A DNA stretch of 64,000 bases from a virus. Its lineage: Duplodnaviria > Caudoviricetes. The notes beneath the pieces are model-generated. The model did not search any database. It was given only the letters and a program-made list of their open reading frames with translations, and was not told the origin of the DNA. Each line of letters starts with the position of its first letter. The first letter of the stretch is position 1. The position numbers and the translations under genes are program-made. Below, piece after piece: positions 1 to 64,000 of this stretch. Location of the stretch: IMG/VR virus record IMGVR_UViG_2636415425_000001, positions 32,001 to 96,000 of that record. The stretch is one strand, 5' to 3'.

Positions 1-2424
1 CGCAGCACTGGTCGCCGTGATCGAGCGCTGCAGTTGGTCCATCGACTGACCAACCTTGGCCAGCTTCTGGTCGACGTCCGGCGCCGCGGCGAGGTCTTGA
101 AGCAGCTTCAGTTGGTTCTGGAGATCCTGCGTCTGGCCGATGATCGGCAGCGCGGTCCGAATGGCCTGCTGCTGGGCCAGCGACTGCTGCGCATTGCGCG
201 CTTCCTCGACAGCGGTCTTCTGGCGCTGGAGCGCGGCGGTAACCTTGTCGATCTGCGCTTGGGCGGCAGCGACGGCAGCGGGGTCAGCGATGGCCCCCAG
301 CATCCCGGTCTCCGGATTGACCGTCCGCCCGCCTGTCTTCTGCAGAAATTCGAGATTGCGCTGGGCCGCCTGCAACTGGGCGTCGAGCGTCTGCGCCGGA
401 TTCAAGACGTTGTAGATGCTCTTGCCAATCGAGTCCCAAGCGTTCGAAACGGTGTTGCCAAGCGCCGTCCATGCAGTCCGCGTCGTCGAGACGGTATTAG
501 CGACGTCCAGCAGGCTTGATTTCACGCCCGCCGCGAGCACCACCTGCGCGGCGTAGGTCTTGTTCTGAGCGACAAGGTTCGTGATGTTTTGCTTCGTCGC
601 GGCATCCAGGAAGCCGAGGCGCTGATTGAGATCTTCCGCGCCCTTCACCGGGTCGGCGAAGGCCTGCGCCAGCATCTTTGCCGCTTCCGTAGCGTCGACG
701 CCGAAGATAGTCGAGATGTCCTTGCCCATCTGTACGATCGGCAGGATGTTGTCGTTGGCGATTTTGCCGGTCTCGGCCAGCGTCGCCGCAAATGATCGCG
801 CCTCGGCGACCGAAAGCCCCGACCGGGATGAACCGGCGTCCGCGATCGAGTTGATGCTGCCAGGAGTGGCGCCGCTCGCGCGGCCGGATCCAAGGACCGA
901 CCGGTTCACCTCCTGCTGCTTGTTCTGAAATGAGATCAGGGCTGCCACGCCAAGCCCGATTGCGCCGGCGATGCCGCCCCACACCAGACGGCCAACGCTG
1001 AGCAGGCTCAGAAACTTCGACCCAATCACGCTCGCGAAATCCAAAATGCTGGCCTTCGACGACTGGAAGATCTGGAAGACCTGCCCGCCCTGCTGCGCCA
1101 GGATCATGAAAGGCGACTGACCGAGCGCGAGGCCGGTGACGACGTCGTTCAGCTGATAGGACAGGTTGACGAGTTCGCCGGACGCGACACGGCCTGTGGT
1201 GCTGGCGTTCTTCAGCTGCTGTTGCACGTCGGTCAGCCGCTTCGCCAGCATGACCTGGGCCTGCTCATACTCGCCGGTCGAGATGTAACCGTCGGCGAGC
1301 AGCTTCTTGTATGTGACCATCTCGGCGCCGAGCCGCTGGAATTCCGTCTCGAGCGGCGCGATCTTCGAGCGCAGTTGCTCAGCCGCCGCGGTCATCTTCT
1401 GCTCGGCCGCGATTGCCTCGTCGAATTCCGCAGCCATGGCGGCGCCGGCGGCGTCGATCTCCATGAAAGCAGCGGCTGACGCCCTCGCCGATTTGGTGAC
1501 CTGGTCGTAGCCGAACGCCTGCGCGATCGATTGCTGGGTGCTGGCAGCGAGATGCGCGGCTCGTGCCTGCTCGATCTGGTCGAGGCGCGCGACCTCTGCG
1601 GCAAGGGCTTCATAGGTCGCGCCCTGCGAGGTCGCCGAAGCGCCGCCACCACCCAGAGCCTCAGTTAGGCTGCGCTGGAAATTCGCACCGGCCTGCTCGG
1701 CACGCATCCGGGCGATGTCGTCCAACTGTCGCAGATTGGCATCGAAGACGCTGGCGGAGTCCTTCGCAGACTTCGCTGCACCGGCGATCATCAGCCGGTC
1801 GAGATCCGCGCCGAATGCCGCACCGGTTTCCTGCGCCTTGGCCCGAGCGACCCCCTCGAGCCCGCCGTACTGCGCCAGGAAGGCGTCCGCACTATCCTTG
1901 GCCGACTTCGAATCGCCGCCGATGCCGAACGTGGCATTGATATCGGCTTGTGACTTCTGCGCCGTCGCCAATTGCTCGATCGCTGTCGCGGCACGGGTCG
2001 CGACCTCGGCATGGATCGAATATTCGTCGTTCAGCTGCCTGACGGCCGAGGTGATGGAGACCAAACCCTTCTCGGCTAGCGACGTGGCATCGGCGGTGAG
2101 CCCAAACTTCCGATAGGCCGCATCCAGGAGCAGGTTGGCCCGGTCGAGACCCATGCCACGGTCAACGGCGTTGCCAATCCGGCGGATAATCGCCTCGAAC
2201 TGCGCACCGGCGCCGTAGCCATCCAGCAAGGCCTTGCTGACAGAGGCCATGCCGCCCGGGATCCGAGCCAGCGCCGCATCCTGCTGCGCCAAGGCCGCGT
2301 TCAGGGCCTTGTCGCTCGCGATCATGCGATTGTCGGCGTCGACCTTCTGCTGGGCGCCACGGACATAGCCCGTGGCGTCGTAGTCAGAGGTGACTCGGAG
2401 AGACGACAGAGCTACTCCCGCCAT
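1..2424 (-). CDS. Tail tape measure protein (N-terminal part; runs off the left edge)
   Basis: Read by hand from ATG 2424 (SD GGAGGGGG upstream): MAGVALSSLRVTSDYDATGY... It is Ala/Gln-rich and contains the lambda-type TMP motif LSYQLNDVVTGLALGQSPFMILAQQGGQV. It follows the tail chaperones. Confidence 0.9.
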   Translation of the reverse strand, partial: MAGVALSSLRVTSDYDATGYVRGAQQKVDADNRMIASDKALNAALAQQDAALARIPGGMASVSKALLDGYGAGAQFEAIIRRIGNAVDRGMGLDRANLLLDAAYRKFGLTADATSLAEKGLVSITSAVRQLNDEYSIHAEVATRAATAIEQLATAQKSQADINATFGIGGDSKSAKDSADAFLAQYGGLEGVARAKAQETGAAFGADLDRLMIAGAAKSAKDSASVFDANLRQLDDIARMRAEQAGANFQRSLTEALGGGGASATSQGATYEALAAEVARLDQIEQARAAHLAASTQQSIAQAFGYDQVTKSARASAAAFMEIDAAGAAMAAEFDEAIAAEQKMTAAAEQLRSKIAPLETEFQRLGAEMVTYKKLLADGYISTGEYEQAQVMLAKRLTDVQQQLKNASTTGRVASGELVNLSYQLNDVVTGLALGQSPFMILAQQGGQVFQIFQSSKASILDFASVIGSKFLSLLSVGRLVWGGIAGAIGLGVAALISFQNKQQEVNRSVLGSGRASGATPGSINSIADAGSSRSGLSVAEARSFAATLAETGKIANDNILPIVQMGKDISTIFGVDATEAAKMLAQAFADPVKGAEDLNQRLGFLDAATKQNITNLVAQNKTYAAQVVLAAGVKSSLLDVANTVSTTRTAWTALGNTVSNAWDSIGKSIYNVLNPAQTLDAQLQAAQRNLEFLQKTGGRTVNPETGMLGAIADPAAVAAAQAQIDKVTAALQRQKTAVEEARNAQQSLAQQQAIRTALPIIGQTQDLQNQLKLLQDLAAAPDVDQKLAKVGQSMDQLQRSITATSAA

Positions 2425-2824
2425 GATATCCCCCCTCCGTCATCCGCTTGCGGTTGTCTTCCGCCTCCCTCTCCTTCCGTGCTTCACGCGCGACGTGCTC
2501 GAGGTATTCCTCGTCCAAGCCGCCGACGAGCGCCAAGAACGTCTCGAACTCGACGCCACAGATACCGTAGCGCCGCGCATAAGCATCGATTGAGAGGAAG
2601 GTGATGGGCGACTCTCCGCCCATGGCGCCGTATTGGCGATCGAACCGAAGCGCGTGCCAGGCTCGCCAGTACGTTTCGGCCCAGAATGGAAGCGAAGCTT
2701 CATCCGGGCGCTCGGCCTGCGCCGCAAACTCTGCGGCGTCAGGGTCTTCTTCGGCGAGCTCGGCGAGCCAATCGTCCGTGCCCTTCTGCTCGAGCTCGTA
2801 GCGAAGGGCCGCCCTCAGTTTTTT
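2384..2824 (-). CDS. Tail assembly chaperone frameshift extension (gpT-like), -1 frame
   Basis: The -1 frame is open from the slippery site (KLRAALRYELEQKGTDDWL...FWAETYWRAWHALRFDRQYGAMGGESPITFLSIDAYARRYG) to the stop at 2384. Confidence 0.8.
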   Translation of the reverse strand, partial: KKLRAALRYELEQKGTDDWLAELAEEDPDAAEFAAQAERPDEASLPFWAETYWRAWHALRFDRQYGAMGGESPITFLSIDAYARRYGICGVEFETFLALVGGLDEEYLEHVAREARKEREAEDNRKRMTEGGYHGGSSSVVSPSHL

Positions 2825-3261
2825 ACTTTGGCCGCGACGAACTCGGCCTCATCACGACCGACCCGCATTGCGGCGGCATAGATCGAGCCTCGGATATAGC
2901 GGTACTCCGGATCGGTCAGGATCTCGGTCGCCTTCTCCTTCGAGAACAAGATGTCCTGCTCGTCATCATCGACCAAGCCGTCCCAGCCGAGAAGCAAGTG
3001 CTCCACGGCAAGTTCGCCATAGGCGTCGGCGAGGATCTCATCCGGAACGCTGTCACCGTGCTTGCGGGCCAGCTTGGCGGCGATCGCATCGCGAGCGATC
3101 CTGAACGGTGCGTAGTTCGTCGACCGGACGAACCACTTGATTGCACCGCCGGCGTCAATATCAAGAGCCGGTATCCAGTCGCCTTCGCGCTCCTTCTGGC
3201 TGTCGGCCCTCATTGAGGACAGTTTCAACTTACGCACGGTCTTTTCGGGGGTTTCAGTCAT
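2815..3261 (-). CDS. Tail assembly chaperone (gpG-like)
   Basis: 148 aa with an LLLGWDGL motif, upstream of TMP, ending GTA AAA AAC TGA. Confidence 0.85.
   Translation of the reverse strand: MTETPEKTVRKLKLSSMRADSQKEREGDWIPALDIDAGGAIKWFVRSTNYAPFRIARDAIAAKLARKHGDSVPDEILADAYGELAVEHLLLGWDGLVDDDEQDILFSKEKATEILTDPEYRYIRGSIYAAAMRVGRDEAEFVAAKVKN
2818..2824 (-). other. Programmed -1 ribosomal frameshift heptamer A AAA AAC
   Basis: X XXY YYZ heptamer directly before the gpG stop; the -1 frame joins ORF 2384..2623. Confidence 0.8.
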
Positions 3262-3431
3262 GGTTTGGTGTCACCTTGGAGAAACAAGGGAACCTGGCTG
3301 GCGCCAGGGGTGAGACCGCACTTCACGAGGACACCAATCCTCTACCGGCATCAACCGGTCCTGAAGGCGGAGAAAGATGGAGATAGGGTGAGCGAAATGT
3401 CCGGCGCGATCGGCGCAGCCGCAACACTTCG

Positions 3432-4664
3432 TTATTGAAGCTGCGGAGGCGTCGGAGGCGCCGACGGAGTGTTCCGATACGAGTTATACTGCGACAGCGT
3501 CACCGAGAAGGCGATGCCGCCCGGATTGTTCGGACCCGTGATCAGCAGCCGCGCATCAGTCACTGACGACGTGATGGCGAAATTGAACTGGGCTCGCCCG
3601 GCGGTGGCCGGCAACGGCTGGATCGTACTGATGGGCGAGGTGCCCGATATGACAGTCCAAACGCAAGGATTTCCAGCGGTGCAGCCTGTCTCTGCCGATA
3701 TATCGGCGGAAGCCCAATAGGTGTCGCCACTGTTCAACGTTCCGATCGGGACGCCGCCGCCTAGCGGATAGGCGGAAGCCGAGATCGTTATCGACCCGGC
3801 GCTATTCCATACCGCACTGCCACCGAACGCCGGATCGCCGACGAAGCCGGATGCATTGGTCGGGAAGGTCGTCTCGAGCACGGTGTTGAGCGTCGGAAAC
3901 GGATAGCTGGTTGTCGCCTCTACAGTGCAGCGATTGATCTGCAGGAGATTGTCGAGGAATTCAGAAAATACCCAAGACCCGGCATATGTCGCCAGCTGCG
4001 GATCGTGCACGGTCTGACTGCCGAGCACGGCGCCGGTCGCCGCGTTGCGCATTACCATGGAGGCGTTTGTGCCCCCATCGTAATTCAGCTCACTCTGGTA
4101 TTGAACGCCTGACACCAGTGTGTAGTTGGCGGAAACCCACCACGCGGGCAGAGTGAAGTTTGCGCCATTCACGCCGAGACGCAGGAGGAAGAACGTTGCG
4201 TCACTCTCGCCGTGCAGATAGGGCAGCGTTCCGGTGGTGTCGTTGGTGAACGCATAGGTTGGCGGCGTGTTCACCGTGCCGGATGGATAATTCCACAGGC
4301 ACGACATCCGACGCGGCACTTGCCCGAACTTCTGAAATGCGTACAGGACTTGGCTCCCGACCGGCAGCGTCATCCGGCCGCCGCCCGCGATGCCGTTCGC
4401 CGCGCCAGTGCCGCTGGCCTGATACGCCGGCCCCTTCGGCGGGATGCGACCATTCAGCGATGTCGTCTTGCCTGTGTAGTCGTCATAGCCGAGATATTTC
4501 GAGAACGGAGCCGGCTTGCCGAGCAGCGATGTCTGCCGGCTTTGATCGAAGGCGTGAGCTTCGGTCACATGTTGCAGGAAATTGATGAAGACTGCGATGA
4601 AGGCGATCAGCGCGAGGATCGGAACAGTCCAACTCAACCACCGGGGGATGGGACGGTTATGCAT
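3432..4664 (-). CDS. Beta-rich protein with N-terminal signal/TM segment (possible lectin/carbohydrate-binding fibre)
   Basis: 410 aa; hydrophobic N-terminus WTVPILALIAFIAVFINFL...EAHA; Thr/Gly/Ser/aromatic-rich. Confidence 0.6.
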   Translation of the reverse strand: MHNRPIPRWLSWTVPILALIAFIAVFINFLQHVTEAHAFDQSRQTSLLGKPAPFSKYLGYDDYTGKTTSLNGRIPPKGPAYQASGTGAANGIAGGGRMTLPVGSQVLYAFQKFGQVPRRMSCLWNYPSGTVNTPPTYAFTNDTTGTLPYLHGESDATFFLLRLGVNGANFTLPAWWVSANYTLVSGVQYQSELNYDGGTNASMVMRNAATGAVLGSQTVHDPQLATYAGSWVFSEFLDNLLQINRCTVEATTSYPFPTLNTVLETTFPTNASGFVGDPAFGGSAVWNSAGSITISASAYPLGGGVPIGTLNSGDTYWASADISAETGCTAGNPCVWTVISGTSPISTIQPLPATAGRAQFNFAITSSVTDARLLITGPNNPGGIAFSVTLSQYNSYRNTPSAPPTPPQLQ

Positions 4665-5716
4665 CAGTTGAGCCCCACCGTCGCGATACCGACGCGCAGC
4701 ACCTCCCCGCTTACCGGCACATACGGGTTGGTCACCTCAACCATGCCGATGATGTTCTGCGTGCCCGACGTACATTGCGCCTGATACGGTGCCCCGGACA
4801 GGCTCACGCCGCTGTTGGAGCCGGACGATTGATTGCTGCCGAGCGTGAACGGGGTGCCGTTGAAACTACCTGTCAGGTTGGCGAAGTCGGCTGACGTGAT
4901 GTTGAAGGCCGCATTGTCGTTCACATTCGTGCCAGGCGTCGCCGAGAACAACCACAACACGCCACTCAGCTTCAGCGTCGGGTTGGCGCTCGACCAGATG
5001 TCGGTACGCGTGATCAGAACCTGGCCACCGTTCACGCGGCAGACACCGCTGAGCGTGAAGAAGTTCGTCGCGCCCGAGGTCGCATTATTCCAGCCGGTGT
5101 TGACCGTGTATGTGGTCGTGTTGGCTGGCCGGGTAATCGAGGCCGTCGCGTATGCCGCGAACCCGGCGCCGATAGCGTTGCCCGACGCATCAACGTTCTG
5201 GGTCTTCTGGGTACCGTTTGTCTGGTTCGCCGCGGTGGCTGCTCCAGATGGTAGGTTGACGGTCAGCGTTCCGGCCAGGAGCGCGCGGACCGCCTCGAGC
5301 TTGACTCCCTGATAGCGGTTGATCGCCATCAGGCTGGCTGCGCTGGAGCCGTCCCAGGTCGAATTGGCCTGCGCGCCGATGGAGGTATCGATGTTGCCGA
5401 CAGACGTGTTGCCGGTTGCCTGGTTTGCTGCGGTTGCGGCTCCGTTCAACGTGCCAAGATTGAAAGTCGGCGTCGATGCAAAGCCGGGCAGCAGGACGCC
5501 CGTTCCGAACTGAAACGAGAGCGGATTGGCCGCCGTACCAACCGCGGTGCCGGCACTATCCGTCAAGTAATGCGGGACGATGCACACCACGCTCGTGCAG
5601 TCGCCGCTGCTCTTGAATGTGAGCGTCGCGCCATCCTTATTTTTGCTGGTGAAGTCAGCACAAGCGGGACCGACCAGTGCAGCAATCAGGGCAAGAGCGA
5701 GCGATATCCTGCGCAT
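4664..5716 (-). CDS. Signal-peptide-bearing fibre/spike-like protein
   Basis: 350 aa; MRRISLALALIAALVGPACA signal; internal GAATAANQ repeat (twice); beta-rich C-terminal domain. Confidence 0.65.
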   Translation of the reverse strand: MRRISLALALIAALVGPACADFTSKNKDGATLTFKSSGDCTSVVCIVPHYLTDSAGTAVGTAANPLSFQFGTGVLLPGFASTPTFNLGTLNGAATAANQATGNTSVGNIDTSIGAQANSTWDGSSAASLMAINRYQGVKLEAVRALLAGTLTVNLPSGAATAANQTNGTQKTQNVDASGNAIGAGFAAYATASITRPANTTTYTVNTGWNNATSGATNFFTLSGVCRVNGGQVLITRTDIWSSANPTLKLSGVLWLFSATPGTNVNDNAAFNITSADFANLTGSFNGTPFTLGSNQSSGSNSGVSLSGAPYQAQCTSGTQNIIGMVEVTNPYVPVSGEVLRVGIATVGLN

Positions 5717-5725
5717 AGCGGCTCC

Positions 5726-5956
5726 TTAGAAAAGGGCTGAAAAAATCGAGGTCTGGCAGCTGTCAGAGAAGTCGATCTGGCCCTGACCGGTGCAGCCGAC
5801 CGGCTGGACACCTCCGGACTGCTTCTTCATAACGGCGCGGCCCATCTTCCCGACGCTGACGCCATACTTGCCGACACCGAGAGCCTGCACGTCGGTGCCC
5901 AAAAAGGCGGAGGCGAGCAGAGCGGCCACCGCAAACGCGGCGATAGCGCGCTTCAT
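5726..5956 (-). CDS. Small signal-peptide protein with a Cys pair
   Basis: 76 aa from ATG 5956 (ATGA-coupled to the upstream gene): MKRAIAAFAVAALLASAFLGTDVQA...CTGQGQIDFSDSC. Confidence 0.6.
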   Translation of the reverse strand: MKRAIAAFAVAALLASAFLGTDVQALGVGKYGVSVGKMGRAVMKKQSGGVQPVGCTGQGQIDFSDSCQTSIFSALF

Positions 5957-6324
5957 GGATTGGCCACGATCGAGATGATCTGGCCGGCCTTCACTCCGAA
6001 ATATTCCGGGGCATCCGGTCCCAGCGGAGTGTTCGCAGTCGTTGCAGCGGTCGATCCCGCGGGACCAATGGACACCGCGCACCTGGTGTCGCAATTGACG
6101 CGGATATAGGTCGTCCCGACTGAGAACGCCGCCGACTCGGCATGACCGCCCGAGAAGTCAATCAGAGGCTGCTCCACCGCAGGAGGCATCGCCGCAATCT
6201 GCAATCGAACGTTCATTGCGGCTGCGCCGGCCTCGGTAAACTCGGCGATATGTGCCTTCGCCGCGAATGCCGGGCTTCCGCCCAGCAAAACGGTAGCCGC
6301 GATCAGCGCCATGACCCTGTTCAT
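5953..6324 (-). CDS. Small signal-peptide beta-sandwich protein (possible spike-base/decoration-like)
   Basis: 123 aa; MNRVMALIAATVLLGGSPAFA signal; TTYIRVNCDTRC...PEYFGVKAGQIISIV. Confidence 0.65.
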   Translation of the reverse strand: MNRVMALIAATVLLGGSPAFAAKAHIAEFTEAGAAAMNVRLQIAAMPPAVEQPLIDFSGGHAESAAFSVGTTYIRVNCDTRCAVSIGPAGSTAATTANTPLGPDAPEYFGVKAGQIISIVANP

Positions 6325-6372
6325 GTCGTTTAGCCTCGTTTTCGCGATGTGGGAGAGCGGCGGATCAGGCGC

Positions 6373-7854
6373 TTATTCGACATACTCGAGCCGATCGAGG
6401 AGTACGTGCGCATTGGTCACGACGTCCTGCGAGGCCTGGTAATCGAAGTCCGCCATGACGTCCGTATTCTTGGCAGTGGCCTGCGGGTTGCCGCCGCCGC
6501 GGTACACGGCGCGCGGCACCTGGAAGATCAGGGCTTGGCCGTTCTTCGAGATGCGCGAATTGATCGGCCGCGGCGTGCCGTTGTAGAAGGCCTGCACCTC
6601 GGTCGCGCTGCCGAAGTACGTCGTGACCTTGCCGGTCACGGTGCACTCACCGTCGTTGATCGCCACCGGAGCGTCGGAGTCGACAGCGTCCAGCGTCCGG
6701 AGGTTGTTGTTGATCTGGATCGAGAAGCCCTTCGCCCAGTTCGGCGCGCCCAACTGCAGCTGGTTGACGCCCAGGCGCCCCACGTTGGCGTTTGCGGCCA
6801 TGACGACGCCCGTGGTGACGGGATCCGGGCTGGCGTCCAAAGGCACCGTCCCGATGCTGCCGCCGAGACCCGTGAACGTTGCCTGCCACTTCAACTTGTC
6901 GCCGCTCTGCATGTCGACATTGAAGGTGTTGGCCTGCATGCCGATGTTCACGATGTAGGACGGCACCGGCTGGCCGAGGAAGCCGCGCTCGATCGTCACG
7001 GAGTTCGGCAGGACGCCGTTCTTGATCTGGTCGCCAAAGAAGGCCCAGATCGTCTTGCCCGTGCCGGCATCGGCTGCCCAGCCCGACGGCAGATTGTCCA
7101 GCGTCAGCTTCTGAGCCGCGATCGCGGTGACGCGCGCATATGCGGCCGCTCGCGCCTTCGCCCCGGCAGTGACCAGGAACGCAAACTGGGTGATATCGGC
7201 ACCGCCGCCGACCTTGATCCACTGACCGACGACAAGCCCGAGGGTGGTGAAGTCGAGCGCGGTCGAACCGAGACCGTCAACCAAGGCCGTGATGTCGCCC
7301 GCAACGCCGGCAAAGCCAACGACCTTCAACTTGGCGGTGCCGGGAGGTGCTGCTTCCGCCACCAGGCCGGCCGCGCCGACGATTGTGGTTCCGGTTGAGG
7401 CAGACGCTCGGAAGACCTGGTTGTTGGCTGCCTGGCCGAAGCCGCTCGCGCGCACCAGCATGCCCACCTTCACCGCGGCGCCGCCCGACGCCACGGCATA
7501 GGTCGAGGCGGTCGTGCCAGCATCGGTGATGATGCTGTCGGCGACGCCATCGTTGAAGAACTGCGGGGTGTTCACCCAGACGCTCTCGAAGGCCGACATC
7601 AGGATCTCGGACAGCGGCGAGCCGTCGTCCGGATACGAGATTTCACCGTTCAGCCCGCCCGACGATGCCTGGTTCGTCTTGATTGGGTCACCGAGCATGC
7701 GGTCGTCTCGGATTTCCTCCGAGTCCACATACGTCGGACCATACTGGAGCGACTCGCCGGTCATTCTGACCTTGCGCATGCGAGGCGTCGTCGGGGTTAC
7801 TCCCGGCGTGGTCTCCCGAACGAGCGTTACTTGCGTGCGGTTGGCTGAGGTCAC
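6373..7854 (-). CDS. Major tail tube protein
   Basis: 493 aa; N-terminus RETTPGVTP...RMTGESL...SEEIRDDR is typical of siphophage tube proteins; position after the tail terminator. Confidence 0.85.
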   Translation of the reverse strand: MTSANRTQVTLVRETTPGVTPTTPRMRKVRMTGESLQYGPTYVDSEEIRDDRMLGDPIKTNQASSGGLNGEISYPDDGSPLSEILMSAFESVWVNTPQFFNDGVADSIITDAGTTASTYAVASGGAAVKVGMLVRASGFGQAANNQVFRASASTGTTIVGAAGLVAEAAPPGTAKLKVVGFAGVAGDITALVDGLGSTALDFTTLGLVVGQWIKVGGGADITQFAFLVTAGAKARAAAYARVTAIAAQKLTLDNLPSGWAADAGTGKTIWAFFGDQIKNGVLPNSVTIERGFLGQPVPSYIVNIGMQANTFNVDMQSGDKLKWQATFTGLGGSIGTVPLDASPDPVTTGVVMAANANVGRLGVNQLQLGAPNWAKGFSIQINNNLRTLDAVDSDAPVAINDGECTVTGKVTTYFGSATEVQAFYNGTPRPINSRISKNGQALIFQVPRAVYRGGGNPQATAKNTDVMADFDYQASQDVVTNAHVLLDRLEYVE

Positions 7855-7865
7855 GGCTTTCTCCC

Positions 7866-7891
7866 AAAGAAAAAGGCGCCAGAGGCGCCTT
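7866..7891 (-). terminator. Terminator-like hairpin plus U-tract directly before the tail tube SD
   Basis: Minus strand AAGGCGCC-TCT-GGCGCCTT-TTTCTTT, then GGGAG and the GTG start. Confidence 0.45.
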
Positions 7892-7919
7892 GCGTGAGGT
7901 CAGGAATTGTGGGTGATGA

Positions 7920-8174
7920 CTATTTTTCGGACGTCGGCGGAGCTGCCTTCGGGAGCGGCTCGGGCTTGTCCGGCGCGACGAACACGGGCGCCGACGGCGG
8001 GCCTGGCAGCGGCGCAGGCTTGTCGCCCTGCTCCTTGATGAAGCCGCGCGACTTCAGCGTCTCGATGGTGTGCGGCTCGATATGATCGTCCGAGCGGACA
8101 ACGTTGCTGCGGTCGTCATCGGGCTTGAAGCGGCGGTTCACGGTGTTGAACGGCTTCACGACGTCATAGTCCAT
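7920..8174 (-). CDS. Hypothetical virion-operon protein
   Basis: 84 aa with a Pro-rich C-terminus, in operon with an SD. Confidence 0.65.
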   Translation of the reverse strand: MDYDVVKPFNTVNRRFKPDDDRSNVVRSDDHIEPHTIETLKSRGFIKEQGDKPAPLPGPPSAPVFVAPDKPEPLPKAAPPTSEK

Positions 8175-8183
8175 TGCTGTCTC

Positions 8184-8663
8184 CTATTCGGCCTCGGTCA
8201 GGCGCCATTCAATGCTGACGGACATCAGGTAATAGTTCGCGTTCTCGGCTCCGGGATCACCGGCGCCCATGTCGGCGTCCAAGAACTCGAGGCGATCATT
8301 GAGCATCGTCTTGCCGCGGAACATGTTCGCGAGTCCCTTGGCGATCCGGCGAGCGTCGCGCGATCCAATGCCGCGAGGCGTGAAGACGTGGAACCAGAGC
8401 GTTCCTTCCTCATCCCAGCGATTGCCGCCGGGATCGACACCGCCGCCGATCGATTGTTGCCCGTACAACTGGCTGTTCAGGATGACCAGAACCCAACTCT
8501 TGATCTCTCCACTCGGAGAACTGTCTCCCTCGTTCTCGTAAACGAGCGGCGCGACGCTGAAATCCCAGTCGCCCGCTACCAACTGGTTATTGGTGACATC
8601 GACGTAACCAAGATAGCCGCGGATCGCGTCGAACACCTCGTCGTACGGTTGATCCACCATCAC
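8184..8663 (-). CDS. Tail terminator-like protein
   Basis: 159 aa; GTLWFHVFTPRGIGS motif; position before the tube gene. Confidence 0.7.
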   Translation of the reverse strand: MMVDQPYDEVFDAIRGYLGYVDVTNNQLVAGDWDFSVAPLVYENEGDSSPSGEIKSWVLVILNSQLYGQQSIGGGVDPGGNRWDEEGTLWFHVFTPRGIGSRDARRIAKGLANMFRGKTMLNDRLEFLDADMGAGDPGAENANYYLMSVSIEWRLTEAE

Positions 8664-9313
8664 TCGACCTTCATCGTCATGACCAGCGCCGGGTATGTCA
8701 TCTGCGCACCGGCCGCGGTGTCAGCCCTGAGCCTCGTTCTGGCGAACGGGCGATAGCCGCGCCGGAACTTCCCCTTCAGGATGTAGCCGCCAGGCAGCGT
8801 AATCATCGTCCGCTTGGCCGTGACGAAGTTGCCGAACCGCGCCATGACCATCTTCCGAACGTCTTCGATAATGCCCGGCGGCACCGACATCCGCATGTGA
8901 CCGACGTCGATCTTGCGGCTGTAAGGCCGATTGTTCGTCAATATGACGGTCGAGTTGATCGAGATGGTGTCGAAGTTCGCTACCACGCCGCCAGGCGTCA
9001 TGATGAACCACGACTTCTTGTAGTCGCCGGACTTCTCCGGTGATCTATCGACCGCGGCTTGCAGCGCGAGCTCGATAATTTCCTGCCACCACCTGAAGAC
9101 GTAGAGAATCGGCCCCGGCGGCTCGACCGTGTCTTCGTCGGCTTCGGGACGACCGTTGACGTACTTGTCGTAGCGCTCGGACCCGACGCCTTCCTGGATG
9201 GCCTTCGACAGTTCGGAGCGAGCGAAGGCCGCCAGTTCCCTTGCGATGTTCTCCGGCGCGATCCCGGCGGTTGCCAACTGGAGATCGCGCGCGAACGTCG
9301 AGATCCTGGCCAT
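8660..9313 (-). CDS. Tail completion/neck protein (HK97 gp10-like)
   Basis: 217 aa; RSPEKSGDYKKSW...TNNRPYSRKI motif. Confidence 0.7.
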   Translation of the reverse strand: MARISTFARDLQLATAGIAPENIARELAAFARSELSKAIQEGVGSERYDKYVNGRPEADEDTVEPPGPILYVFRWWQEIIELALQAAVDRSPEKSGDYKKSWFIMTPGGVVANFDTISINSTVILTNNRPYSRKIDVGHMRMSVPPGIIEDVRKMVMARFGNFVTAKRTMITLPGGYILKGKFRRGYRPFARTRLRADTAAGAQMTYPALVMTMKVE

Positions 9314-9315
9314 CG

Positions 9316-9696
9316 CTAACCGTCTACCATCATCTTGACGCGGACAATCTCGCCATTTACGGCGATAGCGTCGCTCGCCTTCACCGTCTTCGGCTTGCCT
9401 TTGATGACTACGACATCGCCGATCACCGGAATGCCGGGGTCAACATCGAACGGCGGGGCCGGCCGTGGTGGCGCATGCTGCGGCCAGCCCGCAGCCCTGA
9501 TTTGCGTCATCGAGATGATGACGACCGACGGCTCTTTATAGATACCCTTTGTGAGTTCCTCAGCGTTGAGGCGATAGCTTCGGACGTGCGCACGGACTGG
9601 GACCTCGTCCTTGTTCGCGCCGATATTGCGGCGAAGGACGATGTCCTCGCCCTCGGCCTGCAACGATGCATCGAGGTCGTCGATGTGGTCGCTCAT
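9316..9696 (-). CDS. Head closure/head-tail joining protein
   Basis: 126 aa; synteny after the adaptor; GDVVVIKGK beta pattern. Confidence 0.6.
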   Translation of the reverse strand: MSDHIDDLDASLQAEGEDIVLRRNIGANKDEVPVRAHVRSYRLNAEELTKGIYKEPSVVIISMTQIRAAGWPQHAPPRPAPPFDVDPGIPVIGDVVVIKGKPKTVKASDAIAVNGEIVRVKMMVDG

Positions 9697-9699
9697 GGC

Positions 9700-10371
9700 C
9701 TACACCGACCGGGAGCGGTAAGGAGCCAGCTTGGCCTGGATGTCCGGCGGCAGGCCACCGCCCTGCGCGAGACCGCCTACCCAATATTCCCTGGCGTCGA
9801 TGTCCTGGACATCCAGCGATTTTAGCAGCGGATCGCGAGTCCGTGCGGCCCGCATGCCCTTGACGATGTCGACGACGGCGGACTCGATGTCGTATGGCAA
9901 CGTTCGGGCAGCGCCCTGGTCTGGCAGCAGCCATCCTGCGGTAAACCTGACCTCGATCTTGACCCGACAGCGCCAGAAGCACTCCTGATAGAAACCGAGG
10001 CCCCGCAATCTGGTCAGGACGCCGTTCCGCCCCTCGAGCTCATACTGCTCGGCGGTGAGATCGACATCATTCTCTTTGATGTAGGCGATCGCGGTCACCG
10101 GCCTGCGAGCCAGGACCAGCTTGGTCAGACCGCGATGCTGGTCCCGGAGTAGGAAGGTCTGGATCAGTTCCTCCGACGCCAGCGTGCGCGTGCCGTCATC
10201 GGCCATTGTCACCCTAAGATGGGAGCACACCATCGCGCTGGCGCGCGCGATGGCTTCGTCGATATAGGCATCTTCGGCCGTGCCGCTGATTTTCAGGTCG
10301 GATTTGATCGTATCCCGGAGGGTCAGCGCAGTCAGCGCTGCCGGGACCGCCCGAACGATGGTGCTCAGCAT
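9700..10371 (-). CDS. Head-tail adaptor (gp6-like)
   Basis: 223 aa; IKSDLKI...EDAYIDEAIARAS, VRFTAGW, LPYDIESAV, C-terminal LAPYR. Confidence 0.8.
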   Translation of the reverse strand: MLSTIVRAVPAALTALTLRDTIKSDLKISGTAEDAYIDEAIARASAMVCSHLRVTMADDGTRTLASEELIQTFLLRDQHRGLTKLVLARRPVTAIAYIKENDVDLTAEQYELEGRNGVLTRLRGLGFYQECFWRCRVKIEVRFTAGWLLPDQGAARTLPYDIESAVVDIVKGMRAARTRDPLLKSLDVQDIDAREYWVGGLAQGGGLPPDIQAKLAPYRSRSV

Positions 10372-10402
10372 CTACGCCTCACCAGCACAGCCGATCCAGA
10401 TA

Positions 10403-10909
10403 TCAGCCGGCCTTGGAAGCGCCGGCGCCAGCGTCCGTGCCGGCAGCACTGCCACCGGCGCCGTCCTGCGCGCCGCCGGCGGCCGCCTGACCTCCGGTGC
10501 CCTCCGACTGCCCCTCCGAATGACCATCGGTGGTATCGCCGGTCTGACCAGCAGCCGAAGTCTCGGGGTTCGCGCGGCGATCGACTTCCGCCTGGACGAT
10601 CGTGCGAGCCTCATCGGTGCCTGCCACTGGTTTGCCGAAGATCTTCTCGGCCAGCGCCTTCAGCGCGAACCATTTCAGCTTCGACCAGTTCTCCGGGATC
10701 TCGACCTGGCCATCGACCACGATGACTTTCCCCCCACCATCACCAGCGCCGGCGGCGTCAGCCCCTTCGCTGCCCTCCGGGACTGCCAGCCCATATTTCA
10801 GCGCGGTCTCGGCGAGATCACCATCGATCACATCGCCTTCGACGAAATTGGTTGGATCGGTCTCGCCGTCCCTGACACCCGGAAAGGGCGTAATGACTAC
10901 TGCGCTCAT
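10403..10909 (-). CDS. Hypothetical head-associated protein
   Basis: 168 aa with a Gly/Ala-rich tail, in operon. Confidence 0.6.
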   Translation of the reverse strand: MSAVVITPFPGVRDGETDPTNFVEGDVIDGDLAETALKYGLAVPEGSEGADAAGAGDGGGKVIVVDGQVEIPENWSKLKWFALKALAEKIFGKPVAGTDEARTIVQAEVDRRANPETSAAGQTGDTTDGHSEGQSEGTGGQAAAGGAQDGAGGSAAGTDAGAGASKAG

Positions 10910-10999
10910 GGCAGATCTCCCTTAGTTTGGAACACACGACCCCAGGTCGCGGCGCCGTTTGGACGACGGCGCCGCACCGGATCGCGAGAGCCTCTCAGG

Positions 11000-11395
11000 T
11001 TACGCAAGTGGCGAGACGCGGGCCCGCGAGCGGATGACTGCCATCGACTGCAGCATGCCCGTGGTCGCGCCAGCCGTGACGATCGAGCCACGGACATAGC
11101 GCTTGCTGCCGACATAACCGACGCGCTGAACAGCGTTCTGGCCGGCAGCGCTCGTAACCGGGGCGAAACCGCCCTGGATGTCGGAGGCAGCAGCGGCGAC
11201 GTAGTTTGTGCCATCGTCGCTGTGCTGGATCGACGGGGTATGCGAGCCATCGGTCCAGGCGCCGGCTTCGAATGCGAACATCACGCTCTCGTAGCCCTGG
11301 AGGTCGACGGTTGCGCCGTTCGCGGTGCCGTTCACACGGGCCGCCGGCGCAAGGGTCTGAGCAACGTCAACGTTGCTCCGGAGATCACGCTTCAT
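11000..11395 (-). CDS. Capsid decoration/cement-like protein
   Basis: 131 aa directly after the MCP; beta-rich NGATVDLQGY...IQHSDDGTNY...GYVGSKRYVR. Confidence 0.65.
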   Translation of the reverse strand: MKRDLRSNVDVAQTLAPAARVNGTANGATVDLQGYESVMFAFEAGAWTDGSHTPSIQHSDDGTNYVAAAASDIQGGFAPVTSAAGQNAVQRVGYVGSKRYVRGSIVTAGATTGMLQSMAVIRSRARVSPLA

Positions 11396-11490
11396 AGCGC
11401 TGGTCCCTTCTGAAGGTTGAGGAAATGGTGGAGCAGTGCCGCGGCCCGGCGAGCGCCGAGCCGCGCTAATGAACGATGCTCGAAGCGCGC

Positions 11491-12909
11491 TTACGCGAAC
11501 TTCAGGAGCTTGATCGCCTCGAAGTTCTGGACACCACCGCCGACGCGCTTAGTCGTGTAGAACAGCACGTAGGGCTTGGCGGTGTACGGGTCGCGCAGGA
11601 CGCGGATGCCGATCCGATCGATGATCAGATAGCCGCGCTTGAAGTCGCCATAGGCGACCGAGAGCGAGTTGGCACCCATGTCCGGCATGTCCGGCATCTC
11701 GACCGCCGGCCGTCCGAGAATCTCCTCAATGAAGCCCTCCTGGCGGAGGACCATGTTGAGAAGATAGTTGCCCTGGCCATCCTTCAGCTTCCGGATCGCA
11801 CCGAGCGTGCCGCGGTTCGCGATGAACGTCGAATTGATGCGGTACGGGCTCTTCACCGAATGCAGGAGGTCGACCAGGCAGTCCGCCGGGTTGGTGGCCG
11901 CGAAGGCGCCGGCTGCACCGGTGGTCACAAAGCCGATCTTGCCCCAGGCATAGGCGGCATTCGCAACAGTCTGATAACCGCCAATGATACCGTTCGGCTT
12001 GTTCTGGCCGTCGCCGACCACGAAGGCGTTGCCCTCCTGACGAGCGAACTCCAGTTGCACCTCGCCGGCGATCCAGGCGCCGATGTCGACGAAGGCATCG
12101 TCGAGAAGGCTCTGGGAAGCTGCCGGCATGGCGTACATTTCCATGACCGGGAACTTCAGTTCGCTCAAATTCGAGCCCGCGGTCTGCGGACGGGAATCGA
12201 CTTCGCCGACCCAGCCCGACGCCGTACCGTGCTGGTTGACCAGCTTGCGGTACTCCGAGGTGCCAATCGTGCGGACCGTGGCAAGATCGCGCATCGGCGA
12301 GATCTGCTGCACAACCTCGTCGATCGTCTGCTCGATCTCCGGCAGAACGGTGTAGCCACCATCCGGATCGGAGCCGATCGACATCGCGGCCTTGACCTCG
12401 AGGTCGCGAAGCGCCGAAGCGCCACCCTGGAGGGCGTTCTCACCACGGCGGAAGTACGTGGCGAACGCCTTAGCGTACTCCGGCAGGTTCGGGTTCGAGA
12501 CGCGCGGATCCTTGGAGGCCTTGGCGCCACCACCGCCGAGAGCGGTCAGGGAAGCCTGCTTCTCGTTGAGCTTCTCGATGTCCGCCAGCACCTTCTTGAT
12601 GAGGGCGTCGGCATCCTTGTTCGCCTGGACAAGCTCATCGACCGAGGCGTTGATCTTGTTGACCTTCTCGTCGGTTACGGCGTCCGCCTTGTTCTTCAGG
12701 GCGGCATCGTTCTCCGTCTTGAAGGTGGCGAAGGTCGCCTGGAGCTGTTCGTAGCTGGTCTTCTGGGCAGCCTTGAACTGGTCCAGATTGGTGGTGAGCT
12801 GCTGCACGAGCTCAGCAACGTTCGCACCGTCAGCACGGATACCGCCGAGCATGAGGGCACGAGGCGCAGCCGACTGCAGCGCGCGCGGATTAACGTGGCG
12901 CATAGCCAA
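11491..12909 (-). CDS. Major capsid protein, HK97 fold
   Basis: 472 aa; coiled-coil delta domain, DGGYTVLPE, WVGE, GDGQNKPNG, GDFKRGYLIIDR, KRVGGGV. Confidence 0.95.
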   Translation of the reverse strand: MAMRHVNPRALQSAAPRALMLGGIRADGANVAELVQQLTTNLDQFKAAQKTSYEQLQATFATFKTENDAALKNKADAVTDEKVNKINASVDELVQANKDADALIKKVLADIEKLNEKQASLTALGGGGAKASKDPRVSNPNLPEYAKAFATYFRRGENALQGGASALRDLEVKAAMSIGSDPDGGYTVLPEIEQTIDEVVQQISPMRDLATVRTIGTSEYRKLVNQHGTASGWVGEVDSRPQTAGSNLSELKFPVMEMYAMPAASQSLLDDAFVDIGAWIAGEVQLEFARQEGNAFVVGDGQNKPNGIIGGYQTVANAAYAWGKIGFVTTGAAGAFAATNPADCLVDLLHSVKSPYRINSTFIANRGTLGAIRKLKDGQGNYLLNMVLRQEGFIEEILGRPAVEMPDMPDMGANSLSVAYGDFKRGYLIIDRIGIRVLRDPYTAKPYVLFYTTKRVGGGVQNFEAIKLLKFA

Positions 12910-12931
12910 TTCCTTCAGATTTTGAGGGGTT

Positions 12932-14326
12932 TCAGGACTTCAGGGACTGATTCAGGCCAGCGAGGGCCGCGATCAGGTCAGCGTCACCAGCGCCAGGCGT
13001 GGTGGTGGTGACGTCAGCGCCAGGCTTGACGTCGGTTTGACCAGCGGTCGCCGCAGGCGAGCCGCTCTTCAAATCTCGGATGAGCGAACGGAACGTGCCG
13101 CGGGACATGCCTTCATGTCCGGCATCGTTCTTCGTCAGGATCTTCTCGATTTCGCGCACCGCCGGCGTGCCTTCCTGGCTCGCCGCGCTCACGATCATGT
13201 TGCGGGCCTGCGCCGCCGGGACATGGCCACGGCGGACCAACGCAGCCTCGATGTGGAGAGCCGCAATCTTCGACTTCGAGCTCGCCGCCGCGGCCTTGTC
13301 TTCCTTGATCTTGTCCTGCGACAGGATCGTATCGGCGAACCCCTCGTCGATCGCCTGCTTCGCGCCGATGAACGTCTCGTCGTCCATGTAGTTCTGGACG
13401 TGGGCGGTCTTCATGTCGGTGCGGGCGACGTAGATGTCGCACAGCGCCTGATCGAAAGGCTCGAGATAGTCAGCGACGTCGCGCATGTCGTTGCGGTTGC
13501 CGATCGCCATGACCCAGCAGTTGTGGATCATGATGAAGGCGCCCTGCCCGATCTGGATCTCGTCGCCGGCCATGGCGATCACCGATGCGGCGCTCGCGGC
13601 CAGCGCCATGACCTTCACGGTCACTTTGCCCGGATACTGGTTGAACAGATTGTAGATCGAGATGCCTTCGAACATATCGCCGCCGGGCGAATTGATCTGC
13701 ACCTCGACCGGTTGGCCGCCGAAGCTTTTCAGCTGGTCCGAGATCCACTTATCGGTGATGCCGCCACCGGTCCAAAAGTCGTAACCGATGACGTCGAAGA
13801 TCTCGATGACGTTCTTCTCGTCAGCGGCCGCGGCGCGAATGCCGGGATTCCAGCGCGAGAAGCAGTCCGGGCTCGCCGGCGCCGAACTCGCGAGATCGGA
13901 CCGCGGCTGCACCTCAATCCGAGGCGGGCGGTTCGCGACCGTGATCGCGCCGGCGCTCGGGCCCTTTCCGGCGTCGGCCTGGCTCGAGTCGCTGTCGCCG
14001 TTGATCTCATCGAGCAGCGCGCCGGCAGCGTCATAGATGGCCTTGTCCTTCTGCGCGCTCGAACGTGACCGGATCGACACCAGCGCGCTTTTGTAGATCT
14101 TGCCACCCTTCGCGAAGGGATACTTCCAGTGGTCCTTGGTGTCGAAGCTCTCGGTCGTGTCGACGCCGAGATGGTTCTTGCCATAGGTCGCCCAATCCGT
14201 GCCGGCATCACCGAGCAACGCATTGCCGTCGTCGGCAGTGAATGACCACGCCGAGTCCCGATCGATGTTGTCGCCGGCGATGAGTTCGCGCGCGTAGGCG
14301 CGGCCGGCGCGATTGAGATCAGCCAT
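12932..14326 (-). CDS. Prohead protease, ClpP (S14)-type, with extra N-terminal domain
   Basis: INSPGGD, LAASAASVIAMAGD, IMIHN and DETFIGAKQAIDEGFAD motifs. Confidence 0.9.
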   Translation of the reverse strand: MADLNRAGRAYARELIAGDNIDRDSAWSFTADDGNALLGDAGTDWATYGKNHLGVDTTESFDTKDHWKYPFAKGGKIYKSALVSIRSRSSAQKDKAIYDAAGALLDEINGDSDSSQADAGKGPSAGAITVANRPPRIEVQPRSDLASSAPASPDCFSRWNPGIRAAAADEKNVIEIFDVIGYDFWTGGGITDKWISDQLKSFGGQPVEVQINSPGGDMFEGISIYNLFNQYPGKVTVKVMALAASAASVIAMAGDEIQIGQGAFIMIHNCWVMAIGNRNDMRDVADYLEPFDQALCDIYVARTDMKTAHVQNYMDDETFIGAKQAIDEGFADTILSQDKIKEDKAAAASSKSKIAALHIEAALVRRGHVPAAQARNMIVSAASQEGTPAVREIEKILTKNDAGHEGMSRGTFRSLIRDLKSGSPAATAGQTDVKPGADVTTTTPGAGDADLIAALAGLNQSLKS

Positions 14327-14338
14327 GTGCCCTCTCGA

Positions 14339-15631
14339 TTACTTTGATGTCGGAGCGTTCGGATCGTGCGCGGCCAAGTCGTTGGTCGCTTTGTTCGCAT
14401 CCTGCATGTTCACGGCCTGCAGGTAGGTATCGCCGCCTTCGATCGGATTCTCGTCTTCCATCTCGCGGACGTCGTTCGCCGACCACCAGCCCCATTGACG
14501 GCCGACGGCGTACGACAGCATCCGCGTCTTGATGTCAGCCCGCATCAGGCCCGCTGGATTGATCCGGACGTAGAGATTCGGATCGTCGGCCGGCTGCAGG
14601 TCGCGCTTGATCGCGTCTTGCCACATCGTGAACCAGTCCTGGAGCGTGTAGGCGACGAACCCGATGCCCATCGACTCGATGCCGGAGCCCCACGACGTTT
14701 GCTTTGTCGTCAGACCGACCATGAACGGCGGCACGCCGAAGAACATGCAGATCTCAGTCGCCGTGATCTCCCGGTTCTCGATGAACTGCATATCCTCGTT
14801 GCTGAGGTCGACCTTCTCCCATTTCAACCCGCCCTCGAGGATGAGGGTTTTGTGCGCGTTCTCTGCTCCGCGGTACTCGTCGAGGTTGGCCTTCAGGCGA
14901 TCCTTTTCCGGATCGTCCATCTCACCCTCGGTTGACAGCACCGTCCCAACCGAGGTGCCGTTCTTGTACATCTTAGCCAAGCGTTTCTCGGACTGGATCG
15001 AGATGCCGAGCGTCTCACGGGCGAAACCGAGTACCGACAAGCCGTTGATGCCGTCGAGCGACATGCCACGGAGATGCAGCATGTCTTCCTGGGCGATGGT
15101 GACCTGACCACCGTCGGGGCGCGTATAGGTGTATGTCAGCGTGAAGTCGGAATTCTGCCTCACTTGCATGGCGCCGGTCAGCGGGATCAGCCACTTGATC
15201 TTGCCGATGGCACCACGAACGATCAGCGCGTAGCCGTTACCGCGCATCAACACCATCATCTGCATGAGGCGCTTGAACTCGCTCGGCGTCTGCCAAGGGT
15301 TCGGCTTCGTCTTCAGGACGTTCCAAATCACGGCGTCCTCGGCGTCGACCCGGTTCTTCCCGACACGCCGCTTGATGTCCATTGGCAGCGTCGCCATAGC
15401 GCCGCAGATGATGGCCGAACACCGATATGCGGTGGCAACCTTCAGCGCGCTATGCGGCGTGACCGGCGCGCCGGCCTCGCTTTCATAGCCGCGGCCGCGC
15501 AGCCATTCCGACACCCGAGGGTCGTCGAGGTCGAGCATCTCCGACACCTCGACGGATGCATTGATCCGCGGCTCGCGCCGCTGCTCGACTGGAACGCCGC
15601 CGCCAGATCTGAAGAAATCGAGAAATCCCAT
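14339..15631 (-). CDS. Portal protein, HK97 family
   Basis: 430 aa; KPNPWQT, GNGYA, LHLRGMSLDGINGLS, FGVPP. Confidence 0.95.
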   Translation of the reverse strand: MGFLDFFRSGGGVPVEQRREPRINASVEVSEMLDLDDPRVSEWLRGRGYESEAGAPVTPHSALKVATAYRCSAIICGAMATLPMDIKRRVGKNRVDAEDAVIWNVLKTKPNPWQTPSEFKRLMQMMVLMRGNGYALIVRGAIGKIKWLIPLTGAMQVRQNSDFTLTYTYTRPDGGQVTIAQEDMLHLRGMSLDGINGLSVLGFARETLGISIQSEKRLAKMYKNGTSVGTVLSTEGEMDDPEKDRLKANLDEYRGAENAHKTLILEGGLKWEKVDLSNEDMQFIENREITATEICMFFGVPPFMVGLTTKQTSWGSGIESMGIGFVAYTLQDWFTMWQDAIKRDLQPADDPNLYVRINPAGLMRADIKTRMLSYAVGRQWGWWSANDVREMEDENPIEGGDTYLQAVNMQDANKATNDLAAHDPNAPTSK

Positions 15632-15640
15632 TCAGACCCC

Positions 15641-17323
15641 TCAAAGGACCGTTGCCCTCGGCTTTGCGCGGCCATGAGCCTTCGGGTTGGTCGCCATCAG
15701 ATAGGCGGAGTTGAACATTGCGATCGCGGGATCGATCTTGGAGTCGCCGGCGGTCTGCTTCGTCGCGCGGATCGCCGTTGCCGTCGGCTCGATCTTCAGG
15801 TTGCTGACGCACCAATCCATCATCGGGCTCGGAGCGTGCCGAAGCTTCCCGGAAACCAGCATGCGTTCGCAGGTCTTGATGCTGTTCATCATGCCGAAGC
15901 CCTGGGGGGCGCCGATGAGCAGCTTGTTGTCGACCGTGATATCGACGTCCTTGTCCGCCAAGGCATCGACGAATTCGCCGAGACCAGCCGGGTCGACCGC
16001 GACACCGCCGAGAAGGCGCCGGTCCTTCACCAACTTGATGATGCGGACGATCTTCGAGATGTCCTGCAACGAGTCATCGACGATGGTGAGATCGCCCTCC
16101 TTCTCAAACTGAAGCAGGCGCGGTGCGATCGACTGCCTGAGTTCGAGCACGCCGCGGTGGCACCAGGCATGAACCCAGAGCAACCAGTCGCGGGTTTCGC
16201 GGTGCCGCCCCAGGAGGCTGAGGCCGAACAAGTCGTCGAGACCGCCGCCATCGATACCAGGGACGATGACGTCGCAAACCTTGAACAGGTACCGCAGAGT
16301 GATCCGGTCGTCGTCACGCTTCTGCCAGTGCGCGGCACCTGCCCAGCGGTTCGCCCGGAGGTTCATGCCGATCTCGACGTTGAGATGCTTGGCCAGGAAG
16401 GTCCGGAGCGCGTCCTCGCTGCCGCGCTGGGCCTTGATTAGTTCGCCGAGCAGCCATTCCGTGCTGACTGACTTGTCGAGGTTCGGGTTGGTGATCCGCC
16501 AGTTCTTCGGATCGAGATAGCCTTTCGCGGCGAGGATGGCAGCCGGGAATTCGTACAGCACGCCGAGGCTGGTCGGATCCACGATCTTTCCGTCGCGGAC
16601 GTCGCGGAAGTAATCCAGCTTCTCCTTGAACACGCCGGTCGGCGGAGCATCCGACTGGGTCGTCAGGAAGATGACGAACCCCTCGGGCCTCGAGACCAGG
16701 CCGCCGAGCGCTTCCTGGAACATCGAAGCGGCGTGAGCGCGCTTGCCGAAGATCCAGAGCTCGTCGACGAGCACGAAGGCCGCCTTCTTGCCGCCGACAA
16801 CGTCGGTGTCGGCGGCGACGACCTTCAGGACCGCGTCTGTCGTCAGATGTGTGATCTGCCGATAGTTGTCCTGGACGTGCAGCAGATCCTTCAGCTTGGG
16901 GTGCAGCCTGACCATGGCCGCCGCCGGCACAAACGAGTTGTTGGCGATCTCGATCGTCGGCGCCAGGATGAGCAGTTCGGCGCCGTGCCGCCAGTTCCGC
17001 ACCAGCGCGGTAACCATGATGCCGGCTGCGATCGTCGACTTGGTGTTCTTCTTGCTGATCAGCAGCAAGAACTCGCGGATCAACCGCTTCGCCTGCCCGT
17101 GATCATAGGCGCCGAAGATCGCCCGGACGAAATCGAACACCCATGGCTCGCAGGCCTCGCCGAAGGTCGGCTGCCGCGGCAGATCGTAGATCCGGAGCGA
17201 CTTGAACACCTCGAGCGCGGCGTCCGCTTCGTCCGGGAACAGCGGCTCGAACGGCACCAGGCTCTCGCCTGCGACAATCCTCCGTTCCCAATCGATGCAC
17301 GCTGTGGACCAAGCCAGCGTCAT
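15641..17323 (-). CDS. terL: Terminase large subunit
   Basis: 560 aa; Walker A-like KKNTKST, Walker B VLVDE, nuclease GIDGGGLDDL, KIDPAIA. Confidence 0.95.
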   Translation of the reverse strand: MTLAWSTACIDWERRIVAGESLVPFEPLFPDEADAALEVFKSLRIYDLPRQPTFGEACEPWVFDFVRAIFGAYDHGQAKRLIREFLLLISKKNTKSTIAAGIMVTALVRNWRHGAELLILAPTIEIANNSFVPAAAMVRLHPKLKDLLHVQDNYRQITHLTTDAVLKVVAADTDVVGGKKAAFVLVDELWIFGKRAHAASMFQEALGGLVSRPEGFVIFLTTQSDAPPTGVFKEKLDYFRDVRDGKIVDPTSLGVLYEFPAAILAAKGYLDPKNWRITNPNLDKSVSTEWLLGELIKAQRGSEDALRTFLAKHLNVEIGMNLRANRWAGAAHWQKRDDDRITLRYLFKVCDVIVPGIDGGGLDDLFGLSLLGRHRETRDWLLWVHAWCHRGVLELRQSIAPRLLQFEKEGDLTIVDDSLQDISKIVRIIKLVKDRRLLGGVAVDPAGLGEFVDALADKDVDITVDNKLLIGAPQGFGMMNSIKTCERMLVSGKLRHAPSPMMDWCVSNLKIEPTATAIRATKQTAGDSKIDPAIAMFNSAYLMATNPKAHGRAKPRATVL

Positions 17324-17517
17324 TGCGATCGCGACGACCTGTGGCGCCGCCGAAGCTCTTTGTGCAGGCCGGTGACGAGAGGCTCAGCGCGCCGCTGGCC
17401 GCACCGGGACAGGATGGCGACCGCTCTATCGAGCGTGCAGAACGGCAGGCGACGCATGATCCGCATGGCGACGACGCGCCGACCGGGGCGCTCGTGATAC
17501 GACTGCCGCCCGTACAC
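17320..17517 (-). CDS. Small basic hypothetical protein between terS and terL
   Basis: 65 aa; its stop overlaps the terL ATG (ATGA). Confidence 0.45.
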   Translation of the reverse strand: MYGRQSYHERPGRRVVAMRIMRRLPFCTLDRAVAILSRCGQRRAEPLVTGLHKELRRRHRSSRSQ

Positions 17518-17522
17518 GCCGG

Positions 17523-17978
17523 CTACTCATTGACCGCGGTGTTGTCGATCACCAGGCCGATCTTTGGCGGCTCAGGCGGCTGAAACGCTCCCGACGCCGC
17601 AACTCGTTCTGCCGCGGCCTTGCGCTCGGCCTTCTTGCCGACCTTCTCCGGCGCAGGTGGTGCAGCCGGCACTTCGCCGCCCGCCCTGCCCAGATCCGCG
17701 ATCGCCTGCGCGGCCGCCGACACCCGAGTCATCTCCTCGAGCTTCTTGATGCAGGTGGCGTTGCCCTTCTTCGCCTGCTTGAACAGGAGCCCGACCACCT
17801 CGGCCCGCTTCTTGGCCACGCCGGTCGCGATCTCGTCAGGGAAGGACTTTGCCAACGTCGGCGTCGAGATCCCGAGCACCCGAGCGCATTCGTCCTGGGA
17901 CATTCCGCACGCGATCCACTCTTCGACCTTCGTGCGCTGCGCTTTCGTCGGTTTGAACGCCGGCCGACCTCGGGCCAT
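17523..17978 (-). CDS. terS: Terminase small subunit
   Basis: MARGRPAFKPT... HTH (MSQDECARVLGISTPTLAK), AKKGNATCI; upstream of terL. Confidence 0.8.
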   Translation of the reverse strand: MARGRPAFKPTKAQRTKVEEWIACGMSQDECARVLGISTPTLAKSFPDEIATGVAKKRAEVVGLLFKQAKKGNATCIKKLEEMTRVSAAAQAIADLGRAGGEVPAAPPAPEKVGKKAERKAAAERVAASGAFQPPEPPKIGLVIDNTAVNE

Positions 17979-18019
17979 GCCGAAACTCCAATTTCTTTGC
18001 CGTTCTTGGCGTTCCGGAC

Positions 18020-18115
18020 AAATTTTCCGGCCAGCCAAAAAAAATTGCGCGAATGAGCCCCCGTGCGGTCCGTGCCCCCGCCGGTTCCCAGACTTTCCGA
18101 CCCCATACCCCTTGG
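18020..18115. other. Probable cos/packaging-initiation region
   Basis: Minus strand reads GGGGTATGGGGTCGGAAAGTCT...GGACCGCACGGGGGCTC..CGCGCAATTTTTTTT just upstream of terS. This G-run/GACC/T-run pattern resembles the cos regions of HK97-like phages. Confidence 0.5.
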
Positions 18116-18559
18116 CCGAGCATGGCCGGCCGGCTTGCGGCGGGTTGGCGTGTCGTTAGCGCTGGCGTGCGATAGGCCGAGGCGCGTAGCCTGGCCGATT
18201 AGTGTCAACCCTGCAGGCTACATGCTGGCGCCGCTGGCGCCGCGCCGCGCGCGCGGTAGCCTTCCGCGCTTCTGTCTCGAATAGCTGGCGCTAGTGGCGT
18301 TGCGCGGTTGACGTCGCGGCCTTGCATCGATCCGCCGAGGCCGAGGCCAGAAATGCAAAACCCGCCGAGGCTTCCCGCGGCGGGTTGGCTGCAGTGACAC
18401 TGCGCCGAATGCCTGTTCTGAATCATAACTGGAGTCGGACTGTCAAACCCGGTTCCGCTACTCGGCGGTGCATGACGGCGCCGCGCGGCCTCGGCCTCTC
18501 CCTCTTCTGTGATAGCTATTGCTTACGGACTGTTGAAACTCACGGAATAGGGAAACCCA

Positions 18560-18871
18560 ATGACTGCAGCAAAGGCGGATAAGACGGCGCCGAGGCAAGC
18601 CGGCAAAGGCCGCGCCTATGCCTCGGCCGGCGCCGCAATGCGAATCAGCGCGGCCGAATTCATGGCTTGGCAGGAAGAGCTACGCCTATCCAATGGCGCC
18701 GCAGCTGCAGCGCTATTCATCTCGCCCAATACCGTTACAGCGGTGCGCGCGGAAGGCGGTAGCGCTGAACTGGCGCTGAAGTGTCGCGCCATCGCCGCCG
18801 GCCTTTCGCCAGCGCTACCCATGCAAGAGGCCTTTCGCCTCGGCCGAATTGCCGCGATCCTGCAGGAATAG
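18560..18871 (+). CDS. XRE-like HTH protein at the start of the accessory array
   Basis: ISAAEFMAWQEELRLSNGAAAAALFISPNTV...LKCRAIAAGL. Confidence 0.7.
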   Translation: MTAAKADKTAPRQAGKGRAYASAGAAMRISAAEFMAWQEELRLSNGAAAAALFISPNTVTAVRAEGGSAELALKCRAIAAGLSPALPMQEAFRLGRIAAILQE

Positions 18872-18945
18872 AGCCGCAATTCCCTCTAGTGTGAGTCCGG
18901 CCGGGCTAAAGGCTATCTTTTTTCACAGAACAGCGAATTAGGGGA

Positions 18946-18975
18946 TTGACACGCGCCGCGCTTTATAGGCATGTG
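18946..18975 (+). promoter_or_regulatory. Putative sigma70 promoter for the array
   Basis: Perfect TTGACA at 18946; weak -10. Similar TTGAC-N16/17-CATG/CATT arrangements occur at 20560 and 25880. Confidence 0.4.
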
Positions 18976-19018
18976 CGGTTTGTGAGGCGCGATTGTGCGC
19001 AAATCTAAAGGCCGCGAA

Positions 19019-19192
19019 ATGAACGCTTTCATTTCCTCTTGCATCGCAAATCCGGCTTTGGCCGGTTTCCTCTTTGCTGCGATCTATTCCCTTTGCTGGG
19101 CTGGCCTAGCTCCCTTCCTGTATGCGCCGGCAAAGCCTCGGCGCCTCATGATCCGGCGCCGCGCGCGCCGTTCCAGTTCGCCGCGCCGCTAA
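19019..19192 (+). CDS. Small membrane protein
   Basis: 57 aa; one TM segment plus an Arg-rich tail; follows repeat A1. Confidence 0.6.
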   Translation: MNAFISSCIANPALAGFLFAAIYSLCWAGLAPFLYAPAKPRRLMIRRRARRSSSPRR

Positions 19193-19243
19193 CCCGGCAA
19201 GGCTCAACCCGCGCAATCGTGCGCAAATCGAAAAGGTAAGACA

Positions 19244-19429
19244 GTGACAAACTCAACCGTGAAAAGCCTCTTGCACCATGCGGCCGCGGCGATCCGGGTT
19301 GGAAACCTCACACTCGCATTGCGGCTTGTGTCCAATGCCGAATGCCTGGCCTCGGCGGACGAAACCATTTCCGCGGTGCGCCTCGGCCATATTCGCACCG
19401 CGCGGCTTGCGCTCGCAATCGCGAACTGA
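19244..19429 (+). CDS. Hypothetical protein
   Basis: 61 aa after repeat A2 and SD. Confidence 0.65.
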   Translation: MTNSTVKSLLHHAAAAIRVGNLTLALRLVSNAECLASADETISAVRLGHIRTARLALAIAN

Positions 19430-19442
19430 GGAGCGCGCGACA

Positions 19443-19655
19443 ATGGCAACCGCCACAATCAAAAAGCGCGATCATGTCACCTATGTTTGCAGCGCTGGTG
19501 TCACCGTTACCGCCATCGTTCGCACCGCGCACCGCGACGGTACCGCTACGGTTGAGGCCCGGCATATGCTGGACTCGGCCGGCAATATCCGCGGTTGCTA
19601 TCTCGGTTACCGCTACCGTTTCGACGCCAGCGATCTAACCCGGGTTGAGGCATAA
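19443..19655 (+). CDS. Hypothetical SH3-like small protein
   Basis: 70 aa MATATIKKRDHVTY...; SD GAGGAG. Confidence 0.65.
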   Translation: MATATIKKRDHVTYVCSAGVTVTAIVRTAHRDGTATVEARHMLDSAGNIRGCYLGYRYRFDASDLTRVEA

Positions 19656-19660
19656 CGCAC

Positions 19661-19900
19661 ATGGCAAAGCCTGATGATTTGACCGTGTACGCCTCGGCCG
19701 GATATGCCGCGCCGGATTCCACAAATCCGCACCTCTGGAGTAGCGCAACACACATTGCCTATTGCCTCGGCCAATGGTTTCACGCAACCGGCCGGCCGGC
19801 GCCGCGCGCGGTCCGCATGTCCCGCGGCCTTTCGATCCGCGCAAACGATATGCTGATACGCTGGGATGCTAAAACCGGCGCATGCGAGCGTATCAACTAA
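19661..19900 (+). CDS. Hypothetical protein
   Basis: 79 aa; SD GAGG. Confidence 0.6.
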   Translation: MAKPDDLTVYASAGYAAPDSTNPHLWSSATHIAYCLGQWFHATGRPAPRAVRMSRGLSIRANDMLIRWDAKTGACERIN

Positions 19901-19991
19901 CGCGATTTGCAGCCTATGCCGTGCACGTCACGGCATAACCGGCAAACCGCCGAAACCGCGCAATTGTGCGCAAACTGAAAAGGAAACCGCT

Positions 19992-20096
19992 ATGAAGTAT
20001 CGCAAGCATGACTCCGACCGCCGGCCGATGGACAAGCGGACTCGGCGCGCCGCGGTGCGCAACGGAAAGCGCTCGTTTCTGAATTCGTGCCTCTGA
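19992..20096 (+). CDS. Very basic 34-aa peptide
   Basis: MKYRKHDSDRRPMDKRTRRAAVRNGKRSFLNSCL after repeat A3 and SD. Confidence 0.55.
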   Translation: MKYRKHDSDRRPMDKRTRRAAVRNGKRSFLNSCL

Positions 20097-20107
20097 GGGA
20101 TACGCCA

Positions 20108-20563
20108 ATGCGATGGACGTTTGACCAATGGTTGACGGCATGCGGCGCGGAAATGTCGCTCCAGTTTAATTGGACGCTGGAGCATTCCGGGTTGCGCGGT
20201 TTCGATTGGAGCGCGGCCTATGGCCGAGGCCTCACGGTCCGCGCGGCTTGTGACGCGGCTTACGATCATGTGCAGGAAACTGCACTAGACGGCGCCGTCT
20301 ATTTCAATTGCTGCACTGGCAACACGGCGCCGGATTGGTCCGCCTTCCGTTCGCTCGAAATTGGCGGATGCAAAATGGTGAGCAATTCCGCTGGCGAAAG
20401 CTACGTGCACGGGAATCAGGCGCCGGACGATTCCGCTTTTTGGACTGTCTACGCTCGCGAGCATGACGGTTGCGCGCTGGCGATTACCGATTGCGGAATC
20501 CTCACGGAAACCCACGCGATAGCGGAAACGCTTTCCCGGCTTTCCGGCCTTCCCCTGATTTGA
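20108..20563 (+). CDS. Hypothetical protein
   Basis: 151 aa; SD GAGGG; FWTVYAR..DG..AITD motif. Confidence 0.65.
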   Translation: MRWTFDQWLTACGAEMSLQFNWTLEHSGLRGFDWSAAYGRGLTVRAACDAAYDHVQETALDGAVYFNCCTGNTAPDWSAFRSLEIGGCKMVSNSAGESYVHGNQAPDDSAFWTVYAREHDGCALAITDCGILTETHAIAETLSRLSGLPLI

Positions 20564-20655
20564 CGTTGCGACACTGCGCAGCATGTCTGCGCAGCACGGA
20601 ACGCCAAAGCGGACCAACGCGCGATTGTGCGCAAACTTGAAAAGGACAACGGCCA

Positions 20656-20898
20656 ATGCCTTGGAAACTGGAACTGCAGGAAACCCGGCGCGGTTGCCAA
20701 ATGCTGGAAACGACACCGCGCTATGACGTTCTCTTGAACGGCGCGCGAACCGGCCAGCTGTATTTCAACACGCGCGGTTATGTCGGATATCTGCCGACGC
20801 CGGCCGGCGGAAAGATCGATATCGGAGAGAAGGGAATCACGGCGTTTCGTCGCGAGGTTTCCGCGCTCAACCGGGAAGCTAGGAACCTGGCCGGCTAA
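20656..20898 (+). CDS. Hypothetical protein
   Basis: 80 aa after repeat A4. Confidence 0.7.
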   Translation: MPWKLELQETRRGCQMLETTPRYDVLLNGARTGQLYFNTRGYVGYLPTPAGGKIDIGEKGITAFRREVSALNREARNLAG

Positions 20899-20936
20899 CC
20901 CGCGCGATTGTGCGCAAATTGAAAGGACAGACTACA

Positions 20937-21128
20937 ATGGCACGATATGGCGGCGATCCGCGATGGATCATTACCAAATATCCGACCAATGACCGCAACG
21001 GCCGTTTCATCCCGGTAGGAACGCGCGCGTTCTACTATCCCGCTTCCAAACGCATGTTGACCGGCGCCGAGGCGGAACAGGCAAGCCGTGACTTTGAGGC
21101 CGCGCGCTTTGACGAAAGCATGGGGTAA
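20937..21128 (+). CDS. Hypothetical protein
   Basis: 63 aa MARYGGDPRWIITKY... after repeat A5. Confidence 0.7.
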   Translation: MARYGGDPRWIITKYPTNDRNGRFIPVGTRAFYYPASKRMLTGAEAEQASRDFEAARFDESMG

Positions 21129-21133
21129 CGGAA

Positions 21134-21433
21134 ATGGATTTTGCAGCATTCCAAGCCGCCGCGGCCGAGCTGGATAACCGGATGACAACGGCCGGCGCGC
21201 GCCTCGGCGCCGTGACAGAAAGCCTTGCGGCCGAGATGGGGATTCCGGCGCGCGGTCCGATGGGATTGACGCCCGATCGAATTAAGTTCGATCCGCGATA
21301 CCGGCTTGCGAAGGCCGCGGCCGATATCGCCTTTTCGGAACTGCGCGCATTCAATGCCCGGTATGCCCGGCGGTTCAAGAAAGAGATACGCGCCGCGATT
21401 GACGCGCGGCGCCGTGCCAAGGCAACGGCCTGA
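21134..21433 (+). CDS. Hypothetical helical protein
   Basis: 99 aa; GPMGLTPDRIKFDPRY. Confidence 0.7.
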   Translation: MDFAAFQAAAAELDNRMTTAGARLGAVTESLAAEMGIPARGPMGLTPDRIKFDPRYRLAKAAADIAFSELRAFNARYARRFKKEIRAAIDARRRAKATA

Positions 21434-21497
21434 CCTGGCCTCGGCCTTCCCTCAATTCTCGGCGCGATTGTGCGCAAATCAGAAAGGACAATGGACC

Positions 21498-22589
21498 ATG
21501 CAACAGGTTGATTTGATCGCGGCAAAGGCTGCAAAGGCAACGGAACGGCGCGCGCTCGCAATCGTCGCGTATGACAACGCAACAGCGAATCCCGATTGCG
21601 CGAACTGGCGCGCGGTTGCCGATTTGCTTAGGCTCGCATTGCCGGCGCCGAAAGCCGGATCCGCCGCGGCCAAGATCCCGGACGGCGCGGCCGATCATTG
21701 GGCGGACTATGTGATTCCGGCAAGCGCGACCAAACGTCTAGGCAAATCGCCTATTATCGTTGTCACGTTCTCTTGCGGCGCCGTGGTACGCGCGCCGGCA
21801 GTTTCCCTTCCCGGCAAGCCGGTCAATATCGGCCGCGGCTTGCGTGTTGCCTTTGCCTTCTACCGGGCACGGATCGCACGGGAATTCGGCAAGGCCTCGG
21901 CCATTGGTTCCGATTGTGTCGCGGTTCCGGCCATCGTTTCCGTTGCCTGTGACGTTGCCGGCGCCGAGTATTCCGCCGAGGAATGCAACGCGCGAACGGC
22001 CGAATTCCGCCGCGGCCGTTTCGATCATATCGCGCTTTCGGCCGAGGCCTCGGCCTTGCCGGAAACCGCCGAGGCCGGCGAGTTGACGCGCGCCGACTTC
22101 TACCGCGGCCATTACCTCATTGCCTCGGCCGAGGCCGAGATTTTGGCCGGCGCCAATGAGGATCACGCGGCCGAGCTCGGCGCGCAGATTGCCGACTATC
22201 GGTCGCGTCTCGGCGGTATGGCCTGGCTGGAGATTGAAGCGCGGCGCCGCGCCATCATTCGCGCGGCCGAGGCCGAGGCGAAAGCCGCGGCAAAGGCCGA
22301 GGCCGAGGCCGGCCGGCGCGCCGAGCAAGAGGCCGAGGCCCGCGCAGCTGCAGCCGAGGCCGAGGCGTCGCGGTTGCGGCTTGTCGCGGACAATTCCGCC
22401 AGCGTCGAAACCGCGTCGGCTTCCCTCCCGGATACGGCCGATTCCCTCCCGGTTGCGCCCGCGCCCAAATCGATCGCGCCTATCCCGGTTGCGCCTTCCC
22501 GCGCCGCGCGCTTCCTGGCCTCGTCATCGCTCGGCGCGCCTCGGCCTTCCCTCCCGGTTGCGCCTTTCTGCGCGATCCGCGCCAGCTAG
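21498..22589 (+). CDS. Hypothetical protein with Ala/Glu coiled coil
   Basis: 363 aa after repeat A6. Confidence 0.7.
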   Translation: MQQVDLIAAKAAKATERRALAIVAYDNATANPDCANWRAVADLLRLALPAPKAGSAAAKIPDGAADHWADYVIPASATKRLGKSPIIVVTFSCGAVVRAPAVSLPGKPVNIGRGLRVAFAFYRARIAREFGKASAIGSDCVAVPAIVSVACDVAGAEYSAEECNARTAEFRRGRFDHIALSAEASALPETAEAGELTRADFYRGHYLIASAEAEILAGANEDHAAELGAQIADYRSRLGGMAWLEIEARRRAIIRAAEAEAKAAAKAEAEAGRRAEQEAEARAAAAEAEASRLRLVADNSASVETASASLPDTADSLPVAPAPKSIAPIPVAPSRAARFLASSSLGAPRPSLPVAPFCAIRAS

Positions 22590-22604
22590 TCGGAGTCGCC
22601 AGCA

Positions 22605-22802
22605 ATGCGAGCCTATGGATTCGATATCTTGCCCGATGGCGCAAAGTTTCGCCTGATTGATCGCTGCGAATTCAACAATTGGGGCGAGCTATCGCCGCGG
22701 TTTGATACTCCAGCCGAGGCCGAGGAATACGCGCGCCGCTGCGACGAATTCAAGCGCGGCAAGCGTTCAAGCGTCGAATTGCGCGCTTGGGAACTGCACT
22801 AG
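22605..22802 (+). CDS. Hypothetical protein
   Basis: 65 aa; SD GGAG; FDTPAEAEEYA motif. Confidence 0.6.
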   Translation: MRAYGFDILPDGAKFRLIDRCEFNNWGELSPRFDTPAEAEEYARRCDEFKRGKRSSVELRAWELH

Positions 22803-22872
22803 GCCGCGGCGCGCCTCGGCCTCACGGAATGCAACACGCGCGATTGTGCGCAAACGGAAAGGAAAACAGACC

Positions 22873-23286
22873 ATGCGGAAGCCGAATCCCAACAAAGAGA
22901 AGGCCGCGCAGCTGGCGCGCCAGATTGCCAACATGACGGAAGAGCAGAAGGCGATTTGGCTGCAGCGCGCGCCGATCCTCACCGCGGACGCGCGGCCGAT
23001 ATCCGGGAAAAATCACATGCTGGCGGCGATGCAATGCGAAGGCGCAACCATGCTCGGCGGCTTCAATCAATGGCTTTCCGCCGGTCGCGTGGTGCGCAAA
23101 GGCGAGTCCGCAATCTACATTTTCGCGCCGTCCGGCCGGCGCGCGACGGCCGAGACCTCGGCGGCGCCGAGCGCGGAAGGCGCCGCGGCCGAGGCCGTGG
23201 CGGAGTCCGTGCGGTTTATCCTGGTCCCGGTTTTCGACGTCTCGCAAACCGAGGAAAAGCCGGCCGAGCAAGCCGCCGCGGCCTAG
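22873..23286 (+). CDS. ArdC-like (N-terminal ssDNA-binding domain) anti-restriction protein
   Basis: SGKN..LA...GGFNQWLSAGRVVRKGESAIYIFAP...VPVFDVSQTE signature; follows repeat A7. Confidence 0.8.
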   Translation: MRKPNPNKEKAAQLARQIANMTEEQKAIWLQRAPILTADARPISGKNHMLAAMQCEGATMLGGFNQWLSAGRVVRKGESAIYIFAPSGRRATAETSAAPSAEGAAAEAVAESVRFILVPVFDVSQTEEKPAEQAAAA

Positions 23287-23371
23287 TCCCGGGTACGGCC
23301 GATTTCCCCAATCCCTCGGCTACGGCCGATTTTCTCGGCGCAATTGTGCGCAAACCAAAGGAGCTAACGAC

Positions 23372-23641
23372 ATGCCGAAATTGATTCTCGATTGCCACCC
23401 CGCAACCGTCCAGGGCGATTGCATCTTGACGTCCATCATGCAAGCCGGCCCCGTGGCGCGCCTCGTTGTCGATATCGCGCGCGCCGCGGACGCCGAAAGG
23501 GAATTCGCGGATTACTGCAAGAGCATTGAGGCAACCGGCAAGCCGGCGAGCGTTTCAATGCGGATCGCCCGCGCCGATCGCTCCCCGCCTGGCTTCAAGA
23601 AACTGAAGGGCGCGGCCGGCTTTCACAGTGTCAATTGCTGA
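23372..23641 (+). CDS. Hypothetical protein
   Basis: 89 aa after a repeat B pair and A8. Confidence 0.7.
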   Translation: MPKLILDCHPATVQGDCILTSIMQAGPVARLVVDIARAADAEREFADYCKSIEATGKPASVSMRIARADRSPPGFKKLKGAAGFHSVNC

Positions 23642-23651
23642 GGGCGCCGAA

Positions 23652-23846
23652 ATGACTTTCCGCGCCTATGACTTTCCTGCGGCCGTCATCCGGATTTATG
23701 CGGATGGCAGCTGCAGGGAGTTTCCGAAATGGTGCCTAATGATAAGCGTCGAACGCTCGCGCGCCTATGTCGCCAGTGCACTGCGCGAGTTGCGCAGCTA
23801 TCGGCGGCGCCTCGCCGCTGAACCGCTTCGCCCCGCCGCCGCCTGA
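23652..23846 (+). CDS. Hypothetical protein
   Basis: 64 aa; SD GAGGG. Confidence 0.55.
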   Translation: MTFRAYDFPAAVIRIYADGSCREFPKWCLMISVERSRAYVASALRELRSYRRRLAAEPLRPAAA

Positions 23847-23874
23847 TTTCCCATCACAGAACAAAGGAACCGTT

Positions 23875-24282
23875 ATGCATCTCACCTTGCCCCGCTCGCC
23901 GCTCGCCGCGCTCGTTAACGAGGCCTCAAAGTATCGATGGCGCATCCGCTACGCGCTGCAGCGCTACGGCGTAGCCTGGCGCTACGCTCGCCAGCGCTCA
24001 ACCCGCGATGACGGATTGACGCTGCTTTTCGACGCCGAGCATATCGCCGGGATTTACGGCCTCGCCTGCTTGTCCGAGGAATCCGTTTTGGATCGCGCGC
24101 GCGACCTATACGGCGACATTCCCGGTCTTGAGCGATGGGCGGCGGACGCTTGCGCGCGCGTCAACTCGAAACATGGCGGCGGCGATGGCGAAATGATCGG
24201 CGCGGCGGAAGATTGGGCGCTTGAACTGATGGCCGAATACGCCGCGCACGATGGCGTGACGCTGGCAGAACTCGCCGAGTAA
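23875..24282 (+). CDS. Hypothetical protein
   Basis: 135 aa; SD AAAGGA. Confidence 0.7.
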   Translation: MHLTLPRSPLAALVNEASKYRWRIRYALQRYGVAWRYARQRSTRDDGLTLLFDAEHIAGIYGLACLSEESVLDRARDLYGDIPGLERWAADACARVNSKHGGGDGEMIGAAEDWALELMAEYAAHDGVTLAELAE

Positions 24283-24289
24283 CCCCCGG

Positions 24290-24313
24290 CGCCGGCTGAT
24301 TCCCCAGCCGGCG
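24290..24313. terminator. GC-rich hairpin after ORF 23875..24282
   Basis: CGCCGGCTG-ATTCCC-CAGCCGGCG; no clear U-tract. Confidence 0.35.
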
Positions 24314-24419
24314 CGACACCTCCCGACTACGGCCGATTTTGCGCGGTGGATGACGCGCGGACCTGGCCGCAGCCGCTCAACCATCCGCGCAATAGTGCGC
24401 AAAGCGAAAGGACGCTCCC

Positions 24420-24653
24420 ATGAGAACGATTAAGCCCGCGACACGCGACAATGCAATCCAACTCAACAACGCAATAGCGCTGATGAAGAAGGCCCGCGGC
24501 TGGTTGCGCGGCGCCGATAGCCCGAAAGCGTTGGAAGCGCTGCAAGCGGCGCTGAAGAGCGCCGAGGGCGCAAAGCGACACATGCAGCACAGACTCAACC
24601 GGGCCAATCCGCCTGGCCTTCGCGCGCCCGGCGTCGATCACATGCCGGGATAG
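24420..24653 (+). CDS. Hypothetical helical protein
   Basis: 77 aa after repeat A9. Confidence 0.7.
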   Translation: MRTIKPATRDNAIQLNNAIALMKKARGWLRGADSPKALEALQAALKSAEGAKRHMQHRLNRANPPGLRAPGVDHMPG

Positions 24654-24718
24654 CCTCCGGGCTACGGCTGATTTTCCACCCCTCGCATACGGCTAATTTT
24701 CACAAGGAGATCACCATC

Positions 24719-25624
24719 ATGAGCACAATCACGATTTGGACTTGCACCACGGAAGGCGACAACTGCGGGACCGAAACCACGGTGCACGCAACCCAAGGCG
24801 AGGCCGTGGACTACGTGCGCGCAGCGCTCCGCGATATTCTCAAAAACCGCAGACCCGAGCGCCTGGCAGCGATCGCGGCGGCGACCGCCGAGAACATCAA
24901 AGAACTCTGGGAAGATGCGGTTGACGGACCTTGCATCATCGAAGAGCAGTCCGTGACGCTTCCGCCCTTTGCGGTCGCGATCTACGAAACCCGCTACGGC
25001 GACGAAACGCGCCTCTACGCCAACACGGACGACGCGCAGACCTGGCGCCGCGAGATCGCCGCCGAGAACTGGGCGGCGCGGATGGACGAGGAACGGCCGG
25101 CCGATGCCGACGAGACCGCAGACGCCTATTTCCATCACGTCGGCGAGGCGCGCGGCGACTTCTTCCGGGTCGAAGAGCTGGAGATGATCGGCGGCACAGT
25201 CCCGGTTGCGCCTGCCCAGGACTGGCGCCAGATCGCCCGCGACTTGGCCGGCGCGCTCGATGCATGCACCCATCAGATTGGCCAGATGCGCGGCATGTTC
25301 GACGACGAGGACGGCACGATTGCGGAAGCAGTTTCCGACGCTGACGCCGCCTCCGAAGCCTACCGCCGAGCCGCCGCCGGCCTCCCGGCTGCGCCCGCGC
25401 TGCAGCCCATCGGTCAAGATGACCGCGCCTGCTCGGAAGGCTGGGGCCTCTTCGAGAACAGCGACACAGGCCGGCTTGAGATTCAGGCCGACGCCGAGTC
25501 CTCAATCTTTGTGCGTGACGGCGTGAGCCACGACGACGAGGCCGAGGCATTCGTAAAAGCAAAGGCCGCCGAGGGCAGCGAGTACCACGCCGCGGCGCTC
25601 GCCCGTGTCGGTACGGCCCAATAG
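24719..25624 (+). CDS. Acidic multi-module hypothetical protein
   Basis: 301 aa, very Asp/Glu-rich; SD AAGGAG after a repeat B pair. Confidence 0.75.
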   Translation: MSTITIWTCTTEGDNCGTETTVHATQGEAVDYVRAALRDILKNRRPERLAAIAAATAENIKELWEDAVDGPCIIEEQSVTLPPFAVAIYETRYGDETRLYANTDDAQTWRREIAAENWAARMDEERPADADETADAYFHHVGEARGDFFRVEELEMIGGTVPVAPAQDWRQIARDLAGALDACTHQIGQMRGMFDDEDGTIAEAVSDADAASEAYRRAAAGLPAAPALQPIGQDDRACSEGWGLFENSDTGRLEIQADAESSIFVRDGVSHDDEAEAFVKAKAAEGSEYHAAALARVGTAQ

Positions 25625-25683
25625 GCCCGGCTACGATCGATTTTCCACCCCCGAGCTACGGCCGATTTTGAGGAGCAGCACAC

Positions 25684-25875
25684 ATGCACTTGAGCGAGAC
25701 GACAAACGGAAAGCTGGCGGAGGTCTCAACCCAGATTGAGGAGCTAATCCGCTGGGCTGAAGCGGACGCCGAGCACGCCCGCGAAAACGACGCGCGTCAA
25801 ACCGCGCGAGATGATCGGAGCCGCGCCGCGAAGCTCCGCAAGGCGCTCGCCCTGGTGCGAGCGTGCGAGCGATAG
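25684..25875 (+). CDS. Hypothetical coiled-coil protein
   Basis: 63 aa; SD GAGGAG after a repeat B pair. Confidence 0.65.
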   Translation: MHLSETTNGKLAEVSTQIEELIRWAEADAEHARENDARQTARDDRSRAAKLRKALALVRACER

Positions 25876-25952
25876 CCACTTGACACCGCCGGCAATCTGA
25901 CTCATTGAACAACCCCCGCGCGATTGTGCGCAAATTGAAAGGATGAAGACAC

Positions 25953-28316
25953 ATGCAGCATTCCGCCACCTATTCGCCCGATGATAACAAGCTGCGCCTT
26001 TACCCGGCGCACCGGCTCGACGCCGAGGAGCACGCGCGCGTAAAGGCGCACGGCTTCAAATGGGCGCCGCGTCAAGAATTGTTCGTTGCGCCGATGTGGA
26101 CGCCAGAACGCGAAGACCTGCTGATTGAGATGTGCGGCGAGATCGGCGACGAGGACAAGAGCCTGGTAGAGCGCGCCGAGGATCGCGCCGACCGTTTCGA
26201 CGAATACAGCGACAAGCGGCTGTCGGAAGCTAACCGCGCGCGCGAGGCCGTGGACCAGATCGCGGAGCGGTTCGCGATGGGGCAGCCGATTTTGGTCGGC
26301 CATCATTCCGAGAAGAGCGCACGCAAGGACAAGGAGCGGATGGACTCCGGCATGCGCAAGGCAATCAAGCTGTGGGACACTTCCAAATATTGGACGGCCC
26401 GCGCCGAGGGCGCCATCGCCCACGCGAAATACAAGGAACTGCCGGCGGTGCGTCATCGCCGCATCAAGGGCATTGAGTCCGATAAGCGGAAGCTGGAGCG
26501 CCAGCAGGCCGAGACCGAAAGGCAGCTGAAAGCCTGGCAGATCGTCGCCGGCATCACGGACCCGGAGAAGCAGCGCGCGGCCGGTTTGGCCGTGGCCAAC
26601 ACCGGCGGTTATTGGTCGATGTCGTTTCCGCTGGCCGACTATCCGCGCGACCCGCCGGCCTCGCAGTATGAGGGACCGATGGGCCTTTGGTCGGCGATTG
26701 AAGGGAACGTCATCACCGCCGCCCAGGCCGCCGCTATCGCAATTCCTGGCCTGGAGCGCGGCGGGCCTCGGCGGGAGCGCTGGATTGCGCACTATGACAA
26801 CCGGCTGGCCTATGAACGGGCGATGTTGGCCGAGCAGATCGGCGCGGAGGCCACTGCCAACCCGCTTGCAGACCGTTTCGCCTTCGCCGTTGGTGGTCAG
26901 GTGCAAACCCGCCGCAGCGACGATTGGCTTACGATTGTGAAGGTCAGCAAGGGCGCTAACGGCTCGGTTTCCAGCATTCAAACCGCAGCCCCGTCAGGAT
27001 CGCGCGGGCGCGGCGTTTACTGGAAGGTCGAAAGCGTCCGCGACTATCGCGCGCCGACCGCCGAGAACGTCGCCGCGGCGAAGGCCGCCACGAAGCTCCC
27101 GCCGATTTGCAACTATCCCGGCGAGGGATTCCGCGAAATGACTGAAGCCGAATGGAAGGCGCGCCGGCAGTTCTCGGATTTCTCCTATATCGGCACGGTG
27201 AAGGCGACCGAGACCCAAGGCGCGCACCGCGTCCGCCAGATGCCGACGCCCGGCGAGTTCTGGAAGGCGCAAAAGGTTTTCATCACGGATGCAAAGCGCG
27301 TCGATCCGCCCAAGATCGCGCCGGCACCAGAGCCGACCGAACCGGCCGAATTTGTGGCTGAGTATGTCGCGCCGCCCGCGGTCGATCTTGACGCCATGCT
27401 GGCCACGGTCGGCGAAATCGTGGGCGCGCCGGTCGAGGCCGCGGCCCAGGACGAGCCCGAGGCCGCGCCGGCGCTGGCCCCGGATGCGCCCGCGGAAGAA
27501 CCGCGACGCCTCGGCGACGCCAAGGCGGAGGCGCAGCGCATCGGCGCGGAGATCATCACCGGACTCGGCCAATTCCGTGTTGGCCTCGGCCAGCACGTTA
27601 CCGACTGGTGCGACGACGAGGCGACCGCCTGGCGGCAGTTCTGCGGACTGGCTGGCGTGCCGTTTGAGGCCGAGGCCGTGCCGGCTGATCTGCGGCCGCG
27701 CGTTCTCGCCCCGGTCCCGGATACGGCCGATTTGCCGGCGCCGACCGCGGCGGACAGTTTCGAGGCCATGCGGGCGATGTTGAAGGGCGGCGGCGTGCAA
27801 GTCGTCGTCGCGCCTCAACTCTTCCCGACGTCGGACGAACTCGCCGCGGACGTTGCGGAGGCCGCGGACATCCGGCCCGGGCAACGCATCTTGGAGCCGA
27901 GCGCCGGAACCGGCGCCCTGATCGAGGCTGCGCGCAACTGCGCCAATGATCTGCAGGTGGTGGCGGTCGAGATCAACACGAAGCTGTGCCATGCATTGGC
28001 GGACCGCTTCACCGGCATGCAAATGACCGTCATCAATGCGGACTTTCTCGACATGGCCGGCGTCACGGACAAGTTTGATCGGATCATCATGAATCCGCCT
28101 TTCGAGCGCGGCGCCGATATCAAGCATATCGAGAACGCGCGGCGGTTTCTGAAGCCTAACGGCCGCCTGGTCGCCATCTGTGCCGACGGCCCGCGCCAGC
28201 GCGCGAAGCTCGAACCGATCGCGGTGGAGTATCGCGCCCTGCCCGCGGGATCCTTCAAGGCTGCTGGCACCATGGTCAACACGGCGTTGGTCGTGATCGA
28301 CGGGCCGCCGGGATAG
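25953..28316 (+). CDS. DUF3560-domain protein fused to an amino-DNA methyltransferase
   Basis: GQPILVGHHSEKSARKD (DUF3560-like); C-terminal QLFPT, ILEPSAGTG (motif I) and IIMNPPF (motif IV). Confidence 0.85.
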   Translation: MQHSATYSPDDNKLRLYPAHRLDAEEHARVKAHGFKWAPRQELFVAPMWTPEREDLLIEMCGEIGDEDKSLVERAEDRADRFDEYSDKRLSEANRAREAVDQIAERFAMGQPILVGHHSEKSARKDKERMDSGMRKAIKLWDTSKYWTARAEGAIAHAKYKELPAVRHRRIKGIESDKRKLERQQAETERQLKAWQIVAGITDPEKQRAAGLAVANTGGYWSMSFPLADYPRDPPASQYEGPMGLWSAIEGNVITAAQAAAIAIPGLERGGPRRERWIAHYDNRLAYERAMLAEQIGAEATANPLADRFAFAVGGQVQTRRSDDWLTIVKVSKGANGSVSSIQTAAPSGSRGRGVYWKVESVRDYRAPTAENVAAAKAATKLPPICNYPGEGFREMTEAEWKARRQFSDFSYIGTVKATETQGAHRVRQMPTPGEFWKAQKVFITDAKRVDPPKIAPAPEPTEPAEFVAEYVAPPAVDLDAMLATVGEIVGAPVEAAAQDEPEAAPALAPDAPAEEPRRLGDAKAEAQRIGAEIITGLGQFRVGLGQHVTDWCDDEATAWRQFCGLAGVPFEAEAVPADLRPRVLAPVPDTADLPAPTAADSFEAMRAMLKGGGVQVVVAPQLFPTSDELAADVAEAADIRPGQRILEPSAGTGALIEAARNCANDLQVVAVEINTKLCHALADRFTGMQMTVINADFLDMAGVTDKFDRIIMNPPFERGADIKHIENARRFLKPNGRLVAICADGPRQRAKLEPIAVEYRALPAGSFKAAGTMVNTALVVIDGPPG

Positions 28317-28391
28317 TCCCGGCTGCGCCCTCCCGCTTACGACCGATTTCCAAACCCTCCCGGCTACGATCGATTTTGAAAGGAACACAGC

Positions 28392-28886
28392 ATGCCTGAC
28401 CGTTTCGAATACACTTCGGAAGAGCGGATGTTGCTCGCCCGCCTGGCCCAAGGCCGGCAAACCGACCGGGATTGCATCCCTGAGCGCGTGCTCGTCAATC
28501 GAGGCATGGCGCGCCGGGTCGATCCCGGAGAGATCGAGATCACACCAGCCGGTCGCGACGAGCTCGCACGGATCGCCTCGAGCGCTGCTTTCTCCGGTCC
28601 AATCGACGGCGCACGCGCCGGCATCATCGAGGCGCTCGGCGGCGCGTTCGCAACGCCTCCGGCTTCGCCACCGCCTGGCCGGCAACTGACCGACGATGAG
28701 AAGGCCTTCATCGCTCGCATGGCGCCGCACGTCATGGCCGGCAAGACCCTCGAGGAAGCCGGGGCGGCCGTCCTCCAGGATGATGAACGCTTGTGGCTGA
28801 CCGCCATGGAGGATTCGGACGTCGGCCGCGCGATCCGCGGCGAGCTCGCCAAGGCGACATACGTCGCAGCGCGCGCGAAGCCATAG
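28392..28886 (+). CDS. Hypothetical protein (possible wHTH N-terminus)
   Basis: 164 aa; LVNRGMA...EITPAGRDEL. Confidence 0.65.
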   Translation: MPDRFEYTSEERMLLARLAQGRQTDRDCIPERVLVNRGMARRVDPGEIEITPAGRDELARIASSAAFSGPIDGARAGIIEALGGAFATPPASPPPGRQLTDDEKAFIARMAPHVMAGKTLEEAGAAVLQDDERLWLTAMEDSDVGRAIRGELAKATYVAARAKP

Positions 28887-28959
28887 GCGCGGCTGCCCCG
28901 ACTACGACTGATTTCCCATCACCCCCTCGGCTACGGCCGATTTGAAAGGAGAATTACCC

Positions 28960-29331
28960 ATGCTCGTCACCGTCAAGGCCGGCGCCAAGGTGGAAGGCCA
29001 CACCTTCAGCCAGGACTCGAACCAAAACTTTGGGCGGGAGAAAGCCGAAGGCCTGATCAAAGATGGCCGCGCAAGGCCCGCGGCGTTCGACGCCGAGGGA
29101 ATCTGCCGGATCAACACGCGGTTCGAAGCATGGCTCAACGAACATGGCGCGCTCGCGATCGGGTCTTGCGGCGATGCCTTTCTGCATCTCTCGCCGGAAT
29201 TTCCGTTGGCTTACTTGCCCGAGGCACTGCAAGCCTATCAAGCGGGGCACCACCACGGCATGAGTTACGGCCGCAGCAAACTGCAGAACGAGCTTCTGAA
29301 CTTGCTCGGGGCCGAGCCATGCAAGATATGA
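28960..29331 (+). CDS. Hypothetical protein
   Basis: 123 aa; SD AAAGGAG after a repeat B pair. Confidence 0.65.
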   Translation: MLVTVKAGAKVEGHTFSQDSNQNFGREKAEGLIKDGRARPAAFDAEGICRINTRFEAWLNEHGALAIGSCGDAFLHLSPEFPLAYLPEALQAYQAGHHHGMSYGRSKLQNELLNLLGAEPCKI

Positions 29332-29606
29332 CGGGGGAAGAGACAGTCACCGCGGCCGGCTACAGGGTTGCCACTCGCGCCGAGTTCGATGCCGCCACCG
29401 ACGTGCCCGCGGGCGTGCGCCTGGTGGCCGATCGCCTCTTCAAACGCTGGGGCGGCGACTTCGTTGTTTACGATCCGGCCGGCGGTGATGACGGCTGGCT
29501 GCTGATCGACGACGACCGCGAGCAGATCATAGGCGAGACCGTGGAACACCTCGGACGGCTCAAACCTGAGCCGACTGCGCCGCCGGCACAAGGCTCGCTG
29601 TTTTGA
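29328..29606 (+). CDS. Hypothetical protein with C-terminal QGSLF
   Basis: 92 aa; ATGA-coupled. Confidence 0.65.
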   Translation: MTGEETVTAAGYRVATRAEFDAATDVPAGVRLVADRLFKRWGGDFVVYDPAGGDDGWLLIDDDREQIIGETVEHLGRLKPEPTAPPAQGSLF

Positions 29607-29642
29607 CACCCGGATACGATCGATTTTGAAAGGAGACCGAGC

Positions 29643-29816
29643 ATGCCGCGGAACTGGATCGTGCGCGAGCGCCACCCATTCGATGATGGATACTGGGCGC
29701 GCTATGACGGCAAACGCCGCCCCAACAAGTCATTGACCGAGAAACGTGAGGGCTGGGAGGCTTGCGACCGCGAGATTGCCGAAGAAGCCCACGACGCTGA
29801 GGAGGCTGTGCTATGA
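29643..29816 (+). CDS. Small hypothetical protein (absent from the ORF track)
   Basis: MPRNWIVRERHPFDDGYWARYDGKRRPNK...EGWEACD, 57 aa; SD AAGGAG after repeat B. Confidence 0.6.
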   Translation: MPRNWIVRERHPFDDGYWARYDGKRRPNKSLTEKREGWEACDREIAEEAHDAEEAVL

Positions 29817-30181
29817 GGCAGGTCCGCCGCGTCCCCGCCGATTGGCAGCACCCTCGCAATTCCTGGGGTCGATATACGCCGCTCCTTGAGTCCGCCCCGG
29901 ATGCACCCGCGCCCGATCTTTCCCGCTGCATGCCGGCATGGCCGGAGGCGGAGCGCACCCACTGGCAGTTGTACGAGACCACCAGCGCCGGCACGCCGGT
30001 TTCGCCGCCCTGCCCGTCGCCCGAGGCCTTGGCCAAATGGCTTGCCGACCACCATGTGGAGGCCGCACCAGGTTTCACCGGAACGGAGGCGCAATGGCTC
30101 GGCGCCATCAAGCGCGGCGGCGTCATTCCGCCGGTGATGACCGTCGGCAAGCAGCAGGTCTCGCCGCTGGATTACACCTGA
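29813..30181 (+). CDS. Conserved phage hypothetical protein
   Basis: 122 aa; RQVRRVPADWQHP and WQLYETTSAGTPVSP motifs. Confidence 0.7.
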   Translation: MRQVRRVPADWQHPRNSWGRYTPLLESAPDAPAPDLSRCMPAWPEAERTHWQLYETTSAGTPVSPPCPSPEALAKWLADHHVEAAPGFTGTEAQWLGAIKRGGVIPPVMTVGKQQVSPLDYT

Positions 30182-30275
30182 TCGGCCGGGACTCCCGGCT
30201 ACGATCGATTTTGTGCTACCCCCTCGGCTACGGCCGATTCCGGGCGATTGTGCCCAACCGGAAAGGAACTCTCAG

Positions 30276-30599
30276 ATGTCGCCCCCCAGATTTGTTCACC
30301 GCAAGATCTCGGCCGAGGACTTCAAGGCCGAGTTGGCGAAGCAGGGCATGTCGGTGCCGGCGTTCGCCCGTGTCTGGTGCCAGAACCTTTCGACCGTCAC
30401 GAAATGGGCCAACGGCGGGAACGATATCCCGACCTGGGTGCCGATCGCGCTGACCATGATGACGCTGCCAAACGCTCACGGGACCGCCCGTATGGCGGCG
30501 GCGGCGATGATCGAAGAAGATCGGCTGCATCCCGAGCTCGGAAAATTCCCGTACCAGAAGCTTCGGCAGATGCCGGCGGACGACGAGATCGAGGAATAG
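30276..30599 (+). CDS. XRE-like HTH protein ending the array (Aca-like position)
   Basis: ISAEDFKAELAKQGMSVPAFARVWCQNLSTVTKWANGGNDIPTWV; its leader has a B pair and the variant A hairpin. Confidence 0.75.
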   Translation: MSPPRFVHRKISAEDFKAELAKQGMSVPAFARVWCQNLSTVTKWANGGNDIPTWVPIALTMMTLPNAHGTARMAAAAMIEEDRLHPELGKFPYQKLRQMPADDEIEE

Positions 30600-30605
30600 T
30601 CCCGG

Positions 30606-30821
30606 CTACGATCGATTTTGCGTGCCCCGGCTGCGCCTTTTCTTCGCCGCGTGCCGTTTCTTGGGCGGCGCTCGCTTCGCCGCTGGCGCCGGCGGCGCGT
30701 CCTTCGCTGCGGCCGCGGCGTCGAGGGCATCGAGCTCCCGCTTCTGCGCCTGCATCCGTTCCCACCTGGCTTCGCGTTGAGCGCGCAGCGCGTCGGCGCG
30801 CGGTGACGGCTCCCTGCTCAT
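30606..30821 (-). CDS. Small basic hypothetical protein
   Basis: 71 aa; ATGA-coupled. Confidence 0.45.
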   Translation of the reverse strand: MSREPSPRADALRAQREARWERMQAQKRELDALDAAAAAKDAPPAPAAKRAPPKKRHAAKKRRSRGTQNRS

Positions 30822-31006
30822 GACGGCGACCTTTGCCAGAACCAGCGGCGCCGGCGCAACAGCACGATTGCCTCTTGCGATCGGCCAGCAACGCTGATCG
30901 GTCGCCAACCGTCCGCAATTCGGCTGTTTAACTCTCGCCGCAACCATCCCTGCGACTGCGTGGAGTAAATGCTTTGGAGATCGTATTCGTAGCGATAGAG
31001 CAGCAT
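30818..31006 (-). CDS. Small hypothetical protein
   Basis: 62 aa; SD GGAG; LNSRIADGWRPIS. Confidence 0.5.
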   Translation of the reverse strand: MLLYRYEYDLQSIYSTQSQGWLRRELNSRIADGWRPISVAGRSQEAIVLLRRRRWFWQRSPS

Positions 31007-31017
31007 CGGTCCGACTC

Positions 31018-31284
31018 CTAACCTGCGTCCGTGGGGACTTCGCCGACCTCGAGCATGACCGGCGGATGGCTCTGCGAGATGATCCGGAGGTGCACCGGCG
31101 CGCCGGCGTTCAACCGGGCCAACTCTTCCGCCGTCGGCATCCACGCGGACGACAGCGAGGGCAGCGAATTATTCAGCACCTCAACGCGGATCGGCAGATC
31201 CATGCACTTGCCATCCCTCTCCTCGTCCCAGTTCCTCGGCGCCTCCAGCACCTTGTTGCAGCCGGAGATCCTTGCGATTTCCAT
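31018..31284 (-). CDS. Conserved phage hypothetical protein
   Basis: 88 aa; SAWMPTAEELARLNAGAPV...HPPV. Confidence 0.7.
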   Translation of the reverse strand: MEIARISGCNKVLEAPRNWDEERDGKCMDLPIRVEVLNNSLPSLSSAWMPTAEELARLNAGAPVHLRIISQSHPPVMLEVGEVPTDAG

Positions 31285-31294
31285 TAGTACCCTC

Positions 31295-31639
31295 CTACGA
31301 TCGCATCCGGTCCGCTCGAGCCTGCAATCCCTTGCGGACGTTGTGCTCGGCGCATTTGCAGGCGCCGTTGTTCAGGTCTAGGGCGCGGGATCGATCGTCC
31401 CTGATCTCGACGACATGATCGGCGTACATCTGGTCGCCGTTGGCCCGGCTGCGCTCGCAGCGGACGCCATCCTCGACATGCTCGCAGCGCCAGCCGGCGC
31501 GCTTCTTGACCTGCAGCGCCCACCGCTGGTGCTCGGCAGTCTGGTAGTGCGGGTCCGCGCGCTTCTCCGGAGGCTTCACCTTCCTGGTGTCGAGGGTCGG
31601 AACGCGCGGGCCCAGCGTGGGAATTCGAGACCGCTTCAT
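31295..31639 (-). CDS. Packaging-associated HNH endonuclease (HK97 gp74-like)
   Basis: RAGWRCE...C...ADHVVEIRDD...LDLNNGACKCAEHN. Confidence 0.85.
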   Translation of the reverse strand: MKRSRIPTLGPRVPTLDTRKVKPPEKRADPHYQTAEHQRWALQVKKRAGWRCEHVEDGVRCERSRANGDQMYADHVVEIRDDRSRALDLNNGACKCAEHNVRKGLQARADRMRS

Positions 31640-31824
31640 TTCTTTTCCCCGCGCCGCGGCCCGAACATCTTCCGGCCCATAGATCGCACCATTTCGCGCT
31701 GGTCCCATGTCATCACGTCGTTGTCGACATCGAGCAGGAGGAGACCATACTCACGCCAAACCCGCTGTTTCGTTTCCAGCGGCGTCTCGCGGCTATTGGG
31801 GGCAAACCGTCCGAGGGACATCAA
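31636..31824 (-). CDS. Small hypothetical protein
   Basis: 62 aa, coupled to HNH. Confidence 0.55.
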   Translation of the reverse strand: MMSLGRFAPNSRETPLETKQRVWREYGLLLLDVDNDVMTWDQREMVRSMGRKMFGPRRGEKK

Positions 31825-31831
31825 TCCAACC

Positions 31832-32743
31832 CTACTTCTGCAAGCCCATGCCGGCGGCGATCCTCAGCCGCCGAACCGCGTCCCATGTCCGGTCGACGAT
31901 CTCGACGCCGTCGTAAAGCTTCACCAGCGCGTTCAGCGCGACCCGGAAGTCCGAATTGTTGGTGCGGTGCTCCTCGCCGCCATGCATCCGGACGTCCTCG
32001 CTGCTGCACTCGAGCCCGATCCTGACCAGCAGGATGTCGAACTGCCGGCGGCCGAGCCGGCGTTCCACTTCCCTGAGCCGTCCGCTGGCCTCGAGGGCGA
32101 TGGTGTGCGAGGGCGAGCCGCCGCCGCCACCATCGACCTTGTCCTGCAGCGCGAAGCCGCGCGACCCATGGAAGGTGGCCAGATCGAAGTCGCGCCGAAA
32201 GCGATCCGCGGCGCTCTGGCGCAGCTTGTCCTCGGGATCCGCGGCGCCGCGCTTCTTGGACTCCGTGAGATTGAGGTGCGATGCACGAACCGTGTCGACC
32301 AGCACGTTGAGCCTTGGATTTTGCGGGTCCGGGATGGTGTGCTTGCGCCGACCGCTGGCCAGGCGCTCGGCTTCATCGGCCGCCTTCTGCTCTTTCTTGG
32401 TGAGTGGCTTGCCCCAGAGATTCAGGGGATCGACGGAGTCAGTTGTCCCGCTCCGGAAGCCTTGCTGGAACAGCTTGTTCCGATGCAGCGCCTCTTTCAC
32501 ACGACGAGCGCCCTCGGTGTCGCGGTCCATCAGGTACTCGACCACGAGTTCCTGGACGATGCGCTGCCGGCGTCGCGTCTCCTCAAACAGGAGTTGCCCC
32601 TCATAGGTCAGCCCCTTGTACGACTCCATCGGCCGCGCGCGCCGGATGTCGCGCATGAAAGCACGGGCTCGGCGATCGCGCTCCTTGTCGACGTGTACCG
32701 GTGCGACATCCGTGATCTGTGCTTGAGACATTCCATCCTCCAC
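31832..32743 (-). CDS. Putative late-gene activator/antiterminator (DUF6456/GafA C-terminal-like)
   Basis: AADRFRRDFDLA...VDGGG...RLG...ALNALVKLY pattern; sits at the Q position upstream of the late genes. Confidence 0.55.
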   Translation of the reverse strand: MEDGMSQAQITDVAPVHVDKERDRRARAFMRDIRRARPMESYKGLTYEGQLLFEETRRRQRIVQELVVEYLMDRDTEGARRVKEALHRNKLFQQGFRSGTTDSVDPLNLWGKPLTKKEQKAADEAERLASGRRKHTIPDPQNPRLNVLVDTVRASHLNLTESKKRGAADPEDKLRQSAADRFRRDFDLATFHGSRGFALQDKVDGGGGGSPSHTIALEASGRLREVERRLGRRQFDILLVRIGLECSSEDVRMHGGEEHRTNNSDFRVALNALVKLYDGVEIVDRTWDAVRRLRIAAGMGLQK

Positions 32744-32822
32744 GCAGAATCACGGATATGTTTTGCGGAGGTGATTTGTCTACGACTGCAAGCGGAAAGT
32801 TGGAGCGCCGTCCACCGTCGAT

Positions 32823-33251
32823 CTATCCGCGCGCGGGATAGGTCTCGACGTATTCGCGGATCGCCTGCGCGAAAGCCTTTCCGGCCTCGACGGTTGCCTG
32901 GTCGCTCAGGTCGAGATCCGTCATCGTTCCGCGAGCGCGGTCGATGCTTATCGTGCCGTTGACGCGCCGCGGGCATTGGCCAGCCTCGAGCGCCTGGTAA
33001 TCCTCCGGACCAATCGATCGATCGTGACTGAAGGCGAACGCCCGCCACATTGGGCAGTCGCCCCAACCGCCGACACAGCCCGGGCATTGCGCGTCAGCGA
33101 AGGCTGCGACCCTTGCGTGGTCGGGACAAAATCCGACCTCGCTGTCGACTCCGCCGGTTCGATGCTCCCAACCAGGTGGGAGGACAATCTCAGTGCGATG
33201 GTTTTTGCCGCAAAAGCAGCAGTCGACTGAGATTTCAAGCTTCGTGGTCAA
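32823..33251 (-). CDS. Cys-rich hypothetical protein
   Basis: CCFC, CPDH, CPGCVGGWGDC; TTG start overlaps the helicase stop. Confidence 0.6.
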   Translation of the reverse strand: MTTKLEISVDCCFCGKNHRTEIVLPPGWEHRTGGVDSEVGFCPDHARVAAFADAQCPGCVGGWGDCPMWRAFAFSHDRSIGPEDYQALEAGQCPRRVNGTISIDRARGTMTDLDLSDQATVEAGKAFAQAIREYVETYPARG

Positions 33252-34678
33252 AACGGGATCTCCTCTCTGTTTGCGTTGCCCCCGAACATCATCCGCGGGC
33301 CATTGAAGTCGACCTCTTTCCACTTACAGCCGGTGCCGCTACGGTTCTTGAACACGGCGAACGCCGCCTTGTCCTTCCATATGTCGTATTCCCGAAGCCA
33401 GCGGTCGCGCTGCTCTCTTCCCTTCGGGTTGTCTTCTGATGCCGGCTCCGGCTCGTTGTCGCGGAGCCAGATCTTGGGAATGGTGACGCCAACGATGATG
33501 TCGCTGTTTTCAACGATGAGGCCGCCGCCGTAGATGTCGCCGCTGCCGAATTTCCAACTCGGCGCCCGCTGGCCTTCGCGGGTCAGTTGCGCAAGCTGCC
33601 AAACAACGCCGTCGAGTTCCTTCGCCAGATCCTTGGTGTAGGCGGACGCATACTCGACCGTCCGGACAACGTTCCAATGCTCCTGTTCCGGCTCGACCAG
33701 CTTCAGGTGATCAATGCAAAACTGCCTGACGCCGTAGCGGCGCTTCGCCTTGCGGAACTCGTCGCCGATCTGCTTGATCGTCATCCGGCTGCGGTCCTGG
33801 ACCCATACCTGGATCGACTCGAGCTGTTCCTTTGCCCGCCGGATGTCGAGGAATTCCTTTTGGTTGAAGTCGCCGCTGATCTGCTTCTTGACCGAGACGC
33901 CGGACAGCGACGCGATGTCGCGGTATGCGATCTGCTCCGCGGACATTTCGAGGCTCAGGGAGAAGCCCGGGAAGATGCTCGACTCGTCGAGCGACGGTCC
34001 TGCATTGTCGCGCAGGATCTGAGCCATCAGCGCCGATTTGCCGTGGCCGGATGGCGCGGCCAGCGTGACGGTCGTCCCGCCGACGATGGGCCCGAGGACT
34101 TCATCCAATTCCGGGATCTTGGTGAGCACGCCGACGGCGCGCTTGCCGCGGTGCTCATAGGCCTCGCCGGCCTTGGCCATAGCCGTTCCGGCGGCGTCAG
34201 CCAGGCTGACAGCATGCCGAACCCGGTCATGGTCGTCGACGACGCGCAGCAGGTCGTCGATGTCTTGCCGGGTTTGGTCGAAGGTCTTGTTCGGTGCCGT
34301 GGCGACCTTGCCGAGCTCGATGCGGGCGCGCTCCCGCCACGCCAGCACGATGTCGTCGACGAAATCGAGCGCGCTGCCGACGTCCGCGGCCTTCTCGATC
34401 AGGATCTGGAGAACGGCCTCCGTGTCGCCGACACCCTCGAATTCCGTCGGGAGCTTGGCCTCGAGCAGCGACAGCGTCGGGCCGGCGCCGTTCAGGCAGC
34501 AGTCCTCGACCGCCGCGAAGATCAGGCGATGGTGGGGAACCGTGAACTGGTCCGCCGACACATGGTCGGAGACGGCCCAGAAATTCTCGGCCGCCCCTAA
34601 AATTTTTCCAATGATCGCCTCTTCGGCACGGACGTTTTGCGTCGGCCTATCAGGCGCGGCGGCTGGCCGCTTGTTCAT
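33248..34678 (-). CDS. dnaB: Replicative DnaB-like helicase
   Basis: AEEAIIG N-domain, APSGHGKS, SLEMS, IDHL, LAQLTRE, KNRSG. Confidence 0.9.
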   Translation of the reverse strand: MNKRPAAAPDRPTQNVRAEEAIIGKILGAAENFWAVSDHVSADQFTVPHHRLIFAAVEDCCLNGAGPTLSLLEAKLPTEFEGVGDTEAVLQILIEKAADVGSALDFVDDIVLAWRERARIELGKVATAPNKTFDQTRQDIDDLLRVVDDHDRVRHAVSLADAAGTAMAKAGEAYEHRGKRAVGVLTKIPELDEVLGPIVGGTTVTLAAPSGHGKSALMAQILRDNAGPSLDESSIFPGFSLSLEMSAEQIAYRDIASLSGVSVKKQISGDFNQKEFLDIRRAKEQLESIQVWVQDRSRMTIKQIGDEFRKAKRRYGVRQFCIDHLKLVEPEQEHWNVVRTVEYASAYTKDLAKELDGVVWQLAQLTREGQRAPSWKFGSGDIYGGGLIVENSDIIVGVTIPKIWLRDNEPEPASEDNPKGREQRDRWLREYDIWKDKAAFAVFKNRSGTGCKWKEVDFNGPRMMFGGNANREEIPF

Positions 34679-35421
34679 GCCGGCACCTCGAACTTGAAAT
34701 GATCTTGCGAAAGGCGACGCTGCATCGCGGCTACGATCTCGGGATCTGCCTCGATCAGAATGCTTGTGCGGCCGTGACGAGACGCAACGATGCCAGTGGT
34801 GCCGCTGCCGGCGCAGCAATCCAGGACGATTCCGCCAGGCGGGCTCGAATAGAGAAGCAACGGCTCGACAATACCCATCGGCTTCTGGGTCGGATGGAAC
34901 GCCTGTCCGTGCTCGGAGCGGACATATTGGACGCTCCTCATCAAGCGCGGTCCTCCCTCGAAGGTTTTGTAGTCCTGGTCACCGATCTCGCCGAGGTGCG
35001 CCGGGCGACCGCGCCGCCGGATGCGGCGAGCAGACGCATCGTTTGTGAACTGCGGCATCTTGTAAACGTCAGCCCAGCGCGCGTCTGACCGGTAGAATTG
35101 AACAGCGGTTTCGTGAACACGGCGAAATCGATCATTCACAAACCCAGACCCGTTGTGCTTCTCCCAAACGACATCTTGCGCCATGCACCAACCGTCAAAC
35201 TCGTCGTGTTGCTCGAGGAACATCTTCAGCGTGCCAAATACCCACATGCTGCCAGTCTTTTTCAGGACTCTTCTGACACTCGCTGGCCACCCTCGAGGCC
35301 AACGGTCCCATCTCAATTTCGTCGCTCCATAGGGCGGATCGGTCAGGACCAGGTCCACCGACTCGTCCTCCAAATCCGACAGCACGTCACGGCAATCGCC
35401 GCAGATCACTTGGATGCTCAT
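34675..35421 (-). CDS. DNA amino-methyltransferase (beta class, N6-A/N4-C)
   Basis: TDPPY, HPTQKP, VLDCCAGSGTT. Confidence 0.92.
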   Translation of the reverse strand: MSIQVICGDCRDVLSDLEDESVDLVLTDPPYGATKLRWDRWPRGWPASVRRVLKKTGSMWVFGTLKMFLEQHDEFDGWCMAQDVVWEKHNGSGFVNDRFRRVHETAVQFYRSDARWADVYKMPQFTNDASARRIRRRGRPAHLGEIGDQDYKTFEGGPRLMRSVQYVRSEHGQAFHPTQKPMGIVEPLLLYSSPPGGIVLDCCAGSGTTGIVASRHGRTSILIEADPEIVAAMQRRLSQDHFKFEVPA

Positions 35422-35945
35422 GCCAGTGCCTCATCGAATAGCGGCAGCCCAAGCGGTAGCCGCTGCTTCGCCGGCATCGGCGGCGGCATGTCGATAGGCA
35501 GGATCTGGAAGGTGAGCAGTCCTGCCTTCGTCTGTCCGACGTATCGGAAGCCAGCCTTCACCCAGACCCATCCCCATGTTGGGTGGCTTCGGATCATCGT
35601 CGGCTTGACTTGCCGGTGATCGATGAACGTGACAAGGCCGAGCGCCGGCGGCTCACCGAGGGCTGCGCGCGTGGCCGACAATGCCTGCGTGACGAGTTCG
35701 ACCGACCCGCCGGCATCCTCGCTGCGGAACGCCGAGCAAATCCACGCGCCTGGCCAATCATGTTTCACGAATTCCGGGAGCGGCCAGGACGTGACCCAAA
35801 ATGCTCGTGCGGTATCCTCAACCAGCACGCAACAGCGGCCCGGCGGCACGAACTGCTCGGCGCCGACGGTCTGGCGATTGTAGTGCCGATCGGCGATCGC
35901 GCGCGCGACTGGATCGGCCCTGTTGCTGGCGCACCACCGCATCAT
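35418..35945 (-). CDS. Mom-like (GNAT-fold) putative DNA-modification protein
   Basis: ADRHYNRQ..G..QFVPPG, WICSAFRSE, LVTFID, KAGF...GQTKAGL. Confidence 0.5.
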   Translation of the reverse strand: MMRWCASNRADPVARAIADRHYNRQTVGAEQFVPPGRCCVLVEDTARAFWVTSWPLPEFVKHDWPGAWICSAFRSEDAGGSVELVTQALSATRAALGEPPALGLVTFIDHRQVKPTMIRSHPTWGWVWVKAGFRYVGQTKAGLLTFQILPIDMPPPMPAKQRLPLGLPLFDEALA

Positions 35946-37261
35946 GCCGGCACCGCCTCGATCTCGACGGAGGTCAGCATCGGATGGCTCGCGCCGATCC
36001 GTTTGGCGGCCATCTCGGCATAGTCGGGATTGAGCTCTATCAGGATCGCATCGCGCTGCAGATGATCCGCGACCATGCCGGTGGTGCCAGCGCCGGCGAA
36101 CGGGTCGAGAACAGTGCCGCCCTGGGGCACGCCGGCGAGGATGCACACTGCTGCCAGTTCCGGCGGCATTACGGCAAAATGGTTGAGCCAGTCCTCGTGC
36201 GAACCGCACTCGCAGAAGCGATGCGTCAGCTTGCGGCCGTCGCGCTCAACTTTTTCGGTCCGGAGGCGGCCGAGCTCAGCGCTGGGATAGAACCTGCGGC
36301 ACTTCGTGCAGAACTCATCGTTGAACCCGCCGGGCGCCACCCACCAAACCGAGCGCAGCGCGGCGCCGTTCGCGCGCTGTTCAGCAACCGACATGCCGTC
36401 CCAGCGATCGTTGAAGCCGGCGTGGCGGCGGCCGTGCCCCCGTTGGCGATCGCGCTTCCGAGCGCCTGCATGGGGCGGCTGTCCCTCTGGAGCGTATCCT
36501 CCCCCGCTGATGACCAGGTCGCCATCATTTCCCAGCTTGTCACGCATAGCGCGGGCCAAGCGCGTCACCGACTCTGGGGCCGCCGGCAGCCGGACGTCGT
36601 CGTAGCCGTGGTAATAGGTCTCCGACTTCGTGAGATGGAACACGTATTCGTGCGCCGTGGTCGACCGGTCGCGGGTGCTCTCAGGCATTCCGTTCGGCTT
36701 GGCCCAGATGTTGTCCTTGCGCAGCCACCAGCCGTCGGCGCGCAACGCGAAGGCCAGCATCCACGGAATCCCGATCAGGTCTTTCTGCTTCAGCCCGCCG
36801 GGCGGCGGCTCCCACGCTCGCCCGATCGCGCCCTCACCCTGGGCCTTCGCCTGGATGCCGGCCGGCACGCGGCTGCCACGCTCGGTCTGCGCCGCGGTCC
36901 TCGAACTCGCACCGATCTCCCAGTTCTGCCGCACCACCATGGACGCTTCCTGCGATTGCAGGGTGCCGAGCAGCGTCGACGAGGCAGCCGCCGGATTGCC
37001 GCCGCGACCGGAACCGGCATAGCAGTCCCCGATGTTGATCCAGAGCGAGCCATCATCGCGCAGCACCCGCCGCACCTCGCGGAAGAGCTCGACCATTTCC
37101 GCGATATAGGCCTCGGGCGAACTCTCGAGTCCGATCTGGCCGGCCATCTTGTAATCGCGCAGCCGGAAATACGGCGGTGAGCAGACGCAGGCATTCACCG
37201 AGTTGGAAGGCAGCAGCCGCACCACGGCACGCGCATCACCATTGAGAATTCGAACCGTCAA
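35942..37261 (-). CDS. DNA amino-methyltransferase (beta class, SPPY; N4-C-like) with insertions
   Basis: CSPPY, GQIGLE, IWAKPNGMPES, HFAVMP, LDPFAGAGTT. Confidence 0.92.
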   Translation of the reverse strand: MTVRILNGDARAVVRLLPSNSVNACVCSPPYFRLRDYKMAGQIGLESSPEAYIAEMVELFREVRRVLRDDGSLWINIGDCYAGSGRGGNPAAASSTLLGTLQSQEASMVVRQNWEIGASSRTAAQTERGSRVPAGIQAKAQGEGAIGRAWEPPPGGLKQKDLIGIPWMLAFALRADGWWLRKDNIWAKPNGMPESTRDRSTTAHEYVFHLTKSETYYHGYDDVRLPAAPESVTRLARAMRDKLGNDGDLVISGGGYAPEGQPPHAGARKRDRQRGHGRRHAGFNDRWDGMSVAEQRANGAALRSVWWVAPGGFNDEFCTKCRRFYPSAELGRLRTEKVERDGRKLTHRFCECGSHEDWLNHFAVMPPELAAVCILAGVPQGGTVLDPFAGAGTTGMVADHLQRDAILIELNPDYAEMAAKRIGASHPMLTSVEIEAVPA

Positions 37262-38349
37262 GATAGCGCCTCCGCGCGCAGTCGCGCATTCCAGATGTCG
37301 AGATAGTCGGTCCGCATGCGTGGCTCCGGCTGGCTGTCGTGCAGCTTTCCGAGCGCCACCATGCGTTCATGAAGTTTGCGCACCGCGGCGCGGCCGGCGG
37401 GTTCGGCCAGCACCAGATCCCCGTCCTGGCGCCGCCACGGCTTGTCGCCGTCCGGGAAAGACGTGATCCGTTCAACCTCTATCGGCGGCTCGAGCCCGGC
37501 GACGCCGCTGGTGCTGAGGCCGGCCCAGACCGGGCGGCGATACTTGATCAGCGCGCGCGCGGCGAGACAGGTTTCGAGGCCCTCGCCCAGGCCGATGTGC
37601 GCGGCGACGCCGCCGATCCGCACGGCGCCGCCGGCAGCTGCCCCGGCACCGATCTTCGCCTTCTCGACTGGCGCCTTGGCGGCCTTCGCCGGGTCGAGAT
37701 GGACTTTCCAAATGGCGGTCAAGTCGCCGAAGACGTCGTCAACGCGTGCGACCAGCGTCGGGAACGAAAGGCGGGTGTCGAGGTCATAGGCCACACTGCG
37801 GTGGAAGCGGAGACAGTCATCCCAACCGTCTGGTGGCACTGGGATGCCGCGGGCCAGCAGATACGCCTCGGCGTGTGTGCCGGCGATCGGAATCCCTTCC
37901 GCCCAGATCTCAGCGGCCGTGCGCTGGCGCGCCTGCACATGCTCGGCGGCCCGCCGCTCATCCGCCGCGCGCTTCTCGGCAGCGTCGGCCTCGCGATCTT
38001 CTCGCCGCTTCCGCTCTTCCGGTGTCTCTTCGCGGGCGCGATCGAGCCCGACGAACTCGCGGGCCCGGTCGAACACCTCGGCATTGGCCCGGTGATTGCC
38101 CGTCAATCCGTAGGCGAACAGGTTGATCTCGTCGCCGCCGATGCTGGCCGAACTCCTGACCCAGGCGCCGCGGTCGTACTTGCCGATCTTGCCCAGATAG
38201 ACGACGAATGAACCGAGATCCTTCGGCGACGCCGGCGCGCAATAGGCCAGTTTGCCCTTGGTCACATGACCGGGCCAGAAATGCTTCAGCACCTGTTCGA
38301 GCATCTCGTTCAGGCGCTTCTTGATCTCGGCGGTGTCTTCTCGCGTCAC
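37258..38349 (-). CDS. Toprim-domain primase
   Basis: AEAYLLARGI, GGAVRI, GEGLETCLA, FPDGD; GTG start 38349. Confidence 0.8.
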   Translation of the reverse strand: MTREDTAEIKKRLNEMLEQVLKHFWPGHVTKGKLAYCAPASPKDLGSFVVYLGKIGKYDRGAWVRSSASIGGDEINLFAYGLTGNHRANAEVFDRAREFVGLDRAREETPEERKRREDREADAAEKRAADERRAAEHVQARQRTAAEIWAEGIPIAGTHAEAYLLARGIPVPPDGWDDCLRFHRSVAYDLDTRLSFPTLVARVDDVFGDLTAIWKVHLDPAKAAKAPVEKAKIGAGAAAGGAVRIGGVAAHIGLGEGLETCLAARALIKYRRPVWAGLSTSGVAGLEPPIEVERITSFPDGDKPWRRQDGDLVLAEPAGRAAVRKLHERMVALGKLHDSQPEPRMRTDYLDIWNARLRAEALS

Positions 38350-38555
38350 GGCCGCCTCGCATTGAAATTCAGGACGGCCTTGGAACCGTGCGCTTGGCGC
38401 GCCAGCGTGTCGTACTCGATCGCGGCGCCGATTGCGGTGGCGCAACGCTCGGAATAGATCACGGTCTCGCCGACGCGAAGCCGCGCGAAGTATGGCTTGG
38501 CACGCCAGGCGTCGTTGCTCTTCCTGACTCCGCGGAAACCGTTCTTGTTCTTCAC
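38346..38555 (-). CDS. AP2-domain DNA-binding protein
   Basis: GFRGV...YFARLR...AAIEYDTLARQAHGSKAVLNF. Confidence 0.75.
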   Translation of the reverse strand: MKNKNGFRGVRKSNDAWRAKPYFARLRVGETVIYSERCATAIGAAIEYDTLARQAHGSKAVLNFNARRP

Positions 38556-39235
38556 GCGAACATATCCTGCTGTTCCGGCTGAACGGTCCAAACGCCGTTA
38601 CACTGTACGGCGTCGAGACGCCTCGCCATGCGCTCGGGGTCAAGATTGAAATCCTTGAAATTGCGAGCGACGTTCACAGAGTCGACGGAGGCGAAGGGCC
38701 AGCGGTCGCCGGAGAGCGACATGCCGCGCAGCATGTGGATCCACGGCAGGTGTTGGTGGCGCTTTGCCAACTCGTTGAAGGCTTGATCGGCCCGGCGACA
38801 CCAGAGATCAGAACCAACCTGCCAATACTGGCTCGTTGAACCGAAGCAGATCCGCGGCCAAGCATCGGCGAGTTCCAACAACCAGTCGATTGGAAGCGCC
38901 ATGTGCCAGACCGGCGCACTCAGGGCACCGGGGTACGGCCAGTCCGCCAGTCCTGCGCGCTGCTCGTCGACGCTGCCATCAATTACGTCCGGCGGAATTG
39001 CCCAGTGCGGCGGTGCCAATCGCGGCTCGAGGAAGCGAATGTAGCCTGCGCGATCGAACTGCTTCTTCTGGGTGAAGGCACTGAAGGCACCGTTGTCGAA
39101 CATGACGGCCTGCCCGATCGTGAGGCAGGTGTCCGCGTCGCGCGCGTCGGAATACGGCACGCAGAAGCACTTGCCCGCCATCTTCAAGAGCTCAGCGCGC
39201 GGGGATAGCGGCGTGCCATGGTAGTGAATCGTCAC
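38552..39235 (-). CDS. TGT/DpdA-like TIM-barrel protein (putative base-exchange enzyme)
   Basis: FDNGAFS, PDVIDG, PVWH, ICFGS, IHMLRG, SVDS. Confidence 0.65.
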   Translation of the reverse strand: MTIHYHGTPLSPRAELLKMAGKCFCVPYSDARDADTCLTIGQAVMFDNGAFSAFTQKKQFDRAGYIRFLEPRLAPPHWAIPPDVIDGSVDEQRAGLADWPYPGALSAPVWHMALPIDWLLELADAWPRICFGSTSQYWQVGSDLWCRRADQAFNELAKRHQHLPWIHMLRGMSLSGDRWPFASVDSVNVARNFKDFNLDPERMARRLDAVQCNGVWTVQPEQQDMFA

Positions 39236-39585
39236 GCCGGCTCCTTCCGTCGCCGGCGCGGCGCGTCCTCGGCGCCGAATGCCGCCTTGATCGTCACATC
39301 CGCTTGGATGCGCTCCCAAAGCGCATTGCAGGCAGCCGCTGCTCTATCCCACGCGTTTCCGAACTTTTGGAGCTTCGGCGACCGAGCGATCGCGTTCTGC
39401 CGCCTCTCCCATCGGCGCTCAAACCACCGCGCGCGCTTGCGTAACTGCTTGTGGCGGTCGCGCATGGCTTGGTCGCCCATCCGCCAATGGCGGCCGCACA
39501 TTATCTTCACGCCTTCGGCATCGCCGGCCTCGCGCTTGAAGGTCCGCCCGCAGCCCGGGATGCAGCACCTGATGCGTTCCGTCAT
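39232..39585 (-). CDS. Zn-finger-like hypothetical protein
   Basis: CCIPGC...CGRHW. Confidence 0.65.
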   Translation of the reverse strand: MTERIRCCIPGCGRTFKREAGDAEGVKIMCGRHWRMGDQAMRDRHKQLRKRARWFERRWERRQNAIARSPKLQKFGNAWDRAAAACNALWERIQADVTIKAAFGAEDAPRRRRKEPA

Positions 39586-40391
39586 AGCAAGCTTTCCTGT
39601 TTCGGTTCGGGCGCGGCGACCGGCGACGGCGCCAGCGGGTCCGCCGGCTTCCAGTGATCGAAGTCCGCGGCGATCTCGTCATAGGCCCGCGGGTGCTGCG
39701 CCTTGAAATTCGGGAAGCCAGGCGCGCCCCGGTAGACACCGTTGTCCAGCCTCAGCCACCCGGCGGCGGACGGCAGCCAGCGGCGGTGATCGATGTTGAC
39801 GTGCTTGAAATCGGCGCGGACGAGGAAGCCGCGCTTCTCCAGAATGATTGCGATCTTGATGGCTGCAATCTTCCAGCTTGTCAGTTGGACCGGCGACGGC
39901 GCGCCGGCGTCGACATCAGGAACGTAATCCGGCAACGGGTGCCGCTTTGCCGGCGCCCACTCGTACCATTCCTTCTCGTTGATGCCGTGCCGATCACCCG
40001 GCAGGCTCGGCTCGAACACCTTGCTGGGACGGTTTGCATAGGCCGACGTCGGCTTCATTTCCGCTTCGGACCGGACATAGATGATGGTCAGACCGATGTA
40101 GCGGCAAATGCGGTCAAACCCGCCCTGAGAGTCGGCGGGCACCAGGACGGCCCGGCAGTCTGGTCCGGGATGATCGGCGTAGAAGGCCCCGTATTCCTCA
40201 AGCGCCTGGCTGATGACGTCGGTATTGAGCCGAAGCTTTGCCTCGACGCCGATCTGGAAGCCATCCGCATTGCGGACGAGCAGGATGTCCCACCCACACG
40301 TCTCCGGATAAGCGGTCCATCCCTCGGGCAATGAGGAGATGAACCGCTTGCACAACGCGACCTCGGTAGCGAATGGCTTCGTCTTTGCCAT
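39582..40391 (-). CDS. PD-(D/E)XK-like putative nuclease
   Basis: YPETCGWDIL...GVEAKL. Confidence 0.6.
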   Translation of the reverse strand: MAKTKPFATEVALCKRFISSLPEGWTAYPETCGWDILLVRNADGFQIGVEAKLRLNTDVISQALEEYGAFYADHPGPDCRAVLVPADSQGGFDRICRYIGLTIIYVRSEAEMKPTSAYANRPSKVFEPSLPGDRHGINEKEWYEWAPAKRHPLPDYVPDVDAGAPSPVQLTSWKIAAIKIAIILEKRGFLVRADFKHVNIDHRRWLPSAAGWLRLDNGVYRGAPGFPNFKAQHPRAYDEIAADFDHWKPADPLAPSPVAAPEPKQESLL

Positions 40392-40392
40392 G

Positions 40393-42576
40393 TCAGGCAC
40401 TCGCAGCGCGCTTGACGATGGCCGGTTCCGGTTTTGCTTTGGCCGCGGCATCCGCCATGATCGCGGCGACCTCGGCCTTCATCAGCGACACCGAGACTGC
40501 GTTGCCGATCTGCTTGATCTTCTGCGTCTTGGTGCCGGCGAATTCGTACTCGGCCTCGTCTTCGTTGAAGCCCATGGCCGCGGCGAGCTCGTGCGGCTCA
40601 AGCATCCGGAAGAGGATGTCGTACTGCGGCGTCGCCTCAACGAGGTTGACGTGGCCTGTGGCAGTGATCGCCGGGGTAGGTTCTGCGATATCGTGCACCC
40701 GCGGCGCCTGACCTTCCCGCTCGCCGAACTGCGCCGCGATGAATGCGAGCTCGCCGCGCGCGGCCGTCGTTACCGTCGGGATCGGTTCGCCGAGATCGCG
40801 GACGCGGTCGCTGTGGTCGTGATGGGTGACCGGCATAACCATGGCGAACTCGCCGCCCTTCGCCGTGGTCAGCGTAGGGAGCGGATCGGCGACGTCGCGG
40901 GCCGCGTTGCCGCCCTGGGTGTGGGTGACCGGCACCACCATGCCGAACCGCCCCTTCGACGTGACGGTGTCCAACGGCTCCTCGGCGCTCTTGCAAGTCT
41001 CGCCAGATCCCGAGCCGTAATACGGCGAGATCAGTACGTGGCTTTGCTTCGCGACCTGGGTTGGTGTGGGCTCTTCGACTGACCGCGGCGCCCCGCCGGC
41101 ATGGCGAGACAGGACAAACGGCTCGACCAGGTATCCGCCGCCGTCGCAGTTCGCGGTCGGCGCCGGATCGCCTATCGAGTGCGCCCGGGTCTCGGCGAAG
41201 CCGTCGCCATGACGATTAAGGATGAACGGCTCAACCGCGCTACCGTTGATCTCGGCCATCATCTGATCGAACGAGATAACGGGAGAAACCAGCATCGGCC
41301 GCGCGCAGCCCGGGTCATCAGATCCGGCGCCGCCGGTGGTGATCGTCGGCAGCGGATCGTCCGCGGGCCGCGCCGCGCCGCTTCCGGTGCTGAGAACGAG
41401 CGGCTCAGCCAACCAGACTCCACCCTTGGTGTCCAAAGTCGGCGCCGGTTCGGACGAAACGCCCTTCGCCTTGTTGTTCTTCCGCCCATTGATGATGACC
41501 GGTTCGACAAAGAACTGGCCGCCGCCGGTCGTGGTGGTGATCCCGCCGACGGGCTCGTCGACACTCTTGGCGGTGTTGTTTGTCCGGTTCCCGCAGACGA
41601 TGGGCTCCGCGAGCCCAATGCGAGCCTGCGTCATCACCGTCGGTGCCGGGTCGTCTACGGTCTGCGCGTCCCGCCTGAAGTTCTGCTTCAGCAGGATCGG
41701 CTCGGCCAGCGCCATGTGGAGACCGTTTGCAGCAACGGTCGGCAGCGGCCGGTCGAGGCTCTGCCCGTCCATGTGGTTGCGGAGAACGACGAGGAACGGC
41801 TCCGGCCAGTTGAACTTGACCGCGCCGGCATAGATCCGGGCCAACGTCTTCGGCGCCAAGGGCTTCGAGCGGTTGAAGATCGACCGGCCCTTGAGCGACC
41901 AGTCGATGATCTCGCGTGCCGGCTTCCACGGCTTCATGCCCGGGAACAGCAACGTGTCGTCGGCTCGCTTGGCGTGGGTCAGCGGGGCCCAAGCAACGAT
42001 CTTGCGGTCGTTGCGCGCCTTCAAGATGAAGCGCTGCCGAGTCGTGGCGTCGCCGTAGTTCGCGGCGTTGAGCTTCCGCCATTCCGGTTCGAAGCCGAGC
42101 CGGCGGATCGTGTCGATCCAGAGGGCGAAATACTCGCCCTTGCGGCTCTTGATCGGCTTGCCGGTCCGCGGATCGACCGGGCCCCATCCCACGAATTCCC
42201 AGACGTTCTCGATGATCAACCGCTTGACGCGCAGTTCGGTCAGCCAGGTGATGATGTGCCAAGGGTCGGAGCGCTGCTGGTCCGAGGTCGGCTTGCCCCC
42301 GCGTGCGACGGAGTGATGGGTGCACGTCGGCGACGCCATCAACAGGTCGAGGTAGCCTTCCGGAACGATGATGTGCGGCCGGACGGCGGCGATGTCTTCG
42401 CAGTAATGGCGGGCGAGCGGATGGTTCTTCTTGTGCGTCTCGATCGCGATGCCCCAATGATTGACGCAGACCAATTCCATCTCGAGCCCGAGCTCGGCGA
42501 GAGCCCGCGCGCAGCCGGTGGACGAGCCACCGGCGCCGCAGAGAAGGTCAGCAACGAGGATCTTGCGACGGCTCAA
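40393..42576 (-). CDS. C5-cytosine DNA methyltransferase with tandem TRD-like repeats
   Basis: DLLCGAGG, SPTC, ENV, TTRQRF, QIGNAV. Confidence 0.92.
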   Translation of the reverse strand: MSRRKILVADLLCGAGGSSTGCARALAELGLEMELVCVNHWGIAIETHKKNHPLARHYCEDIAAVRPHIIVPEGYLDLLMASPTCTHHSVARGGKPTSDQQRSDPWHIITWLTELRVKRLIIENVWEFVGWGPVDPRTGKPIKSRKGEYFALWIDTIRRLGFEPEWRKLNAANYGDATTRQRFILKARNDRKIVAWAPLTHAKRADDTLLFPGMKPWKPAREIIDWSLKGRSIFNRSKPLAPKTLARIYAGAVKFNWPEPFLVVLRNHMDGQSLDRPLPTVAANGLHMALAEPILLKQNFRRDAQTVDDPAPTVMTQARIGLAEPIVCGNRTNNTAKSVDEPVGGITTTTGGGQFFVEPVIINGRKNNKAKGVSSEPAPTLDTKGGVWLAEPLVLSTGSGAARPADDPLPTITTGGAGSDDPGCARPMLVSPVISFDQMMAEINGSAVEPFILNRHGDGFAETRAHSIGDPAPTANCDGGGYLVEPFVLSRHAGGAPRSVEEPTPTQVAKQSHVLISPYYGSGSGETCKSAEEPLDTVTSKGRFGMVVPVTHTQGGNAARDVADPLPTLTTAKGGEFAMVMPVTHHDHSDRVRDLGEPIPTVTTAARGELAFIAAQFGEREGQAPRVHDIAEPTPAITATGHVNLVEATPQYDILFRMLEPHELAAAMGFNEDEAEYEFAGTKTQKIKQIGNAVSVSLMKAEVAAIMADAAAKAKPEPAIVKRAASA

Positions 42577-42800
42577 CTCAGCGCCTCCAAGATATCCCGG
42601 ACCAGCGTCGGCACCGCGACCGCCACCGAATTGGGCGGCGCGCCGGGCACGTAAGGACCGCCCTTGTCTCCGACCTGTCGGACGGAGATCAGTCCGATAT
42701 GCTGAACACCCTCGATATTGAGCGCCGGCACGCCGTGGCTTTTAAAGATGCGCAAGAGCTCGGCTTCCAGCTTGCGCTCATCGTGCTTGATGACGGTCAT
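42573..42800 (-). CDS. Hypothetical protein
   Basis: 75 aa, in operon. Confidence 0.55.
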   Translation of the reverse strand: MTVIKHDERKLEAELLRIFKSHGVPALNIEGVQHIGLISVRQVGDKGGPYVPGAPPNSVAVAVPTLVRDILEALS

Positions 42801-42803
42801 CGG

Positions 42804-43916
42804 CTACACTCTCATCGGCATGAGGACGTAGAGGATCGACTCATCGCTACCGCGCAGCAGCGCTGGCGAGCCCGGGTCGCCGAGATCCAGCCTGACTGTT
42901 TCGCCCTGGATCTGCATGAAGATGTCGTGCAGGTACCGGCTGTTGAAACCGATATCCATCGCATCGCCGGCGTACTCGGCTTCCAGTTCGTCCGTCGCGG
43001 AGCCGGCGTCCGGGTTCGAGCAGCTCAGCGTGATCTTACCGGCGCCGAGCGTCATCTTCACGGCGCGGCCCTTCTCGCTGGAAATCGTCGCGACGCGATC
43101 AGTGGCGGCGAGCATGTCCTTGCAGACAACCGCGATCTTCTTCTCGTTGTTCTGCGGGATGACGCGGCCGTAGTCCGGAAACGTGCCGTCGATCAGCTTC
43201 GAGGTCAGCACCATGTCGCCGGCCGAGAAGCGGATCTTGCTGCCGGAGGCCTCGACAAGGATTTCGTTATCGCCGGCGTCGAAGAGACGCGTGATCTCGG
43301 CGACCGTTTTCCGGGGCACAATGATCCCCTTCAAGTCGGCGGCGCCCTCCGGCAGCGGGTATTCGACCTGGGCCAGGCGATGCCCGTCCGTGGCGACGGC
43401 GCGCAGCGTGGCGACGTTCCCCTGCTTCACGGCATGCAAATAAATGCCGTTGAGGTAATAGCGGGTCTCCTCGGTCGAGATGGCGAAGGCAGCCCGATCG
43501 ACCAGCCGCCGCAGATCCTTTCCGGTCACGGTGAAGCTGACATTGAGGTCGTCGACCGAGAGGTTCGGGTAGTCGCTGACGGGCAACGTCTGAAGCGTGA
43601 ACCGCGAACGCCCCGACTTGACGACGGCGGTGGAGTCGCCGGTCTGCTCCAGCGTCACCTGCGAACCGGCGGGCATCTTCCGGACGATCTCGTGGAAGAG
43701 CCGGGCCGGCACGGTTGTCGACCCCTTCTCGGCCACCTCGGCCCTGATCGAGTCGACCACCTCGAGGTCGAGGTCGGTGGCCCTGATCGTCAGCTTGTCC
43801 TGGCTGATGTCGACCAGGACGTTGCTCAGGATCGGGATCGTGTTGCGCTGCTCCACCGCACGCGAGATGCGGCCGAGCAGTTTCGCCAGCGCGGCCTGTT
43901 CCATTACGGCTTTCAA
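42804..43916 (-). CDS. dnaN: DNA polymerase III beta sliding clamp
   Basis: RNTIPILSNV, ATDLDLE, EETRYYLNG, ATDGHRLA, GTFPDY, YVLMPMRV. Confidence 0.97.
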   Translation of the reverse strand: MKAVMEQAALAKLLGRISRAVEQRNTIPILSNVLVDISQDKLTIRATDLDLEVVDSIRAEVAEKGSTTVPARLFHEIVRKMPAGSQVTLEQTGDSTAVVKSGRSRFTLQTLPVSDYPNLSVDDLNVSFTVTGKDLRRLVDRAAFAISTEETRYYLNGIYLHAVKQGNVATLRAVATDGHRLAQVEYPLPEGAADLKGIIVPRKTVAEITRLFDAGDNEILVEASGSKIRFSAGDMVLTSKLIDGTFPDYGRVIPQNNEKKIAVVCKDMLAATDRVATISSEKGRAVKMTLGAGKITLSCSNPDAGSATDELEAEYAGDAMDIGFNSRYLHDIFMQIQGETVRLDLGDPGSPALLRGSDESILYVLMPMRV

Positions 43917-44485
43917 AACGGGGTCTCCTTTCGGGTTGGGGTAAGCGTCGGTTCAAAGAGATCGCCGCGCGGCGCTGCGAAGCGCGGATCCAGATGGCCA
44001 CGGAGCCACCAGGCCACGCCGAGGCTCTCGGCGGCGTCGAGGGAAGTGATGTTTCGGTCGATCAGTTGGGCGTAACCGAGCGACGTTTCCTTGGTGGCGC
44101 GCCCGTTGCCGGTGAACGCCTTTCGCCACGTCCCCTGATTGACGTAGATGAACGGGACGTCATGGGCGGCAAAGACTTCTTCGGCGATCGCGCACAGCCC
44201 GTAGATCCGCTGAAACGTCTTCATCGGCGGGCGCGTCGTCGCAGGCTCCGGGTTTTCCTCGGTTGGCTTCCCCTTGAGCTCAATGTCGGTACGAAGCGGC
44301 TCTTCGGCGGCGCCGTGCCTGACCTGGTTGTCCTTGACAATCTGGAACAGCGTCTTCCGGAAATGCCGAAAGACTTGTCCCGAGTTCTTGCCCTCCCAAT
44401 GGAAGGCCCGGGCCCAGACATAGCGATCGCCGTCGAGCAGCGTGATGCCCGTTGTCGTCGCGATATCTAAGCCCAGGATCTTCAT
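43913..44485 (-). CDS. RuvC-like Holliday junction resolvase
   Basis: ILGLDIATTTG, AAEEP, WRKAFTGNGRATK, DAAESLGV. Confidence 0.8.
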   Translation of the reverse strand: MKILGLDIATTTGITLLDGDRYVWARAFHWEGKNSGQVFRHFRKTLFQIVKDNQVRHGAAEEPLRTDIELKGKPTEENPEPATTRPPMKTFQRIYGLCAIAEEVFAAHDVPFIYVNQGTWRKAFTGNGRATKETSLGYAQLIDRNITSLDAAESLGVAWWLRGHLDPRFAAPRGDLFEPTLTPTRKETPF

Positions 44486-44490
44486 CGCGA

Positions 44491-44721
44491 TCAGGCGACC
44501 TGGATCGCGGTTTCGTCGAACCAGCTTTCGGTCTGCCTGCCGTCGCCGGCGCGATAGCGGACCAGATAGCTATTGACGTGATCCTGATACTCAGCGCGGC
44601 CGATCACCGTGCCTTTCTCGTTGCTCTCGATCATGCTGACGATCGTTTTCAGTTCGTACAGGAACGGCTTGCTCTTCACGGCTTCTCTCCATGGTTTCCG
44701 GCGGCGGTTGCTGCCGGTCAT
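44491..44721 (-). CDS. Small SH3-like hypothetical protein
   Basis: GTVIGRAEY..NSYLVRYRAGDGRQTESWFDE; start uncertain. Confidence 0.6.
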   Translation of the reverse strand: MTGSNRRRKPWREAVKSKPFLYELKTIVSMIESNEKGTVIGRAEYQDHVNSYLVRYRAGDGRQTESWFDETAIQVA

Positions 44722-44730
44722 CTCGAACGG

Positions 44731-45303
44731 TCAGGCCTCGTCGCCGTCGTCGCCTTTCGGCTGCTCGCCGCCTTCGGGCGTCGGCTGCGGCATGGCCATG
44801 ATGGCGTCGCGCTCCGAACGGGCCTGACGGAATGCCGACAGCCATGCCTGCCCCTTGATCGAGCCGACTTCGTACGGGTTGTCGGATTCCTTGGAGCCGG
44901 GCTCGGTATCGAGACGGAAGCCGGCGGCGCGACCCTCGCGCTTGGCGCGCTCGTCTTCCGGTGTCGGCCCCTGTCCGCGCATGCCGAAGAGCTCGTACTG
45001 GCGCGGGCTCAACGTCTTGCCGAGCAAGCCGAGATAAATGCCGGCTTTCTCAATCTCGGCGCAGTAGGCGTCGATTACTTCGTCGCCGCCCTCCAGCAGC
45101 CTGATCGCGAGCTTGGCGGCGTCATTGTTCATGCCCTGCTGCGAGGTGATCGCGAAAACGCCCCGGAGCCGGTTTTTGACGGAATTGTTGGACTCGTTGG
45201 CGACCTTCGCTTCGGCTTGAGCGGCCCGGATACGTGAGAGGTTGTAGGCATCGAGCGCGCTCTGTGTCGGCTCATTTGGTCTGTCGGCGGCAGGCGTTGT
45301 CAT
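44731..45303 (-). CDS. Hypothetical protein (GapR-like N-terminus, Rmf/CrpP-like C-terminus?)
   Basis: Helical N-terminus; EGRAAG...NPYEVGS...AWL; SD GGAG before ATG 45303. Confidence 0.5.
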   Translation of the reverse strand: MTTPAADRPNEPTQSALDAYNLSRIRAAQAEAKVANESNNSVKNRLRGVFAITSQQGMNNDAAKLAIRLLEGGDEVIDAYCAEIEKAGIYLGLLGKTLSPRQYELFGMRGQGPTPEDERAKREGRAAGFRLDTEPGSKESDNPYEVGSIKGQAWLSAFRQARSERDAIMAMPQPTPEGGEQPKGDDGDEA

Positions 45304-45320
45304 ATGTTTCTCCAGGTTGA

Positions 45321-46202
45321 TCAGTGGGTGATGAACGCGATCGGACGTTTCGATTGCCAGCAGAGGCCGCACGTCGCGCATGCCTCGGTGCGCCCGAGTT
45401 GTTGGGGGCAGACAATCGCTTCAGCCGGCGCCTGCAGCGGGGTCTCGATCGAGACGGTCGAGCACTCGTCAATCGGGGCGTCGGAGAATCGGATGGCGAA
45501 GCGGTCCCAGTTCGCCAGCACCAGGCGCACCAGCGCCGCGGCGATCGGATCTCGCTTCGCGTCCCAGCGAGCCGTGAATCCGTAGACATGCAGCTGCGGC
45601 ACCTCGGCCAGCAGCCGCTGCCAGAGAGCGACGTAGGGGACCGAATAAAAATCGCCCAGCACGTGCAGGCGCACCACGAAGCCGCGGCGATGCTTGCGGC
45701 CGAGCGAGCGGACTTCCTGCTCCAGCCGGGCCTCCAGCGCCGCCCCTCGGTCGAGCCGGTGCGCGTGCTGCATCGAGTTGCCGTAGCAGGAGCGCCAATG
45801 CCGGCACCAGGTCGGGCATGTCGCGCGCTCCTCGAGCGTCAGGGTGTAGATCGGGAAGCCTTTCCAGCGTCCCTTGGTGACGGCCTTCCCAATCTTCGAA
45901 CTGTTGAACCCGCTCTTGAGAACGTCGTGGCCGTAGGAACTCGGATCGACCACGGTCGAGCGGTAGACCGTCCGGCCTTCCACGATCGCAGGGTTATCAA
46001 ACGCGGGGATCTTGGCCGGCCGGCCGGCCAGCGGGAGCGCCGACTGCCGCGAATGGCTATTCGGCTTGACGCCGACCTTTCCTTTGATGATGAGACGGAG
46101 ATACGCGGGCGATCCGCCGACGCGCGCCTTGATCTGGGGGACGGTCAGGTTCGCGGCATGAAGCGCCCTCACCTGGTCGTGGTCGATGGTGCGTTCTCTC
46201 AT
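45321..46202 (-). CDS. Gp88-like Cys-rich (radical-SAM-like) protein with N-terminal HTH
   Basis: NSSKIG, TCPTWCRHWRSCY, RLHVLGDF, CPQQ..CATCGLCW. Confidence 0.65.
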   Translation of the reverse strand: MRERTIDHDQVRALHAANLTVPQIKARVGGSPAYLRLIIKGKVGVKPNSHSRQSALPLAGRPAKIPAFDNPAIVEGRTVYRSTVVDPSSYGHDVLKSGFNSSKIGKAVTKGRWKGFPIYTLTLEERATCPTWCRHWRSCYGNSMQHAHRLDRGAALEARLEQEVRSLGRKHRRGFVVRLHVLGDFYSVPYVALWQRLLAEVPQLHVYGFTARWDAKRDPIAAALVRLVLANWDRFAIRFSDAPIDECSTVSIETPLQAPAEAIVCPQQLGRTEACATCGLCWQSKRPIAFITH

Positions 46203-46387
46203 GCCCCACCTTCAATGATGAGGACACGAACCGGCGACGTCTCGCGGCGCCATTCCGAGCGGCCGTCGATGGCGATCCAGCGGCGCTCAAGCCGAACGCC
46301 GAAAAGTCGCGGCGCCAGCCGATATTCGGCCGTCGGCGCCCATCCGCGATTATCCCAATCCGGCGGTGGCGGCAGATACACCTTCAT
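46199..46387 (-). CDS. Small hypothetical protein
   Basis: 62 aa; ATGA-coupled at both ends. Confidence 0.55.
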   Translation of the reverse strand: MKVYLPPPPDWDNRGWAPTAEYRLAPRLFGVRLERRWIAIDGRSEWRRETSPVRVLIIEGGA

Positions 46388-47007
46388 GCCGGCACCTCGA
46401 TCGCGTCGAAAAGCGGGGTCGCCGAGGCCTGCTTCTCCGTCTTGCGGCGTGGCGGCACCCTGGCGCCGACTTCGATGGTGCCAACCTCGTCCCCCCAGTG
46501 CGTGAAGCCCTCATGGTTCTCGCGGGAGAACAGACACAGCCTCTCCAGGCCGGGCGTCTTTTCCCGGAGATGCTCGTACCATTCGACCGGCTTCTGACTG
46601 TGTCCCCGAGCTTTGCCCTTGATCTCGCCGTAGAGCGCGTCGTGGATCTGGTGCTCATCACCGAACACGCCGAGCAAGACCGACTCGTGCATGCCGCGCG
46701 ACCGATACCCGGTGCCCATGCGCCCCTTCGGCCATACCAGTTCCGTCTTGAAGCGCGCGCCCCACTGCTCCAGGAGCCACATCGACTTATTCAGCGTCGG
46801 CGGGCCTGCCCAAAGCGTGATGATGCCGTTGCCGCGGACGAGGTGACCGACAGGCAGATTGGCGAGATCCTCCCAGGACATGATCTTGTATTGGGCGGAC
46901 GCGGATTTCTTGTTGCCGCTCTCCGACCGCAGCTTGAACTCGGTCGGCGGATCGATGTCGACGACATCGAAACCAAACATCGGCAGCGGCTCGAAGAACC
47001 AGCTCAC
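46384..47007 (-). CDS. MT-A70 family adenine methyltransferase (DPPT variant)
   Basis: DIDPPT, QYKIMS, WGARFKT, GTGY, HSQKP, CLFSRE. Confidence 0.8.
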   Translation of the reverse strand: MSWFFEPLPMFGFDVVDIDPPTEFKLRSESGNKKSASAQYKIMSWEDLANLPVGHLVRGNGIITLWAGPPTLNKSMWLLEQWGARFKTELVWPKGRMGTGYRSRGMHESVLLGVFGDEHQIHDALYGEIKGKARGHSQKPVEWYEHLREKTPGLERLCLFSRENHEGFTHWGDEVGTIEVGARVPPRRKTEKQASATPLFDAIEVPA

Positions 47008-47831
47008 AGCCCGCACATCCCTTCGCAATCGTTGTTGAAGAGATCCGGCTGGCCACGCTCTTCGCTCGTCGAGAAGTCGACCTGGTCGAGCGGCTTCATT
47101 GAACGGTGCAGGTACGGCTTCAGCCGTAAGTGCCGTGAATAGCCGGACTCCGGCGAGCGGATTGCGTGGTCGACCTCGACTGCCTGTTGCCATCCGGCTG
47201 GATCGCGGTTGCGCAAATCACGCCATTGATGGTCGCTGCGATACGGACAGAACGTACATGCGCTTTTCGGTGGTTCCGGATAACCGTTCCGGCGCAGCCA
47301 CTGCAGGCAATCCCATCGGGACATGCGCTTTTCGATCAGCGGCCAGCGGTTCACCTGCCACGCATTGCGCGCAGGCTTCATCCGGACCGCCTCATCGGTT
47401 GAGATGCCGATCCAGACTTCCATGCTTGCCGCTGGAATGCGCTTGCGCGGGGCGAAGCCAAGCAACTCGCGCTGCTTCTTCAAAAGCGGCTCAATCTTGT
47501 ATTCCTTGGTGCACTGTCGGCGGCCGAGCCCGTCCTCACCATTTCCTCGATCGAGGAAGGCCGGGATGGCCGCATACCGACGCTTTCCGCCGCCGTTGGT
47601 GCCCGCGAACAACGCCGTGTGCAGGGCCTCTGGCTTGCGCGTGGTGTGGACCGGAAAGGGCAGGACGTTAGGCGACATCAGCCAGCGGAGATGTTCATAA
47701 ACGGGTGCTGGCTCGCTTCCGGTGTCCGCGAATATCGCGGCATCCGGCATCGGTCCGATTTCGCCATGCGCCGCCATCAGCGCCATAGTGGTGCTCTGGA
47801 CGCCGGCACCGAGGGAGATGACGCGCATCAT
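47004..47831 (-). CDS. PAPS-reductase/adenine-nucleotide alpha-hydrolase-like protein
   Basis: ISLGAGVQST, FADTG, RQCTKEYKI, IGISTDE, KSACTFCPY, CEGMCG. Confidence 0.75.
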   Translation of the reverse strand: MMRVISLGAGVQSTTMALMAAHGEIGPMPDAAIFADTGSEPAPVYEHLRWLMSPNVLPFPVHTTRKPEALHTALFAGTNGGGKRRYAAIPAFLDRGNGEDGLGRRQCTKEYKIEPLLKKQRELLGFAPRKRIPAASMEVWIGISTDEAVRMKPARNAWQVNRWPLIEKRMSRWDCLQWLRRNGYPEPPKSACTFCPYRSDHQWRDLRNRDPAGWQQAVEVDHAIRSPESGYSRHLRLKPYLHRSMKPLDQVDFSTSEERGQPDLFNNDCEGMCGL

Positions 47832-48181
47832 GGGGCGCCTCCCACGAAGTACGCGCGCAGGGCCTCCTCGGCCGCGGTCCGCTCCGAGATCCGATGTTCG
47901 TGGGCATAGGCGCGGATGGCGCGGCGGACCTCCGGCAGCGGGCGCACAACGATCCCATCCCCGACACCCGGCTCCGGGATACTCAGCGTCCGAGCCTTGC
48001 CCGGAACGCGCAGCAGCGCGCCGCGATAGACGAGACTGTCGATCAGGTGCGAGATCGTGCCACGCCCCCGGATCCCGAGATGGTCGGCGATCTCCCGATA
48101 CGATGGCGATGCACCGTGCTGCTCGACGTGATGCCTGACGAATTGAACGCACTGCGCCTGGACGTTGGTGAGGCCCATCAT
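47828..48181 (-). CDS. LexA-type wHTH protein
   Basis: LTNVQ...GASPSYREIADHLG...GKARTL. Confidence 0.8.
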   Translation of the reverse strand: MMGLTNVQAQCVQFVRHHVEQHGASPSYREIADHLGIRGRGTISHLIDSLVYRGALLRVPGKARTLSIPEPGVGDGIVVRPLPEVRRAIRAYAHEHRISERTAAEEALRAYFVGGAP

Positions 48182-48423
48182 GCTGGACCTCCCGCCGGCA
48201 ACGTCGGCTTGATCACTTCGTCAGCAAATCGCGAGAAGACATCGTATGTCTTCTCCCGTCCGATCGATCCGACCAGGTAGGACGCGATGGCCTGGAGGTG
48301 TGCGTCGATCACAAGCGCCGCAACGTCCTTGCCGCCGGCGTGCTCGACCGTCATCAGGGAGGCGATGCACTCCTTGCGGGCGTAGTCTTTCATGATGGTC
48401 GAGGCGCCGGGGTTCATGACCAT
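48178..48423 (-). CDS. Hypothetical protein
   Basis: 81 aa, in operon. Confidence 0.55.
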   Translation of the reverse strand: MVMNPGASTIMKDYARKECIASLMTVEHAGGKDVAALVIDAHLQAIASYLVGSIGREKTYDVFSRFADEVIKPTLPAGGPA

Positions 48424-48983
48424 GACGTGGCCGCCCTCTGTGCCCGGTGATGATCCTGAATTCGGAGCGACCGCTGCTCCTGCGTCTCCCTGCCCCGACG
48501 GTTCTGCGTCGGCTGATACGCCAGCCGAGTGTGATGCGCGCAGTACGGCAGACCGGCGAGCGCGCGACCGCTGCAGAAATAGAAATCCGGCGTCGTGGGA
48601 TCTCCGATCGGCCAGCGGCAGTCGCCGTCACGAAGGTCGAGAATTCCCTTCCGCTGATCTTGAGGGACGCCGGGATCGAAGTCGGTCGCGGACTGGTGCG
48701 GCTCAGCACTCTCCTCGAGGATAGGCTCCTGTGCCTGGGCAAACACCTGGCGGATTGCGGACTGCCGGCGAGACGGCGCGGCTGTACGCTTCCGTTTCGG
48801 CGCCTCGATTTCCCGGACCTGCTTGGGTCGGCTGTTGGCCATGCCCAGACGGTGAAGCTTCCCGATGACCGCGTTGCGTGTCACCTGGCCGAGTTCGGCG
48901 GCGATCTGCGAGCATGACAAACCTGCCGCGAACAGTTCCTTCAAACGCGTGATGCGATCGTCGCTCCAGGTTGACGGCTTCAT
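48414..48983 (-). CDS. gcrA: GcrA cell-cycle regulator homolog
   Basis: WSDDRITRLKELFAAGLSCSQIAAELG.VTRNAVIGKLHRL; CRWPIGDP, FYFC, YCAHH. Confidence 0.92.
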   Translation of the reverse strand: MKPSTWSDDRITRLKELFAAGLSCSQIAAELGQVTRNAVIGKLHRLGMANSRPKQVREIEAPKRKRTAAPSRRQSAIRQVFAQAQEPILEESAEPHQSATDFDPGVPQDQRKGILDLRDGDCRWPIGDPTTPDFYFCSGRALAGLPYCAHHTRLAYQPTQNRRGRETQEQRSLRIQDHHRAQRAATSWS

Positions 48984-49220
48984 CGGCGCGCCGCCTTTCG
49001 TCGGGCGGCACGGATCTCAGCGAACGGCTTCTCGCAGCGGCTATCCAGCCACTTCGAGACGTCGAACCACCAGCTTCCCAACTTGATCCAGCTTTCGCCG
49101 CACGATGTGCAGCAGGTGCTGATAGCGACGGCCTGATCGGCCAGGAATGCAAACACGCAGAAGCTCGCTTTAACAATGCGCCGCGAATTCGCGCGGCTCG
49201 TACTCAGACCGACCGCCCGT

Positions 49221-49652
49221 TCAGCGCCGGGTCAACTCCATGTGGATCTGCCGCTCATCGGCCTCGCGCCGCACGCGCTTCACCTCGGCCTCTGCCTCGG
49301 CGAGCCGGCGCTCGAGTATCCGGCGAGTCAGCCAACGCTCGCGTGTCTCTTCGGGGATGTGCGCCCAGAGCGCGTCGATGCACTCGAGGCCTTCCGGCCC
49401 CGCGCAGACGTTGAGGAAATGTTCGAGGTCGATGACGCGATTGCTGGCGGTCCAATTATCGACGGTGCTCAGAGAGCACTGCGCACGCGCAGCCATCGTT
49501 TTGCGGAAGCTACCGCCGGTCATCGCGTTGCGACAAACCCGAATGATTTCAGCGGTTATCTTCGCGGCTCTTACGTTCGTAGAAATCGGTTTGCACGAAC
49601 GTAGGACGGGTTCGTTTGCATTGATCGAAGCGGCAAGCGATGCTGTTCCCAT
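49221..49652 (-). CDS. CII-like HTH regulator
   Basis: KTMAARAQCSLSTVDNW; downstream of cro; SD AGGGAG. Confidence 0.55.
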   Translation of the reverse strand: MGTASLAASINANEPVLRSCKPISTNVRAAKITAEIIRVCRNAMTGGSFRKTMAARAQCSLSTVDNWTASNRVIDLEHFLNVCAGPEGLECIDALWAHIPEETRERWLTRRILERRLAEAEAEVKRVRREADERQIHMELTRR

Positions 49653-49997
49653 GATGAATGCTCCCTTTTTTCACAAACACAATTCGAGCGTCGCCGTGGT
49701 GTCGACGCCTGACAAAGATGACGACTGGGCGCGCGCCGCCCTGGCCGGAACACGAATGCTGATTGCGGAAGAGTGCTTCGATGCGATGTTGCAGATGCTG
49801 ATCGATGCCGGCTTGGTGCCGAGGAGTTGTGCCGCGGTCATGCTCGACCGCCTTTCGGAGAAGCTGCTTCTGCACGCCTCGGGACGAACGGAAACGCACT
49901 GGGCGATCCGAGTGCCGGAATTGATCGACCAGGCGACGAGGTTGTCGACGAAAGCCGCGACGCTGAAAACTGTGATCGGCGGCGTGTCATGACGCCC

Positions 49998-50258
49998 TCA
50001 CCGGCCAGCGGTGTCAGCGGGCGCCCGCGCAGCGACGTTGGCGGCGTAGAGTTCCTCGGCTGTGACGTCGCACAGCCCGCGGATCACGCCCCAATGTCGG
50101 TCGGGAATGCCGATCTTGGACCATTTGTAGACGGCCTCGATCGTGACCACCCCGTCAGAGGCCTTCGCGATCTCCGCAGCGCCGCCGGCGTACTTGATGA
50201 TTTCGGGAACCGTCTTTGGACGATCGGCGGGCGGAGTGTCTGCGGAGGCATCTGTCAT
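49998..50258 (-). CDS. cro: Cro-like repressor
   Basis: IIKYAGGAAEIAK...EAVYKWSKIGIPDRHW; divergent from cI. Confidence 0.8.
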   Translation of the reverse strand: MTDASADTPPADRPKTVPEIIKYAGGAAEIAKASDGVVTIEAVYKWSKIGIPDRHWGVIRGLCDVTAEELYAANVAARAPADTAGR

Positions 50259-50263
50259 GGCCT

Positions 50264-50329
50264 CTGGAATTTACTGGAATTTAATTCCGGAAACAAGTCA
50301 TCCGAATTCTATTCCGAAAATAATTCCAG
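50264..50329. promoter_or_regulatory. cI/cro operators (CTGGAA-N5-TTCCRG type)
   Basis: CTGGAATTTAATTCCGG at 50274-50290 plus degenerate copies up to TTCCAG at 50329, in an AT-rich divergent spacer. Confidence 0.7.
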
Positions 50330-50378
50330 TTCCTATGCTGGACCCGTGGAGAATCTGGAACCCGACAAAGGACTTACC

Positions 50379-51128
50379 TTGGAGACACCGCCCCTACTGT
50401 GGAACCACCGACTGCGCGCTGCTCGCAGGTCGAAGGGTGTTTCGGTACCCGATCTCGCGCGCGTCATCGTTGGCAGCAACGATGCCGATGCGATCGCCGC
50501 GATGGTCCAGAAAATTTATAGCTACGAGAAGATCTCGGCGAAGCAAAAGCCCGTCGAGCAACCGCGTGGCAAAACGATGGAGCAACTGGCAACTGCGCTC
50601 GGCGTGAGCGTCGAATGGTTGCGCGACGGTAAAGCAACCTCGGGTAACCATATCTCGGATGAGACGATTGTTGCCCTTGACGAAAATATGGTTACCCCAA
50701 ACCTTACGGGCGAACAAAGAGAAACAAAATACTCGCGGAAAACTGTGCCTATCTACGGTCGAGCCGCGGGTGGTCGTGAGGGAAGGTTCATCTTGAACGG
50801 GGAAAAAGTTGGGGAGATCCTGCGCCCACCGAGCCTCGAAGCAGTCGCCGAAGGTTACGTCGTGGAGCAGAGCGGAGACTCGATGTCTCCAGCAATCAAG
50901 GATGGGTACAAGGTCTACGTCAATCCGAAGCGCCCATACCATCGCGGCTCGCTGGTGGTCGTGCAGATCAAGACCGGCGTCGAAAACGAATTCGACGGCT
51001 ACGCGAAGGAGTTTGTCTCCTTCTCGCGGAAGGAACTGATACTCGAGCAGTACAATCCGCCGAAGCAACTCCGGTTTGCCGCGAACCTGGTCGAAAGCAT
51101 CCACGCAATTGTGGGCGTGGAGTTTTGA
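50379..51128 (+). CDS. cI: CI-like repressor (XRE HTH plus S24 peptidase)
   Basis: RLRAARR...LATALGVSVEWL; GRAAGG cleavage region, GDSMSP, YAKEF. Start is TTG 50379 (SD AAGGA) or GTG 50346. Confidence 0.88.
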   Translation: METPPLLWNHRLRAARRSKGVSVPDLARVIVGSNDADAIAAMVQKIYSYEKISAKQKPVEQPRGKTMEQLATALGVSVEWLRDGKATSGNHISDETIVALDENMVTPNLTGEQRETKYSRKTVPIYGRAAGGREGRFILNGEKVGEILRPPSLEAVAEGYVVEQSGDSMSPAIKDGYKVYVNPKRPYHRGSLVVVQIKTGVENEFDGYAKEFVSFSRKELILEQYNPPKQLRFAANLVESIHAIVGVEF

Positions 51129-51174
51129 CAGCCACCACATCTGGTGGCGTCGACTCTGGCGCGGAAAGATTCAA

Positions 51175-51434
51175 TGATGCCGGCATACATCGTCACGAGC
51201 GAGAACGATGCGGCGTCAAAACACTGCAAAAACCGTTATTTCCGCGGTCACTCCGTCGTCTGGACAAGCAATGATCTCCAGCACTTTCGGATCCATCCGG
51301 AGACTACGATCGATGAGCTCGGTCAGCACATCCACTGCTCCCGTTGCCGCGGCCAGGGTGGCTGGGGCTGGAACGTCGAGATCTACCCTCGCCGCGTTTA
51401 TCCTGATCAGTCTTGGCGCCGGCGCGCGGGTTGA
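51175..51434 (+). CDS. Small Zn-ribbon-like protein
   Basis: C..H...CSRC; directly after cI; start uncertain. Confidence 0.4.
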
Positions 51435-51777
51435 AGCCGCTCAGCCGTCTGAGGAGTCGATCCGCGCCGCTCGCGCCGAGATCACCCGCATGAGCGAGCC
51501 GGAGCTGCGATCGCTGCTAAATTACTTTGCGGAATGCACCGACCGAACGACGATGAACCAGGCGGTGAGGCAGGCTTGCAAAGCGGCGTTCGTCAAGTAC
51601 CAGACCGAGTTCGGCGGGAAGCGAACCGTCGACAAGCTGATCGCGGAACAGGAAGAGCTCGGCGATATCCAGCGCACCTTCCGCGCCACTGGCCAGGCGA
51701 CGGACTCGAGCTATGTCGAGACCGTTGATCGGCAGCTTCGCCAAGCTGTCGGCGACGCGCTAAAGGCCCATCGCTAG
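51431..51777 (+). CDS. Hypothetical helical protein (start uncertain)
   Basis: C-terminal part of ORF 51208..51777 with a Cys pair and a hydrophobic segment upstream. Confidence 0.35.
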
Positions 51778-52283
51778 CGCGACAACCTCGCGGCGAGCGC
51801 GTTTCGGATCGTCGGTAGCCGCTCGACGAATTCGGCGATGCCGGCGAGCTCTTCGCGAGCCGCCCTTACCTCCACCATCATCTCGGCGATCGTCGGCAGG
51901 AACTTGGACTTCTGCCGCCAGCGCCGGCACGCCATTTCGACCGCGCCGAACGACGGATCCAGCGACATGACGTCGTCGCGGAGGAACTGGCCGAAGACCC
52001 CGGCATCTTGGCTGCCGGCGTTCGGGTACGCCTTCACCAGCAAGCCCAAATAGGCGACGGCGCCAGCGACAGGGATCGGCGCCAGCGCCTGTTCCAGCGC
52101 CGCTCGGTTCTCACGGTGAACCGCGATGGCCTTGTCCACCTGCCCCAGGAGTTCGACACTCGGTTCGTCGGCCAGCGCAGCTGCCTCGCGGGCTGCGGCA
52201 ATTGCGCGTAGCGGCGGCTCGAGTCCTGAGAACGATGGCGGTGCCGGCGGCTTCCCGCGTTGCGGTTCAACGAGATCGCGCAT
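51774..52283 (-). CDS. Replication accessory/helicase-loader-like protein
   Basis: ACRRWRQKSKFLPTIAEM motif; directly downstream of the initiator. Confidence 0.6.
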   Translation of the reverse strand: MRDLVEPQRGKPPAPPSFSGLEPPLRAIAAAREAAALADEPSVELLGQVDKAIAVHRENRAALEQALAPIPVAGAVAYLGLLVKAYPNAGSQDAGVFGQFLRDDVMSLDPSFGAVEMACRRWRQKSKFLPTIAEMMVEVRAAREELAGIAEFVERLPTIRNALAARLSR

Positions 52284-53139
52284 GGAAATCCCCCTCTGTT
52301 AGTCCGGCCATCATGCCGTCAATCGCGGTGTCGGCGCGGCTCGGCGCCGGCGCGCCGCCACCTCGAGTTGATCGGCGGTCGTAGTCATTGCCAACCCAGG
52401 TCCGCCATGCGGCGTCCCAGTCGGCCATCAGGTTGCCCCTGCTGGTGTGGAAGTTCTTGAACTTCTCCGCCTGAAACCGGATGTGGTCGTCGTTCCAGCC
52501 GCGCTCGCGGGCGTACTTCCATCCCGCTTCAGGAAGCTGCCAGTCGTCAGGAATCTTCGTCCTGCGCCCGGTCGTCTGCCGCTTCTTGCGCTTTGGCTGC
52601 TGCTCATCGGCCGGAGCATCATCGCCAAAAAGGCCTTGGGCCGGGACCAGTTTGCGCCCGGCAACGGGCGCCATATGATCTTCCCCTTCTTCCTTTCTTA
52701 GATTTTTTATTTCTTCTGTATTGTGCTGGCCCTGTGCTGGCGCTGTGCTGGGACCTTGCTGACGCTGTGCTGGGACGTTGTCGTCCACTGTGTCATCAGC
52801 TTGATCGTCACCCTGATAATGATCGTAGTTGCAAACGGTTATGACGGTCACCCCCTTGTCGGACCGTGTGTTGATCATGCCCTCTCTCTCGAGACGACCC
52901 AGATAGCCCCTCACCGCTCCTACGCTCCATAGCCAGTTTTCCGCGAGAAACCGCAGCGAGCCGGCGAGCTCGCCGCGATCGAGATCGACGAAGAACTGAC
53001 CGAACCGACGCTGCCGCGGCTTCCACGCCGCTTCCTTGATCATCCAGATGAAGGCCTCGCGCTCGGTCATCGCCGATGGCCTGAAAAACTCGTGCCCGTA
53101 CAGCGAGCGAAAGAGCTTGATGTAGCCTCGGGAACTCAC
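52267..53139 (-). CDS. Phage replication initiator (lambda O-like)
   Basis: GYIKLFRSL, wHTH, VITVCNYDHYQ, C-terminal DWDAAWRTW. GTG 53139 has SD GGAG; the ORF is open to 53214. Confidence 0.85.
   Translation of the reverse strand: MSSRGYIKLFRSLYGHEFFRPSAMTEREAFIWMIKEAAWKPRQRRFGQFFVDLDRGELAGSLRFLAENWLWSVGAVRGYLGRLEREGMINTRSDKGVTVITVCNYDHYQGDDQADDTVDDNVPAQRQQGPSTAPAQGQHNTEEIKNLRKEEGEDHMAPVAGRKLVPAQGLFGDDAPADEQQPKRKKRQTTGRRTKIPDDWQLPEAGWKYARERGWNDDHIRFQAEKFKNFHTSRGNLMADWDAAWRTWVGNDYDRRSTRGGGAPAPSRADTAIDGMMAGLTEGDFHARSR
52681..52773. other. Replication origin: AT-rich tract plus iterons inside the initiator gene
   Basis: TGTGCTGG at 52722, 52733, 52744 and 52766 (degenerate at 52755), 11-bp period, adjacent to a T-rich tract at 52681-52721. 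Confidence 0.75.
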
Positions 53140-53222
53140 CCCATAGATCTCCGACCTGGCATTTCGACTGGATGGCGGCGGGCCCGTCGTGGCGGACCTC
53201 GGTCCAGTCGTCATAATCCGGT

Positions 53223-53280
53223 CTGGAATTTATTTCCAGTTTTTTATTGACATGTCCCCGCGTCTGGAATTATCTTCCAG
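53223..53280 (+). promoter_or_regulatory. Sigma70 promoter flanked by two 17-bp operators
   Basis: CTGGAATTTATTTCCAG at 53223-53239, TTGACA at 53247, CTGGAATTATCTTCCAG at 53264-53280 overlapping the -10 TATCTT. Confidence 0.8.
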
Positions 53281-53300
53281 ATGCCACGGGAGACTTGCTT

Positions 53301-53492
53301 TTGACCATCACGACATCAATCGCCGATCCGGCCGCCCTCGAAGAAGGGCAACGCTGCCCGATCAAGGGCTGCGACGGCACTGTCGTGTTGGTCCGCGCAG
53401 GCGATTGCTCCTGCCACATCGCTCCGCCCTGCCCGGCCTGCACCGATGCTCACTTGGCCTGCGATGTCTGCGGTGAGGAGCGCCGCCCATGA
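53301..53492 (+). CDS. Small Cys-rich protein
   Basis: 63 aa; CSCHIAPPCPAC; SD GGGAG. Confidence 0.65.
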   Translation: MTITTSIADPAALEEGQRCPIKGCDGTVVLVRAGDCSCHIAPPCPACTDAHLACDVCGEERRP

Positions 53493-53710
53493 CGGTGATC
53501 GCTTACATCGCCACGGCAATCTTCTTCACCGGGGTCGGCTTTCTGGTCGCGGCCGTTTGGAGCCAGCGGGCAATCGACCGGCTCACCGAGCAGCGAAACC
53601 GCCTGATCGGCGGCTTGCAACATGCCGGAGCGCAGTTCCGCGCGATCGGACTCGACGCCGCCGCCGACAAGGCCTTCGCCGCAGCCGACGTGACGAAGGA
53701 GCCGGTCTAA
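53489..53710 (+). CDS. Small membrane-anchored protein
   Basis: 73 aa; N-terminal TM; ATGA-coupled. Confidence 0.6.
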   Translation: MTVIAYIATAIFFTGVGFLVAAVWSQRAIDRLTEQRNRLIGGLQHAGAQFRAIGLDAAADKAFAAADVTKEPV

Positions 53711-54039
53711 TGCTGATCCGTGTCTCCGGCAAAAGCGACTGGCGGAAGTTCTTTTTCGATGCACCTGCCATCACGGTCGACGGACGGACCGTGATCGACG
53801 TGATCGAGGCCGACGACGAGGCCGGATACGTCATCCGCTACATGCGCGGCGAGGACGGCCAGTTGATCGAGGACGGCTACCGCTACGCAACCATCCGCGA
53901 GGATGGCGTCGTCACGATCACCGGACGCCGCCGCTGGAGCCCGGACGATGCTCGGGCCGCGGCGCAGACCAAGCGCGATCGCCGCGCCGTCCGCAACCTC
54001 GATGTTCAACGTCGAGCCGGAAAGGACGTCACGGCATGA
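53710..54039 (+). CDS. Hypothetical protein
   Basis: 109 aa; VIEADDEAGYVIRY. Confidence 0.65.
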   Translation: MLIRVSGKSDWRKFFFDAPAITVDGRTVIDVIEADDEAGYVIRYMRGEDGQLIEDGYRYATIREDGVVTITGRRRWSPDDARAAAQTKRDRRAVRNLDVQRRAGKDVTA

Positions 54040-54353
54040 CCGACCTTTCCTTCGATCCGACCGCCATCATCGACGACCTTTCGTTCCGCGCCGGGTATCT
54101 CGAGGCGGCGCAGATCCAGACCATTGAGCGACTGCGGGCGCTTGCCGCGCGCGGCGGCGCAACGGCGGACGAACTGCGCCTTGCGATCGCCGGGCTCGCC
54201 ATCGACACGCACAAGGGTTTTGCCGCGCTCCAGGTCGGTGCGGCTGCGCGGATGGCTGCCCGCAATGCCGCCACTACTCCTGAGGTGTGCGCGAAGATCC
54301 TGCAATTTCCGCCGCGCGACGGCGAGACAAGGCCGGAGGCCTTCTCGTCATGA
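54036..54353 (+). CDS. Hypothetical protein
   Basis: 105 aa; coupled. Confidence 0.6.
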   Translation: MTDLSFDPTAIIDDLSFRAGYLEAAQIQTIERLRALAARGGATADELRLAIAGLAIDTHKGFAALQVGAAARMAARNAATTPEVCAKILQFPPRDGETRPEAFSS

Positions 54354-54372
54354 CGCATGCGGCGAACACGAA

Positions 54373-54449
<77 letters not shown>

Positions 54450-54990
54450 TTCCCGTATCCGAGCGAGCGGAGGATGCATTGTCCGTACGCGCGAACTCGG
54501 TGCTGCATCTGGGCCAGTGCGCGCCGGCCGGCCAGGCAGATGCAAGTGTCGGGTGCGCCCAACTCCCTGTTCTCAATTCTCGCGGCGACACAAGGGGCCA
54601 GGTCAGCGACCCAGCGGACGCGGCTGGTGTGAGAGTCGGCACCGAACTTTTCATCGGGCATGACAAGCAACCGAAACCGGACTCGAAGTCAGGGCCTCGC
54701 AAGGCGTCCGGCTGCCCTGTGTTCTCCGGCCCCGCAATGTCGATTACAGCCGGGCAAGCGCCCGGCCCGCGAGATGCATTTTCAATTCCGACCACTGCAC
54801 TGGGGTCATCGGGGCGGCCACTCGCCTTGATGACGGATCTATCGCCGGCTCACCTGACGTGGACGCGAAGCCGGCGATACCAAACCCTAGAAGGTCGAGG
54901 CCCTGCCGAGGACAGGACAGGCGGGTGCCTAGCAGCGAGGGCGGTCAAATACCCGGCACGGCGGGGAGCCTCGCCCCGTGTGCTCATTTC
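54450..54990 (+). ncRNA. Putative structured non-coding RNA(s)
   Basis: Many nested helices with G-U pairs (see findings); no convincing ORF. Confidence 0.55.
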
Positions 54991-55008
54991 ATCTGTGGAG
55001 GCGCCCCC

Positions 55009-55233
55009 GTGATCACGGCATCCCTCCCACCGACTTGGACCCGCCTCATCTTCGCGCCGGCCGCGGAACGCGCAGCGGCGACTCCAGAAGAGCGCGCCGC
55101 CTACGACAATTATGTCGAGCGGCTGATGGCTCGGCCGGAGGACTTCGGATTTCGGCACGAAACACCCGAGGACGTCGCGGCGGATGACCGCTTCGACACC
55201 GCCCTCGCCGCAGAAAATCAGGATTGGGGATAG
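55009..55233 (+). CDS. Hypothetical protein
   Basis: 74 aa; SD GGAGG. Confidence 0.6.
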   Translation: MITASLPPTWTRLIFAPAAERAAATPEERAAYDNYVERLMARPEDFGFRHETPEDVAADDRFDTALAAENQDWG

Positions 55234-55237
55234 CCCA

Positions 55238-55489
55238 ATGGCACATCCAGGAATGACCCGGTGCACGCCGGACACCTTCGACCTCGACCTCACCGGCGCC
55301 TATGCCGTGATCCTTCGCGCCTACGGCATGACCTATGAGGGCACCGTCGACGAGATCGAAGCGCGCGCGTTCAAGATCCTGTGGAATCCGGGCGAAGCGC
55401 GCCCGTATTCCCAGGTCAAGCCGCGGCTGACGGCGGCGATCGCCTTGGCGCGCCGCGACGGCGCCATCGACCTGTCGGTGGCGGCATGA
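55238..55489 (+). CDS. Hypothetical protein
   Basis: 83 aa, in operon. Confidence 0.6.
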   Translation: MAHPGMTRCTPDTFDLDLTGAYAVILRAYGMTYEGTVDEIEARAFKILWNPGEARPYSQVKPRLTAAIALARRDGAIDLSVAA

Positions 55490-55662
55490 CGCTCGAACGC
55501 GCCGTCATCGTGATCCTGCTGGCCTTCATCATTGCCCTGCTCGCCGGCGGCAACACGGTTGAGGGCTTCGGCATCGGGCTGCTGGTCGGCCTCGTGCTGG
55601 GTGCGCCTGTCGGCGCGGCCTTTGTCACCGATCGTCAACGTAAGGAGCCGACCCCGAGATGA
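55486..55662 (+). CDS. Small two-TM membrane protein
   Basis: 58 aa hydrophobic; ATGA-coupled. Confidence 0.6.
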   Translation: MTLERAVIVILLAFIIALLAGGNTVEGFGIGLLVGLVLGAPVGAAFVTDRQRKEPTPR

Positions 55663-55764
55663 ATGCTGTCCGGACATTGACGCGTGAAGTTGCGGCGTTC
55701 CTCGCGATCGCGGCGATGATTTTTGGCTGCATCGTCACGGCGGCGTCAGCGATGGGAGTTGGCC

Positions 55765-56328
55765 ATGGCTGAACAGCGGCGCATCGAACTCGATCCGACC
55801 GTGTTGCTACGGCTCGGCGCCAACATGGAAACCATCGGTCAGGCCTGGCAGGCCGACGTCGATGAATTGAACACGGCACGCGACCAGATCGCGATGCTGA
55901 GACGCGAGCTCGACCAGGCGGACGACCGCGCGGCCAACTATCAGGCGGACCTCACGGCGACACGGGCAGAAGTCCGGCAGTTGCTCGAGCGGAACGCCTT
56001 CCTCGAGGCGCACACCAAGCGCCTTTTCGACACGGCTCACGATGTCGGCGACAGCATGAAGTCGCTCGCCGAGTCTGCCGTTGACGTCGCGCGCCGAGCG
56101 CCGGCAGTGGCGCCGGCCGTCGCTCCGGTGCGTGCCGACGGCACCACGGCGCCGCGGCCCTCGGTGGTCGCGGCGCCGCCCGGACCCGCGCCGGTTCAGC
56201 GGCCGCGCACCTTGGACGATGTCCGCCGGGAGCAGCTGGCCGCGGCCGACGACGAGGAAGACGGCACCGGCCTGCCGCCGGGCAAACCGCAGTTCCTCAG
56301 AACCCCACTTCCAACCGTTGCACCGTAG
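55765..56328 (+). CDS. Coiled-coil protein
   Basis: 187 aa; SD GGGAG. Confidence 0.65.
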   Translation: MAEQRRIELDPTVLLRLGANMETIGQAWQADVDELNTARDQIAMLRRELDQADDRAANYQADLTATRAEVRQLLERNAFLEAHTKRLFDTAHDVGDSMKSLAESAVDVARRAPAVAPAVAPVRADGTTAPRPSVVAAPPGPAPVQRPRTLDDVRREQLAAADDEEDGTGLPPGKPQFLRTPLPTVAP

Positions 56329-56334
56329 GTTCGC

Positions 56335-57687
56335 ATGTCCGAGCAAAGGCAAAATTATCGAATTCTCTCATTCCAGATCGAAGGCATCCTCCGTGTAGTT
56401 GCGGTTACGATCCGGCCCGATGGCCGCACGCTGGAGCTCACCGGGCCCAACCGCCAAGGTAAGAGTTCGATCATCGACGCCCTCTGGATGGCGCTGGGCG
56501 GCGAGAAGTTCATCCCACAGGACCCTATCCATGACGGAATGGACGAAGGCCGCGTGTTGGTCGACCTCGGGGACGACTCCGGCACGAAGCTGAAAGTTAC
56601 AAGACGCATCAAGCGCAAGGATGATGGCTCGTTCAAGCCGAGCTTGACCGTCGAAGATGCGGACGGATCGAAGTTCTCCAATCCGCAGAAGATGCTGAAC
56701 GACCTGATCGGATCACTCAGCTACGACCCGCTCGACTTCATCAACAAGAAGCCGAAGGAGCAGTTTGACCTCCTCAAGTCGTTCGTCTCCGGCATTGATT
56801 TTGATGCCATCGCGAAGGCCAATGACGCGGACTTCGACGCCCGGACCGTGGTCAACCGCGATGCCAAGGCACTGCGGACCCGAGCCGACGCCATTGTCAT
56901 CGACCAAACCGCGCCGACCGAAGCGGTGGACGAGGCCGCGCTCGTGCAGGAGCTCGCCCAAGCCGCCGACAAGAACGGCGCCGTTCAGCGCTTCCGGTCC
57001 GATCAGGCGGCGCGCCGGCAGCGGGCGCAGGAGCGCGACCAGGCCGCCGAACTTGCGCGCCAGCGGATCGACCAACTGCAAGCCGAGATCGAGAAGCTGA
57101 CCGCGGAGGCTGATGCCGCCGAGACCGCGGCCGGCGAGATCCGGCTCGAGATCAGCGACGCCGGCGACGAGCCGCCATCGGTCGACACGCAGGAACTGCA
57201 AGCCAAGATCACTGCGGCACGCGAGACGAATGCCAAGGTAGCCGCCGCTGCACGCGCACGCGTCGAGAAGGAGCGGCTCACCAGCGAAGCGGCGGAGCTC
57301 GAGGCCAAGTCCGAAGCCCTCAGCAAGGCGATCGTCGCCCGCGAGACCGAGAAGCAGGAAGCCATTGCCCGCGCCGACATGCCGATACCCGGCTTGTCCT
57401 TCGGGGACGGCGTCATCTTGCTCGACGGTCACCCCCTCGCCCAGGCCAGCCAGGCGCAGAAGCTCGGCCTTGCCGTCGCCATCGCGATGAAGCTGCAGCC
57501 GCGGCTCCGCTTCCTGACGACCAAGCACGCCGCACTGCTGGACGACGAGTCCTGGGCGTCCCTTGTCCGCTTGGCTGACGAGCAGGATCTGCTCGTCATC
57601 GCGGAGACCGTCAATTCAAACCGGCCAACCGCAGTGGTGATCGAAGACGGCCACGTCCGCGGCGCCAAGCAGCAAGCCGCGGAGTGA
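56335..57687 (+). CDS. SMC/Rad50-like AAA ATPase
   Basis: GPNRQGKSS, long coiled coil, degenerate signature QASQAQKL, LLDDE. Confidence 0.85.
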   Translation: MSEQRQNYRILSFQIEGILRVVAVTIRPDGRTLELTGPNRQGKSSIIDALWMALGGEKFIPQDPIHDGMDEGRVLVDLGDDSGTKLKVTRRIKRKDDGSFKPSLTVEDADGSKFSNPQKMLNDLIGSLSYDPLDFINKKPKEQFDLLKSFVSGIDFDAIAKANDADFDARTVVNRDAKALRTRADAIVIDQTAPTEAVDEAALVQELAQAADKNGAVQRFRSDQAARRQRAQERDQAAELARQRIDQLQAEIEKLTAEADAAETAAGEIRLEISDAGDEPPSVDTQELQAKITAARETNAKVAAAARARVEKERLTSEAAELEAKSEALSKAIVARETEKQEAIARADMPIPGLSFGDGVILLDGHPLAQASQAQKLGLAVAIAMKLQPRLRFLTTKHAALLDDESWASLVRLADEQDLLVIAETVNSNRPTAVVIEDGHVRGAKQQAAE

Positions 57688-58160
57688 TCGCCATGTTCGA
57701 CACCATTCTCCGTTTCTTCCGCCCTCATCGCTCTTCGCCCTGGGACTCTGCTCCGCCTTGGGCGCTGGAACTGAAGCACATGCAGGAGCGAATTCTGAGA
57801 AAAGAGGACCAACAGATGTCTGCCCAAGACGATCTCAACAACGCGGTTGTCGCGCTGGCTGCCGGCTACGGCAGCCTGCACACCGCCATCCTGCCGGTTC
57901 TGCAGGTCATCGCCGACAATGCAAATGGCAACTCGGTCATCACGCAGGCGGTCGCCAACATCCAGGCGGTGACCGGCAAGATGGCCGACGATGCGGCCGC
58001 CCTCACCGCCGCCGTCCCGGCCGCGACGACCGTCTCGCCGCCGCCGGCGTCGCAGCCGGTCGTGCAGGACCCGCCGTCCATCACGCCGCCGTCGATCGAT
58101 CCGCCGACTGTCACCGATCCCGCTGCGACTCCGCCGACCGGCGACGCTTCCGGCTCCTGA
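57684..58160 (+). CDS. Hypothetical protein with Pro-rich tail
   Basis: 158 aa; alternative start ATG 57816 with SD GAGGA. Confidence 0.55.
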   Translation: MIAMFDTILRFFRPHRSSPWDSAPPWALELKHMQERILRKEDQQMSAQDDLNNAVVALAAGYGSLHTAILPVLQVIADNANGNSVITQAVANIQAVTGKMADDAAALTAAVPAATTVSPPPASQPVVQDPPSITPPSIDPPTVTDPAATPPTGDASGS

Positions 58161-58246
58161 CCGGAAGACGGCTCCTCCCCAACTTGCCGCGCGGGTCTCA
58201 TCTCGCGCGGCACCTTTCCCGGGCAATCCGATTGCGAGATCCCAAC

Positions 58247-58570
58247 GTGTCCCTCACCAAGGTCGAACTTCACGTCGAGACGAGGCCGTCAAATCGCGTC
58301 CTCAACCTGCTCTGCCAGATCCTCTTCTGGGTGCTTCTGATTGGAGCGATCGCGGTCTCGCGCCTTTATCTCGGCGGCTCGTTCATAGTTGAGGTGCTGG
58401 CCACGATCTTCGCGCTCGTCGTCCTGGTGCATATCGCCAAGAGGCATTCCGGTGCCGAGATCACGATGTCGGTTTCGGAGGTCGACGCATGGATCCGCGA
58501 CGGCGCGCCGACCGACGTCAAGGAATGGCTCGCCGCCAGGTCGGCCAAGGTTGTGGGTGGTCGGCCATGA
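58247..58570 (+). CDS. Two-TM membrane protein
   Basis: 107 aa with two hydrophobic helices. Confidence 0.6.
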   Translation: MSLTKVELHVETRPSNRVLNLLCQILFWVLLIGAIAVSRLYLGGSFIVEVLATIFALVVLVHIAKRHSGAEITMSVSEVDAWIRDGAPTDVKEWLAARSAKVVGGRP

Positions 58571-59682
58571 ATGCCGTTGTCAGCCCCGACGTTGCCGCGA
58601 GCGAACCGGTGAAATTCGAGCCCGGCATCTACTTCGGCGTGCCCGAGGACAAATACCACCAGGACACCTCGCTCGGATCCACGAAGCTGAAGGAACTGGT
58701 GATCGACCCGATCGAGTACCAGCACGGCCGCCTGCACGGCGCCGAGCAGAAGGAAACGTTCCAGTTGAAGTGGGGCCGCGCGATCCACTGTCGCGCGCTC
58801 GAGGGAAAGCAGTTCTTGGCCGAGCGCTTCCCGATCGCGCCGGCGCTGGCCGACTATCCGAACGCGCTCGTGACGATGGATCACCTCCGCGAGCACGCCA
58901 AGAAGCTGGGCCTGACCAAGGTCGGTAACACCAAGGCATTGGTGGCCACCGCGATCCGCGAGTTCGACCAGAGCATCCCGATCTGGGACGAGATCATGGC
59001 TCGGTTCGAGACCGAGCACGCTGGCAAGACCATCATTCCGCGTGAGGCGATCGAGCACATCGAGCGCGCCGTGGAATGGATGCAGCGGGAGCCGAAGCTT
59101 GCACCCGTCATGGAAGACGGCACTTTCACCGCCGGTGCATCGGAGGTCTCGATCTTCTATGTCGAGAACGGCGTCCGGCTGAAAGCCCGCATCGACCACC
59201 TGCTGTCACATGCCGTGGTCGACCTGAAATCCTTCCGGCCGTTCCTGCAGGAGCGACTGAGGGAAGGTGCCAAGAAGGCGATCTCGCGCATGCGGTACGA
59301 CCTGCAGGCCGCGGCATACATCCGCGCGCTGAAGGTCGCCGCCAAGCTGTACGCCGACGGCAAGGTCTTCGATTGCCCCTACTCGCCCGCCTTCCTCGAG
59401 TCCGTGTTTGCCGCCTTGTCCATCGCGGAGCGCGATCCGCACTCGGCCGAGGCTCTGAAATGGGTCTGGGTGCTGATCAAGGCCTCGGGCGCGCCGCAGC
59501 CAGTCGTCGCCGAATTCGATCTCGGCAGCATGATCTTCCGCCAGGCCGCCGTCGATATCGACGACGCCATCAAGAACTACCGCCTCTACGTCGAGAAGTT
59601 TGGCCTTGACCAGGACTGGGTGCCGGAGCTCCCGGCCGAGGTCTGGGGCGACACCGACTTCCCGTCTTGGGCTTTCACCTAA
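58567..59682 (+). CDS. RecE/exonuclease VIII-like PD-(D/E)XK nuclease
   Basis: EPGIYFGV, WGRAIH, SEVSIF, KARID..VDLKS, YDLQAAAY. Confidence 0.85.
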   Translation: MNAVVSPDVAASEPVKFEPGIYFGVPEDKYHQDTSLGSTKLKELVIDPIEYQHGRLHGAEQKETFQLKWGRAIHCRALEGKQFLAERFPIAPALADYPNALVTMDHLREHAKKLGLTKVGNTKALVATAIREFDQSIPIWDEIMARFETEHAGKTIIPREAIEHIERAVEWMQREPKLAPVMEDGTFTAGASEVSIFYVENGVRLKARIDHLLSHAVVDLKSFRPFLQERLREGAKKAISRMRYDLQAAAYIRALKVAAKLYADGKVFDCPYSPAFLESVFAALSIAERDPHSAEALKWVWVLIKASGAPQPVVAEFDLGSMIFRQAAVDIDDAIKNYRLYVEKFGLDQDWVPELPAEVWGDTDFPSWAFT

Positions 59683-59699
59683 ACCACTGAGGACTGACG

Positions 59700-61169
59700 A
59701 TGAATATGATTGTCGACGAGCGCGACCAAGAACGTCAAACGTTGCCCGCCGTCGTTGTGGAAAGTGCGATGCCGGCGATGCTGCGCGCCGAGATCGACGG
59801 TCAGATCGCTACCGCCAAGATGTATCCGCGGAACGTCTCGCGCGCGATCGGCAACATCAAGAGCCTGGCGACACTCGACGAAGAGACGGCCGCGGAGTCG
59901 CTGTACGCGCTCGTCCGCAAGAAGAAGCAGCAGAACCGCGGCGGTGGTGACTCGACCGATACCGCCAACGCGGCGATCGAAGGACCGAGCATTCGCCTGG
60001 CCGAGATCGCGGCCCAATGCTGGGGCAACTGCCGGATCGAGGCTCACGTCGTCACGGTCAACAAGAAGGACAAGTACGTCGAGGCCGTCGGCACGTTCCA
60101 CGATCTTGAGACGAACATGGCTTCGACCGCGACGGTGCGGCGCCGGATCTCGACCTCCAGCGGCAACCTCTTCTCCGAAGACATGATCACAGTCACCGGG
60201 AACGCTGCCTGCTCGATCGCGAAGCGTAACGCGATCCTCGCCGGCATTCCGCGCGGCGTCTATCGGCCCGCCTATCATGCGGCTCGCGAAGTCGTCGCCG
60301 GCACCACCGCGACGCTTTCTCAGAACCGCGACAAGGCCATCAAGGCATTCGCGACCTATGGCGTCACGCCCGATCAGATCTTCGAGGCTCTCGACGTCAA
60401 TGGAGAGGCCGAAATCCGACTCGAGCACATCGCAACCCTGCGCGGCATGTTCATGTCGATCAAGAACGGCGAAGCCACGGTCGAGGAGATGTTCGCCAAG
60501 GAGAAGCCGTCCCAGGCCGATCCCGACTACAACCCGTTGGTGAAGAAGGACACCGGCGGTGCCGAACAGCAGGCCGGTGGCGCAGCCGATACGGCCGGCA
60601 ACGAAGAACGCACCTCAGCTGCGCAGGAAGGCAGCCAGACCGGTGAGAAGCCGGCCACGGAATCCGCCGCGGCGGAGGCAGCGCATCCATCTGACCATGC
60701 GGCGGGACATCAACCCGCGGTCGGATCGGACAGCGCTGCCACCTCGGCGCAGACGTCGGCGAAGCCAGCCCCCGCCGATGAAGGGACGAGCCAGGAGCGC
60801 ACCGCCAGCGGCTCGTCCCAACCTGATTTGCTGTCCGGCCCAACCTCCGCCCAGGACAGCAAACCGCAGTCGAGCGTTCCCCAAAGCTCGACTGCTGACG
60901 GAGCGGATGCGTCCCGTGGCCGTGGCGCGTCCGCTCCCGATCAGCTTCGCTCCTATCACAGGACCCTCTCCACCATCGAGAACGGCGGCCCGGCCAAGCT
61001 CGGGAAGATGTCGCTCGCTTGGTACAAGGCCAACGGAGAGGCGAACGCCTTCGACGACCTGAATCACCCGAAGGCTGAGAAGATCTTCGCCGCCCATACG
61101 GAGCGTCTGACCGGTTCGATCGATCTCGCGGCGTGCACCAAGAAGGTCGAGGAGATCATCGCGCGATGA
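59700..61169 (+). CDS. Putative single-strand annealing/recombination protein
   Basis: IDGQIATAKMYPRN, GPSIRLAE..WGN; follows the exonuclease. Confidence 0.6.
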   Translation: MNMIVDERDQERQTLPAVVVESAMPAMLRAEIDGQIATAKMYPRNVSRAIGNIKSLATLDEETAAESLYALVRKKKQQNRGGGDSTDTANAAIEGPSIRLAEIAAQCWGNCRIEAHVVTVNKKDKYVEAVGTFHDLETNMASTATVRRRISTSSGNLFSEDMITVTGNAACSIAKRNAILAGIPRGVYRPAYHAAREVVAGTTATLSQNRDKAIKAFATYGVTPDQIFEALDVNGEAEIRLEHIATLRGMFMSIKNGEATVEEMFAKEKPSQADPDYNPLVKKDTGGAEQQAGGAADTAGNEERTSAAQEGSQTGEKPATESAAAEAAHPSDHAAGHQPAVGSDSAATSAQTSAKPAPADEGTSQERTASGSSQPDLLSGPTSAQDSKPQSSVPQSSTADGADASRGRGASAPDQLRSYHRTLSTIENGGPAKLGKMSLAWYKANGEANAFDDLNHPKAEKIFAAHTERLTGSIDLAACTKKVEEIIAR

Positions 61170-61573
61170 CCATCCTCGATCGCCCGCCGTCGGACTGGAA
61201 GCGGCCGGCTATGCCCGTCCGCACCAAGCTGGACGTCGTCATCCGACAGGAAGGCAAGTGCAAGCAGACCGGCGAGAAGCTCGGCACGCTCGAAAACACC
61301 CGGTTTGATCACCGCCCGGCCCTCTGGGAGCGACAGTTCGACACCGTGGCGGACGACACGATCCCGCCGGCGAACGACGCCGCATTCATTGATGCGTGCA
61401 CGGTCGCCGGCCACGACGTCCGAACCCATGGGAACGGCGCCACGACCGTCGGCTCCGACTCCCATCGTCGCGCGAAGATCAAGCGGATGACCGATCCCAA
61501 GCCGGCAAAGCCGAAGCGGAAGATCCGCGGGCGGTCGACCTTCCCAAAACGAAAGGTCCGGAGGTTTGGATGA
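61166..61573 (+). CDS. HNH-like nuclease
   Basis: RQEGKC...FDHRPAL...H..RT; basic C-terminus. Confidence 0.6.
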   Translation: MTILDRPPSDWKRPAMPVRTKLDVVIRQEGKCKQTGEKLGTLENTRFDHRPALWERQFDTVADDTIPPANDAAFIDACTVAGHDVRTHGNGATTVGSDSHRRAKIKRMTDPKPAKPKRKIRGRSTFPKRKVRRFG

Positions 61574-62163
61574 ATTCGGCAGCATCAGCATCCCTTGAAT
61601 TCAGCACGTTGGCTGAGTTGTCGGCCCACTATCGTCAGGTCCGAGCTCGGTTGCCGGTTGTGGTCCCGCAGTGGCAGCGCGACACGCTGGCGCTGCCCCC
61701 GGGTCTTCTCCGCCTGCCGGCGCCGGCCGCCTTCGCGACCGTCGAGGATATCGTTCCGTCGCAGTTGAGACGGGCGCCGGAGGAAGTTCGGAAGTTGAGC
61801 GGCGAAGCCGAGCGCGTGGCGATCCGCAGGTCGATCGCCGCATACCGCGCCCTGCTTTGCCAAATGCCGGCGAACCAGCGCCGGGTCAATTTGATCAAGG
61901 CTGCGGTCGGTCGCGCTTTCAAGGTCAGCCAGGACGGCTTCACGCACCATTCACGCCGACACGGCGTGACGCGCATCCGGCAGATCGCGATGTGCCTCTC
62001 GAAGCTGCTGACCACGACCAGCCACAACGAGATCGGCCGCAGTTTCGGCGGTCGCGACCACACCACGGTGCTGCACGCCTACCGCAAGTTTCTGCCGATC
62101 GTCGCCGAGGTCATGGCCGAGATGAACGACGGTCAACCCTGCCAGATCGGGGGCCAACTATGA
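61570..62163 (+). CDS. Protein with DnaA C-terminal (domain IV) HTH
   Basis: RIRQIAMCL...SHNEIGRSFGGRDHTTVLHAYRK. Confidence 0.85.
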   Translation: MNSAASASLEFSTLAELSAHYRQVRARLPVVVPQWQRDTLALPPGLLRLPAPAAFATVEDIVPSQLRRAPEEVRKLSGEAERVAIRRSIAAYRALLCQMPANQRRVNLIKAAVGRAFKVSQDGFTHHSRRHGVTRIRQIAMCLSKLLTTTSHNEIGRSFGGRDHTTVLHAYRKFLPIVAEVMAEMNDGQPCQIGGQL

Positions 62164-63002
62164 CGATGACCGACGGATATTTCGCCGATCAGCCGATCGT
62201 GCCTGGCGCCGACGTCATCTATCGGCCGAAGGGCAACGCCGGTGAGTACGCGCCGCTGGCGACGAACCCCTATCGAGGCTGCGGACACGGCTGCGCCTAT
62301 TGCTACGTTCCGCCGGCGACGCATATCCCGCGGCTGACTTTCGACCAGGGCGCAGTACCGCGACCTGGGTTCATGCAGCGGCTCGACCGCGATATCCGAC
62401 GCTATCAGGCCGCCGGCGTCTCCGACGGTCACCCCGCCGATCAGATCTTCATCACGTTCTCCAGCGACCCGTTCCACCGCGGCGACCTCTCCCTGACTCG
62501 GCAAACAATGCATGCTCTCAAGGAAGGCGGCATGTCGTTCTGCACTTTGTCCAAGGGTGGACGTCGTGCGCTATCGTTCCTGCCGGAATACCGCCGCGAG
62601 CGGGACGCTTACGCCTGCACGCTGACAACGTTGGACGATGAGTTCTCGCAGACATGGGAGCGCAATGCGGCGTTGCCCGGCGAGCGGATCGCCGTGCTGG
62701 AGACCTTCCACCAGGCCGGCATTTTCACTTGGGTGTCGCTCGAACCGACGCTCGATGCCGCAGCTTCGGTTGCGATCGTCCGGGCAACGTACAGGTTCGT
62801 GGATCTCTACAAGATCGGGCGCGCCAACTACGTCCCCAAGATCTCCAAGACGATCGATTGGGCGGCATACACCCGCGACGTGACTCAGGCGTGCCGCGAG
62901 GTCGGCGCGCGCCATTACGTGAAGCGCGACCTGCAAGCCCATTTGCCACCTGGTTATGACAACCCCCTGCGCGTTCCGCAGCATCATGGAGCCACGGCAT
63001 GA
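62160..63002 (+). CDS. Radical SAM protein (SPL-like)
   Basis: NPYRGCGHGCAYCY, SSDPF, LSKG, WVSLEP. Confidence 0.85.
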   Translation: MTMTDGYFADQPIVPGADVIYRPKGNAGEYAPLATNPYRGCGHGCAYCYVPPATHIPRLTFDQGAVPRPGFMQRLDRDIRRYQAAGVSDGHPADQIFITFSSDPFHRGDLSLTRQTMHALKEGGMSFCTLSKGGRRALSFLPEYRRERDAYACTLTTLDDEFSQTWERNAALPGERIAVLETFHQAGIFTWVSLEPTLDAAASVAIVRATYRFVDLYKIGRANYVPKISKTIDWAAYTRDVTQACREVGARHYVKRDLQAHLPPGYDNPLRVPQHHGATA

Positions 63003-63643
63003 AGCCCGAGTTCATCACCTTCACCGGTATCGACAACTGGACCGAGCTCCACGACATCCACGTCCTCTCGATCAAGTACCCTGTCGAGTTCGGTGTCTTG
63101 TTCAGCCCAAAGCGCCAGGGCACCGATCCGCGCTATCCCGACGGCGACGCGCTGTCCCGCTTCATGTGGAGCGGGCTCCGGCTGTCAGCGCACCTCTGCG
63201 GCGACTACAGCCGCCGGATCATGGCAGGCGAGTCCATCGTCGACACCATCCCGGTCGACCTCGGGTACCTGAACCGGGTTCAGGTGAACCACGCCGAGCC
63301 GGATCCGGCGAAGATCATCGAATTTCGCAACGGCTGGGGATCGATGCGCGCGATCGCGCAGACCCGCGCCGATGCGTTCCCGGCCGACACCTCCGTGGAC
63401 TGGCTCTTTGATCGCAGCGGCGGCACCGGCGTCGCGCCGACGGCCTGGCCGATGCATCCCGGCGGCGATCGGCTGGTTGGTTACGCCGGCGGCATCTCGC
63501 CCGACAACATCCGCGGCGTCATGTCGGTGCTCGAGCAGATGCCAGGTCGATACTGGATCGACATGGAAAGCGGAGTCCGGACCGACGACCGGTTCGACAT
63601 CGCAAAGTGCCGTGCCGTTTGCGAGGCGGTGTTCGGCAAATGA
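62999..63643 (+). CDS. TrpF-like TIM-barrel protein
   Basis: LFDRSGGTG, GYAGGISPDN, WIDMESGVR. Confidence 0.75.
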   Translation: MKPEFITFTGIDNWTELHDIHVLSIKYPVEFGVLFSPKRQGTDPRYPDGDALSRFMWSGLRLSAHLCGDYSRRIMAGESIVDTIPVDLGYLNRVQVNHAEPDPAKIIEFRNGWGSMRAIAQTRADAFPADTSVDWLFDRSGGTGVAPTAWPMHPGGDRLVGYAGGISPDNIRGVMSVLEQMPGRYWIDMESGVRTDDRFDIAKCRAVCEAVFGK

Positions 63644-64000
63644 GGGACGTTCCGGTAATCTTTAGCGCCCCGATGGTGCAGTCCCTGCTTCGCGAAGTTG
63701 AAGCGCCGGGGACCGGCAAGACCATGACGCGGCGCCTCGCTTGGGGCGAGCCGTTCACCGTCTACGACGACGAAGACGGCGAACAGGCGGCGAAGCTCCG
63801 AAAGAAGGGCTGCAAGGTCAGCGGTCCGGACGATACTTCCGCGCGTATCGCTTGGCCCCCGTCACCGTGGCAGCGCGTGAAGGCTGGCGACCGCCTCTGG
63901 GTGCGCGAGTCCGTCAAGGGCGAACCGAACGCAGAGGGATGGGACGGCGTCCGCTACGCCGCCGACAATGCCTGGATCATGTCGACGGCGGCGAACGCCG
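63640..64000 (+). CDS. ASCH/PUA-like phage protein (partial)
   Basis: MRDVPVIFSAPMVQSLL...KTMTRR...GDRLWVRE; runs off the right edge. Confidence 0.7.
   Translation, partial: MRDVPVIFSAPMVQSLLREVEAPGTGKTMTRRLAWGEPFTVYDDEDGEQAAKLRKKGCKVSGPDDTSARIAWPPSPWQRVKAGDRLWVRESVKGEPNAEGWDGVRYAADNAWIMSTAANA

Follow-up and report, generated by a model that had tools for sequence, protein, structure and literature searches.

A short hairpin motif precedes eleven accessory genes of a Bradyrhizobium prophage and most likely lets one phage regulator control these genes together. The prophage forms the window, the whole 64,000-nucleotide stretch of DNA analysed here, in which the motif is restricted to a single plus-strand accessory array. 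Our preferred reading, which we put forward tentatively, is that the motif acts as a transcribed 5′-leader hairpin read by a phage protein, by analogy with the Aca1/Aca2 RNA operators. To our knowledge, HTH regulators that bind 5′-UTR hairpins are a recent discovery, so far described only for single anti-CRISPR operon leaders. The same HTH-hairpin logic may be multiplied here across a whole swappable array, which, if true, shows how phages hold a changing early and counter-defence cargo under one control.

Results

Ten exact matches to GCGCRATHGTGCGC are present in the window, all on the plus strand, against a chance expectation of 0.10, and none of 100 shuffled sequences reached ten. The eleventh copy, at 30242, reads GGGCGATTGTGCCC; its positions 2 and 13 are both altered and the pairing is retained. 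Every copy (11/11) is followed by AA, three to six variable bases and AAAGG, and then by an ATG or GTG 18–23 nt past the motif, which opens an ORF of 34 to 787 aa according to our own ORF calls. Eight of the ten exact copies, and the copy at 30242 as well, have the loop ATTG; the other two have ATCG and ATAG. Position 5 is G in seven copies and A in four. A sequence-only reading of this DNA had described eleven copies in one orientation, placed only at gene starts; the count and orientation are confirmed, and the placement holds for 11/11 copies, each with a Shine–Dalgarno (SD) sequence and then an ORF start. The covariance model suggested there as a check, which we trained on copies from relatives plus the window copies, so that training copies match by construction, recovered exactly these eleven window copies, all at E ≤ 2.4e-5, and the match that ranked next (E = 0.05) lies on the opposite strand. 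Across the whole 8.27 Mb genome, a search for the motif plus AA with one mismatch allowed returned the ten array copies and only five scattered one-mismatch sites. The sole Rfam match at E ≤ 1 over positions 17500–31500 was to an unrelated viral pseudoknot model (E = 0.6, below the gathering score).

The array is best explained as early or accessory genes of a temperate phage of Bradyrhizobium, about 100 kb in size. Between 18560 and 30599 we called 24 ORFs, 11 of them with the motif; the array genes that lack it are mostly translationally coupled (gap of at most 15 nt, or overlap) or have a second repeat family instead. The gene content comprises an ArdC-N-like protein, a DUF3560-methyltransferase and numerous ORFans, with two XRE-fold HTH genes on the flanks. 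Among the array proteins, the ArdC-N domain scored 28.1 bits against a cut-off of 22.6 and an anti-restriction PHROG was also matched, and the protein encoded at 25953–28316 is DUF3560 plus DNA-methyltransferase-like. Family searches including Pfam and PHROG returned no informative family for the remaining approximately 20 array ORFs.

All copies lie on the plus strand. Copy 1 (18987–19000; GCGCG ATTG TGCGC) is located 35 nt downstream of a -35-like TTGACA (18946–18951, plus strand), attributed to a putative array promoter P1 with a poor -10 element, and precedes the ORF at 19019–19192. Copy 2 (19211–19224) precedes an ORF with a GTG start (19244–19429), and copy 3 (19958–19971), which has an 8-bp hairpin upstream at 19916–19936, precedes a conserved, arginine-rich ORF of 34 aa (19992–20096, plus strand) with homologous small ORFs in the arrays of relatives. 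A covarying hairpin at 20574–20594 lies upstream of copy 4 (20619–20632) and its ORF (20656–20898), while copy 5 (20902–20915) begins 3 nt beyond the upstream ORF's stop codon and precedes the ORF at 20937–21128. Copies 6 (21462–21475) and 7 (22838–22851) stand before a 363-aa ORF (21498–22589) and the ArdC-N-like ORF (22873–23286), respectively. Two units of the second repeat family are found upstream of copy 8 (23338–23351), which precedes the ORF at 23372–23641, and copy 9 (24387–24400; loop ATAG) precedes that at 24420–24653. Copy 10 (25918–25931) lies 32 nt downstream of another -35-like TTGACA (25880–25885, plus strand), attributed to a putative internal promoter P2, and precedes the DUF3560-methyltransferase ORF (25953–28316). 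Copy 11 (30242–30255), the variant GGGC..GCCC with pair 2 flipped, precedes the HTH ORF at 30276–30599.

Related phages contain 12 arrays with the motif, 163.7 kb in total, which hold about 118 copies (7–14 per phage). The copies all lie inside one array of approximately 12 kb, in phage records of 94–132 kb as well as in the genome that contains the window. Two scans of the 12 arrays with the tested pairs left free gave 121 and 103 sense-strand sites, compared with 3 and 2 on the antisense strand. In 113/116 copies of the related arrays the first GG of the SD follows the motif end at 8–11 nt, and in 104/116 the start codon does so at 18–23 nt; the linker between motif and SD is A-rich and itself variable in sequence. 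These strand counts and the fixed SD spacing support the proposal that the hairpin is strand-specific and linked to the ribosome-binding site. TTGAC[AG] occurs 35–37 nt upstream of the first copy in 10/12 arrays; upstream of the copy at the methyltransferase gene it is present in 8 arrays, at 30–33 nt. These distances would place the motif near +1 to +7 in the transcript. The two putative promoters rest on these conserved -35-like hexamers, their -10 elements being poor; a promoter scan of 17500–31500 gave 0 sigma-70-like sites by the scan criteria. In the leader upstream of copy 4, the 8-bp hairpin has five pairs altered on both sides among 10 orthologues, which indicates that this intergenic region evolves as structured RNA.

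Pair 2 of the stem is Watson–Crick in 118/121 sites (105 C-G and 13 G-C, hybrids not being in excess), and in the related arrays pair 3 is paired in 101/103 sites and pair 4 in 102/103. Pairing holds in 96.5% of cells over 113 distinct rows, compared with 92.1 ± 0.4% after shuffling, and 12 cells are altered on both sides compared with 1.1 ± 1.0 (0/500 shuffles reached either value), although these statistics overstate the support because the copies are paralogues and orthologues with few independent compensatory events. The compensatory double change that the sequence-only reading had seen at the last copy is real, as the same gene keeps a GGGC..GCCC-type flip in 12/12 related arrays, and relatives contain further pair-keeping changes, including two copies in relative G800 with U.G at pair 1. 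In the complete relative G799 the GC stem, AA flank and SD spacing are kept and the stem sequence and loop length are altered, giving the forms GCGCA.TAC.TGCGC, GCGC.ATACG.GCGC, TCGCA.ATTC.TGCGA, TGCGA.ATTT.TCGCA and GGGCG.CTTAA.TGCCC. Within the Bradyrhizobium clade the stems are nearly sequence-invariant; alignment A2 of the copies shows no variation at A6 and G9 and very little at T10 (kept in over 90%). The alternation of G-U and A-U at the fifth pair, offered earlier as evidence for RNA, proved a poor argument: four copies of relatives have a C or T at position 5 that does not pair with T10, so the wobble pair is dispensable, and T10 changed to C just once among G5 copies although G5-C10 would pair.

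The hairpin alone is predicted to be weak (-5.3 to -6.1 kcal/mol for the window copies), and when 30-nt flanks are included, only 6/11 window copies have a stem pair probability above 0.5, the other five being at 0.3 or below. At array starts without the canonical core, well-placed hairpins were only marginally enriched, with 24/184 compared with 28/283 control starts and 12.6 ± 3.6 in shuffles (maximum 22).

The candidate motif reader is the 107-aa product of the final array gene (30276–30599, plus strand), for which an XRE HTH fold is predicted with a pLDDT of 85. Its Foldseek matches include HigA2, a C-protein, Aca1 and Aca2 at E values of 0.015–0.33, the Aca1 and Aca2 structures ranking only 31–46 at E about 0.3. 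A 103-aa protein encoded just upstream of P1 (18560–18871, plus strand) is a distant paralogue, and both HTH genes named from the sequence have predicted XRE-type folds. Neither protein gave a sequence match to an Aca family, Pfam (E ≤ 0.01) and PDB sequence searches were blank for both, and the 107-aa protein had no PDB sequence match at E ≤ 10. The leader of the HTH gene itself has the G2-C13 allele in 12/12 arrays, and among the other copies only three have G2-C13. HTH gene and array occur together in 4/4 genomes and are both absent from the other 397 of the 401 in the genus sample, which is linkage on one phage family and not independent proof.

Discussion

On the preferred, tentative reading, each module would consist of a 4-bp GC stem, an optional fifth R-U pair, a loop with a fixed A..GU, a 9-nt A-rich linker and the SD, and would act in several steps in which (i) the hairpin is transcribed, in the first part of the array, as the 5′ or intercistronic leader of each separately initiated cistron and folds in vivo; (ii) a phage-encoded, sequence-specific protein binds the mRNA hairpin adjoining the ribosome docking site; and (iii) this binding sets the translation of all motif cistrons jointly. 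The best candidate for the reader would be the XRE-type HTH of the last gene, whose own leader has the diagnostic hairpin variant. In the two copies next to the putative promoters, these 14 bp could additionally serve as a DNA operator. The module is probably also a crossover point for new regulon genes, because it is the only sequence common to otherwise unrelated cassettes.

A more speculative version, which we regard as doubtful, is a portable translational 'plug'. One small phage protein would read an identical 14-nt hairpin, 9 nt before the SD, at up to 14 cistrons; cassettes recombining behind the hairpin would instantly join a phage-wide post-transcriptional counter-defence regulon, and the diverged allele in the regulator's leader would provide hierarchical autoregulation. 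The reader could be the Aca-like HTH at the array end or, less likely, the 34-aa arginine-rich peptide encoded behind copy 3 (a speculative second candidate), by analogy with N, which acts on boxB.

The first alternative, which we consider unlikely, assigns the motif to double-stranded DNA: a dimer of an array XRE HTH protein would bind the 14-bp dyad GCGC-N6-GCGC, repress two promoters at +1 to +20 and block elongating RNA polymerase at internal copies, a stoperator-like, multi-operator silencing of the early operon. XRE HTH proteins are classical dsDNA binders and two such genes flank the array, a 14-bp dyad is a typical operator size, and two copies lie directly behind promoter-like -35 hexamers. 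Symmetric changes such as GGGC..GCCC preserve a DNA dyad too, and the stem is nearly invariant in about 100 copies with T10 fixed, which means that sequence is read and not shape alone; a DNA site fits this equally well. Oriented repressor sites in short intergenic spaces are also reported for cluster A mycobacteriophages (PMC9283540). However, a roadblock needs no lock such as the SD spacing, and a symmetric dimer leaves the asymmetric A6/G9/T10 centre, the AA flank and the strict orientation unexplained. The asymmetric centre and the U.G at pair 1 break the symmetry of a DNA dyad, not RNA pairing, and the arms in G799 are 3, 4 and 5 nt apart with varied arm sequence as well, a variation that a dsDNA dimer with fixed half-site spacing should not tolerate. 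The sites are, moreover, limited to one accessory array and not spread over lytic genes. The earlier preference for RNA over dsDNA is partly supported, by the kept pairing and the lock to strand and SD; the mostly invariant stems suit a sequence-specific reader of either RNA or DNA.

A protein-independent RNA leader appears less likely still. Here, the hairpin would enhance translation, or bound a standby site, by keeping upstream GC-rich structure away from the A-rich linker and SD, or it would mark or protect RNase-processed ends of a polycistronic early RNA. This would agree with the tight coupling of motif to SD, its occurrence at cistrons with separate initiation but not at coupled ones, its position at the putative 5′ end of two transcripts, the covarying hairpins nearby and the drift of stem and loop sequences in G799, where the structure stays. 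A stem of 4–5 bp with -5 to -6 kcal/mol is nevertheless a poor nuclease barrier and is out-competed in 5/11 contexts, shape alone would not call for A6, G9, T10 and the GCGC arms to stay invariant in about 100 copies, and the distinct allele of the regulator gene in 12/12 arrays makes sense only if the sequence is read.

The conserved block of 14–17 nt, 16–22 nt ahead of start codons, also has the size of a promoter, and blastn homology blocks between the window array and 11 others end in motif units (4.5% of the region) in 40/202 cases, compared with 23/202 in same-size windows before 11 motif-less starts; an 83-nt unit (19903–19985) precedes two different genes in four relatives. It is nonetheless improbable that the motif is only a phage-specific promoter, which an RNA polymerase or sigma factor of the phage would recognise as DNA, with a transcription start in the AA behind it, or that it merely provides the crossover sequence of swappable cassettes, in a PeSL-like or attC-like manner, and regulates nothing: two copies already lie behind host-type -35 hexamers, pair-keeping changes and fixed SD spacing are unexpected, neither sigma-70 region 2 nor a T7-type RNA polymerase (PF00940) was found in the 5/5 phage records at least 90% complete, the latter blank being weak because the PF00940 control also gave no match anywhere, and any conserved island would end homology blocks, the breakpoint excess being only about 1.7-fold over other gene starts.

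The hairpin provides a compact and testable candidate RNA motif without an Rfam entry, from a phage family of a major plant symbiont. The 12 arrays, with their about 118 natural variants, form a clean system to separate RNA from DNA recognition by XRE-type HTH proteins.

Comparison with known systems

In the account of PMC2839356, the PeSL of T4-type phages combines a strong sigma-70 promoter with a terminator stem-loop. Like the PeSL described there, the motif forms small repeated intergenic cassettes among non-essential ORFans, and the gene content of relatives differs at the repeats. In contrast, a promoter-like hexamer accompanies only 2/11 window copies, and the hairpin is followed by AAA with no U-run and is too weak to terminate. 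Cluster A stoperators, as characterised in PMC9283540, are asymmetric, genome-wide sites at which a two-domain repressor binds DNA as a monomer. They share with our motif numerous sites of 13–14 bp in short intergenic spaces and at promoters, in an orientation that follows transcription; the sites described here, however, are dyad-symmetric with covarying arms, SD-locked and confined to one array.

The SAS/ESAS elements of cluster K mycobacteriophages are, according to PMC3203893, 13-bp asymmetric repeats that contain the SD core 3–7 bp from the start codon, for which a role in translation was proposed and the authors found little support for an ESAS RNA hairpin. The resemblance to the SAS of that report lies in a short, one-orientation repeat, limited to the non-structural part of the genome and absent from the host, at a fixed small distance before the starts of unrelated genes. 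Our motif differs in its length of 14 nt, its sequence and its location 8–11 nt upstream of the SD and 18–23 nt from the start codon (compared with PMC3203893), and it forms a stem with pair-keeping changes in alphaproteobacterial phages.

The closest parallel is provided by the Aca1/Aca2 RNA operators of anti-CRISPR operons, of which the sequence-only reading had invoked that of Aca2 and whose geometry, as published in PMC13551039, the motif appears to match. Aca1 and Aca2 bind an RNA hairpin next to the ribosome docking site and thereby set translation. In the systems covered by PMC13551039, the HTH regulator is encoded at the end of the counter-defence operon and reaches neighbouring operons; the hairpin, short and conserved, lies in the 5′ UTR directly after the transcription start site, has a covarying stem and ends approximately 20 nt ahead of the start codon. 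The array likewise encodes an XRE-fold HTH protein as its last gene, and a second one just upstream, and the hairpin stem shows covariation across copies, with few independent events. In the related arrays the motif-to-start distance is 18–23 nt in 104/116 copies, and the -35-like hexamers 30–37 nt upstream of two copy classes would place a putative transcription start site next to the motif, where the promoter scan gave no call. Unlike in the Aca systems, sequence comparison places the HTH proteins in no Aca family, an acr gene was not identified, the reader is a candidate, and the hairpin is smaller (4–5 bp). Above all, instead of single operon leaders, each phage has 7–14 copies, one before each separately translated cistron, internal ones included.

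Repeats of the prophage array

The sequence-only reading had described a hairpin-like motif repeated before Shine–Dalgarno (SD) sites, and this repeat was borne out in every detail, including the ten exact copies, the variant copy, the SD sites and the ORF starts. The core GCGCRATHGTGCGC matches the window 10 times, always on the + strand and between 18987 and 25918, where 0.10 matches are expected (0/100 shuffles reach 10). Copy 11 at 30242 reads GGGCGATTGTGCCC, with positions 2 and 13 of the 14-nt motif both altered and their pairing retained. Downstream of every copy follow AA, 3–6 variable bases, AAAGG and then the ATG or GTG start of an ORF. Within the full 8.27 Mb genome, only this array stretch carries the motif. 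Rfam contained no match to the motif, a megablast of 18000–31000 against the phage collection matched nothing, and the motif string was absent from the literature searched; judged by title, none of the papers listed for intergenic stem-loop repeats of Bradyrhizobium prophages was relevant. A terminator function was rejected because a U-run is absent, and the attC sites of integrons are far longer than the motif unit.

The window is prophage DNA, with genes for the large terminase, portal, ClpP-type protease, major capsid and tail tube on the − strand (6.3–17.3 kb) and for a DnaB-type helicase at 33.2–34.8 kb; tRNA-Pro(TGG) lies at 39271–39353 (−) and tRNA-Met(CAT) at 54373–54449 (+). The motif-bearing array occupies 18.9–30.6 kb on the + strand and comprises, by our own ORF calls, about 24 mostly small ORFs. 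Informative families were assigned to only two of them, a protein with an ArdC-N-like anti-restriction domain and a 787-aa DUF3560 and methyltransferase protein; the others are ORFans, for which family searches were uninformative. Window ORFs without a motif copy either show translational coupling to the preceding ORF (gap of at most 15 nt or overlap) or have a different repeat in front of them.

A second repeat, GCTACGRYYGATTT (longer form CCCnCGGCTACGRYCGATTTY), has 17 + strand copies in 22431–30618; in the whole window, GCTACGRYYGATTT has 18 matches against 2.5 expected. Immediately ahead of the SD of genes without the hairpin (24719, 25684, 28392, ~28960), its copies often come as tandem pairs; they also precede hairpin copies 8 and 11, and one follows the HTH gene at the end of the array. 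The repeat also occurs in two related phages, G799 and G800. A terminator role common to all copies was rejected: the TCGGC-TACG-GCCGA version, with a T-run after it, alone pairs, and the conserved GATCGA version is unpaired. Since only some versions pair, GCTACGRYYGATTT looks like a sequence motif rather than a conserved hairpin.

Related arrays

By protein-based searches, this array was located in 11 other phages or prophages (G401–G405, G546, G648, G797, G798, G799 and G800), with duplicates counted once (G564 and L048 equal G404; G796 is close to G648 and L090 to G546). G799 (104.6 kb) and G800 (94 kb, direct terminal repeats), the records behind loci L089 and L092, respectively, are complete genomes of lower GC (~54–55% vs 62–64% in the Bradyrhizobium prophages). 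That they keep the array architecture at a much lower GC suggests that the phage family spans hosts or lifestyles. In a genus sample of 401 genomes, the array and the gene of the 107-aa HTH protein (30276–30599) occurred jointly in the same four, own genome included, and nowhere else; in a family sample of 401 genomes, none besides the own genome had more than two exact motif copies. Distant homologues of the DUF3560-methyltransferase (43–69% identity; L039–L047, L049–L072), many from other phyla and plasmids, lack a comparable repeat. A motif-model match in L049 (E = 1.4e-4) was discarded as it has no SD or start context, as were lone GGGC..GCCC matches in G407, G462, G489, G540 and G517, which are chance sites without gene-start context.

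Placement and putative promoters

Placement rules were computed over the 12 arrays (163.7 kb). With the tested positions left free, 121 and 103 sites were found in sense and 3 and 2 in antisense orientation. The distance from the motif end to the first GG of the SD is 8–11 nt in 113/116 copies and that to the start codon 18–23 nt in 104/116, across a linker between motif and SD that varies in sequence. In 10 of the 12 arrays, a conserved −35-like TTGAC[AG] precedes the first copy by 35–37 nt, and in eight arrays one precedes the copy of the methyltransferase gene by 30–33 nt. Judged by this spacing, the 5′ ends of these two copies would fall at roughly +1 to +7 of a transcript; the −10 elements are poor, and a consensus promoter scan of the region reported no promoter. 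Several arrays (window 18946–18986; ahead of the first copy in L035, L038 and L073) have the element GCGC-ATGT-RCGC within the poor −10 region of the putative promoter before copy 1. It looks like a shorter form of the hairpin motif and might be a DNA operator that acts together with the RNA site.

Candidate regulators

Two small proteins with predicted XRE-type HTH folds flank the array. The 103-aa protein at 18560 (pLDDT 74) structurally matches XRE, HigA2 and C-protein, and the 107-aa protein at 30276 (pLDDT 85) matches HigA2, C-protein, MqsA, Aca1 and Aca2 at E 0.015–0.33; their HTH regions align with each other (hhalign E 1e-4, probability 56%). Scanning metagenome contigs with the HTH alignment yielded two short loci only, of which L080 lacks the motif before its HTH homologue and L081 has a CGGC..GCCA variant. 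Behind copy 3 lies a conserved, very arginine- and lysine-rich 34-aa ORF (19992–20096), with homologous small ORFs in the arrays of relatives; a family search gave no match, and we take it to be reminiscent of arginine-rich RNA-binding peptides. The − strand ORF 18205–18426 and the 103-aa HTH gene diverge, and the region separating them holds two near-identical 13–14 nt repeats, CGGACTGTCAAAC and CGGACTGTTGAAAC, within 18430–18545; these may serve a separate switch as operators.

Pairing within the motif

Pair 2 (positions 2 and 13) is Watson–Crick in 118/121 sites and comes in two types (105 C-G, 13 G-C), pairs 3 and 4 are formed in 101/103 and 102/103 sites, and at pair 1, 111 sites have G-C, four have G.U or U.G and six are mismatched. 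Among 113 distinct rows, in which about five likely false positives were left, 96.5% of cells pair and 12 cells are altered on both sides; neither value was reached in 500 shuffles. As the copies are related, independent pair-change events are few. The double change that preserves pairing at the HTH-gene copy (GGGC..GCCC), noted from the sequence alone, is real: pair 2 is flipped there in 12/12 arrays, as well as in three other copies of G799 and G800. Two G800 copies show U.G at pair 1, where one copy of G799 has U-A; all four GC pairs are swapped in one G799 copy. The wobble of the fifth pair, previously also taken to favour a hairpin, proved weak evidence, with position 5 being C or T in four copies and T10 changing to C only once. 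A6, G9 and T10 make the conserved centre asymmetric, and the motif is strictly oriented.

GC-rich hairpins of 8–9 bp at 20574–20594 and 19916–19936 lie 21–24 nt upstream of copies 4 and 3, respectively. The former has five pairs altered on both sides among 10 orthologues; it lacks a U-run and a conserved CA-rich stretch comes after it, so its structure could act in processing or stability.

Discussion

We tentatively favour, as the most likely reading, that the motif is transcribed and forms a leader hairpin recognized by a phage protein. Its locked distance to the SD and its confinement to one strand support this, as do the sequence specificity of the loop and the separate allele retained in the leader of the candidate regulator's own gene.

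A serious rival, though in itself rather unlikely, is that these array HTH proteins bind the motif as dsDNA, as an operator or a roadblock. Against a hairpin, the stem sequence is near-invariant within the main clade, the hairpin has a stability of only −5.3 to −6.1 kcal/mol, its predicted probability in context exceeds 0.5 in six of the 11 window copies, and a generic hairpin test at non-canonical starts was only marginally positive (24/184 vs 28/283). In G799, however, the loop is 3, 4 or 5 nt long with stem, AA flank and SD spacing kept, and such variation should not be accepted by a fixed-spacing dimer on duplex DNA. Third, and unlikely, is a leader module that works independently of any protein: the loop sequence and the candidate regulator's allele point to a protein reader. 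A phage promoter or a site serving recombination only is the least likely, indeed improbable, since T7-type polymerase and sigma-70 region 2 were not found in five phage records (where the PF00940 control matched no control genome) and homology-block ends at motif units were enriched only ~1.7-fold over other gene starts.

The motif differs from stoperators (PMC9283540) and from PeSLs (PMC2839356). It is like the start-associated sequences of cluster K phages (PMC3203893) in genomic behaviour but unlike them in sequence, position and structure. In the Aca1 and Aca2 systems, HTH proteins bind 5′-UTR hairpins that end ~20 nt before the start codon (PMC13551039). Because the array's HTH proteins match no Aca family, we do not file the motif as a member of these systems; in its presumed working, it is like the Aca RNA operators.
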